Position numbers and translations under genes: made by a program | The notes under the pieces: model-generated | The model's database searches: none | The model's input: the letters and a program-made list of their open reading frames with translations, nothing else | What the model was told of the DNA's origin: nothing | From: Lytechinus pictus | Taxonomy: Eukaryota | Reading direction: 5' to 3' | Assembly: GCF_037042905.1 (NCBI RefSeq) | Contig: NC_087245.1 | Coordinates: 1,426,001-1,490,000 of the forward strand | DNA: 64,000 bases | Part shown: piece after piece, positions 1-64,000 of the stretch | How the letters are laid out: every line of letters starts with the position of its first letter | How positions within the stretch are numbered: position 1 is the first letter of the stretch

Positions 1-470
1 GGGAATTTAATTTATTATCATGTTACGTTTTTAGCGTGTAGAAGTTTACAAGATGACTGTCATATTAGGTTGTAATATGTATTCGTATATCTGTACATGG
101 ATATAAGCTGCTTTTTCGTATACATTGCGTTGTCATGTTTTATTTTTGTTGTTGTTGATTATTATTATTGTTAAAATCACTGGAAAAAAAAAGAAAAAAA
201 AGAAAGAAAAAAAAATGATTTGTATCAATATTTATGTCATTTCTGTTGGAAATAAATCTGAATCTGACTGTATTAGGTGTCTTTAAAATATTTTACCGGC
301 AATCATCCGTTAAACCGTTGTTTTTTTAATTATTTAACATTTTATGCGTTTATATAACATCGAAAATTTTAAAAGTGAGCTAAATAGTTTTAATAGTTTA
401 TAATGAATTTTCAAAAAATTACCTCATATAGCGCTTCATAAAAAATGGTCAATTGATTCAATGGACACAC

Positions 471-511
471 CATAGAGATATATATATGCGTAATTAATAT
501 ACATCTCTATG
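471..511. mobile_element. 41-bp minimal TIR element (CATAGAGAT...ATCTCTATG) with 8-bp TSD, P- or hAT-like
   Basis: GGACACAC at 463-470 and 512-519 flanks a 9-bp terminal inverted repeat. Confidence 0.75.
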
Positions 512-802
512 GGACACACACACAGCTGGTAGCCGTCTGTTTTTATGAGTCCCCTGTGTACGTGTACCTACAGATCGCGCTAAAACTTCGGTCTCTAGCT
601 AGCTAGCTCTGTATTTGGTGAGTCGAGCCAGCGCCAACGGAGTTCAGCGGAAGAACAACCAACATAACACAGAGACCGAAGCTTTTGGTCTAGGGGAAAG
701 CTTGCGCTTGATTTATATCCAGATATCATTACTCAACAATACCGTACTCATTCATCTAACTTGGAGACAAGAGGACGAAGGCATCGCTGAAAACAGAAGA
801 AT

Positions 803-859
803 ATGGAGTTTGAAGTTCTACATAAGTTTTGTGACAAAATTGGATTGCGTTATTGTGAG
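803..859 (+). CDS. MBOAT2: MBOAT exon 1 (MEFEVLHKFCDKIGLRYCE)
   Basis: ATG at 803, donor GAG|GTGAGG, phase 0 joins exon 2; the junction falls just before the conserved NF..CQ motif. Confidence 0.8.
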
Positions 860-3800
860 GTGAGGAGCCACCCTAAACTCCTGTATAACTATAAGCCCCT
901 AACCACTCATTCAATGAACAAGGTTATGATATAACCTTGTTCTCAGTTATAAAGGCATGTGTGGCAAAATAAGGATGGCAATGTTTGGCTTATTTTCTCT
1001 TTTTCTTTGGGACAAAAATCACAAATGCTTGATTTTTTTACACTGACAGTTTCCAATACACCTATTCGTCATACAACTTGGCCCTTAAGTAAATTTGATT
1101 CTTTAATATTATTTCTTTCTTAATTAAAAATGGAGATAAAAAATGAAAATTTTGTTGCCATATTAATTATTATTTTCCACAAATAGAGGGCGTACACAAA
1201 AAATGCCCAAAATCCAAGTTTTTGAGCGCTCTAGTGAATACAAAAATTATTTTTAAGTTACAAATGAAAAATAAATTGCAACTGTATGGAAATTAGTAAT
1301 TTTGGTCACAAAAGTGATATTTTAATCATTTTTTAAAGTGTGTGCTCTGCTCTGTACAGCATTGGCATGCCATAGTCCAACCTGTAGATTCCCCACAGGC
1401 AGGGTGGTTGCAGTGAACAAGTGCCCCTAACTAGTTATACAACGACCAACACGTAACGTAACAATCACTAACATCACGAGATAGCTCGGCCGGGAGCTCG
1501 GCTATGAATCGCCCTCGGCCTCGCATGTATGATGGGGGGACCTAAAGGCAAAGCTACGCACTTTGTTAACTAACGTCACGATAAAAACTTTGCCAATTTT
1601 AATATTTGAACACATTTTCCTTTACCAATTTGTGGTAAATATTCTAAAGATAGGGTGTCTGAAGCCACACTGAAAAGTGTCAGCATAAAACAGGCTGATT
1701 TAGGGGAAAATATGGCACATTTTTTCGGGGAAGTTCAGGCTACTAGAAAAATGTGATCTGAATTGATTATTAACTTGTGTTTGGCATGTATAGAAAGAAA
1801 ATTCAGGGGCTTCTTTTGACAGTAAGGACAAGTTTATATGATCATTTTAAATAAGGATTTAGAGATAAATTGCAAACCCTTATTTTTGTGTGTGTTGAGA
1901 TTGCTATTTCTCCATGCGTTTTCTATGGGAAAATTAAATTTCTGTTTTGCACAATCTTTTTCACTTTGCCGCAATTTTTCATTGTGATATAGGGTATTTA
2001 TATTGCGCACATATCCACCTTGTTAGGTGCTCAAGGCGCTCCTATATTACCAGGCTAAGCTAGGCGTTCATAGCGCTCACAGCTTTTTAAGGAATTACTT
2101 CCTACTGGTACCCATTTACCTCACCTGGGTTGAGTGCAGCACATTGTGGATCAGTTTCTTGCTGAAGGAAATTACGCCATGGCTGGGATTCGAACCCACG
2201 ACCCTCTGTTTCAAAGTCCGGAGACTGATCCACTGGGCCACAACGCTCCACGTGATCTGTGATCTGGTTTCCAAATCTTTATAAAAATCATACCATCAGA
2301 TAGGTCATAAAAAATCCTATTGGACTCTTTATGGACAAGTTTTTGGCATTAATAATAAATTTATAACAGCTCTCGGAAGCTAAAAATTTGGATTTGTGTG
2401 TGTCCATTTCTTAACTACACAGTCTATGGCAGAGAAATGCTGAAAATTGACCTAATTTCATTCTTCTTTTTTGCAGCCAATAATTGATTTTTTTTCAAAA
2501 ATGTTACATTTCTGTCAGTCTGAAGGTCATTTCTGTTCAAATTCACAAAGAAAATGTGATATTTTCTTGAAATAAGAAAAATAATTTTTTTCTCCAGACA
2601 CCCTACTAGTAAAGATCCTTAACCCTTTGCGTGCGACGGGCTTCCACAGAAGCCCAGCGAGTCGTTCACTTGGCTACGACGGGCTTCTACAGAAGCCGAG
2701 ATTTTTTTGGGTCTAATTCGATGAAGTTTTTCAGCTTTTTGGTAATATTTATGTACTAAAACCTCTGCCATTATTTCCTTCATAAACCTATTTCGATAAC
2801 AGAATGAAAAAAAAATACAGCTACGTGGGGAAAAATCCCGAAAATAGGAAATCATTTCAACTTTACCCGATTTTTTTCGTTGGATTCAGACGGGGACAAA
2901 TAAATTTTGGTGACGAGCACGTACGAGCGCGCAAAAGGCCTGATCACGTGATTAGTTCGGATCACGTGATTTGATCCATATCGTACACTAACATCTTTTC
3001 TGCAAGATCGTCACGTAATAAGCTACGCGTTTATTCACCATTTTCGTCTTATTATTTGTTTCATCAAGGAGATTTCACTCTAGAATGATATTTCCTCGGT
3101 TCATCGATCGATTGTATTTTCAGAAAAACAAAAAAGCGTGTACAAGAGTAATGTCTTAGTACTTTGAGCTGATCTCGGTGCACTTTTGAACTTTTCCACT
3201 CCCCATAATATAATCATCTCTCTTCTCATTATTTTCGTCTACTATTCTGTAAAAAAAAAGAGAGAGAAAAGAAAGCAGTTTAGCACACCATTCATCTTAT
3301 GCTCTTTTCAAAAGGGAAACGTCCATGTTTTTCATGATATCCGCACTACCCGAACAAAAGAATGTCAGGGCGGCCACTCAAACAAATTCCTTCCGAAAAG
3401 AGCAGGATACAGATGGTCAACGACCCGAACAAAAGGAAGATTAGTGTTTATCGAGAGGATGACTTATTTAATGCTTTTCGTACTTAGCAATACAAAAAGC
3501 TTTTATGAATACTTTTTATTTTATTTCGACCAACATACCGGAACTAAAAAAAACAAACTTTGTCTCATTTACCAACAACACGTAGGTGCTTATGACATCC
3601 GTCAGTGATTCAAAGCGCTTCCCTTTGGTGATGATGCATATAAGGATGAAAGAAGAACCATTTAGGGAAATTATAGGAAAAAAAATGTTCAGATGTCACG
3701 GAGAACGAGAGAGAATGAGAGACAGAGATAAAAGGGTTAATAGACAAGTGCGCTTTGCTAAAATCCATGAATATCCACTTAAACGAATAACAACATTTAT

Positions 3801-6800
3801 TTTTGGTTATAAGATTACTAAAAAAAAAATCCCACAACGTTTGTTTGTCAGTCCTCAGACCCTTGTCAAACTGATGACTTTTTATTATTATTCTTGTTTG
3901 ACATACCCCTTCCCCCTCCAGATAGAAATGTTCTGACCTGCACTCTAATATTGCGTTTGTCTCCTCTCTCTGAATTTCTGCTTTTTTCGCAAATATCTTA
4001 TTTTTTTAACCGGCGAAAAGCGTGGTAGAAAAGATTCATTTAGAAAAAAATCCGACCCACCCGTTTTTGTTCCCGTTACTGCAAACAAACATTTGGGTAG
4101 CTTACCCTGGTTAGCATCAAAACCAAAATATCTGATTTCTTACATAAAAAACAGGGGCCGCTGAGCGTTTTTGATAATGGAGGGGTTGAGCCGATAGTTG
4201 GAGGGAGTGGACTGGCCAAAAGAAAAATTACAAATTTATAGACTTCGGATTTTTTTGGACATGTTTGCTGAAGGGGTGAGGACTGAAACTTCCTACCAAA
4301 TCCGCCGCTTCTGTACTATTAGATTGAACGATTAAAACGATAGAGGCAAAAAATGAATTCTATAATAATAATATTAATAATATGCAACATTTATATAGAG
4401 CTTATTACAAATGTTTCTATTACTATTATGATTTGTTTTAATGATTTATTTATTACCATGATTACTTCATGTGTTTTGGGTTGTGAAATCAAGGAGACAA
4501 ATAAAAAATAGAACAAAACGAAAGAACGAATAAAAAACACTTTTAATTGCAGATGTTATAATTTATTCACAAAATAATTTCTCTTACTTTTAGTAGTTGC
4601 TAGCATGGCTCTTTTTGAGGGAAAGGTAAGATAAAGAAAGAAACGTAGAAAGTGACAAGGAGAGAGTCGGGAGGTATGATTTCAGACAATTTTAGTCACT
4701 CTTACTCGTGTAACTTTGAAATAATTTCAGGATATTACAAATCGAATACTGGTGCGCAAACTTCAGGAAGAAAATTATTTTACTATTACAATAGCTGCGT
4801 GGCAAATCGAATTAAATGAGACATATAATTTACGAAAATTTAAAAAAATGACTTTTAGTGAAAGATGGAGGCCTCTGTCTTGCCATATCCCTAAGCCCCA
4901 AGTTCACAACAAAAAAAATGATTAGTCGTGCATTTTCTTTTCGATAGATATCTACCCACATTATTGAAAATGGAAGATGATATAGAATTTATTGTGAAAT
5001 TACAGTTACAATAGTAGTTTTAAAAGGTTTTTCGGGACTTTTTTTGAGAATCTGGGAGAAAACCCCTCTAAATTTTCGACATGATGGCCACGATGCAATA
5101 GGATGAGAGGCTCACAAATGCAACAATCTCCGATCAATACAAGTTGGCAAAATCGAGGCATACTCTCGGAACGATTTCCGATGAAGAGAGAGAGTGAGAG
5201 AGAGGGGGGAGTATGTAAAATGACAGGTACTGAGAAGAAATAAATCAGAGAGAATGGATAGAGGGGGATGGGGCGGGTATATACCTCGTAATCCAAATCG
5301 GGGAGAAGGAAGACGATACATATATCATTTAAATGAGAAGAACTAAGAGAAAAAAAAGGTGTAGACGGGAGGGGATAAAGAAATACTTTAGATATAGGAA
5401 AGGGAATGAAAGCGGTAGATAATACATTCAGTTACAGGTTAGAAACCAGGGAAAGGGAAAACGAAAAAAAAAATCCCTTGGTACCGTTTTTAAATACATG
5501 TAGCCTACACTTTATATTGACAAATGCGCAATAACAAAAAAAAAAAATCCGCCAGTCACATAGAATGATTTAAGTAGCTTTCCAGTGCCCCTGGTTCACT
5601 TTGCTATTATTTTTGTCTTCTTTATATTTCAAAGGAAATAAACAGAGAATAAAGCAATTTAGAACACCGTTTACCCTCTACTCTTTCGAAAATGAAAACG
5701 TCCTTTTAGTTCTTGATCTCGGCACTCCTCAAACAAAAGAAAGTCATGGCGGACGCTCAAACAAATCCCTTATAAAAAGAGCAGGGAAACAAATAGCCAA
5801 CGCCCTGTATGAAATGAAGATTAGTGATTTCGTCAAGATGACCTACTGCTTTTCGTATTTAGCAGTACAAAAAGCTCTTAGGAATACTGCTTTTCATATT
5901 ACGACAGTAACATTTAAACAATGTTAATGTCTACTTGTTTATTGACAAAACATGCAGGCGCTTAAGAAATGGCAAGAACGTTTTCTTCTTGAGCATGACA
6001 GCACTTCATCAAAAAAGAAATACTTCGCCTTTTTGTTTACGTTTCCTGAAGGTGTAGGGGGGGGGTGACTGTCGCCTCCTACCGACTCCAACACCTCTGT
6101 ACTATTTAATTGAACGATTAAAAAGAAAGAGAGAAAACGGGATACAAATCTTTCATGATTTATTTATTAATTTTGTTTTCGATTGTGAAAAAACCCAGAA
6201 CGGCTAAAAAATGAACAAAACGGAGGAACATAATAAAGCACTTTTAATTTAGATGTTACAATTTCATGAGATGAAAATGATTTACTTTCTTTCATTGTGA
6301 CGAACAGTAGTCGGTAGCATGGTTATTTTGGATGGAAAAAGAAGATAAAGAAAAACTGAAACGCAGAACGAGACGAGGAGAGCGTTGGGAGGTATGATTT
6401 CAGATCCACTATATAATTTGAAACTTATTTACACCCTTCACTCTTTAAAATTGCAACGGAAAACATATCGAATACTGATATGTAATCTTCAGGAAAAAAA
6501 AAATGTTTTTTTTTAATACAAACCATAATTTATGAAAAGATACCAAAGACGATATTTAGTGAAACGTTGAGGACATCGTCTTGAAGCCCCCCAAAAATCA
6601 CTAAATAAGTTTCGGACTTCGTTGCGCGGTGTTAAATCATTATCATCGCACTTGCAAGGGAAAATTCGCGCTTTTTTATTCATTCTGGAAAATAAAGGTA
6701 TTTGGTATGCTGTGATTTCACCCAAAACGGATTATCGTTGTAATTATACACTTTGCAAATGATCTCTCTACAAGGAGGTAAACAGACAATTCATGAGTAG

Positions 6801-8403
6801 CGGGACAATAGGCAATGAAAAAAAGCACTAGAGCAGACAACAAAGCGGTATCGATCGAACCCGACCTGTCCGCGCGTGCTGATTGCCCTTACGCATTTTT
6901 GTACACAGTGCCTATTGACTTGGGGGAAAAGCGAAGATTTTACAATTCTGTTGATTTGAGAAGCGAAACCTGTATTTCTAGAAAGAAAAATGTCTGATCT
7001 TTCATCGTTACATTTACTAAAAATCCTGAAAATACATCAGTTTGGTGCAATTAGCAATTGATTGGGAAAACACCGCTACAGATCCAAAAACCAGCAATGT
7101 GCCAAAACGGCTCCGCCGCAGGGAGAGGTATCGGGATTCGCGGGTCCACACGCAAAGGGTTAACCAAGAAGAAAATATCAAACTCACTAACGTTAGGCCT
7201 AGTGGTAGTACACTAGACTAGTAGTAACTAGAGTAGAGTAAATGTGCTGCAGTTGAGACCCCCATTTTCACACCGGGGGGGGGGGGGGGGGGGGCCTATT
7301 TATCAATTAGATTCAGCAGAGCTGCCAATTGGTTGGATTTTTAGGAGGATTTTGAAGGTGGAATTGACACCAAATAGGATATTTCCCTTAGAAATAGGAT
7401 TATTGAAACTTGTAAGCAGGGTGCGACATAAGCGCTTGCCCGATTGCCCGGGGCAAGTAAAAGTTAGAGTCGGGCAAGTGTTTTGAAGTAAAGACAAAAA
7501 CTACTTGCCCGAATCGGGCAAGCAAAATTCTCACTGTGAAATGAAATTTTACAAAGTTTCCCCATACTTCACATGCAAAAATAAAGAGAGAGAAAAAAAA
7601 AGTTAACAACTTCCCTCAATTCAAATTGCAAGCCAGTTTGCGACATTTTTTGTGATCTACACACAAAAACACACACACAGAGTCAGCATACATACATGTG
7701 GCTGGTGCGCCCAGCCTCCAGCCTGTGTGGCAGGCATGCATGGATCTCCATGCTGCTGTGCACACCTGGGGAGCGTTTCATCAATATTTTCATCCGACAA
7801 GTTGTCAGATCTGACATCTTTCCTTGATTTTGATTGGCTGAGAGGCACTGTTCCTATGGTAAATGTCGGATAAAAGAGGACTTGTCGGATAAAACGTCCG
7901 ACAAGTCCTTTCATGAAACGCTCCCCCGTACTATCACCGATCAAACTCCGAATCAAAGTGAACAAGCTCACATGAAAAATAAATTTTCCAACAAAATAAT
8001 CACAAAATCGGCAGGAAATTTTTTATACTTATATGGATTCTCAGATTACTGATTTGGCGATGTGATCGGAGGAGCGAGTTATTGAGTTTTCATTACTAGT
8101 TTCAGCCGTTGTTTTGAGTGTTGTTGTGATCGGTCTAGTGGGAAGAAAGATGCGTGCAAGTCCACGATGCCGCGATGATTCATTTGATTTTTAAGTTTGT
8201 CAATGTTTCTCTGTGAAATTTTATTCATTTCTAAAACGTTTATTTTTCCAACAATTTTCAAAATATATTTTAAACAAATATCAGCAAGATTTTGTTAGAT
8301 GATTGCATTTTTTGTTTTGTTTCAAATTTGAGCTTTCTTCCTCTTTCTTTCTTTCTTTTTCTTCCTTCCGTAAGTAATCCTTACTTGCTACCTTCCTTCA
8401 TTC

Positions 8404-8436
<33 letters not shown>

Positions 8437-11400
8437 TTCCTTCCTTCCTTCCTTCCTTCCTTTCTTTCTTTCCTTCCTTCTTTCCTGTCTTTCTTTCTTT
8501 CTCTCTCTCTTCCTTTCTTTCTTTCTTTCTTTCTTTTCTATCCTTTCTTCATCCTTTATTTCCTTTCCTTTCTTTCTCTCTTTCCTTTCTTTCTTTCTTT
8601 TCTATCCTTCTTCACCCTCTCTTCTATCTTTCCCGCTTGCCTTTTTTGTTCCATCTATCTTTCTTTTCAATCTTTCCTAGCTTTCTTTCCTGATCTTTTT
8701 TCTCTCTCTCTCTCTGTTCATTTTTTTTCTTTCTTCTATTTTTTCTTTGCTTCATTCTCCCTTCCTGACCTTTTCTTTTTTTTCTTTCTTTCCTTCCATT
8801 ACTTTTTTTTTTAATTCTCTCTTCACTTCATTCTTTTCATCCTTTTTTCAATCTTTATTTTCTTCTTTCCTTCTCTTTTTCCTTATTCTTTCTCTCCTTT
8901 TTGCTATTTCCTTCCTGTTTCCCCCTTTCTTTCCGTCCGTCCTTCCTTCCTTCCTTCTTTCTTTCTTTCAAAAAATGAAGGAAATCTTTTTTCCTTCATT
9001 CTCTCTTTCATTCCTTTTTCTTTCCCCCTTTTTTATTTCTTTCCATTCTTTCTTTCACCCATTAATTCATTTCCCTTCCTTTCCTGTTCTTTTCTTTCCC
9101 TTTTTCTTAATTAATTCAAAGAATGAAGGAAACCTTTTTTTTCTGTCCTTTATTCTTTCTTTTTTCTCCATTCATCTCTTGTTTTTCATTTTTTTTCTCT
9201 CCTTCAATCTTTCCTTCACCCATTCTTTCACCTTCCCTTTATCTTTCTTTCTTTCTTCCTTCCTTGAAAAAAAAATTGCAAAGTACAATAGTTCACGTCT
9301 AAAGAGAGGAAAGGGGCAATGGTATATAAAACCATATTACTCTCTTTTGCAGCGGTGAAACATGATTTCTTTTGGGCAAGTGAAATGTATTTTCGGGCAA
9401 GTATTTTCCAACTATTTAGAAATTCACTTGCCCGACTGGGCAAGTGCTTCTAAAAAGTTATGTAGCACCCTGCATGTAAGAATGATTACTTTGGGTATGT
9501 TTTTCAAAATTTGAAAGAAAATTTTGATTTAGTGCTTGAAAATAGGATAAAAAGAAATGGAGAAGAGGATTTTTTCACAATTAAGGTGGCAGCTCTGGAT
9601 TCAGTGAAATAATTGATAAAAAGCTCATAAAAGCAGATAAATTGGAGAAAATATCAGTAAAGGTTTGATGAACATCTGTCAAATAGAAACTTGGACCTAC
9701 ACTACTACAACAGGACATTCAACGAATCCCCTCCAATGACGGTCGCTGCTAATCCTTTTATAAACAGAGGGAAACAGCCGACGCTCATCAAGCAGGCCGT
9801 AAAACACGCTGTCTCTGACAGGCAGCAGAAATCAATTGTGCGATTATCCCACACAATGCGATGTTGCTCGTTCACTTCCCAAAGCAATACGCACAGCAGC
9901 GAATGCTAGCGCTGTCAAAATGATTTGAGAAATCAGCCTTGCATTTACATATTTTTTAAGTACATCGCTTGCAACTGCTCACTGAATGCATTGCTATCAC
10001 TGAAGATCAGAATATTTACAACGAAATTGCAGCGAAATTTCGTCAGAAAATGTGAGGAAAGGCATTTAAAATCTCTAATTTTTGAAGAATCTTTACCTAG
10101 AAAGTCACACTTACCTTTGCTCGAAAGGTGATTTAGATATGGGCGTAAAATTCCACAGGATTGACAAAATTTATCTTGTTTTTTTGTGGTGATCATTCGA
10201 CAATCGCACGATATTAGTAGCATAATATCATGCACTGAAAACCGGAGCGCATTGCATTGTAGGTAACAATGAAGCAGGGGTTTTCCTGTGAACAGAACGC
10301 TCAGAGCTGGAGCAATGATCGTCTCTGGCCAAAAGAGGGCTGGTGAATTGTCAGTGACGATCAGCGGGTTTAAAAGAGCATTGTTTAAACACGCGCCATG
10401 GGCAAGGTTATAAAAACAGTGTAAAGAGAAAGTTAATTGTGTGACAGCAATTTTGATAGAGCTCTGAAAACAGGTGGTGGTCATAAAATTTGCTCGTTGA
10501 ATATCCCGTTATAGTAGGTACATGGTTATATTAAACTTGATTTTGTGATGTCACAGAACAGACGAGCTGCTGCAGCTCCTCCATAGTACCGGTACTCCAT
10601 CTGATATCCATTTATAAAAATGTAATTTTCTAGGAAAAAAAATTAAAGCAATTTCATTTCTGGCATTGAAATATCAGATACATCCATCTATGAGTATAAG
10701 AAAAAAAATATATTTGTCATATTCTATTAAAAATGGAATTTATGGAATTTTCATTACAATATATATGATATGTGGGGGAGCTGCCTAGCTGCTCACATGT
10801 GCCATCACAAATCAAATTTTTTTTTATTTCATAACTCTTTTTATTTGATGGATTTTCATAAAATCTTCATTTTTCTCTAATTTTTCTGCTTTTATGAAAA
10901 CAAACTTATTGACCAAGTAAACTTCCCCTTTAATAGAAACAGAACTTCAGAGGCACTTATATGCTTCACGTTTAAAAATGCAATGAACATTAAAACTTTA
11001 AAAAGATGTAGGCCTACATCATGTGTAACAATAAATTCAACTTACAATTTTCTTGAATTTCTTTTAAAAGGTGGTTCTGACATAGGGCCAGCCAGTGTCC
11101 TATCCAGATCGAACAGTGCAACGATCATTGAAAAACTTTAGGGGAAAGAAAATCAAACTTCCAGAGAATCCTCGAAACCTGGTTATGTATTTCAATGAAT
11201 CAAGGAAGCAAATGGTTTTCACAGAGCTTTTAGAGAGCTCTTTGATGTTTGATATGACGAATCGAGATGAGATGAATCAAGAATGTTTTGTAGCTTCCAT
11301 AGAAACCTTTGTCTGTATTTCATTCGGTTGTCTCGAATGCTGTCACAAGGGTGCAAGGTAGATGCATACAAATCTCCAAGGAGTAAGAGCTTACCTTGTC

Positions 11401-14400
11401 TCAATAAAAGACCCATAAATGTACTGAAAATAGAAATAGAAACATTTGGTCTTATTTGGGTGAGGCCCTCAAAGTTTTATATCAAGATCATGTTTGTAAT
11501 CACTCTGAAATCTCTTCCTTCAATTACTCTCATCAATGTTGGTTTATTTTGATTATCCATTCCAGGCCAATTTTGTGATGTGCCAGTGTCTGACGATGGT
11601 CTTCTCGTTTGTTTTCCGTGCCTATTGTGGACCATCTAAGGCTTCACCAACCACTCGCCATGCTGTATTTGCTGTGTTTGGTCTACTGTTGGCAGTGCAG
11701 GCTATAGGATGGTAAGAAATAATATTGACAGCTAGTCAACAGACTTGTAGCTTGCTGTTTTTGTCTCGCCTGCATAGCAGAGCGAGACTATAGGCACCGC
11801 TTTTCCGACGGCGACGGTGGCGGCATCGTCAACATTCAAATTAACCATGCTTAAGTTTTTGAAATGTCATCATAACTTAGATAGTATATAGACCTAGTTC
11901 ATGGAACTTAAGACATAAGGGTAATAAGTATTAATGAACATCCTGCCTGAATTTCAGGCCACATGACCAAGGTCAAAGGTCACTTTAATACGGTCAATGA
12001 AATTTAGCCATGTTGGCGGTATTTGTGGAATTGTCATCATAACTTTGAAATATCATGGATCTAGTTCATGAAACTTGGACATGAGAGCAATCAAGTATCC
12101 CTGAGGATCCTGTGCAAATTTCAGGGCACATGACGAAGGTCAAAAGTCATTCACGGTCAACGAACTTTGGTAATGTTTGGGGTATTTGTGGAATTGTCAT
12201 CATAAATTATAAAATGGATCTACATGTAGTTCATGAAACACAGATATAATGGTAATCAAGTATGAATGGTCGTTTTGCACGGGTCGTAGGTCACATGATC
12301 ATGGTCAAAGGCCATTTTGGGTCACTCAATAGACATGATACTATTTTATTATCATATGAATGTTTTCTTTTGTGAATAATTATTCAATAGCTGTTTTCAA
12401 AGTCAGCACTGCTGCTAAATCAAACCGTGTAGTGAAGGCGAGACTGCCAGAGGCGTTCCACTTGTTAGTTCATTGTAAAAATATTAGAAACCACATTCTT
12501 TTTATATTGTCATTCCCTCTCAATACCATTATGTAAAAGTCAATGATTTCAAGTAGAAATTATATAGCTGTCAGATCAAATGCATACAACCACCAGTCAA
12601 TGGCAGAAATAACATTTCTAGAATTTAGTAAGGGGGATAAGGGTACACTCTAGGAAGGCGATAGGGGCTTTCCTCCTAATGGTATTTTTGTAATGCTACA
12701 AACATCTGTATTATGTTTTTAAGAGAAGAGAAGTCAAATTCTCTTTAACAGAGTGAGATTGGTTTATTGATAGTTTGGACCAGAGGGAAGGACGGGGGTA
12801 GTTAGACTGGGAGAGGGGCCTTAATGTAACATCATTTTTTTTCTTTATTGTAAAATAATTGTGTTATAGAGTTACAATTCAAAGGTTGAAAGTATTTTAG
12901 AAAGAAAAGGTGATGATCATCTGACAGGTGGCACCCCTAATGGGAGAGAGTGCATTTTTTTTATAAAATGTAATTCCATGACTTTGTTGTATCTACCAGG
13001 GAGATCTTACACCTGTTACTGGTATCTACAGTTGGTTACCTGATAATGAACTTGATGAGTCCTCACATCATGCAGTACTATGCTTCTGGTTTTGCTATTC
13101 TTTACCTATCAGGAATTCACATATGGTTTATGATCATTGGTAGAGGTGTCAATAACTTTGATATTGTTGGGTAAGCTACATAACTTTAATACTTTCTTTT
13201 CTTTTCTTTAAAACAACTTTCCATTTAGGGTTGGTTCCCATTAGAGTTGAATAAAGCCAATACATATATTCTAAACTACGCCTGGGTTAAGAATGACGAA
13301 TGACATGCCTAACGCTTTCAGTATTTTAGTACAGGATAGAAGTTTTGAACGTGCATGCATATTCATGAATTTGTAATACTGGCATTTTCTTCAGAAGACC
13401 TTAACACTCATTTCATCCAAAAGATCTGATTGTATTGATTTATTTGTTTATGTCAATTTTCTTTGTCAAGGATAAAATATAACTTTAAGATTTTGGGATA
13501 TACTGTATCCTATAAATCTACATAAAACCAAGAATTAGGGATGTTTTATAATTTATAATCACATTCACACTATTTGGTGTTATGGTATTAAAGAGCATTA
13601 AATGAACTGCCACAAAATGTAATTTTTCTTTTTGGTAATTCAAATACTGTCGGCCAAATTGACTTTTTGCTACAATATGTCTCTGGAAGTAGTTATAACT
13701 CACTTATGAACACAATGCAGATACATTTGTAAATGAAATTTATTATTATGATTTAAGTTAGGATAATAAATTTTCCAGGACACACTGTAGAACCTTGAAT
13801 AGTAATCCCTTTCAGCAGCTTCAAAGCTATCCCGGGATGAACACATTATGTGTATCAGTGCGAGGTGCCATGAGTGAGGTATTAAGACTATTTGCACTTT
13901 AAAGATTGCACAAAGTACAATCAAATTCAACCAGAATATGCTGTTATGCTTTTGTTTCTTTACGTTGAGGGTTAAGTACAGTGATACCCAAATGAAGCAT
14001 GTAGTTCAGGAATTTATTATAGTCTTTGTGTCACTTCAAATCATTTACATTGATTCATTTAGAATTTATTATTATTTGAATTTCTTACCATATCAGACCT
14101 CTAATGGTTTTGACAGAGAAAGTAGGATGCCTTGCTTGGTCTGTACATGATGGTAAGAGTTCACTTTTTTATTACCATACATAGTAAATATACAAATACT
14201 ATGGCAAAATGGAAAGTTATAAACTTAGGCCATAGCTTACTTGAATCTAGAGGAGACAAATGATATTATATCATAATATATTCTATTTTTTCAGTGTAAA
14301 ATATTTGTTTGTATAAAGCTCTATCATATAGTTGGAACCGCTGATAAAGTTGTGATGAGCGATTCATACAAGTAATATACACTAGATCAAGAATGATCAT

Positions 14401-17400
14401 CTGTCTCCCTTCATCAAGTTGCTTGAATTTGTGCAAGTAAACAAGTAAACATTTTAAACATGTTTTTGATTATACAAGCATACAAAAATCAGTGGTATTT
14501 ACAAGCTAGATTAAATGTCATAATTTTCCATTCAATTATTTTGAGTATTTGTACCATCCATGACACAGGTATATCACGAAAAGATTCGGACATGAATGCC
14601 ATGCAGAAGAAAATGGTTGTAAGGTAATGGAATAAAATCTTCAAGTTCAAGCACAGATTTGGTTTCAGTAATATGATAACATTATTAGTAAGATATTAAC
14701 ATCATTGATAACTACGCTAATTATATTGTTATAACCATAACAAATAATTATTATTAATAAATATCTTAACCACGATGATCACAATGATCATTCTGTTAGG
14801 AATACCTTAGGTAAAGAAGAAAATGGTTGAAAGGGTAATGTAAATGAATAAAATTGTAGTACTTTATTTTGTTTGGTTGTATGTTATTTGTTTTTATGTG
14901 CAAATAATAATACATGTTTAATGATTATATCGTTGAAAAAAACTGATAATGATCATAACGCCCAAAAAGATAGCTGCATGTATTAATAAAATGATGATGA
15001 TGATGATAATTGTAGGAAATAGAAGATGTGTAAAGGAAAAAAAGAAAAATATGAAGAGGGAGAGGAAAGGGGAAAAGAAGAAGAGTAAAAGGGAGGAGAC
15101 TGAAGAAGAAAGAGGGGAACAATACTATCAAGAGAAGAATATGATGGGGAAAATAAGGAGTAAAAATTTAAGACTGAAAGACAAAGGAAAATGTAGGAGG
15201 ACTGGAAAAAATGAAGAAGGAAGAGGAAAATGAGGAGGAGGAAAATGAGAAGGGAATGGGAAAAGAAGAAGGGAGGGGGTGGAGAAAAAGAAGAAGATGA
15301 AATAGGGTAAATTTTATAAAATAATAAGGCATAGTAATGTTTTCCTCTTTGTTTCTTATAGGAGTATACCAAGTATACTAGAGTACGTGAGTTTTATGTT
15401 CTACCCTCAAAGTCTACTTTGTGGTCCTATCGTATACTATGCCGACTACAGTGTCTTTATACATGGTACCAAACATAAAGTTACACAGGTCAATTCAGAT
15501 GGGAAGGCGGTTATTATTTACCGGGAACCATCTGCTGCTGTAAGTATTTACTTTTATTTCATTCGCTATGGTCATGCTAGGGAAATAATTTTCCTTGTAT
15601 TGCATCGCAGTTTGCTCAAAAACTCTTTTCCGTAGCAGATTTTTACATAGGATTAGGACCATGCAGACCTTTTCTCCTAAAGACCAGAAATGCTAATCAA
15701 GTTTGGTAAGCAAAGTTATTCCCTGAAACTGATATTTTCTTGACTGTTTTTTTGTCTCGTCCACCAGAGGTTAAGGCGAGACAAAGAGATACAAATGGCA
15801 CCAGTCTGTCAGTTGTCCACTTGTCACAAATGTTAAAGTTTACTTGCAAGACTCTCTTATGAAACATGTGTTGGCGATTGTTGCTGTTATGGTAATTGGG
15901 AAACAGATGTGCTTCAGGTAGCTAGGTAGATGTTGTAGCAGTAGGTCGTACATTTTCTAGAGTGGTTGTAGAGCTCCACTCTACAGTGGCAGTGGCTAAA
16001 GCAATTTTTACAGATGAAGGATGAGGGCGCTGAGACAGATCATGCTGACCCGCCTTCATGCTACATGTAGCTTCTTTGGTCTGTCAATGGACCATTCCTG
16101 TTAGTTTCTGTCATCTTGACACCTACACTGACAGTAGCTGTCCATAGATTGTGACTATCAGCTACATTTTCCCAAGTGATAGTGTCTATGCTGGCAATTT
16201 TCATGTCACATTTGCAGGTGTCATTGAAACGGAGGTGAGGGCTTCTGATGAGGCAAGACCCATTGCACAGCTCACCGTACATCATGTCGTTTGGGATACG
16301 CCCAGGTGTCATGTGGCAAACATTCCCCAACTTTGTGTACATTCATAGTAATATCAATCATGGTCATTACAGGTCAGATTGGAAGGGAAAGTCCACCTCA
16401 ATAAAATGTTGATTTGAATAAGAAGAGAAAATAAAAGAAGCATAATGCTGAAAAATCATCAAAAAATCTGATGTAAAATTGAAAATCTCTGTCATTTTGA
16501 AAACATTTTGCTTCCTTTTTTTTTCTTCACAAAACAGTTATATATATGTACAACTCAGTGACATGCAAATGAGAGAGTCAATGATGTCCTTCACTAACTA
16601 TTTCTTTTGTATGTCATTGTCTGAACTATACAATATTTCAATTTTTGCAGATTTGACTTAAAAAATATTCTTCACCATAACAATAGGTTACAACAATTGC
16701 AATTCCACATGTTCAGGGAAGAATCAAACTTTGTTTCCTGTTATAAGTGAGGAGAAAATCAAAATATTTCATATATATACATGTGTAATAAAATGCAAAA
16801 GTGTTTGATGTCATCAGTTCCCTCATTTTCTCATTGACCAGAATGTCATGTGCATATCACTGTTTTGTGAATTTAAGCTTAACTTTATAAGAGTTCTTTT
16901 CAGAGCTAACAATCAGCCAAGAAAGATAACCCAACAGTCCTTATATAAACAAACATAGTGTATACTGTAAACATACCTAATAATTTTATAATGTAATAAC
17001 TTTCTCACTTTGGAACCTGAATTTTATGAGATGGTTAGTGCTCATTTTGCGTGATTTTCCTCATTTTATTCAAATAAACTTTTTTTGTGTGTTTGGCAGA
17101 CTCTCCCTTTAAAGGAGAATATTATCATAAGTGGATATAGTAATTAAGAGAAAATCAGATGAGTGGACTGGGGAATGTTTGAATAAAATGAGACCAAACT
17201 GTAAGTTTTATACAGCAGTAATCATTACAGGCTCTTTGAATTGGCCACACATGATATCAGTGTAATGTAGGGTATTCCTGAATTTGCTTCCATATACAAA
17301 ATTATTTGAATGTATTTTTTTATACAGGTTTTCTTCTCAGATATTTTTTTCATGAGGACATGAATGAATATATGTTAAATTTTCATAATGACCTTGCCAT

Positions 17401-20400
17401 TTGCCATGATCTACTCATAATCATGAAATAACCAGTTTGAGATTGACAGTCTTAGTGATCTCATTTTTAAGCTATGATAACTTTCATATTCCTTGTCTGA
17501 TTTGATTGAATTTGTGACTGTGAATTTGTCTACTTTTCTAATTTCCACATTTTGTGCTCTTTTATCATTTTTTCCAGGTGGCAATCATGAAGAAATTGAT
17601 ATTCACAATATTTTGTGCATTGGTATTGTTATTTCTAGTACCCAAGTACCCAATAATGGCCAATGTTGGTGAGTCTTGTGTTATAATGCAGTATACAGTG
17701 TGAGAGACTTTATTATCAGCTTTACATACCAAAAGCTAGCAAACAATATCTCTCTTGCAAATTAGAAGTATGATAGTACAAATGTGAATAATAGTTTCTT
17801 TCATGTCAGAAATATAGATGACATTTGCTAGTCATTAACTACACATTCGCTTATAGCTTGTGAGGGATCAACTTTAAACTTGGCTGATCATTTGTGCATA
17901 TAATAGTAACAATGATCTGATAACTTTCAGAGTTGAAATAAAAGTTTAATATAAGGTAATGTATACATGAAAAAATGATCTTGTGAATAACCATTATATG
18001 GATTTCATTTTAAATATAAACTTGGGGGTCATGTATGCATATTACAGTGAAGATAACTTGATATGATCTCTATGACAATGGTTGTAGATTGAGTGGCTGA
18101 TGGACACAATTTCCAATCTATCCAATATATAAATTAGAATACATCTTGTGTTATTGATGTAATTAATAAAAAGTAACAATCTGATTTGATCAAGAAGGTT
18201 TTTTTTTTAATTAAAAATCTGGATATGATGTAGCCATATGTTGAGACTGAGCAGTCTTGTATCTATCTCATTTTTTCTTTTCTTTTTAAGATGAGGATCA
18301 CTTGGCAAATAGTTCATTCTGGTATAAGATGTTCTGTATGATGATATCAGTAGAATTTGCCAAATCCAAGTACTTCTTTGGATGGGTGTTGGGTAAGTTT
18401 TTCGTTTCAAATCAGCACAAAGTCTATAATAGGATAAATGTAAACCATTTTAAATGTATGGAATCAGCAGGATTTGAACCAGTGACCTGGCAGTCAGTCA
18501 CTCTTTAAGACATTTCTGGTTTGCACCTGACAATATGATTGCTTGCTTCATTTGAAATAAATCTTGGAATTTTAGACAGAAAGTCAGGAACTCTGAACAC
18601 CATAAACACCTTCCTCTTTTAGTAGTTTCTTTTAGTTATATGAATTCAATATTCAAACCAATCTATTTCTAAATGTAATGATGATTGTTGTCATTGATTT
18701 TTCTCAGCTGATGCTATTCATAATGCTGCCGGTATGGGGTTCAATGGTTATGATGACAAAGGAAATCCAAAATGGGATGCTGCCTCAAATGTTAATGTAT
18801 GGAACTTTGAAGTGAGTATTAGAGTATGATCTGAAACTTACATTATAATTTAATAATCTCAAAATGAGTTCAAAGAAATTGCAATATATTGATGTCATAG
18901 TTGCTTTTATATTGAAAAGAAAAGTAAGTGTGTGATTATTCTGGTTGAAAATATCTAATTGCTGATTAAGCAAATTAAGCATGGCATCTCAGTCAGGTGT
19001 ATAGTCCTTTCCAAGTAATAACACACTGTCCCACATTGGGCATGTCTGTGTTAGCATCTCAAGTGTGATCATTTTTCAGCTGAGATTTCATGATTTCACA
19101 AAATTTTGTGTATTTAAACGTACAAATATATGATGACAATTAACCTTGATTTTAAAGACTCATGAAATAATTATTGCTGTAACTCCATTAGTTTAGCTTT
19201 AAACCTAAAAAGACTGGACTATTCCAATGCCTAAGGAGACGGGGGGGGGGGGGGGGGGGTGCTGATTCAGCCCCCCTTATGATCTTGCGCGATTGCAATA
19301 AAATTGGCTCCCGCACTACCCATGGCATAATCTACAAAATAAAGTCAAACTCTTAATAATATATCATTTCTAATTAATTATGCAAATTTACGCATAAAAT
19401 CACAATTTTTCTCTAAAATGCTTATTATTATTCACAGAATCTTTATAGGATTCTGATCAAATGTTCTTTAAAAAAATTCAATATCACAATTATTTTCATA
19501 TGTATTTTTTAGTTTTGGAGATTTCTTATTTATTTCTTTCTTTTTCGACTTGCTGTTTTTCATGATTTTGATGGAATTCGTCGAGGACTTTATTCTGACC
19601 ATAAACAACTTGAAATTAATTGAGTTTAATCTGTAAAAGGACAAATGATAATACATTTATGAATTTGGGCTAAAAACACTATTTGCATTGGATTTGTACA
19701 CAAATTCATGTTTATGAGCAATTTGGGGTCTGCATGCACTTACGAAATATTGCATAATGTTGGAATTAGCCACCTAGGGGAGGCTAATTAGGTCTCAAAA
19801 TTTGCCCGAGACTTGAAAATGAAAAGTCAGTAAGTGGCCCGGTCAAAAAAATTTGCGCTGCGGGTTTGTGGCAAAAAATGCTGGGGGGGGGGGGCTTATT
19901 CAGCCCACCTGTCTTATTAGGGTTAATAATATTGCCCTCTTATTTGGAAGATGTAACAATTGACTTCTGTATCAACCACCCCTCCTGGCACTGTTGACCT
20001 AAAAAAGTAGAATGTAGAATTAGATGTGATAAAAGCAGATAAGTTAGAAAATTGCCAATGAAGGTTTAATGAAAATCCACCAAATAATAAATAGTTTAAT
20101 ATTAAAAACTTAATAGCTTGGTAAAATAAAATAACCTATAAGCAACCCCAGGTGAGTGTTTCCTAAAGCTGTTTTACGCACAACTGGTGATCCTTTCTTG
20201 TACTATGTGATATCCCTGTATAATTGATTTATGACCTAAGATAGTATGAACATGTTTCAATCTTTCATAAAGTCATGCATAACTTTATAACAAACAGCTT
20301 TATGAAACGCCCGCCTGGTGTGGATAAATATGTAAGTCTATTGATGAAATATTGCAATGATTATTTTAGCCAAACAATCCCATATTTTCTGATGATCATG

Positions 20401-23400
20401 ATCGATTTATTCACCTTTTCCATTTTCGCTGTAGTTTCCTACGAACCTGAAAGTGTTAGTGGATAGTTGGAACCGAAGCACCCTTGTTTGGTTACGATAC
20501 ACCTGCTACGATAGAGTGACTTTTCAACCTGCCCTTATGACCTTCTTACTCTCATCAATCTGGCATGGTTTCTTCCCTGGATTATTTGTAACATTTCTAT
20601 CAGGTCATCTCATGTTAATGGCATCTAAAAAGGTAACATTTCTATCAGGTCATCTCATGTTAATGGCATCTAAAAAGGTAACATTTCTATCAGGTCATCT
20701 CATGTTAATGGCATCTAAAAAGGTAACATTTCTATCAGGTCATCTCATGTTAATGGCATCTAAAAAGGTAACATTTCTATCAGGTCATCTCATGTTAATG
20801 GCTTCTAAAAAGGTAACATTTCTATCAGGTCATCTCATGTTAATGGCATCTAAAAAGGTAACATTTCTATCAGGTCATCTCATGTTAATGGCATCTAAAA
20901 AGGGAACATTTCTATCAGGTCATCTCATGTTAATGGCATCTAAAAGGGTAACATTTCTATCAGGTCATCTCATGTTAATGGCTTCTAAAAAGGTAATATT
21001 TCTATCAGGTCATCTCATGTTAATGGCTTCTAAAAAGGTAACATTTCTATCAGGTCATCTCATGTTAATGGCATCTAAAAAGGTAACATTTCTATCAGGT
21101 CATATCATGTTAATGGCATCTAAAAAGGTAACATTTCTATCAGGTCATCTCATGTTAATGGCATCTAAAAAGGTAACATTTCTATCAGGTCATCTCATGT
21201 TAATGGCTTCTTAAAGGGAACATTTCTATCAGGTCATCTCATGTTAATGGCTTCTAAAAAGGTAATATTTCTATCAGATCATCTCATGTTAATGGCTTCT
21301 AAAAAGGTAACATTTCTATCAGGTCATCTCATGTTAATGGCTTCTAAAAAGGTAATATTTCTATCAGGTCATCTCATGTTAATGGCATCTAAAAAGGTAA
21401 CATTTCTATCAGGTCATCTCATGTTAATGGCTTCTAAAAAGGTAACATTTCTATCAGGTCATCTCATGTTAATGGCTTCTAAAAAGGTAACATTTCTATC
21501 AGGTCATCTCATGTTAATGGCATCTAAAAAGGTAACATTTCTATCAGGTCATCTCATGTTAATGGCTTCTAAAAAGGTAACATTTCTATCAGGTCATCTC
21601 ATGTTAATGGCATCTAAAAAGGTAATATTTCTATCAGGTCATCTCATGTTAATGGCTTCTAAAAAGGTAATATTTCTATCAGGTCATCTCATGTTAATGG
21701 CATCTAAAAAGGTAACATTTCTATCAGGTCATCTCATGTTAATGGCTTCTAAAAAGGTAACATTTCTATCAGGTCATCTCATGTTAATGGCTTCTAAAAA
21801 GGTAAAATTTCTATCAGGTCATCTCATGTTAATGGCATCTAAAAAGGTAACATTTCTATCAGGTCATCTCATGTTAATGGCTTCTAAAAAGGTAACATTT
21901 CTATCAGGTCATCTCATGTTATTGGCTTCTAAAAAGGTAACATTTCTATCAGGTCATCTCATGTTAATGGCATCTAAAAAGGTAACATTTCTATCAGGTC
22001 ATCTCATGTTAATGGCATCTAAAAAGGTAACATTTCTATCAGGTCATCTCATGTTAATGGCTTCTAAAAGGGAACATTTCTATCAGGTCATCTCATGTTA
22101 ATGGCTTCTAAAAAGGTAACATTTCTGTCAGGTCATCTCATGTTAATGGCTTCTAAAAAGGTAACATTTCTATCAGGTCATCTCATGTTAATGGCATCTA
22201 AAAAGGGAACATTTCTATCAGGTCATCTCATGTTAATGGCTTCTAAAAAGGTAACATTTCTATCAGGTCATCTCATGTTAATGGCTTCTAAAAAGGTAAC
22301 ATTTCTATCAGGTCATCTCATGTTAATGGCATCTAAAAAGGTAACATTTCTATCAGGTCATCTCATGTTAATGGCATCTAAAAAGGTAACATTTCTATCA
22401 GGTCATCTCATGTTAATGGCATCTAAAAAGGTAACATTTCTATCAGGTCATCTCATGTTAATGGCTTCTTAAAGGGAACATTTCTATCAGGTCATCTCAT
22501 GTTAATGGCATCTAAAAAGGTAACATTTCTATCAGGTCATCTCATGTTAATGGCTTCTAAAAAGGTAACATTTCTATCAGGTCATCTCATGTTAATGGCA
22601 TCTAAAAAGGTAACATTTCTATCAGGTCATCTCATGTTAATGGCTTCTAAAAAGGTAACATTTCTATCAGGTCATCTCATGTTAATGGCATCTAAAAAGG
22701 TAATATTTCTATCAGGTCATCTCATGTTAATGGCTTCTAAAAAGGTAACATTTCTATCAGGTCATCTCATGTTAATGGCATCTAAAAAGGTAACATTTCT
22801 ATTAGGTCATCTCATGTTAATGGCTTCTTAAAGGGAACATTTCTATCAGGTCATCTCATGTTAATGGCTTCTAAAAAGGTAACATTTCTATCAGGTCATC
22901 TCATGTTAATGGCTTCTAAAAAGGTAAAATTTCTATCAGGTCATCTCATGTTAATGGCATCTAAAAAGGTAACATTTCTATCAGGTCATCTCATGTTAAT
23001 GGCTTCTAAAAAGGTAACATTTCTATCAGGTCATCTCATGTTATTGGCTTCTAAAAAGGTAACATTTCTATCAGGTCATCTCATGTTAATGGCTTCTAAA
23101 AAGGTAACATTTCTATCAGGTCATCTCATGTTAATGGCTTCTAAAAAGGTAATATTTCTATCAGGTCATCTCATGTTAATGGCATCTAAAAAGGTAACAT
23201 TTCTATCAGGTCATCTCATGTTAATGGCTTCTAAAAAGGTAACATTTCTATCAGGTCATCTCATGTTAATGGCTTCTAAAAAGGTAACATTTCTATCAGG
23301 TCATCTCATGTTAATGGCATCTAAAAAGGTAACATTTCTATCAGGTCATCTCATGTTAATGGCTTCTAAAAAGGTAACATTTCTATCAGGTCATCTCATG

Positions 23401-26400
23401 TTAATGGCATCTAAAAAGGTAATATTTCTATCAGGTCATCTCATGTTAATGGCTTCTAAAAAGGTAATATTTCTATCAGGTCATCTCATGTTAATGGCAT
23501 CTAAAAAGGTAACATTTCTATCAGGTCATCTCATGTTAATGGCTTCTAAAAAGGTAACATTTCTATCAGGTCATCTCATGTTAATGGCTTCTAAAAAGGT
23601 AAAATTTCTATCAGGTCATCTCATGTTAATGGCATCTAAAAAGGTAACATTTCTATCAGGTCATCTCATGTTAATGGCTTCTAAAAAGGTAACATTTCTA
23701 TCAGGTCATCTCATGTTATTGGCTTCTAAAAAGGTAACATTTCTATCAGGTCATCTCATGTTAATGGCATCTAAAAAGGTAACATTTCTATCAGGTCATC
23801 TCATGTTAATGGCATCTAAAAAGGTAACATTTCTATCAGGTCATCTCATGTTAATGGCTTCTAAAAGGGAACATTTCTATCAGGTCATCTCATGTTAATG
23901 GCTTCTAAAAAGGTAACATTTCTATCAGGTCATCTCATGTTAATGGCTTCTAAAAAGGTAACATTTCTGTCAGGTCATCTCATGTTAATGGCTTCTAAAA
24001 AGGTAACATTTCTATCAGGTCATCTCATGTTAATGGCATCTAAAAAGGGAACATTTCTATCAGGTCATCTCATGTTAATGGCTTCTAAAAAGGTAACATT
24101 TCTATCAGGTCATCTCATGTTAATGGCTTCTAAAAAGGTAACATTTCTATCAGGTCATCTCATGTTAATGGCATCTAAAAAGGGAACATTTCTATCAGGT
24201 CATCTCATGTTAATGGCTTCTAAAAAGGTAACATTTCTATCAGGTCATCTCATGTTAATGGCATCTAAAAAGGTAACATTTCTATCAGGTCATCTCATGT
24301 TAATGGCTTCTTAAAGGGAACATTTCTATCAGGTCATCTCATGTTAATGGCATCTAAAAAGGTAACATTTCTATCAGGTCATCTCATGTTAATGGCTTCT
24401 TAAAGGGAACATTTCTATCAGGTCATCTCATGTTAATGGCATCTAAAAAGGTAACATTTCTATCAGGTCATCTCATGTTAATGGCATCTAAAAAGGTAAC
24501 ATTTCTATCAGGTCATCTCATGTTAATGGCTTCTAAAAAGGTAACATTTCTATCAGGTCATCTCATGTTAATGGCTTCTAAAAAGGGAACATTTCTATCA
24601 GGTCATCTCATGTTAATGGCATCTAAAAAGGTAACATTTCTATCAGGTCATCTCATGTTAATGGCATCTAAAAAGGTAACATTTATATCAGGTCATCTCA
24701 TGTTAATGGCTTCTAAAAAGGTAACATTTCTATCAGGTCATCTCATGTTAATGGCTTCTAAAAAGGTAACATTTATATCAGGTCATCTCATGTTAATGGC
24801 TTCTAAAAACGTAACATTTCTATCAGGTCATCTCATGTTAATGGCATCTAAAAAGGTAACATTTCTATCAGGTCATCTCATGTTAATGGCATCTAAAAAG
24901 GTAACATTTCTATCAGGTCATCTCATGTTAATGGCATCTAAAAAGGTAACATTTCTATCAGGTCATCTCATGTTCATGGCATCTAAAAAGGTAACATTTC
25001 TATCAGGTCATCTCATGTTAATGGCTTCTTAAAGGGAACATTTCTATCAGGTCATCTCATGTTAATGGCATCTAAAAAGGTAACATTTCTATCAGGTCAT
25101 CTCATGTTAATGGCATCTAAAAAGGTAACATTTCTATCAGGTCATCTCATGTTCATGGCATCTAAAAAGGTAACATTTCTATCAGGTCATCTCATGTTAA
25201 TGGCTTCTACAAATGTAATTTTTCTTTCACTCTGATATAACCTGCTTTTATGCCTAATATCCATTTATTTAATATTTTGCTGAAATTATCATCCACATCC
25301 CTATGAAGTGAATGTTGTCTCTTAAAAAACAAAATATATCAATTATATTATATGGCTTTTCTCAAGTATATTGTATTTAATGTGTTTTTTTTCTTTTTGT
25401 CACTATTTCAGGTCCGGGCAAATGTCAGGCCTCTTTTCCAGGGGTCATACCAGAGTAGTGCATTTTATGATGTCTTAACTTGGGCAACAACTTATGTTAC
25501 TTTAGCCTACATCATCACACCTTTCACCTACCTAAGGCTTGATCTATCTATCAAATTCTTTAAGTAAGTATTTATGATTTTATGGTAATATGTTCAGAAC
25601 AGAAAACATTTTTTTTCTTATGATAATAGGTAAGAATATCAAAGAGTACCAAAAAGTATCTTAATAATTCTTGAAAGATAGACTTTTTATGCATTAAGAA
25701 ATCTAGAGTATAAAAATATGTGCTTACACAAATAAAATGGGTTTTTTCAATTGATAGAGAAAACCTAACAAGGGCAAAAATTAAAAGTACAAGAAGAAAT
25801 TTATAGTATTTAGGGTTTGCATAAACCCCCAGTTATATGTACAATATGGGTGGTATATGTATGCACAACTGAGGGATGAATGACTTCATACAGTATATTA
25901 GTTTGATTCCATCTTGAACATGTGAAGTTTCTATCATAATTTGATTATGGTTCAATTAAAATCTTTTTATCAAATCTATGAACATTTACAATATAAAAAA
26001 TAAATGATAACAAAAAACAGTGAGTGTGTGACATCAGCCCATTTGCATAACATATTTGTTGTGCATTTTACTGTTTATTGAAATTAAGTGCAAATTAAAA
26101 ATGTAATATCTATTGTTGATAAAATGATCAGGGTTATGAATGATTGGTTTTTATCTTTTCTCTCAATTCAACTTACTATTTGGTTGAATATGACCTATTC
26201 TATGTTCCCTGATTTTCTGTTTTGGGTTTTTTTGTTGTTGATATATTTGACATTCTTGTCTCATTGGCTTATTCAAATCTTCAAATTTTTATATGCCTAT
26301 ATAGTGAGAGAAAGTTGGCTCTCTGTAAGCATGTAACTGATTTGCCTGAAAGGTATCTATTTGTTTTCTTTGTTCAGTTCCATTTACTGGTGGCTTCACA

Positions 26401-26558
26401 TCGTAGCTATAATCACCCTTCTAGTCCTACCTGCTCATAAAAGGTTAACCACCAAGATGAATGACAACAACAAAGTTAATGGTGCCAAGGATTCATGCTC
26501 CTCCACACTTACGGGTCAAAGTGGGGGCGGAGTGGAAGAGGTCAAAAAGGATTTGTAG
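803..26558 (+). CDS. MBOAT2: Membrane-bound O-acyltransferase (MBOAT1/2-like lysophospholipid acyltransferase), complete 12-exon gene, 496 aa
   Basis: Exons 803-859, 11566-11711, 13000-13170, 14097-14152, 14569-14623, 15362-15539, 17578-17668, 18291-18392, 18708-18811, 20435-20632, 25412-25563, 26378-26558. All introns are GT-AG and phases join into a 1491-nt ORF. Motifs match MBOAT1/2: NFVMCQ, GPLMVLTEK, LCGP, KYFFGWVLADAIHNAAGMGF, DSWN, SIWHGFFPG, FYDVLTW. MBOAT1 versus MBOAT2 orthology cannot be resolved. Confidence 0.95.
1651..2605. mobile_element. Non-autonomous TIR DNA transposon containing a SINE
   Basis: Ends TAGGGTGTCTGAAG ... CTCCAGACACCCTA (13/14 inverted match). Confidence 0.6.
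1990..2249 (-). mobile_element. tRNA-derived SINE
   Basis: Minus strand has A box TGGCCCAGTGG, B box GGTTCGAATCC and core GCTGCACTCAACCCAGGTGAGGTAAATGGGTACC; related copies near 33600-33780 and 51400-51520. Confidence 0.85.
2623..7159. mobile_element. Non-autonomous piggyBac-type element, copy 1 (MBOAT intron 1)
   Basis: TTAA at 2619-2622 and 7160-7163; TIR CCCTTTGCGTG...CACGCAAAGGG; homologous to 57274-62377; no transposase ORF. Confidence 0.92.
7768..7926. mobile_element. Short MITE nested in the hAT element
   Basis: TIR GGGGAGCGTTTCAT...ATGAAACGCTCCCC; degenerate copy near 35736-35860. Confidence 0.8.
8330..9265 (+). repeat. Polypyrimidine (CTTT/CCTT)n low-complexity tract
   Basis: Near-continuous C/T run of about 0.9 kb. 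Confidence 0.9.
11566..11711 (+). CDS. MBOAT2: MBOAT exon 2 (ANFVMCQ...AVQAIGW)
   Basis: tccag| acceptor, |gtaag donor, homologous to VNFVVCQ...RH...FGW. Confidence 0.93.
11758..12466 (+). mobile_element. Helentron-associated (HINE/DINE-like) non-autonomous element
   Basis: Starts in a T run, subterminal IR GTCTCGCCT...AGGCGAGAC, ends CTTGTT; about 3 internal ~140-bp repeats with AAGGTCAAAGGTCA; fragment near 15746-15870. Confidence 0.75.
13000..13170 (+). CDS. MBOAT2: MBOAT exon 3 (EILHLLLVS...NFDIVG)
   Basis: ccag|, |gtaag, phase 2 to 2, transmembrane segments. Confidence 0.93.
14097..14152 (+). CDS. MBOAT2: MBOAT exon 4 (PLMVLTEKVGCLAWSVHDG)
   Basis: tcag|, |gtaag; matches GPMMIITQK..LA..IHDG. 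Confidence 0.95.
14569..14623 (+). CDS. MBOAT2: MBOAT exon 5 (ISRKDSDMNAMQKKMVVR)
   Basis: acag|, |gtaat; phase 1 to 2. Confidence 0.92.
14990..15310 (+). repeat. Purine-rich (GA) low-complexity tract
   Basis: G/A-only runs; similar tracts near 5180-5460 and 31500-31740. Confidence 0.8.
15362..15539 (+). CDS. MBOAT2: MBOAT exon 6 (SIPSILEYVSF...LCGP...EPSAA)
   Basis: atag|, |gtaag; PS.LEY and GP motifs. Confidence 0.95.
15950..16335 (-). mobile_element. Degenerate 3' fragment of an RTE-clade LINE
   Basis: Translation RIPNDMMYGEL...LRFNDTCKCDMK...IDTITWE..A...LW plus downstream CKNC...CH.R..L..H matches the RTE/BovB ORF C-terminus. Confidence 0.8.
17578..17668 (+). CDS. MBOAT2: MBOAT exon 7 (VAIMKKL...MANV)
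   Basis: ttccag|, |gtgag; phase 0 to 1. Confidence 0.92.
18291..18392 (+). CDS. MBOAT2: MBOAT exon 8 (EDHLANSS...KYFFGWVL)
   Basis: ttaag|, |gtaag; KY.F.W motif. Confidence 0.95.
18708..18811 (+). CDS. MBOAT2: MBOAT exon 9 (ADAIHNAAGMGFNGYD...WD...NFE)
   Basis: ctcag|, |gtgag; highly conserved MBOAT segment. Confidence 0.96.
19203..19922. mobile_element. Small piggyBac-like non-autonomous element
   Basis: TTAA|ACCTAAAAAGAC ... GTCTTATTAGGG|TTAA; subterminal GGGGCTGATTCAGCCC motifs. Confidence 0.65.
20435..20632 (+). CDS. MBOAT2: MBOAT exon 10, catalytic (DSWN...IWHGFFPG...VTFLSGHLMLMASKK); 3' boundary ambiguous because of the repeat array
   Basis: gtag| acceptor; the first donor AAG|GTAACA at 20633 gives family-typical length; 11 further intact in-frame donors follow. 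Confidence 0.93.
20588..25214 (+). repeat. Exon-derived 45-bp minisatellite, 103 units (GTAACATTTCTATCAGGTCATCTCATGTTAATGGCWTCTAAAAAG)
   Basis: Direct reading. Span 4627 bp = 103 x 45 - 8, consistent with eight 44-bp variant units. Unit 1 is the last 15 codons of MBOAT exon 10. Confidence 0.98.
25412..25563 (+). CDS. MBOAT2: MBOAT exon 11 (VRANVRPLF...FYDVLTW...KFF)
   Basis: ttcag|, |gtaag; phase 0 to 2. Confidence 0.95.
26378..26558 (+). CDS. MBOAT2: MBOAT exon 12, terminal (SIYWWLHI...EEVKKDL*)
   Basis: ttcag|, TAG stop; last TM helix and KKxx ER-retrieval signal. Confidence 0.94.
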
Positions 26559-28569
26559 AAAATAATGATTTTATGATACATGCATATATTTTTTGTTTTT
26601 ATATCATGTTCTTCTATATATGTAATTGTGCAGTGAGTGCAAAGTCAAGTCATCACTATTTTTTAAAGATAATAGTAAGGAAAATAAGCTTCCATGCTAC
26701 AAGGAGGGACAGAGAGAGAGAGAGAGAGGAAGAGAAAGAGGGGGAAATGAGGAAGACGGAAGGATAGATGGGAATATGAGCACCATGATTATGGATTCCC
26801 ATCAGATATTATTTCTTGTAAAGTAAAAAAAAAATGATGTGCAGTTTGGTAAATGCTTTGTGTTCTTCTGCAGTTAAACTGTAAGTATATGTTGTCCTTT
26901 ACAAAAGGACATACCAGACAGCTCGAAGATATGTGTGTATATTTTTAATTTGCAATTGAAATTACACTTGAATTTGTTGCTGTGCATCAGCACTGTTTAT
27001 ATTTACTAAATTTTATGTTTAAAGTTTTGTTTTAAAGAGCTTAATGATTTTTCAAAATTAATTGTGTGTGGAATTATAATACAGACAGCTAATGCATTAT
27101 ACATAGTATACAATATTTCTGTCTTTTAAAGAATAAAAGAAAGTCTGTAGATATGTCCATGGGAAGTAGGTTTGCCCCCCCCCCCCCATGTGTGTACCGG
27201 GGGGGGGGGGGGGGGGGGGCTAAGTACTGGCTAAGGCTCGCTTATTCTAGGGATCCCAGCTGTCTTGACTTTCAAGTCAAGTATCGGGTCACCTACGCAT
27301 TGATTGCATGATGGGAAGGTGCAGTGCATATTAGTTAAATTGTAGCAGCATGTGGAATCGTTAAGTACATGCTTTTGGTTGAATTGACATCCAAAAGGCC
27401 CTCTCACATCAACTACCTACATGTATTAAGATGATGGAAAGACAATTTATTTTGAATGGTTAAATGGTCAAGAATATCATATTCTTGACCCTTTTACCAT
27501 CTTACCACTTTAATAGGTTGTCAATGTGTAATTACATTCTTGGTTTGAATGTTAAGTTTTTTTTTTGTCTGGCATGTACATATTTGAATATGTATTACCA
27601 CAAAGTGCACTTTTTATGTTTTCACCATTGAAAGCTTCGTTGTTACTACCTCAACATACACAAAGATATTGGAAGTGGGTGTATCCATTTATTAAGTTTA
27701 TTTTTTTTGTATGATGGGTTGTCATAATATAACTGTCCCCATTGTTGCTAATAATACTTGCTACAACTATAAACTAGTTACCATGTGATGTAGAAAGTAA
27801 GTAATAAAGGCTTGTGATAAAGGTCAAAATGCAAAGGCTGTATTGTTAAAGCTTGTGATTTATACAATTTGAGATGCAAGCTCAATAAAATATAAGTACA
27901 ACTGAACATTATTTTTCTATTTCTATAAACCAGATAAGCAGGTACTTGAGCTTTGATCAGATGTCATCAGTTAAACTCTTTAATCAATTTCAAACCCCTC
28001 TGCATAAATGATTTTTATTCATTTCTGCTCAACTATTTGTGTACAATGATGATTTTTCTTTTTTTGTGATGAATTTTATTTGTAGTCATTTGTTTTTTTA
28101 ATCTATATATTTTTTTTATAAATGATGGTTCATATTGAACTTGCCACCTCTCATTTGATTCATTGAATTGTAAGATTATTTTTCATACAAGTACTATCTA
28201 TACATTTTTTAAATATTTTTTTTAAAGAAAAAAGTGTATAATCAACATCTGATCGTAACATGCATTATTGTTGGATGTATATCTTGTGCATCTCATTTGT
28301 AAAATCAAGTCCAACTAACAGAACACAGCTTTTACACACAATACTGTAGATTGTTTTAAGTTTTGAGTGCTGTGTAGTGTGTACAGATTAAAATAATTTG
28401 ATGTATTTTGATAAGTTTTGTCTTTATCATTATGCTATTTTTTTCTAAGAAATAACAAAGGTGTCTGAAATTGTTTTAAAAAAGGTAAACATATATTTTA
28501 TTTAATAGGCGTTGTTAGTACTCTGGCTTAAGAATTGCTGCCCTCTACGTTCGTTGGCTTATACGTATA

Positions 28570-29040
28570 GGGCACACGAGTGTAATTCATCTGCGCGCAA
28601 AGCATGCCGGACAGGCGTAAGTTAAGATCACATGACTTTATTGATTAAAATAATTCTTTAAAAATAGATCAAATGTTTGTATATCAAAAGAAAAACGATA
28701 GAGATAATGCTATGTTCATACTCTTTCATAATTAAGGAGTTTCGGGAGGCTAGACTGCATTTTTGTATTTCATTTTAATTATTATTACCCACAATGCAGT
28801 TCTGGTTTTTTCTGGCAATGAACTGGCCGAAATTATGTTTAGTCTTATTTCAGGCCATTTAACTTTTGATTGAGCTGGGCAAGTACCTGATTAACATATC
28901 AAGTCTTAATGTACTGTTAATTGTGACTAATGTCAGTGAATTAAAGCAAAATCTATCGAGGGATTGATTTTTAATGATTTTTTGATGAGCTATGATATAA
29001 CACGTGAGTGAATGGGGGTCTGTAATACTCATGTGTGCCC
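28570..29040. mobile_element. MITE copy A (GGGCACAC...GTGTGCCC, TATA flanks)
   Basis: TIRs with TATA on both sides; near-identical to 30044-30517. Confidence 0.9.
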
Positions 29041-30043
29041 TATATCGCGACTACACTTCTACACAGTCGTTGCTATGGCTGGGCGTCGTCTGCTAGAAAT
29101 CGGTGGTGAGAAAGCATCAAGAAGTTTTATGCAAAGTGATAGGTTATGTTTAACAACAGGTGATAAGTATGTAACTCGGCATTTAGTGCATTTATCGCTT
29201 ATACGATGCTGAAATGACGCTTTCAAATGTATATTCAATGCTTTTTATCATTTATTATGCAGAAATGCGAGTTTCTACTGCCAATAGGAGATCTGGTTGG
29301 TTTGAGAGTGTGAAATGAAATAAGTAGGAATTTCAAAATGATAAATAACTTCTAATTATCATCAGGATTCCTATTTTCAATATTTAGAGCGCGCAGAGAA
29401 AGAAAGATGAACAAAACATTAAAATACATAAACTTGTCTCAGTCAGATGTTATACATCATAGATTGCGCAATTGAATACTATTCACTTCGTTGAAAGCTA
29501 CAGGCGGGGGGGGGGGGTTGGGGGTGGAACTGAGTCGGGGTACATACCCCATCCTCCTGGCTTGTAAGCAGGGCGGGGTTGATCCCTATAGCACCCCCCC
29601 CCCATTCTTCCTCCAAATTAACGGTTATAATGAGGAAGAGAGGCGAAATGAGCAAAAGAAATGCTTACATTCTTTGTTTGTTATCAATTTTCTTTTATTT
29701 ACTTTGTTTATTTTTATGCGAATACAAAGGTAATAAATCGCCTCGAACAAAATTAAACATGTAAACAAGAAGTTGTAAATCCACACAATACATATTTAGC
29801 CCATTGATGGACATCGGGCAAGTAGAACTTGTAGCTGTAATACCATAGGAAGCTCACAAAATATATGAATGGAACACTGCATTTTTACATTAAAATGAGG
29901 GGTGTCTAATGAGACGTTTTCTTTTTTTTTAATACGTTTAGTCAGATTAGGTATTGAATGCAAGGTATCAATCTCTTCAGGAGAACCCACTCTTTCTTTT
30001 GAGACCAAATTTTTTTACTTTTTGTCATTTGACCCTCAGTATA

Positions 30044-30517
30044 GGGCACACAAGTGTAATTCATCTGCGCGCAAAGCATGCCGGACAGGCGTAAGTTAAC
30101 TAAGATCACATGACTTTATTGATTAAAATAATTCTTCAAAAATAGATCAAATGTTTGTATATCAAAAGAAAAACGATAGAGATAATGCTATGTTCATACT
30201 CTTTCATAATTAAGGAGTTTTGGGAGGCTAGACTGCATTTTTGTATTTCATTTTAATTATTATTACCCACAATGCAGTTCTGGTTTTTTCTGGCAATGAA
30301 CTGGCCGAAATTATGTTAGTCTTATTTCAGGCCATTTAACTTTTGATTGAGCTGGGCAAGTACCTGATTAACATATCAAGTCTTAATGTACTGTTAATTG
30401 TGACTAATGTCTGTGAATTAAAGCAAAATCTATCGAGGGATTGATTTTTAATGATTTTTTGATGAGCTATGATATAACACGTGAGTGAATGGGGGTCTGT
30501 AATACTCATGTGTGCCC
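30044..30517. mobile_element. MITE copy B, same family and orientation
   Basis: Only a handful of differences from copy A; TATA flanks. Confidence 0.9.
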
Positions 30518-30556
30518 TATATTGCACTTTCAGTTTTACTGAGCGCGATGAATTAA

Positions 30557-30952
30557 AGCTAAATGATAGTAGTTGCAGTAAAACACTAATTTCGTGAAAA
30601 AGTTTGTAAAACCAAGGTTAAGTAAGACTATATCATCGTGGATCTAGATCTGGTACAGTTAAATAAACTGAACTTTGTGAAATCATAAAATCTATAGCTG
30701 AAATACGATCTCACTTAAAATCGCCAACACAGATAGACACACGTAGGACAGTGTATTATTATTGCTGGAATAAAGACCCGACGGAAGTAACCGAATCCGC
30801 GCTTATTTTGCTTATTTCTCAGCAATTACACAATTTCTTCCAGAATCCTTTGGCACATATTTTTTATTCATACAAACAGACACTTGGGTGGTCATTATAT
30901 TAGATTCTGTAAAAAGTCATTTTGAGATCGTTACCAGAACTGGAAGTTATCT
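30557..30952. mobile_element. TTAA-flanked Kolobok-like MITE
   Basis: TTAA|AG...CT|TTAA with imperfect TIR; partial reverse copy near 19070-19200. Confidence 0.6.
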
Positions 30953-32169
30953 TTAAAATCGTATTGTGACGTCACCTCCTAAAGCCGTGCAACGGTACAT
31001 TTTGGATGGTATGTCTTGTGTGCAACGGTACAAATGTTTTACATTCTGCACAGCCTCCCATTTGCTCGTGTTCAACAAGCTAAGTAGGCGTTGTACAATA
31101 AATTATGGCCAGTCAGTATATGTCCACGTATAGCACTGTGGGAGCCTGAATAGGTTGATATTAAAAAAAAATGAGGCTACCATGTGTTCCTCTCCTATTA
31201 TCACAAAGTGTGTGTACCCTAATGAACATTGCTTGTTGAGTAATAGTATCTAGATCTTTGTACTTGGAGGGCATGATGCATGCACGTCATTGATGAACTT
31301 TGTGTTCACATATTTGCAATGGAATTTTAATAATACCAAGTGACTTAAATATTTCTGTTGCTGCTTCTTCTGGTGTGTAACTCGGTAGTGTTAACTGAAA
31401 TACGGAAGTAAAATAGTAAATGAATACACCATTTTACTGAACATAAATTTAGAGATGCATGTATATCTATCATGAAGTTGGGTGTAAATAGAATGAGGGC
31501 AAGACTGAATGAGTGAAGAATGGAGAAGAGGAGATGAAAAGGAGCGGGGAAGAGGAGAGTGAAGGAGGAATAAGCAGGGAGAGGAGAGAAATGAAGGAGG
31601 AAGAAAAGGAGGAGTACGTAGAGGGGAGGAGAGCAATGGAGGAAGAAGTGAAAAGAAGGAGAGGAGGGGGAAGAGAAAAGTAGTAGCCGGGAAGGAGAAG
31701 GCTATGAATCAAGGAGAAAGATGAAAGGAAAAAAAAGAGGGATAAGATCACCATCGATCATCACTGAGTGATTTCAAGTACAGTGTTGTTTTTTGGAGCA
31801 AGAAGAGGGTTGCTGGACTATCACATTCATTGCTCAACGAACAGTGTTAATACAGAAAACTTGCTTCTTTGAGACTGAAATCAATGAGAAACTAAATAGA
31901 TAAATTACCACATAAAACATGAAGCTCATGTGATTTAAATTTATGAGGTTCTTCATGTGTTTAACTGCTTCTTGAACTTGGTCTCATCCTAGTTTGTCTT
32001 CCACCATGCAGTTCATCTACTAAGTTACCATTTGTTCTTTGTCTTATTTCCATTTAGTCTATACCCATTTAATCTAAAACTTGGTCTAGGACCACTATAG
32101 GGTTAGATGAACTGATTACGAACCAAATTTTATGTGACAAAGTAATAAGTAGACAAACTGAGAATTATA

Positions 32170-32757
32170 ATGGACAAGTCTACCCAAACAAAAAGTTGAT
32201 TTGAATAAAAACAGAAAAATGAAACAAGCACAACAATGAAAATTTCATCAATATCGGATGTAAAATAAGAAAGTTATGACATTTTTAAGTTTTGCTTAAT
32301 TTCACAAAATAGTTATATGCACATCCCAGTCAGTATGCAAATGACGGAACTGATGACATCACTCACTTTTTTTGAAATTCATTATATGAAATATTCAAAT
32401 TTTCTCCTCATTGTCTTGTGAAACAAAGTTTTATTTCGCCCTGAACATGTGGAATTACCACTCTTTAACATTATATGGTTCAGTCAAGTTGGTCCTCACT
32501 GTCAAATCTGAAGTGTAAAAATTGAAATATTGTATAATTCAAACAATAAAAAACAAAAGAAATAATGAGTGAGGGACATCACTGATTCTCTCATTTGCAT
32601 GTGACTAAATTGTGCAAATCACTATTTTGTGAAAAATAAGCAAAACTTTTTAATTTTCATAACTTTTTTATTTTACATCCAATTTTGATGAAATTTCAGC
32701 ATTATGCTTGTCTGATTTCTTTTTCTATTGACTCAAATCAATATTTTTCTGATGTGG
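32170..32757. mobile_element. Kolobok-like palindromic MITE, diverged copy
   Basis: GGACAAGTC..CC.AAACAAAAAGTTGATTTGAATAAAA... same family as 46190-46797. Confidence 0.8.
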
Positions 32758-35700
32758 AAATGAGAATCAGAAAGGTTCTGATAGACCAAGTATAATGTAG
32801 ACCAAATGGCAGTTAGACCAAATGGATTTAGCCCATGTGTTTGTAATGTGTAGATCATTTCAAATCAGCAAATAGTTAATATAATAAAATTAGAAAAGAG
32901 AAAACTGAGAAATAAGAATGATATCTTTTTAATGACTTATTTGGATATGACAAATAAGTGTGCAAGACATGGGGTATGCCAGGCACATCATTTATGTTTG
33001 AACAAATTATTAAATTCGTAACAAATATTGGGTATATACTAGATATTAAAAAAAATTATTGGCTATAAAAATACATTGTAGGTATAAAAAATATTTTACC
33101 ATTTATTAATTTTGGCAAGATCAATTAGTCAAGATAATTGCTTTTGTTCAATATAGAAAAATAGTCATCTTACAATAACAAAAAATTTAGGAAAAATAGT
33201 CACTATACGTTTACAAATAAAGCACCATTGGTACAGAGTACACACAGTGAACCTATTAATCTTCTATTTTGTTTTCAAATCAAATCAGTCATTACCATAC
33301 TTTATAATTATAAACAATTATTTGTTTTAATAATTTCATATTATGTTACAGCTAACAGTTAATCTGTTACTATAAATGCTAGTGAAATCAATGTATAGAT
33401 GAGATGGCCTACGAGAAGTTGAACAAGAGCTTTGTCCTCAGGCAACAGAATCAGATTAACATGACTTTGAAAAACCTACTATGGAAAGACTTTAAAATAT
33501 CAACTAATTACAATATACTTTCTTTTTTTACATCAGAGAAAAACCCCATCCAAAACCTAAACATACATAAACAATAATGATAATTATACTTGCTTATATA
33601 ATGATTAACACTTACTTTATCAGGAGTCTCTAAGCGCTCTACAGTAATGCAATGCAGTATAATTACCCTGGCTTTAGCAGAGTAGCTGTTACGTGCACTG
33701 CGTTTCAAGGAATAAATTCCTACCAGGTACCAATTCACCTCACCTGGGTTGAGTGCAGCACAATGTGGGTACATTTCTTGGGGGTTTGGAGAGAACATAC
33801 AGTAGAAAAATTAGAATACACAAATGTAAAAATAAATTGTTTTCAATTTTAAAAGCACAAACATTTTACAGTTGATATAAAAATACCTATTCTTGCATCT
33901 CTCCTCATCCAAAAAAAAATTTCTTCAATAACATGGGTTAACACATTTGAACATATTATCATTAAGACTTAAGTTCCCTACCAAAATGACATGTTCATAT
34001 ACACACAATCTATACAATAAAATAAAAATGTCAGTACAAACTTTGTTTATAAGTACTTTTAGAATTCTTCCACATATAGAGTAACATTGAGTTCTGGACT
34101 ACTCAAAATGGATTTTGAAGAATTTTCATTTTGATTCTATTGAGAGTGTGTGGTGATATAAATGATGGATGATAAAAACAACAGCAATTAAAGTCACATT
34201 TGAAACCGAATTTGCCCCCAATGTTCACTTTATTACCATTTAAAATGGGTCTGTGACATTGAAAATACCCAATTTCCCACTTTGATGTGTGCTCACTCAT
34301 CCATAAATAAACAAATCGATTTCATTTTTGCACAGAATTCTGCCCATAGGTTGATTAACATTACTGCCAAATTACATTGCTATAAAGACAGCCTTGAAAA
34401 AAAGTTCCACCACAGTGAATAAGGGGTTACTTATTCTTAAACATATGCACCCATAATGTACACAAATCTAAGAGAGAGGAAGTCAACATTTTAACAAATA
34501 TGAAATGAGGGTTTGTTTCATGGACGGTTTTTGTTACTTCTGCCAACAGTTATTTCATGAAACTTCGCACATGGCTTCAGTGTAACACTATCCAAAATGT
34601 GCGCACACTAAAATAACCATTTGATACGGCACAGAGTGGGGCCAGGGCCTTGAACTTTCTTCTCATTTGCATAATTTTCGAATATTGTGTGCTCACTGAT
34701 GCATTAAACATCGGGATTTTCATAAAATTAAATCAAATGAACCATGCAAGGAGGTTTGTGATAGATATCCATAGTTACAAATTGCATTTTTTCCAATAAC
34801 GTAAAAAAGAGCTAATCACATTCCACATGTTCATTCAAGCGTGAATGTTTAATTAAACGCGTTTGAATCATTGAAGCATGTTAATTGGTCATGAACATAA
34901 CGAAAAAGTTGAGAAAAGATCATTTTCAGTTACCAAAATGAAACAATACTTGCCTATGATATTTGAAAATTGTATCTTTTGTTTTCAATAAATGTTCATT
35001 GAACCGTGAAACAATGAATATTGTTGAAGATACTCTTCCCAAAAATAATTGTCATCATATTCTATCATTTTTATTGATAGAAATGTGTAAAAAATCCAAT
35101 TATAGCAAATTTGCACTTGTGTTCATTCAACCGTTAAATTTAGCTAGAAAAGTTATATCGTCTTTTAAAAAGTACCTTTTACAAGCCTTCTGACTATTTT
35201 TCATGATGAGAATGTGGAATTAGTTCCAATAAAAATGGAATCAAAGTCATGATATTTGGCTTGTGACTTTTGAAAAGTGACATTTTTGCCTTCTGACGGA
35301 GCTCACTGAAGCATGACGTAAAATACGTCCATAACATTTACTCAGAGGGTAGCCTATAAAATTACCTACACGCTCATGTAAAAATATATCAAAAACTCGC
35401 ATTGGTTCGGAAATTATTGATGTTTGTTTAAGGGGGACTTACTTTTTTTGTTGTGTATACATGTAACTTCAAAATGAATACAAAGGATCTACAGTAAGTC
35501 AATTTTAAATTTCATTATAAATATTTTTTAAGGGAAGGGGCATATTTCATTATTTTTTTTATCCTAGATGTCAATTCCATGTATTAGAATTTTGTATTTA
35601 ATGACATATTTTATCTCTTCATAACTCAAAATGACAGATTCTTGATTGGCTAGATAATAAGATTATTGAATAGTCACATTATTAGGTTGACAATATCCAA

Positions 35701-36207
35701 TGTTGATTGTCTCAGGCCTTACATTTTTCATACATGGGGAGAGTTTCGACATTTTTGTCTGACAAATTGTCAGATCTGACAACTTCCCTTGATTTTGATT
35801 GGCTGAGAAACACTGTTCCTATGGTAACTGTCAGATCAAATGGGACATCCGACAAGTCCTGAAATGTTTACCGGTTACTTTTCTATACTGCAGTACAAAC
35901 GGTAGAAATCAAGCAAAGTTAAAAAAAAGGCCAACCAGTGTACAATGAGATCCAAATACATGACCTTGGTAGCCTTGGATTAATTTGAGCCCTGTTATCT
36001 TGCAAGATAGATCTTGTGAAGAACAGTCATATAACAAATTTATTTATGAAAGCTGCCATAAAAAAAGATAAAGTTAAATTGCACACATGGACAAGTTTTG
36101 GTCTAATTACAGGCTTTTTCCATAGGGATAATTAAAAGACATCACATGTCGGTCATCTTTTGATTTTGACCTCATTTCTAAATATATTACTTGACCTTTG
36201 ACCTTAC

Positions 36208-36310
36208 CTGGTTTGTAATAGTCATAGACTTTGATAACTGCATCCTTAGTATCCTTGACAAACATATCTTGCTTCAGTTTAATGGGTATGCAGCGTAGAA
36301 CATTATCAAA
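36208..36310 (-). pseudogene. Orphan exon encoding part of an alpha-2-macroglobulin receptor-binding (MG8) domain: FDNVLRCIPIKLKQDMFVKDTKDAVIKVYDYYKP
   Basis: Minus-strand acceptor ctcttttcag|, donor |gtaagg, open frame, hallmark A.IKVYDYY.P motif. No upstream exons found in the window, so it could be a gene fragment or part of a gene extending beyond the window. Confidence 0.75.
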
Positions 36311-36579
36311 CTGAAAAGAGACAATGTAGTGACCATGTAGGAGAAAAATAAAACAGGAGAAAAGATGTCAAAAGGAGGAGACAATGACGAGAAAATTATT
36401 AGAAGAATAAATTATTATTCATTATTATCAATAATACAGGTCAGGGGTAATTCCATTGGAAAGTTGATGAAACAAGTCCCAAAAAATAAACAATAATACA
36501 GGTTTCTCTGTTACTATATGTGAGTACATGTGACTTTTGGTGGTGAAATTGGTGGTGATTTTTTACTGATTGCTAAGAA

Positions 36580-36763
36580 AGCATTAATGCTTGTAAGCAA
36601 GCAACCAGAGGACCGACGGCTTAAGGTCCTCTCCGAAGGACCTGGTACTGAGGATTAATGCCTATACCAAAGGGCACTAGCGCACCAGCCACCAAGTGGG
36701 AATCGAACCCGGGTCACCGAAATACGAATCCCCCGCTCTACCGACTGAGCAATCGCGTCTCCC
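36580..36763 (-). mobile_element. tRNA-derived SINE, second family
   Basis: Minus-strand A box TTGCTCAGTCGG, B box GGTTCGATTCCC, downstream GGACCTTAAGCCGTCGGTCC. Confidence 0.8.
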
Positions 36764-36875
36764 GCGATAGCTCATTCTGCATTTTGTTCTTGGAAAACTC
36801 AAAAGTGACCTTTCAATTCCTCTATAAAAGATTTCTTACAAAATGTTTCAGAACGAGCCATAAAATATCTCAAAA

Positions 36876-39757
36876 TAGTCCAGGATAGGCCCCATAGACA
36901 AGGGGTCGAACCTTGTTTTTTTAGATATACAATGTTTTTTGATGGTTTCTTGTCAATTCGAGGGTGCTGATTCCGAATCTGAATGATGCCACTCTTGTAA
37001 CCTTGAGCATTTTCCGCAAATTGGCAAAATCCAATATGGCCGCCAAAATATGCAAATTACCCATGAAAATCATAAAATTGCCAACACATTAGCTATAAAA
37101 TGCATGTAGTTGTTGTGCAGAAGTGAAATACCAATTGGAAAAGCGATATTTGACAAAATATTTATTTTATTGATATTCAAAATGGCCGCCATAACCCCTG
37201 TATACTTTATTACTTTAGCTCGAGCTAAAGCCGGGGTAATAATAGCAGCGCTTTGTATCCTCTGGCAAAAAGCGCTTTATAAATCCAACTATTATTATTA
37301 TTATTATTATGTAGAATATGAATGGGGAAAATATTTTTTCAAACAAGAACACTATTATTGCATGTGATTGTGACCTGCGAGTGGACTACTGTCTGAAAAC
37401 ATGACTATTAACAAAACTATGTCATTTGTATACTATCTAATGTGATCAATGCTGTATTATGATATTCAAAATGGCTGTCATTATAGACCCCTTATACTGT
37501 GTACAATATATAAAAGGGGACAAATAATTTTCACAACCTTTGAATTTGTTTGACTTTAAAATGCCAATAACTGCGAAATATTGGTGTAACACTGTCTGAC
37601 AACAAGGATTTCTAACGAAACATATCATTTCCCTTGCAATTTCGGTAATTATGCTGCATGTTGACATTCAAAATGGCTGCCATAGGCCCTATCTGTATTA
37701 TGAACAAAGCGAATAAAGAAACTAATTTTTACAAGAGTAAAAACAATAAAATGAATGTAATTGTAATCTATACGAGTGAAATATTGTCTAAACACATGAT
37801 TTCTGGCGAAACATATCATTTAATTTTTCATGCATGAGATAAATGCTGTATTGTAAAATTCAAAATGGCCCCTATGGGCCCTTACAGTATTATCTACAAT
37901 GTAAATGGGGACAAATACTTTTGAAAGAATTAGGATTTGCCTGACTATGAAATCCATATAATTCTTTTGTATAAGGAAAATATTGTTTGAAAACGTGATT
38001 TTTTAAATGAAATATAACATTTCCTCTCCCATAGGTGATAAATACTGTATTTTGACTTTCAAAACGGCCGCACAAGCCCCTACAAATTCTGTAACATGCG
38101 TATAGGGAAACTAATCATCACCAGAATGAGAACCAAAAACGCACGTAACTATGTGATGTATGGGTAAAATTTGGTCTTGAACATGATTTCTGACTAAATA
38201 CATCACATAATGGTTGAGAAGGTAATAAAGGCCTTACTTTGAAATTCAAAATTGCTGCCATAGCCCAAAGTAGTATGTACATTGTAACTGGGGACAGATA
38301 ATTTTGACAAATTTTTTACTATGAAAATGGCTTAATTTTGATGTAAGTGTTAAGTATTGTCTAAACCCAATGATTTCTAACGAAATATATCATAGCTTGT
38401 GTCATAAAGGTGATGAATGCAGCCTTTTAAAAATGAAAAATGGCCGCCATAGTCCCTTATCTTAATATGTAAAATTTGAATGGGGAAAGATAATTTCCAC
38501 AAAGAAACATATTGCAGCCATTTTGAAATTTAAATATAGCATTTATCACCTAAATAACATAAGAAATGATCTATTTGGTTACAAAATCATATTTTCAGAC
38601 GATATTTCACTCATACATGCAACACCATTTAGTCAAGCAAAGCCAAATTCTGTTAAAATTATATGTTCCCATTCACAAAGTACATAATAGGCCTACTGTT
38701 ATGGCCTGTAGCGGTCATTTTGACTTTCAAAATACATTATTTATCACCTACCTGGCAGAATGAATGATATATCTTGTTAGGAATTATGTTTTCAGACAAT
38801 ATTTTACTCTTAAATCACAATTATATGCATGTTATGGTGCTGACTCATGTGAAAATTGGTTTCCCAGATCGATTGTACATAATACAGTCAATGTCTTTTG
38901 GCGGCCATTTTGAAAGTCAAAATACAATATTTAACACAAATATGAAACCCGAATAATATATTTCGTTGCAAATTATATTTGAAGACAGTATTCCACTAAT
39001 TTACCACAAAAAATACGTTTTAGTGCTCACCTTGTGATTGTTTTTGTCCTCTCTTACATCGTAGATCATAATTTTAGGGCCTTTGGCGGTCATATTAAAT
39101 ATCAAAATACAGGGTTTATCACATACATGGCATGTTAAATAATAAATTTCGTTAACAAAAATGTTTTTAGTCAGTATTCCACTCGTTTATCTCAACAAAA
39201 TGCATTTTAGTGCTCACTCTTGTGATTTTTTTGTGTCACCATTCACATTGTACATAATAGTGTTAGGGCTTTTGAAGGCCATTTTGAATATCAAAATACA
39301 GGATTTATCACATAACTGACATAACAAATGATATATATCGTTAGCAATCATGTTTACAGACATTGCTTCACTCATAGATCATAATTACTTGCATTTCAGT
39401 GCTCAATTTTGTAAAAAATAATTTTCCCCATTCATATTGTACAGGGGTCTATGATGGCGGCCATTTTGATATCAAGAAAATAAATATTTTGACAAAAATC
39501 ATTTTTTCTGATATTATTTCACTCTGGCAGCACAATTGCATGTACTTTAAAGCCAATGTGTGGACAATTTTATGATTTTCATGGGTAATTTGAATATTTT
39601 GGCGGCCATATTGGATTTTGCAAATTTGCAGAAAATGCTCAAGGTTACACGAGTGGCATCATTCAGATTCGGAATCAGCACCCTCGAATTGACAAGAAAC
39701 CATAAAAAACATTGTATATATAAAAAAACAAGGTTCGACCCCTTCTATCCTGGACTA
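36876..39757. mobile_element. Foldback-type element: long terminal inverted arms plus mirror-image arrays of ~190-bp subrepeats
   Basis: TAGTCCAGGATAG...CTATCCTGGACTA ends; about 300 bp of clearly alignable inverted arms; AAAATGGCCGCC motif forward in the left half and reverse in the right half. Confidence 0.85.
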
Positions 39758-39765
39758 TTTCGTTT

Positions 39766-39875
39766 TCGGACTAAACCTTCGAAATTACGAACCTTCGGAA
39801 TTACGAACCTTTGGCGGAATAACGAACCTTCGGAATATTCGAACCTTCGGAATAACGAAGCGTCAGAATTACGAA
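39766..39875 (+). repeat. ~16-bp tandem repeat (ACGAACCTTCGGAATT), probable terminal array of a truncated transposon
   Basis: About 6 degenerate copies read directly. Confidence 0.75.
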
Positions 39876-40679
39876 TGTATGCGGCCCCTATGGGTATAAC
39901 GAAAGAAAACGTGAATATAAGGAGAATGAAAAACTCTACCATGACCCATGGTCGCTGCGTCGGTAATCGGTACGGATATTTGTCGGTAATCTGGGCCTCC
40001 ACCCCCCCCCCCGGCCCCACTGGAAAAGACCATATAGCGACGCCCCTGGCGTCAAGTAGCCTATACCCTATAACATCCGGGACCTAAGTAAAAAGATAAT
40101 AATATGCATTGGCATAGCAACATACCTGGCTCATTGCATAACCCATATAGAAAATTATTATCCTTTGAAAGCCCCCCCCCCCCCCTCCCCCAGTTATGGC
40201 CGCCATATTATTGCAGTGATCTGAGGTCGGATTCATCTATTTAAAGGACAAGTCCACCCTAACAAAAAGTTGAATTGAAAAGAAGGAGAAAAATCCAACA
40301 AGCAAAACACTGAAAAGTTCATCAAAGTCGCATGTACTGACTCTTTTATAGCGTTCAGATCCAGGTAGGGGTAAATCCGGTCCGTGCCCCCCCCCCCCCC
40401 CCCCCCCCCCCGCTTGAGAGCCATAAAAAATATTATTTGGGGAATATGTCATGCATTATCAATTAATGACCTTTTTTTTTCTTTCTTTTTTTTATTTGCT
40501 TGTCAAATATATTCTGACATTTCTGTCTGGGAGACGGCGTCCTGTGAATAATGAGCATATGATGATACGTCTCCACCCTTTTCTTGATTTTTAAGCATTA
40601 TTAAGTATTTTCGAAAGAATATATCTGTCTTCAATTTAAAGCCTCTTTAAATAGATGAACGGAACACCCTGTTATCATG

Positions 40680-42094
40680 CGCGGATCCGCCCCCCCCCTA
40701 TTTTTGGCAACCCAAGAAATAATGTCCTTTTAACGAGATAGAAACGATGAAAAAAAAACAGAAAGAAAAGTACGAAGGAGGTATTATACCCATGTTTAAT
40801 TTACAGCCTCGTAACGGCCGGCCCGATCCCAGACCTACTTGCAGTGGCACCGCATCCTGCATGTTCTGTTAGTTCACAAAATGTACTAGTAGGTAAACCA
40901 CGCTACCGCATCTGCTCGCATCAAGACTTTCTCATGCACATGGGTCTCCTGCACCCCATCAACGGCCGATTAGCTCTGCATAGGAGGATTACCATAATTA
41001 TGTGCACAAGTAGGCTGTAAAACAGTATTTAAAAAATGCTTAAAATGTCCTGTTTTCAGGCCTTAATATCAACAGATTTCGAGCTCTCATTAATATTAGA
41101 TTGATAGATAAGGTAATAGTTTCATGAATTCCTAATAATGAAATTGTCCCTTTTTTCATAATGCTGGAATGACGATATCACAAGTTTCATCTCGCGATTA
41201 GGAAGAGGAATAGGAAAATTAGTAATTTTCATATGATGACAGAATGTCTTTAAAATTTCCCCGGGTGCTTGGTCTATCGGCTCGCGCTTCGCGCTCGCAT
41301 CATTCAAGTACGATCCACATCCACTTCACAATTTTTCTACAATGCTTGAAATAGTGCTTAAATTGACCCTCTTCAGAACGCCTTCAATTTTTTTCAGCTC
41401 GCGCTTGCGCTTTATCATTGTTTTTCCATAATAAAAGAAATATATCTAGAATGCAGATTCAAATCTCAAAAACACGCTGTTTGTTCTTTATTCAAAACGT
41501 GCTTGAATTATCCAGTGTCATATCATAATATCAGAAATTTCCCTCTCGCGCTTCGCGCTTGCATTATTAATGTAGGAAAATACCCAATTAGTCATCATTT
41601 TTGTGATTTACGAAACATAAATAGTGTATAGTAATGTTCAGTTAATTGTATGATTACAAAACGTGCTTAGAATGTCCAATTCTTAGGTCGAAATGTCATA
41701 ATTGTTGAAATATGTATATTGTTTGCATGGGTAACTGCAAACAGTTCTGTTTTCCATCAGGCCAGAACGTACAGTATATTAAAAATTTCTGCTAGCGATT
41801 CGCGCTCGCAGTAATTATTTAGTTACATACACAGCTTGTTCACGATCACAATCATTGCTCAGAATGTTCAATTTTCAGGACAAAATACATGAAATTTCCG
41901 TCAAAAATTAGCTCGCGCTCGTACTATTCAATTAGGCTTATATGACATAATTAATTTAGCTCAGAAGTGACTGTTAAGACTACCCCTTCAAAGAAACAAA
42001 TGAAAATCAACTTTGAGCGGCCGATCGGGGAAAATATGGGTTAAATTTTTTTCGCCCCCCCCCCCCCTATTGGCGAAAGCTTGATCCGCCCCTG
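40680..42094. mobile_element. Degenerate non-autonomous DNA transposon with repeated GCTCGCGCTTCGCGCTCG motifs
   Basis: GCGGATCC near the left end, GATCCGCCCCTG at the right end; boundaries approximate. Confidence 0.5.
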
Positions 42095-42341
42095 GTTATA
42101 TAGAATACTATTTGAAAGTATTTGTAAAAATATTGTTATTTTCTTTTTGCGAGATGGTGTTGAGTCTACTAGCGGCCCTTTTAATCGATGAACAAAAGAC
42201 CCCGTAAAATCACTATTTTTTATTATTATGATGATTTAAAGTATAAATTTGTAAAAACATTGTTGTTTTCTGTTCGGAGATGGTGTCCTGTGAATGATGA
42301 GCCTGCTCACCACTCAGAATATACCCTTTTTCTTAATTTAA

Positions 42342-42883
42342 AGGTCAAGTCCACCCCGAGAAAATGTTGATTTGAATCAATATAGCAAAATCTTACAAGC
42401 ATATAATGCTGGAAAAAATCGGATGTAAAATAAGAAAGTTGTCAAAGTGTCGCTTATTTTTCTCAAAACGTTGATGATGAGCGATGATGTCCATCGCTCA
42501 CTATATTTCCTTTGTCTTAATTATACAGTATTTCAATTTTTACAGAATTGACAATAATTAAAAACTTGACTGAACCATAATTATAATGACAATGTTAATT
42601 CTACATGTTCAGGGAGGAATACAACTCGATTTCACATGACACTGAAGGGGGAGAAAATCAGAATATTTCATATTTCATGAAATAAAATACAAAAGAAATA
42701 GTGAGTGGGTGACGTCATCAGTCCCCTCATTTGCATACCGACCAGGATAGCTGTTGTGTGAAATTAAGCAAAATTTTAAAATGTTATATAGTTTTCTTAT
42801 TTTACATCCGATTTTGATGAAACTGATATGCCCGTTGGATTTTTCTCTTTTCATTGAAATCAACTTTTTGTTGGGGTGGACTT
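42342..42883. mobile_element. Kolobok-like palindromic MITE, reverse-orientation copy
   Basis: TTAA|AGGTCAAGTCCACC ... TTGGGGTGGACTT. Confidence 0.8.
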
Positions 42884-43178
42884 CTGATTTTGCCAACAAA
42901 AGAACATATTTATTTTCTGTCTACTTCACTTTCCCTTTAAAAGTGTAGGTTAACGGAACGCCCTGTCAGGTTATCTCTTTTTACATTTTTAAAGTATTTT
43001 GTCAGACTATTGTTAACGTACGTGCATGGTTCTCTCTGTTATAATCTATTTCTATCTCCCCTTAATGTTTTTTCCACTATTCTTGGTAGCCAACAACACC
43101 ATGAATTAGTAATGTACGTTAGTGATAGCATATTCCAGGGAAGATTGCTATCTCCACAGGTGCAGGGTTCTTATTACT

Positions 43179-43441
43179 TTCGGAGAATGGACTATTAGAT
43201 AACTAAGTATTTGAACTTTGTAAACAGCCATAGGCCTAATGGGAGGTCGACGAGCTGCTTTCCGGGAAGTTTGACGTCAACGTACTACGTCAAGGATCGA
43301 GGGAAGTAAATAAGTACTGCGCATGCTCACTCAGAGTTTCCAGTTCAGTGGTACAGCCTGTTATCCTGGAACAGCATGCTAGCCAGCCATATGCATGCAC
43401 AGCTGCTAGCTAGCAGCAGACGACGCGGCGATTTCCAAGAA
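43179..43441 (+). promoter_or_regulatory. Proximal promoter cluster: three STAT GAS-like sites (TTCN3GAA) and a palindromic CRE
   Basis: TTCGGAGAA 43179-43187, TTCCGGGAA 43260-43268, TTCCAAGAA 43433-43441, TGACGTCA 43272-43279. Confidence 0.55.
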
Positions 43442-43520
43442 CTTGAAAAGAAAACAAGACTCGTCGACTCTGATCTTGCCAGTTGCATTGCATTGCCACT
43501 AAACCGGTCTAACAAGTTAG

Positions 43521-43555
43521 TATAAAAAGCTGGCTGTGAGGTAAAAATTTCATTA
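43521..43555 (+). promoter_or_regulatory. TATA box and initiator of the A2M-like gene
   Basis: TATAAAA at 43521, TCATT Inr-like motif with A at 43552 (31 nt downstream), ATG at 43605. Confidence 0.7.
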
Positions 43556-43604
43556 GCCTTCAACTCTTCATACTACCTCGTCGTGATCAACATCAGGATC
43601 AACG

Positions 43605-43690
43605 ATGGTTTGGTCAAATGTAGCTTTGTTAGCTGTGTGCTTCGTATTATCGCTGTCTGCCGTGCAGTTTGGTGGAGCCGAAGTCGAAAG
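43605..43690 (+). CDS. A2M: A2M-like exon 1, signal peptide (MVWSNVALLAVCFVLSLSAVQFGGAEVE)
   Basis: Hydrophobic N-terminus, AG|gtgag donor, phase 2. Confidence 0.88.
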
Positions 43691-46600
43691 GTGAGTTTTT
43701 ATAATTATATAAGGTCTTTGAGCTCATCGTATGCATGCAGAATGGCGTGGCGGGCGGTGCCGCCCCGGAGGCGCCCGGAGCACTACGCTCGAGCGTCGAG
43801 GGTGCGGTGCACAACAGTGCACAGCATGTACCCCTGATCCAAATGTGAACGCTAGTATTTGTGCCAATTAGTAATGCCCATCCCCAGTTTGTGCCCTTTT
43901 TTGTAAAGAGAATCTTTTTATTTGTTATTTTTCTTGTCAGATTATGGATGATAATTGGGCCGGCTTAATTGCTGCATTAATTTTGCAACTGCATTTCTGC
44001 AATAACTATCCTTTTTACTATTTTTAGTATACTATAATACCTCAATTATATGGATGAAGGTCTATCGTGACATGGAATCCTGACATCGAGGCACAAACTG
44101 GACCCTCAAAAAGAGGAAAAGAGCTGTCTCGTTCATTCTCCTTCTTTCAAAATTGAAAACAAAATGGCCGATCGGTATACCGAGAACGAACGCGACAGAG
44201 AGGTCTAACTTTTCCTTTCTTTGAGAGTCCAGTTTGTGCCTCGATGTCAGGATTCTGTGTCACAATAGACCTTCATCCATATAATCGAGGTAAGTGCATA
44301 ATTTATTTTTTCTCCTTTTATTTGGATTGCTAATGCGACCCATTCTACCCCATTTTGGAGAGTTCCCATGTCTGCCTAATAGAATACTACACGGACGAGT
44401 CCTGGGCAAAGCAAAGCGGGCCAGAGCTCCCTGGGTTAATTAATTTCTGGTATGAATAGGCTACCACTTCTCTCAGCTATATATATGCCTAGACCCTGTC
44501 CCTAGTTCATCTATATCGCAACTCATGCAACTTTTAAAGCTGAAGTTCACCCTGACATTAGGTTCATTTCAATAAAAGCTGAAAAATACCGGTGAAGGTT
44601 TGATGTACATAATTCATAAATCCATCAAGGAATAAGTAACCTATAAAATTTTAAGGTTTTTTTGGGGGGATGTCATATGCAAGCAACTACCCTATAAATT
44701 CCATTTGTTTTAATGGAACATATAAAGAATGAACAATATTTTTTCTCATAGAAGGGGTATGAAATGATGTATTCAACCCCACAAATGAAATCACTTTTTT
44801 GTTTTTTCAGAAATGAAATATGAATTTTATGTCAGACAGCATGCATGTATATGGAGCTGCTTGTCTGTGACATCTCAAGATATAATTATTCGTAACTCTT
44901 ATTTTTGTGGATTTAAATTAAACCTTCACTGGTATTCTTAATTTTTTTTGTTTTTATGTAAATCAACTTATTGTCACTGTCAGGGGATAATTTTCCATTT
45001 TAAGTAAAATTATATCCTTTGTTTTGTTTTCATTCATTTCATATTTTCTCATGCAAACATTGCATCAGGGGCTTAGTAATAACGTTTCCTGAGAAGGTCC
45101 ACCTGAATTCAACAGAAAGAGTATGTTTCACTGCCGCAAATGTCACAGGAAATATGCGTATCGAAGTGAAGTTTGTCTACGGGTTAGCAGTTGGACACAT
45201 TAGTGACTGGACTGGTGCAGAAACAGATGGATGTTTGAATATTTCTACACAGGTCAATCATGGATCTCTGCCTCGTGAAGTACATGTAAGTCGACACATT
45301 TAGATTTAAATTCTGGTTTCCTATTGATTTAAATGTTTCACAAGATTTTTTTTTGGTTAGTGGTTACGTCGTCCACTAATCTTTGTCTCATGATATTAGC
45401 CCTGATTATGTGTAAATCCATTTTAAGAATTGAATTGTAATCCTTATACATCATCAGGTCCCACCTGGTTAAATGGCAGTACTCGAACCCATAGTCAACA
45501 TGGTAAAAGGCTCTCTGTTAACTCACAGACACCCAGTATTTTTTAAATATAGTTTATTAAAGGAGAAGACGAGAAGTTCACCCTGATGAAGAGTTTATTG
45601 TAAGAATGGCAGAAAAATAAAAGATGTTGACGAGCAGCTTCCCCATATAGCCTGTATGTATCATGTAGTAAAATATCAATGAAATGTAATTTTCTAGTAA
45701 AAAATTGTTTTATTGTAGCTTCAATATAACACCAGACAGATCATTTCTCATCCATTCCTGAAAGAAACACATTTTTTATTCATTTTATTCATCATGAATC
45801 ATTAAAAAATTGAAATTTATGCATTTTATATTCTATAAGCAGCTGTATAAAAAAACTTTACATTCTAATAACTTTCTTTATCTTTGATGGGTTTTCCTCA
45901 AACCTTCATCAATGCATTAAAATTGTCGGTATATAGAGTAGCAAGCAGGAGGGCACCAGGCCCCATCAGGATATAGCTCCTTGTAGGAATTCCAGTGGTG
46001 ATGCAGAACTTTGTTTTCATTGTAGTTGTTTATATGTCCAAAGGAACTGTTGTCATGCTTGTGCCATATTCGTCTGTAGAGAGTGTGTGCTTTCAATAAG
46101 ACATCACTTTTATTATTATTATTATTATTACATTTTACTATTTTCTGATATTTTTACAGCAAACTCTTCTCAGGGAAACTTACCCTTAAAGGACAAGTCC
46201 ACCCCAACAAAAACTTGATTTGAATAAAAAGAGAAAAATTCAACAAGCATAACACTGAAAATTTCATCAAAATCGGATGTAAAATAAGAAAGTTATGACA
46301 TTTTAAAGTTTCGCTTCATTTCACAAAACAGTTATATGCACATCTCGGTCGGTATGCAAATGAGGGAACTAATGACATCACTCACTCACTATTTCTTTTG
46401 TATTTTATTATATGAGATATGAAATACATGTATTTTGATTTTCTCGTCATTGTCATGTGAAATGAAGTTTCATTCCTCCCTGAACACGTGGAATTCCATT
46501 ATTTTAACATTTTGTGGTTCAGGCAAGAAGGTCCTAATCGTCAAATCGTAAAAATTGAAATACTGTATAATTCAAACAATAAAAACCAAAAGAAATAGTG

Positions 46601-49600
46601 AGTGAGTGACATCATCTACTCTCTCATTTGGATGTAACTGGCTCGTTCATATAACTATTTTGTTAAAAATAAGCGAAACTTAGAAATGTCATAACTTTAT
46701 TATTTCACATCCGATTTTGATGAAATTTTCAGCATTGTGCTTGTCTGATTTTTCTCAATTGATTCAAATCAACATTTTTCTGAGGTGGACTTGACCTTTA
46801 ACTTAAAGCAGTGTTTTGTCATTATTTTTACTATTATATTATTAAATTATAATAACAAATATTATTATTATTGATATTATCATATTGTTAGTATTATTAT
46901 TATCATCATTCTTATTATCATCATTCTTATTATTGTTGTTGTTTGTTGGTCGCACCATCAAAATGATATGAAAACTAAATTGAAAAGAGAGAAAAACTGG
47001 GTAAAGAAAACATTTTGTAAATTGTCTGATGATCATGAATCTTTTGTTGATGTGAAATACATGTAGATTAACCTTGGAAACTTTTCTCTAAACATCTTGA
47101 ATGTTAATATCATCTCAAACTGAAAATCATATTCAGTGTAGCGTAATCCTGAGTCATCCTGAGAAGACCCAAGTGGAATGATTGCACAGTTTCCAAATAC
47201 AAAAACGTTATTTTGAATTTAATATGGTTAGAATCGCCATCGTCCTCCAAGACAAGGGCAGATTGATTTGGAATGGTATGTTGAAAGGACACCAGGTATT
47301 CTGACCTTGGAAAAAACATACATCAGAAATGTCGCTGTTGTGCCTCTCAGGACTCAGACCTTTATCCAGTCAGATAAACCAATCTATCAACCAGGACAAA
47401 AAGGTTAGTTTTAGGGTCAATTTCTAAGCTGAAAAGTCAAATTAAATATTGGATGTTGTTACGAGCTCTACAAAACTATGTAAGGGAAGTTTGACTGTTG
47501 AAATCGAAAATGGGTCACAAATTTTTTTCATAAAGACAACTTTGCAGCTAATTATAGACTCTTTGTTTTTAGAAATAGCGTCATTAGCAAGATACATGTA
47601 GGTAACATAGTAGAACTGACTTAGTGCCTGATATGTGATTAAAGAAATTGAAATGGAAGATCTGTAATTCTGTATTATTGTGCAAGTGTAGGCCTACATG
47701 TAATTGCTGCATTTTTATGTTCTCCAACAATATTAGGGTTATGTATTATGATTGTTCTTTAAAACATATTTTGAAGTGATACCTGATGATAAATTGAATG
47801 GATATGAAGCAGTTTTATTTATTGTTAACAAAAACTGTTCTTTTGATTTGTAGTGCATCAGTGAATGTTCAAATGATTGGGTGTTTAATTGGAGGACCCT
47901 TCTGTGTGTATTAAACATATCATGTATCTCTTTACAGTTCTTTTCCGAGTGATGACTTTACTATACCCCAGCTTGCTTCCTGATACTGAAAACGTAAGTA
48001 GAGAAAATATTTTTCAGAAATTTGTGACTGGTTTTGATCAGAATTTTAAAACAGATGTTTTTTTCCTCTGTGTTTGAGTAATCAATAAACACAGAATCAT
48101 GTTTTATGACCAGGAAAAATTTGCATGTGTTTTTAAGACAAAATGTAGAAACAAGGCGAACATGGTAACTATTATTGGTAGTGGTACAAGCATACACACC
48201 AAATGGTGTAGTAATTGAACTAACAGCTGTGTTTATGATCATTTGTTATGATGTTTAAATTGTTTTGTGTAGGTTTTCCAGTAGACAAGTTTTTTTTTTT
48301 TAATGAACAAATCAATGACCAGAATGATCACATTTTGTTTTCAAAATGACAGAGGAATGATATTTGGGTTACGTCTCCCAGTGGGACAAGAATACAGCAG
48401 TGGAGAAATCAAATCAGTAGTGATGGCCTGCTTGATGTGACCTTTGAGCTTGCTGAAGAACCTGAGCTTGGAGACTGGAGGATACATGTTCAAGTGTTTC
48501 ATCCTCGTAGAACAGTAACAACATCACAAGTCTTTAAAGTTCAAGAATATGGTGAGAAATCAATTAGACTTTTGATGTGTTCTAACCTGGACCATTAGTA
48601 CAGTATTTGACCATGACACATATCAGATTTATAAGATAGGCCTATGAGAAATTATAATTCAGAATTTGACATTTGAAATATAATGATAATGAATATGAAA
48701 TCAAATGGGGTCATAAAATAGAAGTAAAAAGCGAGAAAAAAAAAACATCATAGAAGATGGTTGCATAAACAAAATAAATATACTGGTTTTATCATGTTTG
48801 TAACTGATATATATTTGGCATGGATCTTCAGTTTTCTATATGTTGAGAAAGAGGAACATTATATTTCATTGGTGTGTATATGTGATTATGTGGGTACATC
48901 ATAAAGGGATGTAGGCAAGAAACTCTTTTTTCATTGTTGATGCTAGGGAACCAGTTGGGGAAGGCGGGGTAAGTTGAGCCACCACCCCCAGGCCGATAAT
49001 GAATGAGTCAGACATTGTTCTGGTGCTATATATTAATGACCCATTGCATAACCCCTTACCCCACCACTTTGTTTTCAACGTTGAGGGAAAAATACAAATT
49101 TCAGTAAAAAAAAGGGTGTGAAATACATAAGCACTTTTTACCTACATGCATCTTTGAATATAATAAGGGCATAAAAACTCTATTGTCAGTCCAGGTCTTG
49201 ATCCTCCTTCTTGTCATAGTCTTTTACATGATGGATGCAAAAGAATGTGAAAAATCACATTAAGTTCTTACTGGGGTAGATTGAGCCAGCCAACATGGGG
49301 TAAGTTGAGCCATGATAATTCATAAAAAGCCATTGATATGCAGGCAGAAAAGACCAAATTCACAAGACAGGCGTTTTACTTTTACAGGATGTTAATGCTG
49401 GTTCTTGTGACTCTTGTCCCATACCTTTTGTACATGGCTTTTGTGGTTCAACTTACCCCAGAAGGTGGCTCAACTTACCCAAGAAGATGGCTCAACTTAC
49501 CAAGGGGTGTGGCAAGTAAAGTTGAGCCATTTGACATATTTTTTCAAAGGTCACAGTGACTTTCAGTGAGGGGGTAGAATGTTATACTGTATGTAGGTAA

Positions 49601-52600
49601 AAAATGTTTCCCAGGAATTAAATTTTAAGGCAAGGTACTTATTTCTACAAGATTATTAATCATATCAGTTCTAACATGCAAATAGCCAAAAATTGCTCAT
49701 CTCACCCCCCCCCCCCACCCCCCGGGTTTCCCAACAGCTTGTCACAGACTTGCCAACCAGTACGTTTTAGGCGTATTTAGTACGTTTTTGCAACCAAAAT
49801 ACGGCAGTACGTTTTATGTAAAAAAAAAATCATCTCTATGTCTCTATATTTCATAAAACGTACACAAATATGGTTATTAGATCAATGTAATTTCGGGTAA
49901 CTTTGTTTTTTTTTCAATCATTTTGTTAAAACCAAGTGAAGATATACACATGTTTCAATGTTTTTTTTTTTCATCTGCAAGAGCAGCGCGCAATTTAGCT
50001 TGCATGCAGCTTGAGCGCCGCGATGAGCGAGTGCGCCAAGCATTTTATTATGAAATACACTTTTTTGGGGGAAAATACAGTTTTTTTTATCACAGAATAC
50101 AGTTTTTCATTCCCAGTGGTTGGCAGGTCTGTTATCAGCTATCAACCTCTACCCGGCTGCGTGCAGCTGAGCTTTTCAAAAGCTACCTACATGTACTACC
50201 ATACTCAACAAATCATGATATCTTGTATGACCTATCATAAACCATAATGACCAAGTGATAAAAGCACAGTTGATGGTTTGAACTTTAGTTTTGATAATCT
50301 CCCAAAAGTGTAACTTTTCTATTTCACCCCCCCCCCAAAAAAAAAAAAACCTTACCCACGGGGACCATTTATGTTCTCTTTCTTGGCAAGCAAAAAATAA
50401 AGAAATGAAGTAAAAATAGGTGATCTTGGAAGGCGCTGGGGGCGAGGCCCGCTTAGTCTCCTTAGATCTGCACGTGCTATGAGGTCTTCATGTATGTCTT
50501 AGAAGTCTTGCTATTTTAGATTTTTTTATCTCTTTTTGTAGTGCTGCCAAAGTTTGATGTTTCAATTCGTCATCCATCCTTTATCTATGCTGGTGCTACT
50601 GATCCAATCACTGTGACGATATGTGCAAAGTAAGTCTTATTCGTACATGAAGTTAGAGTATTCAATTATCCAAGGCTTTGATACGACATTATCACAATTT
50701 ATCATCCCTGAAGTATAATTGTTAAAAAATGTCATCAATGTTCACAGTGTCACTTTTATTTGCTTTGACTGATTTATAAACACAGATGATCAGGAGGGGG
50801 GGGGGGGGGCAATTGCGGAGAACTGACATAACCTAGGACTCTGGTTAGTTGATTAGGGGTTGTAAGGATTATAATGTTTTGGTATTATTATTGCATTTCG
50901 AGGCAGATTTCTTGTCTAGAACATATACCTTGATTGTAATATTGTGCGATAGTGTGAGAGACAATGTATCATAGAGTCAATGATGACTCTTTTATTAGTT
51001 TTATGTCAAAATATTTGTATATCATCATATCCTGCAACTCTTATCAGTAAAACACACTTTGTTTAATTTTTGTATCAGCTGCTGTCTATGTTTATTTCAT
51101 TGAGCAGTGTGAATTGAACTTAATAGCATCAAAAAGGAAGTTTGTGTACAGATATTTAATCTGTACATACAATATGAATCTGGGATGTAAAGTGTTAAAT
51201 TTGTTTTAGAAATGAACAGAAGTCAAGAGAAGCAGGATATCAGATTTCCGATCAGAAACGAAAGTGATTTTAAGTATTTTAGTGCGTGGTTAATTCAAGT
51301 ACAGTTCAAGCAACAAATTGACAATCCTGTACATTATAAACCTACATCACTGTATTAAATTGAGTTTTGGCTGAGCACTTCAAATATCACCACAAGGAGT
51401 TAATTTCTTTCAACAAGAAATTTATTCACATTATGCTGCACTCAACCCAGGCTAGGTAATTAGGGACCAAACAGGAATGTATTCCTTTAAATGCAGAGTA
51501 CATAAATAGTGCTGCAAGCTAGATTCATGCCTGGATGAAGGCATTACTTATAGATCCATATGGCGTCCGTCCGTCTATTCATCACAATGGTTTAAAGTTA
51601 ACTAGCAAGACTCTCTTTATGATACATAACTTGGATACTGCTTGTCCAACTGCATGCAAACTTGGGTAGTATGTTAAATCCAGTATTAGAGCTTTGTAGG
51701 TTAAGACTCTCAATATACTCTTTTATCTTTTAATGGAAAATTCATTCTTAAAAGATTTAATTATGGTTACCAAGCATTCGTTAATAAGCAGTGCATAATT
51801 AACATACAAATGGGCTACCGGTAATTAAAGGACAAGTCCACCCCAACAAAAACTTGATTTGAATAAAAAGAGAAAAATTCAACAAGCATAACACTGAACA
51901 TTTCATCAAAATCGGAAGTAAAATAAGAAAATTATGACATTTTAAAGTTTCGCTTCATTTCACAAAACAGTAATATGCACATCTCGGTCGGTATGCAAAT
52001 GAGGGAACTGATGACATCACTCACTATTTCTTTTGTATTTTGTTATATGAAATATGAAATATTTTTATTTTCTCGTTATTGTCATGTGAAATGAGGTTTC
52101 ATTCCTCCCTGAACACATTGAATTCCATTATTTTAATATTTTGTGCTTCAGGCAAGGAGGTCCTAATCGTCAAATTCGTAAAAATTGAAATATTGTATAA
52201 TTCAAACAATAAAAAACAAAAGAAATAGTGAGTGGGTGACATCATCGACTCTCTCATTTGGATGTAACTGGCTCGTTCATATAACTATTTTGTTAAAAAT
52301 AAGCGAAACTTTGAAATGTCATAACTTTATTATTTTACATCCGATTTTGATGAAATTTTCAGCAGTGTGCTCGTCTGATTTTTCTCTATTGATTCCAATC
52401 AACATTTTTCTGAGGTGGACTTGACCTTTAAACGCACAGTCACTAGGCACTATATTGTGGTGTGTATATGTTAATCATTTCTGCAGATATAATGTACCTG
52501 GCAAGTGTTGTAATTCTTTTATTTTGATGTTATAGAATAAATTATATTGGCCATTGGGATTCAAAATTTCATGCCCATAAATATACATTTATCAAATATG

Positions 52601-55600
52601 GTAACACTAATGGACATTAAATTTGTTTCTAAACAGGTATACGTATGGTCAGCCTGTACGAGGTCACATCTCTGCAGTTATTGCAGTTTTTGACCAATTT
52701 GACAGACTTCCAGGGACGAGCAGCATGGTATTTGAAGAGGTGAGAAATCAAACTTATAATGAGTTTTGATAGATTCAAATATAACTCAAAATGTGATTTT
52801 CATAAAATTTCTCTGTTTCTTAACCACACAAATTTAGATAAATCCCAATATTATATTGATTTGAATATATCAGAACTATATGTAAGATGGGACCCTGGTG
52901 TTCTACATGATGCTGCTTTCTTTTATTCCAAATAATATCAATATTATAATAGGCTTGTAATGCTTACTGTGCTTTCTTGTATGAGTGGTGGTCCCCAAGT
53001 CTGCGCACCTAACAACTCGAGTTAAGATTTAGCATGAATTTCTTTTTATTTCACAATATCTTTCAGTTAATAATGTTCCTTATATTATTATGAGTAAGTG
53101 TACCAAATATCTCATAAAAATTTGAAAGAAATATGGGATTTTCTTGGAAAAAACCTTATGCAGTCATTGTCAGATTGAAAAAAAAAATGGTACCCCATGT
53201 CTGCGCACCCATTCACTTTGTACACGATTCAGGGATTTTGATGAGAAATGCTGCATTTTTTGAGGCCGTCACATGGAATGCCCAAATTCATTATATTTCC
53301 AGCATTTTTAGTCAGATTTTTTAATGAATATCTGTCTGTATTGCATGTGTAAAGTCTGTGTTTGTTGCGTATCTTCTTTTACTAGTATCGCTCAGATATG
53401 CGTCTGGGCAGACAAGGGGGACTGCGCAGACTTGGGGGAACTTGCCATAATAAATCTTCTGTTTCTGGACCCCATAACACAATAGTTTAGAGGTTGATCA
53501 TTCAGTTGACACAATGTGCATACAATTATCAGTGCAATTATTAACAAAATAAAACCAAACTGAGAATGAGCCCTGAGATCTATAACTGAGCTTTTTATTA
53601 CGATGCCTGGTGGGTTTTTCATAGAGCTGATTGAAATGTTAAGAATAAATGATATAATTCATTTTTAATTTATGAACAGCTTCATGAAACACGCACCTGG
53701 GGTCGTTTCACTAAAGAGGTGTGACTTTAGAGTCATGCTTTATCACCAACAACGCATAATCTGATTGATGGATATACAGTAGTCGTGTATATAATCTGAC
53801 CAGTGTGGTGATGCGTTATATTCTGCACGCAACTGAAATTTGTATGCAAGTTTAAGGGGATGATGCAAGAAAATATTTGCAATCAATTGCAAATATTCTG
53901 TTGCAATTTTACAACTGATAGATCAATTTTAGCTCTAGCAAATCAGATTACACTCCTTGTTTCAAGGAGCAGATAAGCAATCAATCAAGAATTTGCAATG
54001 AATTGCAAGACAGATAATTGATTTAGGGACCCTCAAAAGGCTTGCAATTGATCGCAAGTTTCTTGCAACACCCCATAAGTCACACTATAATCTTTGTGAA
54101 ACACCCACCTTAGGGGTGTTTCACAAAGATTTAAGTATGATCTAAGAGTCCCACTTAAATACAGACACGTATTCAACAAGCAATCTTATTGATCAATACA
54201 CAGTGGCGCAGCTCCTCTTGGCATGGTCTGACCAGTGCAGTCATGCCTTTTATTAGGCACACAACTAGGCATTTAAGTGCAACTGTAAGTCATACTTGAT
54301 TCATTGTGAACCCCACCCCCCCCCCCCCCCCCCGGTCTTCCTTTTATTAATAGGAAGCTGACGAGGACACAGGTTGCAAAGATATTACTGTTGAAGCTGA
54401 GAGTTTATTGCGAGAAGCACTTCAGTCAAGCTATTTTCGCCGTCAGCTGAGCTTGTATGTCTCTGCTCATTTCACAGAAAGGGGCACAGGTAATCCAATG
54501 CATTAGGTATATTGTATCATCTTTGAAATAGAGCTGGCCAAAAATGTAATCTTTTTTTTTCTTCTATGGAACAAACTTCTGCATTTCTGATGTATTAAGT
54601 TGTATAAACAAGAACTACTTTGATATTATGGTTATGCTTTCATGGCAGCACTAGTTCAATATTTAGGTTGTGTCCTATGAACACACTTACTCTGTAGATA
54701 TTATTCGTTTTCAATTTATGACGTGTAGAGATAGAATCGTGAAATATCTTCTCAAACTGAATTAAAATCAAATACTGGTATATGTTGTTTGGCAAGAGAA
54801 ATTCAAAACATATCCTGTGTTTACATGATCAGGAAGGAAAAGGTCATTTAATGAAGACCTGATGACCCACTTACAAAAGCACGTTTTTCCTGTTTGGATA
54901 AACAAAATTGTTAATGCATTATTAAATAAAAATCTATCAAGTGTTCTCTGGCATACTAGTAAATGATTCTTTAACTCATTGGAAGTTTTGTTGTTGCCAT
55001 AGATTTTAAGAGATTTCATCTAATCCTTCCTGATTGTCAGATCTACCCAAAATCAGAATTATGTGTAATCAATTAATCAAGAAAGAAAGAAAGAAAGAAA
55101 GAAACAAGATGAAGTGAGTTTGAATTGCCCTTTTTTTTGCCTCCTCTCTATTATGGTCACAAGAGAGTTTGAAGTCAAATTGTAATTTGTGACTAAAAGT
55201 TCATGTTTAAAAAAGTACTTGTCAGTATAAGGCTTTGTTTTGTATGTGATGTGTACATTTTCCCTTCATTTCTCTCTCCTTCTATCTTTGTTAAAGGTGT
55301 AATGATGAATGCTACTAGTAGAGATGCTAAGATTGAGAAGGACATTTTTTCAATCAAGATTAAAGGCCCGGATTATTTCAAACCCTTACTACCATACCGT
55401 GGAAAGGTAAGTTACCCTTTCACTTTGCCCCAAACAAAATTTAGCAGATTCCACTATTGATAACTGAAAATTAATAAAATACATTACGATATTGATCAGT
55501 TAATACCTTTTGATTATGCTCTGCATCCTGTAAAACATTTATAGCCTTTCTAAAGTCCAGATGCAAGTCTGATGAACCTTCAGTGAAAACATTGGATTTT

Positions 55601-58600
55601 GCTCATTTTTGTACTTTTGCATCCTTTCAAAAATATTTGCATGATGATGAAAACAAATACTATATATGGAATGGACTTGGCCTCTATTCCTTGCAACAAC
55701 AATGTATCATTTTCTTGTGATAAAAAGAGTTTCCTTTGAAAGTAACATTCAATTTCCCAATCACAAAAATGATCTAGTTCAATCTATTTTTTGTGGTTGT
55801 TTTCTTTGGCTGTTGGATAGATGGAAATGGGGGTATTATGGGTAATTATATCATACTCTGAGATATGATTTCTATATAAGAGTGAAAGAAGATCAACCTC
55901 AGTGAGAATAGATAATGAGTGAGAGCTGTGTTGAAGTTTACAATTATTTGCCTATCAAAATGAAGAAATTCTGAGAATAAAAAAAGACTTAGTTGGTAAA
56001 CACTGGTTCTTTGAAATATTTTATTCTCTATACCACAAATTCGCACATAGACATTGGTTTTAATTAATATTCTTTTTTTTTGTCAGGTTGTATTGACTTA
56101 TCCTGATGGTTCACCAGTAGGCTTCAAGACAGTGATAGTTTTGTGTCGTGATGACCGTCAGTCCTATGAAACCCAAGCCGATGGAACAGCTGACTTCATG
56201 ATTGATACAACTCACAGATCTTCAATTGCCTCATTAAGCATTAGGGTAATACACCTTAAGTTGTTGACATTTATAAACAGTTCTTGGGTTATTTACAAAT
56301 TGAAGAATATAGTAAATTTGAATTTTAAAAAAACAGAAGAGTCAAGCTAAATTTCTTTCATTGCTGCTTCAAATGAATAATAAAGGAGTATGGCTGTATG
56401 TAACCCAGACCCATTCTTATTTGCACTTTCCAAAACAAGGCTTTTGGTCTATTCCCCCATTGATGAAATTGAAGGGGACCATTTATTATTTCATTTTCAA
56501 ATGGAGTCTCCCAATATTAACTTGAATTAATAAAATTTAAAGTTAAACGATTATTGGAATGTAGCTAAGTATCACAATAATATACAGGTTCCGAGACTGC
56601 TAGTCAACGCTCACTGCTGAAAATATCTGGATTGTTATGTGTCGGTAGAACAGTAAAAAAAAGGTCATGTTCAAATTTCCAGATGATAGGCGACCTATAG
56701 TCATAGATCACAGGTTGTAGCTCATTCTATATCCAAATCAGTTTCTGCGCAATAAGCAGGGACATTCGTGCCCTATGGACACTACATATTCAGACAGATG
56801 ATAATTGTGAACCTTGTTTCTTGTTTATTATTTCCAGTGTACCTTTACAAAATGCCAAATAGCATCTCCCTGTTGAATCTTACTCTGCATTTCTTATGCC
56901 TAGTCAGCATGAGTGTCTATTATGGCTTCTTTTCTATATATGAATGCTGAGCGGATTCAAGCTAATAGATGCTCTTTATCTACATATTAATGCCACTCAC
57001 TCTATTTTATCTTTGATTCCCCAGGCAGAAGTAGATGAGGCTTCCCAGGCTGATTTACCAGAATATTTCTCTTGGCCCCATACTTCACCGGTATTCAAGT
57101 GGATCACAGCATGGTATTCTCCAAGTGGTTCATTTCTTCAAATCTCAGATATCACAGATACATTATCTATTAATCAGCCCGTTCCTGTTCATCTCCATTT
57201 CACATTGCCAAGGAATGAGACACAGATCACTTTCTTTTACAGGGTAAGTTTGGGAAATCCTTTATGAGTTTAACCCTTTGCGTGCGACGGGCTTCCACAA
57301 AAGCCCAGCGAGTCGTTCACTTAGCTACGACGGGCTTCTACAGAAGCTGAGATATGTTTGGTTTAATTCAATGAAGTTTTTCAGCTTTTTCGTAATTGTT
57401 ATGTACTAAAACCTCTGCCACTATTTCCTTTATAAACCTATTTCGATAACAGATTGAAAAAAATATACAGCTACGTGGGGAAAAATCCTGAAAAAAGGAA
57501 ATCATTTCAACTTTACCCGATTTTTTCGTTGGAGTCTGACGGGGAGGATAAATTTTGTGACGAGCACGTACGCGCGCACACAAGGCCTGATCACGTGATT
57601 TGTTCTGATCACGTGATTTGATCCATATCGTTTTTATAGAATATATACGCTAACATCTTTTCTGCAAGATCGTCACGTAATAAGCTACGCGTTTATTCAC
57701 CATTTTCGTCTTATTTGTTTCATCAAGGAGATATCACTCTAGATAGAATGATATCTCCTTGGTTTCATCGATCGATTGTATTTTCAGAAAAACAAAAAGC
57801 TTGTAATTTCTTAGTACTTTGAGCTGATCTCGGTGCACTTTTGAACTTTTTCCCTCCCCATCATCCCCCTTCTTATTATTTTTGTCTACTATTCTGAAAA
57901 AAAAAGAGAAAAGAAAACAATTCTCGCTACCCCAAATAGCGATTTCGCCGAGATCCGGGAAAATCCCTGTAACGCGCATTGCATTATGGGATAGCTTTTT
58001 CGGTATTACAACTTCCTGTTCGGAAGTCCAATGCACTGTTTTGCCATTCAGATCAACAGTGCCGTCATGCACTACAACACAACGTCGCTTTCGCTCGGAA
58101 AGTTCGTGATCACAACCATCTCTTTCACGATAAAGTTTAACGGCCTTTTGGCTAAAGTCATTAATTCTTCACGACGCTTTCCATTGCAAGGTATTCCTTT
58201 GTCAGTTAAGATTTTTTTAATTCCGAAACTGATTTTTTATCCATTTTGTGGTCGACGAAAAATTGAACAGAACGAATGCTGTATATATTTAGCGTCTAGT
58301 CGAATACGATCGTGGTATCAGGCCGGTCGCTAAATGCAAAATTTTAAGATATTCATTTTTTGTTTAATTTTTTATAACCAAATAAAAACATGAATAAAAA
58401 TTATTTTCACGTATTTTTTAGTTTTATTTATAATTCAAATAGAATAAAACTGACAAAATTAAATAAAAAGTATTATAATCTGTACATATTACGCTGATTG
58501 GCATCGATTTCAGCGTGGTGGAAAACTCAGTATCGCGAACCCCGCGCGAGCATGACTCTTAACCGGAAGTGGTGATGACGACCCGACGGAGTGAAAATTA

Positions 58601-61600
58601 TCTCGTCTCGCGCATTATGAGATTTTTGTTCCTATTTGGGGTAGCGAGAATTAAGCACACCATTCATCTTCTGCTCTTTTCAAAAGGGAAACGTCCATGT
58701 AGTTCATGATATCGGCACTACCCGAACAAAAGAATGTCTGGGTGGCCACTCAAACAAATTCCTTCCGAAAAGAGCAGGATACAGATGGTCAACGCCCCGA
58801 ACAAAAGGAAGATTAGTGTTTATCGGCAGGATGACCCATTGAATGCTTTTCATACTTAGCAATACAAAAAGCTTTTATGAATACTTTTTTTTCGACCAAC
58901 ATACCGTATCTTAAAAAAGAATTGTCTCATTTACCGACAACACAGGTGCTTATGACATCCGTCAGTGATTCATATTGCATAAAAGCGCTACCCCTGGGTG
59001 ATGACGCATATAAGGATGAACGAAGAATCATTTAGGGAAATTATAGAAAAATATGTTCAGATGTCACGGAGAACGAGAGAGAATGAGAAACAGAGATAAA
59101 AGGGGGAATAGACAAGTGCGCTTTTGCTAAAATTCCATAAATATCTACTTAAACGAATAACAACATGACTTTATTTTTTGGTTAGATTACTTTTGAAAAA
59201 TCCCACAACGTTCGTTTGTCGCAACTCGGTCCCCAGACCCTTTTTATCATTATTCTTGATTGACCTTCCCCCCCCCCCCCAGATGGAAATGTTCTGACCT
59301 ACACTCTAATATTGCTTGTTTGTCTCCTCTCTCCGATTTTCTGTTTTTTTGCGAGTAACGCGGTAGAAAAAATAAAAATAAAGACCGTCCTGGCCACTTT
59401 TTTCCCCGTTACGACCCCCCCCCCAGAAAAAAAAAAATCGCATTTGGGGCGCTTACCATGGTTAGCATCTAAACCAAAAAATTTGGAAAAAGATGTTATA
59501 CAGGGACAGCAATGTTTTTTTATGGTGCAGGGGTTGAGCTGTGGGACGGGGTGAAGCGGCAAAAAACACAATTCACAATTTGTTAATTCATGTCATTTTA
59601 CAGAATGAATTTATAATAGGTTAGGTTTTAGAAGCTCTTCATCTTATTTCCTTTTCTCTCCCAGATGAAAACGTTTGCATTGAAAAGTTGCTGGAAACAT
59701 AATCACTTCAAATGATAAAACCAAAAATGAACTAAAAGTTTCCTCGTGCGAAATGGAGGAAATAGAATGATACAGGATGGTAATTTGTTTGTCTGGCGTG
59801 TCACCCGATAGAACCCTCTCAATCCTACAAACTTTTATTCATGTGTGACCTACACTCCCCCCCCCAAAAAAAATGTTGATACCGATCAATATTTTATTGA
59901 TTTTCCTACTTTTTCGCCAATTTCTTTCTTCTTTTTTTTTTTTTACCGGCGAATAGCGTGGTAGAAAAGATTTATCAAAATATCTGATTTAAAAAAATAA
60001 AAAACAGGGGCCATTGAGCGTTTTTTATAATGGAGGGGTTGAGCTGAATGTGGGAGGGAGTGGACCGGCCCAAAAAAAGTCATAAATTTATATAGACTTC
60101 AGATTTTTTTCCCACATGTTTGCTGAAAGGGTGAGGACTGAAACTTCCTACCAACTCCGCTGCCTCTGTACTATGAGATTGAACGATTAAAACGATAGAG
60201 ACAAAAATGAATTCTAACTATTGTGAATGTTTTTTTAATGATTTATATATTACTTTGTTTTCGGCTGTGAAATCAAGGAGACAATATAACAAATGAAGAA
60301 GATAATCGAACAAAACGAAAGAACAAATTAAAAAAACACTTATGATTACGGATGCTATAATTTATTCAAGAAAATTTACTTTCTCTTACTTTCAGTAATT
60401 GCTATTATGGCTCTTTTTGAGGGAATAGTAAGATAGAGAAAGAAACGTAGAAAGTGACAAGAAGAGAATTGGGAGGTATGATTTCAGACTTACAATTTTA
60501 GTCACTTTTATTTGTTTAACACTTTGAAATAATTTCAGGATATTACAAATCGAATACCGGTGCGCAAACTTCAGGAACAAAATTATTTTATCATAATAAT
60601 AGCTGCGTGGAAAATCGAATTAAATGAGACATATAATTTATGAAAAAATCTAAAAAAGAAAATTACTTTTGGTGAAAGATTGAGGCCTCTGTCTTGCCAT
60701 AACCCTAAGCCCCAAGTTCACAAAAAATAGTTTAGTTGTGCATTTTTATACGATGATGATGATCATCATCATATTGTCTTTTGCGAAAGATATCTACCCA
60801 TGTTATCAATATAGAAAATGGAAGATGATATAGAATTTATTGTGAAATGACAGTTACAATAGTAATTTCAAAAGGTTTCTCGAGACATTATTTGAGAAAC
60901 TGGGGGAAAAAAAACCCAAAATTTTCGACATTCCCACTTCAATTTGTAATTCACGTCATTTTATAGAGTGAATTTGTCATGTTAGGTTTTGGAAGCTCTT
61001 CATCTCATTCTCTCTTTCTCTCCCATGTGAAAATTTCTGCACTGAAAATTTGACAAAAGCATAATCAGTTCAAACGCTAAAACTAACAATGAACTAAAAG
61101 TTTCCTCGCCGGAAATTGAGGAAATAGAATGAGAATTTACTTTGAGGCATCCACCTAAAAAAAACCACATGTTTGTTTGACATGTCCCGACAAACCCCTC
61201 TCAATCTTACACCTACCCCTCCCCCTAAAAATTGAAGAAAAAAAATTTCGCCAGTTTCTTTCTTCTTTTTTTTTTCTTTTGTTTTTCAGGCGAATAGCGT
61301 AGCACAAAAGGATCCATATAAAGAAAAAAAAAAGACAGGTTGACCTTATATTTTTTGGGGGGCACTTACCCTGGTGAGAATCAACACCCAAATATTTGAA
61401 AAAGATGTATAAATAAATTTAATTTAGATGCTACAATCATGACAATTTCAATAGATAAAAATAATTCACTTTCTCTTATTGTGACGAACAGTAATCAGTA
61501 GCATGGTTATTTTGGAGGGAAAAGGGAGATAGAAAAATGAAACGTAGAACGAGACGAGGAGAGCGCTGGGAGGTATGATTTCAGATCCACTATTTGAGTC

Positions 61601-63863
61601 ACATTTACCCCCTTCGCTCTTTGAAATTGCAACAGGAAAACAAATCGAAGACTGGTATGCAATCTTCAGGAACAAAATTATTTTTCATTACAAACTATAA
61701 TTCATGAAAAGAAGAAACCAAAGGCGATTTTTAGTGAAACATTGAGGCCACCGTCTTAAAGCCCAGAATGCAAAAATCACAAAATAGTTTCGGACTTTCG
61801 TTGCGCAGCATCATCATCGTACTTGCAAGGGAATATTCACCCTTTTTTATTCATTCTGGAAAATAAAGGTATTTGGTATGCTGTGATTTCACCCAAAACA
61901 GATTATCGTCGTAATTATACACTTTGCAAATGATCTGTATACAAGGGGGTAAAGAGACCATTCATGAGTAGCGTGACAATAGGCAATGAAAAAAAGTACC
62001 AGAGCAGACAACAAAGCAATATCGATGGAACCCGACTTGTCCGCGCGTGCTGATTGCCCTTATGCATTTTTGTACACAGTGCCTATTGACTTGGGGAAAA
62101 AGCGAAGATTTGACAAAATAACACGACTTTTTCCTCGTAAATTTCTTAACTATTCTGTTGATTTGAGAAGCGAGACCTTTAGTTCTAGAAAGAAAAATGT
62201 CTGATCTTTCATCTTTACATTCACTAAAAATCCTGAAAATACTTCAGTTTGGCGCAATTAGCAATAGATTAGAAAAAACACCCGAAAACACCGCCACAGA
62301 TCCAAATACCAGCAATGTACAAAAACGGCTCCGCTGCAGGGAGAGGTATCCGGTTTCGCGGGCCCGCACGCAAAGGGTTAATCTAGCTCTGTTTCACTTA
62401 TGTGGCGAGCATCATGCAAGACATATATCCATCCATTTGAGGGATGGGGGGGGGGTGAGTGAATTAGATAAAATAGAAGGAATCTGTCCAAGAGATTTGT
62501 CCAGGATAGTATGTTTCAGAGTCTTCTTTAGCTAAGTGTTAGTGTGAGTGTGTATGAGTTACGTCTCTGTGTGTGGGTTTCGGTGCAGATGTGCATATAA
62601 TAATCAAATGTGAGGGCGTACATGAGTATTTGTTCATGTTAACGAACATGCACACAATTAATGTGTTTATATTGAAAACAAAAACAAGGAATGATTTGAG
62701 TTGCATAGGTTCATTAACTTTCTAGGACCAATTTTCTTTAATGCCTTTTTGGTTGCACAAGCTTTATTAGATATATATACAGTGCGTCCCCCCCAACAAA
62801 AAAAAACGAGGTTTAGCGATGATTTGTCATATCTTAATCACAAATATAATAGACAAATGACCTATCATTGTAAAGCTTCGAATCTCCTCTTTCAGATATT
62901 ATAGCATACAATATTTCTTATCCACGCATGAGTGAGTAAAAACAATTTGAAGAAAGGATAGCAAAAAGTCATTTGACGGGAGGTATCAAAATATCAAAAA
63001 GAAAATCACATGCCTAAAAAGTTCAATATCTGCTTTTTAATTTGATAGCTAAATAGCAGAAAATGGTAAAAAAAAATAAAGCTATGCTTCTATGCTTCTT
63101 CATAAAAATGATCGTTTTCCATAATTTCATGAAACATACATGTTTTCACCGGTTTCTCACCTAAGCTATCGCATGGTTAACAAAAGACTTTATGCATGGC
63201 TGATCGTCAACAAAATGGTGTGTCGAGTAAGTCTGAAAGCAATCCTGTAATACCTCGTCATTTTATGAAACTATTGGAATTCAAGCCTTATTTCAAATAA
63301 ACTGACATTCTTTTTTCTTGACCGTTTTCTGTAATTGAAGCAAATTAAAGAGCAGATATTGAACTTTTTAAAAATTTGATTTTCTTATTGAAACTCAGAT
63401 ACCTCTCGCCAAGTGACTTTTTGGTTTTTCTTTCTTCAAATTGTTTTTGCTCACTAATGCATGAATGATGAATACTCTTAGTTATTTCAAATGAAAGAGG
63501 AGACTAAGCTTTACAATGGTAGGTCATTTGTCTATTGTATTTGTGATTAAGTTATGATAAATCATCCATAAATCTAGGATTTGTTTTTTATGGGACGCAC
63601 TGTATATATATTTTTTTTGAGATGCCAGTTTTACAAGTTTTCTGGCTGACTTGTTTTTTTATTCGTAAAGATTATTTCTGGAGGAAGAATCACAGCTAGT
63701 GGTAAATACAGCTGGACCAACAACATTGAAAGCACAGCTGATAGAGATCTACCCATTATTCAGTCTGAGATCATCTCTCGAATCGCAGCCTCTAGCTCAG
63801 CCTCTTCACGATCTAGACGTCAACTCAGACGTCGTTCCTCTGTTATTTGGCGACGATATGAAG
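43605..63863 (+). CDS. A2M: Alpha-2-macroglobulin/thioester-protein family gene, first 12 coding exons (579 codons), continues beyond the window
   Basis: Exons 43605-43690, 45069-45285, 47232-47403, 47938-47993, 48353-48551, 50542-50629, 52637-52739, 54354-54489, 55297-55406, 56087-56245, 57025-57243, 63671-63863. All are GT-AG and in phase. Signal peptide plus FIQSDKPIYQPGQKVLFRV, FKVQEYVLPKFDV, CAKYTYGQPVRG, YFKPLLPY, WYSPSGSFLQI. Subfamily (A2M, CD109 or CPAMD8) is unresolved and the thioester motif is not in the window. Confidence 0.93.
44040..44290. mobile_element. Hairpin MITE with ~85-bp inverted arms and TA flanks
   Basis: CCTCAATTATATGGATGAAGGTCTAT... versus ...ATAGACCTTCATCCATATAATCGAGG. 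Confidence 0.85.
45069..45285 (+). CDS. A2M: A2M-like exon 2 (MG1; GLVITFPEKVHLNSTERVC...)
   Basis: atcag|, |gtaag. Confidence 0.88.
46190..46797. mobile_element. Kolobok-like ~600-bp palindromic MITE
   Basis: TTAA|AGGACAAGTCCACC ... GGTGGACTTGACCT|TTAA. Confidence 0.88.
47232..47403 (+). CDS. A2M: A2M-like exon 3 (...FIQSDKPIYQPGQK)
   Basis: Hallmark MG2 motif, donor |gttag; acceptor is weak (alternative start at 47262). Confidence 0.85.
47938..47993 (+). CDS. A2M: A2M-like exon 4 (VLFRVMTLLYPSLLPDTEN)
   Basis: tacag|, |gtaag. Confidence 0.92.
48353..48551 (+). CDS. A2M: A2M-like exon 5 (SPSGTRIQQW...LGDWRI...FKVQEY)
   Basis: gacag|, |gtgag. Confidence 0.94.
48944..49732. mobile_element. 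Non-autonomous DNA transposon with GGGGTAAGTTGAGCC / GGCTCAACTTACCCC subrepeats
   Basis: Motif present in both orientations; boundaries approximate. Confidence 0.55.
49745..50131. mobile_element. Short TIR element (CAGACTTGCCAACCA...TGGTTGGCAGGTCTG)
   Basis: 14/15 inverted match; flanks TTGTCA / TTATCA. Confidence 0.75.
50542..50629 (+). CDS. A2M: A2M-like exon 6 (VLPKFDV...ICAK)
   Basis: tgtag|, |gtaag. Confidence 0.95.
51829..52427. mobile_element. Kolobok-like MITE, close relative of 46190-46797
   Basis: Same termini and TTAA flanks, same orientation. Confidence 0.88.
52637..52739 (+). CDS. A2M: A2M-like exon 7 (YTYGQPVRG...)
   Basis: aacag|, |gtgag. Confidence 0.95.
52986..53447. mobile_element. 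MITE with CCCCAAGTCTGCGCA inverted ends
   Basis: CCCCAAGTCTGCGCA ... TGCGCAGACTTGGGG. Confidence 0.7.
53699..54315. mobile_element. Cluster of nested and tandem short MITEs (GGGGTGTTTCACAAAG-type and GGG..GCAAGAAA-type)
   Basis: Inverted ends GTTTCAC/GTGAAAC and TGCAAGAAA/TTTCTTGCA. Confidence 0.6.
54354..54489 (+). CDS. A2M: A2M-like exon 8 (EADEDTGC...FTERGTG)
   Basis: aatag|, |gtaat. Confidence 0.92.
55297..55406 (+). CDS. A2M: A2M-like exon 9 (...YFKPLLPYRGK)
   Basis: taaag|, |gtaag. Confidence 0.93.
56087..56245 (+). CDS. A2M: A2M-like exon 10 (VVLTYPDGSP...DGTADFMIDT...)
   Basis: gtcag|, |gtaat. Confidence 0.93.
57025..57243 (+). CDS. A2M: A2M-like exon 11 (...AWYSPSGSFLQI...FFYR)
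   Basis: cccag|, |gtaag. Confidence 0.93.
57274..62377. mobile_element. Non-autonomous piggyBac-type element, copy 2 (A2M intron 11)
   Basis: TTAA at 57270-57273 and 62378-62381; perfect 13-bp TIR CCCTTTGCGTGCG; homologous to 2623-7159. Confidence 0.93.
57923..58648. mobile_element. 726-bp TIR element with AATT TSD (Sola1-like) nested in piggyBac copy 2
   Basis: Perfect 17-bp TIR CTCGCTACCCCAAATAG, AATT on both sides, absent at the homologous site of copy 1 (near 3280). Confidence 0.88.
62780..63602. mobile_element. Tc1/mariner-like MITE with long imperfect TIRs
   Basis: TA|CAGTGCGTCCC ... GGGACGCACTG|TA. Confidence 0.85.
63671..63863 (+). CDS. A2M: A2M-like exon 12 (IISGGRITASG...RSRRQLRRR...YE)
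   Basis: taaag| acceptor, phase 0; IISGGRI matches the MG5 'SRG.I' motif; donor G|gtacat is less certain. Confidence 0.85.
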
Positions 63864-64000
63864 GTACATTATGATTCTGGACAACTTATTTGATATTATA
63901 AACAAAGGTGAAAATGTTCCCTTCTATCAATGATATGAAGTTAATTGGCCATGATAGGCCATTTGCTCTCTGCCAGCCATGTAAATGTGACTCCCCTCCC

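Follow-up and report, generated by a model that had tools for sequence, protein, structure and literature searches.

Minisatellites in which the first monomer contains an exon-intron boundary have been described in the human F7, IFI6, CBS, LMNB2 and PDGFA genes, and most of these genes use only the most upstream donor (PMC1557585). Intron 7 of F7 (IVS7) carries 5–9 copies of a 37-bp unit (Borensztajn et al. 2006). Only the most upstream of its 5–9 identical donors is used, and the others work once the upstream ones are mutated (PMC1557585). In the same source, the intron 2 minisatellite of IFI6 (6-16; Turri et al. 1995) has 25 pseudo-sites, with the authentic and the two next donors in use; two pseudo-sites are used at the 31-bp VNTR of CBS intron 13 (15–20 copies); and only the authentic donor is used at the LMNB2 repeat (100 bp, 10–15 copies) and at the PDGFA intron 4 repeat (81 bp, 16–18 copies) (PMC1557585).

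Boundary-spanning tandem duplications that leave splicing undisturbed, termed 'mirages', are reported in the amphioxus genes Adh3, BflGb6 and BflGb9 (the latter two globins). These arrays have 3–6 units of about 150 bp, with a homogenised interior and diverged boundary units (PMC3087553). Among the literature matches listed, and as judged from that listing, no echinoderm array at an exon-intron boundary is described.

We analyzed a 64,000-nucleotide stretch of the genome of the sea urchin Lytechinus pictus (NC_087245.1, positions 1,426,001 to 1,490,000 of the forward strand; hereafter the window, in whose coordinates all positions are given), in which the end of a coding exon is followed by a long tandem array.

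Host gene and anatomy of the array

The host is an MBOAT gene (lysophospholipid acyltransferase 2-like). The protein of RefSeq isoform P0006 reached 100 bits against PF03062 (MBOAT; cut-off 27), and exon 10 alone reached 39.3 bits (E 6.1e-10). Alignment of P0006 to LPCAT3 (7f3x) gave an E value of 3.5e-27, with the WHG motif aligned. The gene fits the MBOAT family, with a profile score above the curated cut-off and the invariant His within a hydrophobic stretch. The His codon of the invariant WHG, which we take from established family knowledge to be catalytic, is at 20564–20566, and the array unit starts eight codons later by sequence. Intron 10 has a length of 4.8 kb. The relevant features are:

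20435–20632, + strand: exon 10, 198 nt, phase 0 at both ends, with the WHG motif (tblastn, spliced model, Pfam)
20588–20632, + strand: array unit 1, the final 15 codons of exon 10 (coding)
20633–25214, + strand: intronic minisatellite part, units 2–103 (GT at 89 of 102 junctions, GG at 13; 8 units of 44 bp)
25170–25229, + strand: terminal diverged unit (ends ACAAAT) and 15-nt partial copy GTAATTTTTCTTTCA
25230–25411, + strand: non-repetitive 3′ end of intron 10, acceptor tatttcag|GTC
25412–25563, + strand: exon 11, phase 0 start (tblastn, spliced model)
26378–26558, + strand: exon 12 with the stop codon (spliced model)

Tandem Repeats Finder returned a single array at 20588–25229 (period 45, 103.3 copies, 96% matches) with a score of 8542, which outranked all other rows in the window (22 rows; runner-up score 564). 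The array was parsed into 103 units, 94 of 45 bp, eight of 44 bp and one terminal unit, with 19 sequence variants among them, and a diverged 15-nt partial copy trails the terminal unit. The original prediction, that the last 15 codons of the exon, beginning 8 residues past the His, had been amplified into 103 copies, was confirmed both by the program and by the parse. Its statement that the unit length is a multiple of 3 held for the 94 units of 45 bp and failed for the eight of 44 bp.

The last full unit ends in ACAAAT|GTAATT where the unit pattern would give AAAAAG|GTAACA. Divergence was greatest in this terminal unit and its 15-nt partial copy, and the interior held a 100%-identical duplicated block:

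21307–22115, + strand: internal 18-unit block, first copy of an 809-bp duplication (DNA alignment, unit-variant order)
23104–23912, + strand: second copy of the 809-bp block, offset by 1797 bp (DNA alignment)

The array thus has diverged boundary units and a homogenised interior, the pattern of concerted evolution seen in junction-spanning minisatellites. The two blocks were identical at 809 of 809 alignment columns, with the unit variants in the same order. Such identity between blocks 1797 bp apart could also arise if the assembly had falsely duplicated the 809-bp block, in which case part of the copy number would be an artefact and the real array would be shorter (about 63 units). We consider this highly improbable, since the flanks of the two blocks differ by one unit, block duplication is a normal product of unequal exchange inside minisatellites, a 4.6-kb array is within the span of current long reads (general knowledge), and the break of the X1 contig described below would back the tandem arrangement from outside the assembly. 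An array of 63 units would, moreover, leave the reading unchanged.

A search of the 811.7-Mb assembly with the 45-bp unit placed 48 of 48 matches inside this array, so that a dispersed satellite was ruled out. A second copy of the locus or a haplotig, possibly with the ancestral intron, was sought in the assembly and none was found; there is one locus copy only, and the other assembly matches to the locus were distant paralogues (26–40% identity).

Repeated donors and reading frame

The donor side of exon 10 comprises two overlapping features:

20630–20638, + strand: authentic donor AAG|GTAACA with its cut after 20632, upstream of all its copies
20633–21214, + strand: stretch open in the exon frame, 12 further units with 12 in-frame pseudo-donors, closed by TAA at 21212–21214

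Since the exon end serves as unit 1, the donor AAG|GTAACA is in principle recreated at each junction. GT begins 90 of the 103 units. The 9-mers at unit starts were AAG|GTAACA (75), AAG|GGAACA (13), AAG|GTAATA (9) and AAG|GTAAAA (3), with AGG|GTAACA, AAC|GTAACA and TTT|GTAACA found once each, the last being the start of unit 1, within the exon. The expectation that most junctions rebuild a donor was therefore borne out at 89 of 102 junctions, 75 of them as AAG|GTAACA; it failed at the 13 GG junctions, and the last unit is degenerate. The authentic donor of exon 10 is weak, as judged by the base at +5, where it has C and 9 of the 11 donors of the gene have G. The first donor is therefore not favoured intrinsically over its copies.

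The open frame running through exon 10 into the array spans 270 aa. Both the 12 in-frame donors originally listed (from 20633 to 21173, with 20903 skipped) and the TAA at 21212–21214 as the earliest in-frame stop were exactly reproduced, and the phase-0 splice to exon 11 was upheld, with exon 11 starting in phase 0 at 25412. Further into the array, the frame changes again and again, owing to the eight units of 44 bp. When 8 of the 102 intronic units are disruptive, the chance of 12 clean units in a row is about 0.38 by rough arithmetic, so that an open run of 13 units is not notable. The frameshifting 44-bp units, the in-frame TAA after 13 units and the 13 lost GTs indicate that the array is without coding constraint beyond the exon. 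Given the eight frameshift units and the stops, together with the orthologues described below that carry a single unit, a repeat-bearing coding exon was ruled out. The 270-codon open frame out of exon 10 is most likely non-coding, which should serve as a warning for annotation.

Recursive (ratchet) splice sites place a pyrimidine tract and AG immediately ahead of a usable GT donor and permit stepwise removal of an intron in RNA. As a separate observation, the motif TTTCTRTCAG|GT was present in 99 units, and the bases that follow its GT (CATC) fit a donor poorly.

Transcript evidence and donor choice

One unit was present in 5 of 5 RefSeq protein models covering the junction (four from L. pictus and one from L. 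variegatus), a set of gene models that may miss minor isoforms; a sixth model, P0004, was left out of the count because it is garbled by frameshifts. The 12-exon model with the cut at 20632|20633 encodes 496 aa and had 0 mismatches to P0006. Three sea-urchin orthologues (L. variegatus, S. purpuratus and Diadema) also carry a single unit.

Raw RNA reads from three rRNA-depleted runs (X18–X20, 8.3–8.7 million reads each, assigned by species label only) were mapped on 18250–20700, which comprises exons 8–10 and 2.5 units. The read-out at 20632 and 20677 was binned depth, and loose ends were dominated by intron 9 transposon reads. In X19, six raw RNA reads contained the exon 9–10 joint (18811 to 20435), which was also present in the spliced X1 contig. 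Depth in the exon-10 bins of this run was 2.34, 4.34 and 2.2, and then 0.1 in 20628–20700 (units 2–3). Results were similar in X20, with exon-10 bins of 0.76, 1.07 and 1.78, followed by 0.08 in the bin with units 2–3. About one read per run, counted for its five exon bases and the shared GT, accounts for the residual depth in that bin. The exons received no read in X18.

The sample amounted to about 10 exon-10 reads over two runs, with about one per run reaching the exon end; at this depth, no read in X18–X20 ran from unit 1 into unit 2. Likewise, no array-interior read was mapped among about 25 million raw RNA reads in X18–X20, on a region with 2.5 units. A rough Poisson bound from the raw RNA leaves room for as many as about 1.6 extra units in the average transcript. 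Transcripts with at least two repeated donors were seen neither in the five models nor in X18–X20, at low RNA depth. Splicing appears normal at the first unit copy. The isoforms with 1–13 units, the length dial and the U1 decoy that had been proposed for this locus received no positive support: each of the five models has one unit, the first-donor model matches the RefSeq isoform without a mismatch, and the sparse RNA depth falls at the first donor.

The spliced contig of X1, a presumed RNA run, ends 30 nt into unit 1, at 20617, which is where 31-letter words should branch if the run contains words spanning unit-to-unit junctions. The X1 word depth was 20.1 in 20628–20700 vs. 18 for the exon contig, suggesting that array RNA is present there, as pre-mRNA, DNA carry-over or multi-unit isoforms.

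The unit-junction words that the X1 contig end points to would also be expected if proximal pseudo-donors were used at low level beside the main one-unit mRNA, adding 15-residue helix steps after the His. The first 12 donors of the intron keep the frame and are identical or nearly so to the authentic donor, which is itself weak; IFI6 and CBS provide human precedents for proximal pseudo-donor use (PMC1557585); and the raw-read sample is small and compatible with a sizeable minority of downstream-donor transcripts. We nevertheless consider such use unlikely: 0 of 5 public models contain more than one unit, and the about 10 exon-10 reads of X18–X20 include none that crosses from unit 1 to unit 2. 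Furthermore, on the alignment to LPCAT3 (7f3x), extra units would extend a membrane helix adjoining the active site in this conserved enzyme, so that multi-unit products would probably be non-functional.

The array might alternatively act on expression, as a dial or a U1 sink, with distal-donor transcripts going to NMD or U1 being held, and array length setting enzyme output. It places 89 donor copies between the exon and the only acceptor, and the depth of the gene was low in the three rRNA-depleted runs. By association there is a human precedent, the CBS 31-bp VNTR, which is reportedly linked with reduced CBS activity (the title of Lievers 2001). Reads from any of the 102 intronic units would collect on the 2.5 units mapped, so array retention at exon level should give ~100 reads; the about 25 million raw RNA reads contained none from the array interior, although NMD could hide such transcripts. 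In F7 minigenes, downstream sites do not compete (PMC1557585). This reading is very unlikely in our judgment. It is distinctly unlikely, too, that a length-polymorphic array diverts a length-dependent share of transcripts downstream (in-frame 15-residue steps from the first 12 donors, NMD from the rest) and so tunes phospholipid-remodelling output, and that junction-centred minisatellites are recurrent and mechanistically favoured in this genome.

Origin of the array and comparison with known systems

The 15-nt partial copy at 25215–25229 and the opening 15 nt of the unit agreed at 12 of 15 positions; among random 15-mer pairs, at least 12 matches occurred 169 times in 2,000,000 trials. This partial copy is likely the original intron start. 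Such a layout, n units followed by a 15-nt partial copy, is what a duplication seeded by a direct repeat leaves behind.

These data suggest that the array probably belongs with the intronic minisatellites of 'mirage' or F7-IVS7 type, repeat-seeded and expanded, with the first donor used. On this model, (i) the starting point would be an imperfect 15-nt direct repeat between exon 10 positions −45 to −31 and the first 15 nt of intron 10, which probably seeded the 45-bp tandem duplication via slippage or unequal exchange; (ii) later unequal crossing-over may have raised the array to about 100 units, including the recent internal duplication of 809 bp, of which the structure is observed and the mechanism presumed; (iii) the spliceosome would pick the most upstream donor, 20632|20633, closing exon 10, and with that donor in use the mature mRNA, having a single unit, codes for the conserved MBOAT enzyme; and (iv) the remaining 88 donors would be silent pseudo-sites inside intron 10, the array being tolerated and probably without required function.

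No natural 'too many donors' array among the compared examples is as large: they have at most 25 pseudo-sites (PMC1557585), against 89 near-identical donors in succession here, of which 12 are in frame. Should the first donor prove to be the only one used, the locus provides a stringent natural test of upstream-first choice ('oriented scanning' or exon definition) outside mammals. It also shows that a conserved membrane enzyme can accommodate an array of this kind beside its catalytic exon.

The array consists of a head-to-tail unit in the range of 10–100+ bp, and its first monomer contains the exon end, as in known junction minisatellites. As in F7, the first monomer holds the exon-intron junction and the intron contains repeats of an identical donor; the models and sparse reads, as far as they go, likewise point to use of the most upstream donor only. 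It differs from F7 in having 103 units instead of 5–9, and a unit that is wholly exon sequence (45 exon bases vs. 4). The urchin unit is, furthermore, a multiple of 3, which puts the first 12 pseudo-donors in frame, and the host is an invertebrate. The F7 donors were tested by mutation; the evidence for the urchin donors comes from models and reads. IFI6 shares the many repeated donors after the exon end and is the precedent for the isoform-ladder idea, but the urchin array is four times larger, and use of extra donors, reported for IFI6, would be putative in the urchin. CBS, LMNB2 and PDGFA likewise have a minisatellite that repeats the exon/intron junction, and differ in copy number, unit origin and host. 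The amphioxus 'mirages' share a tandem duplication over the exon-intron boundary in an invertebrate deuterostome, with a homogenised interior and diverged boundary units, whereas the urchin array has its 103 units of 45 bp on the donor side. The locus is an unusually large, in-frame member of the known junction-minisatellite type, and not a new kind of element.

Host gene and exon 10

The 45-bp array starts as the end of exon 10 of a 12-exon gene, delimited by tblastn and a GT-AG-constrained spliced model. Its main features are:

803-26558, + strand: host gene
20564-20566, + strand: His codon of the WHG motif
20588-20632, + strand: unit 1, end of exon 10
20588-25229, + strand: array
25412, + strand: start of exon 11, in phase 0

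The exon 10 translation was 100% identical to an L. pictus protein named lysophospholipid acyltransferase 2-like, and its identity with the orthologues of Strongylocentrotus purpuratus and Diadema setosum was 79-83%. The spliced product (496 aa) matched P0006, an L. pictus RefSeq isoform, with 0 mismatches, and differed by 3 mismatches from P0001 and by 26 from P0007 of L. variegatus. It is an MBOAT protein (Pfam PF03062, 100 bits, cut-off 27), and alignment with the solved structure of LPCAT3 (7f3x, E 3.5e-27) places the WHG motif in register. In this alignment the 45-bp unit corresponds to the hydrophobic stretch immediately past the WHG His, the residue established as catalytic in this family. 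As originally predicted, unit 1 begins 8 codons past this His and takes in the final 15 codons of exon 10.

Intron 1 (803-11565, ~10.7 kb) is much longer than the other introns and contains a CTTT microsatellite (8404-8612, ~51 copies). A 167-bp tandem repeat lies in intron 2 (11861-12239, 2.3 copies, 77% matches), and a 189-bp repeat at 38697-39412 (3.8 copies, 69% matches). RefSeq isoforms X1 and X2 of the host gene each begin at a Met codon further downstream, suggesting that alternative promoters or first exons are used. The N-terminus of P0004, an older public L. pictus model, matched 49434-49501 (88% over 17 aa), atop a 22-bp tandem repeat (2.7 copies); P0004 therefore seems to be a fusion of unrelated sequence from 23 kb downstream with host exons 8-12.

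Structure and proposed origin of the array

Tandem Repeats Finder reported a single array of period 45 (103.3 copies, 96% matches), with a score of 8542 vs. 564 for the runner-up among 22 tandem-repeat rows in the window. Parsing anchored on the conserved core yielded 103 units in 19 exact sequence variants: 94 units of 45 bp, 8 of 44 bp and 1 terminal unit, after which comes a diverged partial copy of 15 nt. The two most frequent variants (32 and 27 units) differed solely in the third position of an Ala codon. The claim that the unit is a multiple of three held for the 45-bp units and failed for the eight 44-bp units, which introduce repeated frameshifts.

All unit matches in the 811.7-Mb assembly (48/48) fell within the array at this locus, and no second copy of the host gene was found in that assembly. 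An 18-unit block (21307-22115) recurs at 23104-23912 with 809/809 columns identical; this 809-bp internal repeat is a mark of unequal exchange, a false duplication in the assembly being less likely. That the copy number is overstated is very unlikely, and would be compatible with other readings of the locus.

The partial copy (25215-25229) agrees at 12/15 positions with the opening 15 nt of the unit, a level reached by 169 of 2,000,000 random 15-mer pairs from the window. The first 45-bp duplication may have been seeded by an imperfect direct repeat, with arms 45 nt before the end of exon 10 and at the beginning of intron 10; judged from the sequence, whole units followed by a 15-nt partial copy would be the footprint expected of such an event. 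Alternatively, the partial copy could simply be a decayed unit.

Repeated donors and their use

The amplified exon end with repeated donors is confirmed.

Junction 9-mers (slash, cut site) and their counts
AAG/GTAACA: 75
AAG/GGAACA: 13
AAG/GTAATA: 9
AAG/GTAAAA: 3
AGG/GTAACA: 1
AAC/GTAACA: 1
TTT/GTAACA (unit 1 start, within the exon): 1

A GT donor is therefore recreated at 89 of 102 junctions, in agreement with the claim that most junctions do so. The original prediction missed the loss of GT at 13 junctions and the end of the terminal unit (ACAAAT/GTAATT). Its 12 in-frame donors, the first in-frame stop (TAA, 21212-21214) and the in-frame, phase 0 join to exon 11 were reproduced exactly on recomputation. 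The authentic donor (20632/20633, AAG/GTAACA) carries C at +5, where 9/11 host-gene donors carry G. Its sequence is no better than that of its copies, and it is distinguished by position only, as the first donor past the exon-10 acceptor. In 99 units (20603-25200) a 3'-splice-site-like tract runs directly into GT (TTTCTRTCAG/GT), 16 nt past each pseudo-donor; it resembles a recursive-splice motif, but the bases past its GT fit a donor poorly.

All five public models spanning the junction (4 L. pictus, 1 L. variegatus) have just one unit ahead of exon 11; P0004, a sixth model, from L. pictus and garbled by frameshifts, was left out of the count. The S. purpuratus and Diadema proteins have one unit each, and the product equal to P0006 was obtained with the first donor only. 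Raw rRNA-depleted RNA reads from three runs under the L. pictus species label were aligned to 18250-20700, which includes 2.5 units.

Raw RNA reads (runs X18-X20): exon 9-10 joint; depth in exon-10 bins; depth in bin 20628-20700
X19: 6 reads; 2.34, 4.34, 2.2; 0.1
X20: joint not listed; 0.76, 1.07, 1.78; 0.08
X18: none; exons without reads; none

Read depth fell on the 'first mate on -' side, the side expected for + strand RNA in usual stranded libraries. The residual 6-7 read-bases in bin 20628-20700 are accounted for by 5 exon bases and the shared GT in ~1 read per run, and therefore no read continues into unit 2. With ~10 reads on exon 10 in all, none in X18-X20 ran from unit 1 into unit 2, and extra units per transcript are bounded only at a mean of ~1.6 (rough Poisson estimate). 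Array-interior reads were also absent from these runs, though reads from all 102 intronic units would stack on the 2.5 units included. The raw reads rule out stable transcripts that keep the entire array at close to mRNA level. The loose-end listing was overrun by transposon-like intron 9 repeats and does not show clipped reads at 20632.

Three intron 9 stretches (19070-19151, 19644-19889 and 20136-20381) showed very high RNA depth, up to ~120 per strand in the raw runs and ~15,000 word depth in X1, a run available as Logan contigs. Many of the reads were 90-95% alike and continued into dissimilar sequence, and 'opposite strands' joints linked ~20173-20183 with 20290-20293. Each stretch is probably a copy of a transcribed, dispersed element of transposon-like or foldback type; the third ends ~54 nt before the exon-10 acceptor.

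The X1 contigs point away from use of the first donor only. A spliced contig (908 nt, depth 18, 0 differences) joined exons 8, 9 and 10 and came to an end 30 nt inside unit 1, at 20617. Word depth was 20.1 over 20628-20700 and 0 over unique intron stretches. Position 20617 would be the exact break point for 31-letter words if the run also held words entering the unit from a preceding one; from this break and the word depth, unit-to-unit junctions therefore seem present in the library. They could come from pre-mRNA, from DNA carry-over or from multi-unit isoforms, among which contigs cannot discriminate; an intron signal of 1-2% multiplied by ~100 collapsed units would be enough to explain them.

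These data suggest that (i) silent tolerance of the array, with upstream-first donor choice, is the most likely mechanism, and we hold it to be probable; (ii) minor use of the next donors, for which the X1 words leave room and of which the one-unit models bear no trace, is rather improbable; and (iii) the proposed effect of the array as a dial on expression is very unlikely.

Known junction-spanning minisatellites

The array belongs to an already known kind. According to Borensztajn et al. (2006, PMC1557585), the most upstream donor alone is used in human F7 IVS7 (37 bp, 5-9 copies), and the authentic donor only in LMNB2 (100 bp, 10-15 copies) and PDGFA (81 bp, 16-18 copies). IFI6/6-16 (25 pseudo-sites) uses the authentic donor and the two next, and CBS IVS13 (15-20 copies) uses two pseudo-sites. 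In F7 minigenes, pseudo-sites were functional once upstream sites were mutated and never competed, a choice the authors named oriented 5'-3' scanning. Such a structure has been termed a 'mirage' in amphioxus, with splicing reported as undisturbed (PMC3087553); boundary units there escape homogenisation, as does the terminal unit in L. pictus. The L. pictus array differs in its 103 units, vs. at most 25 pseudo-sites among the examples named in PMC1557585, and is further marked by a unit that is wholly coding sequence and a multiple of three.
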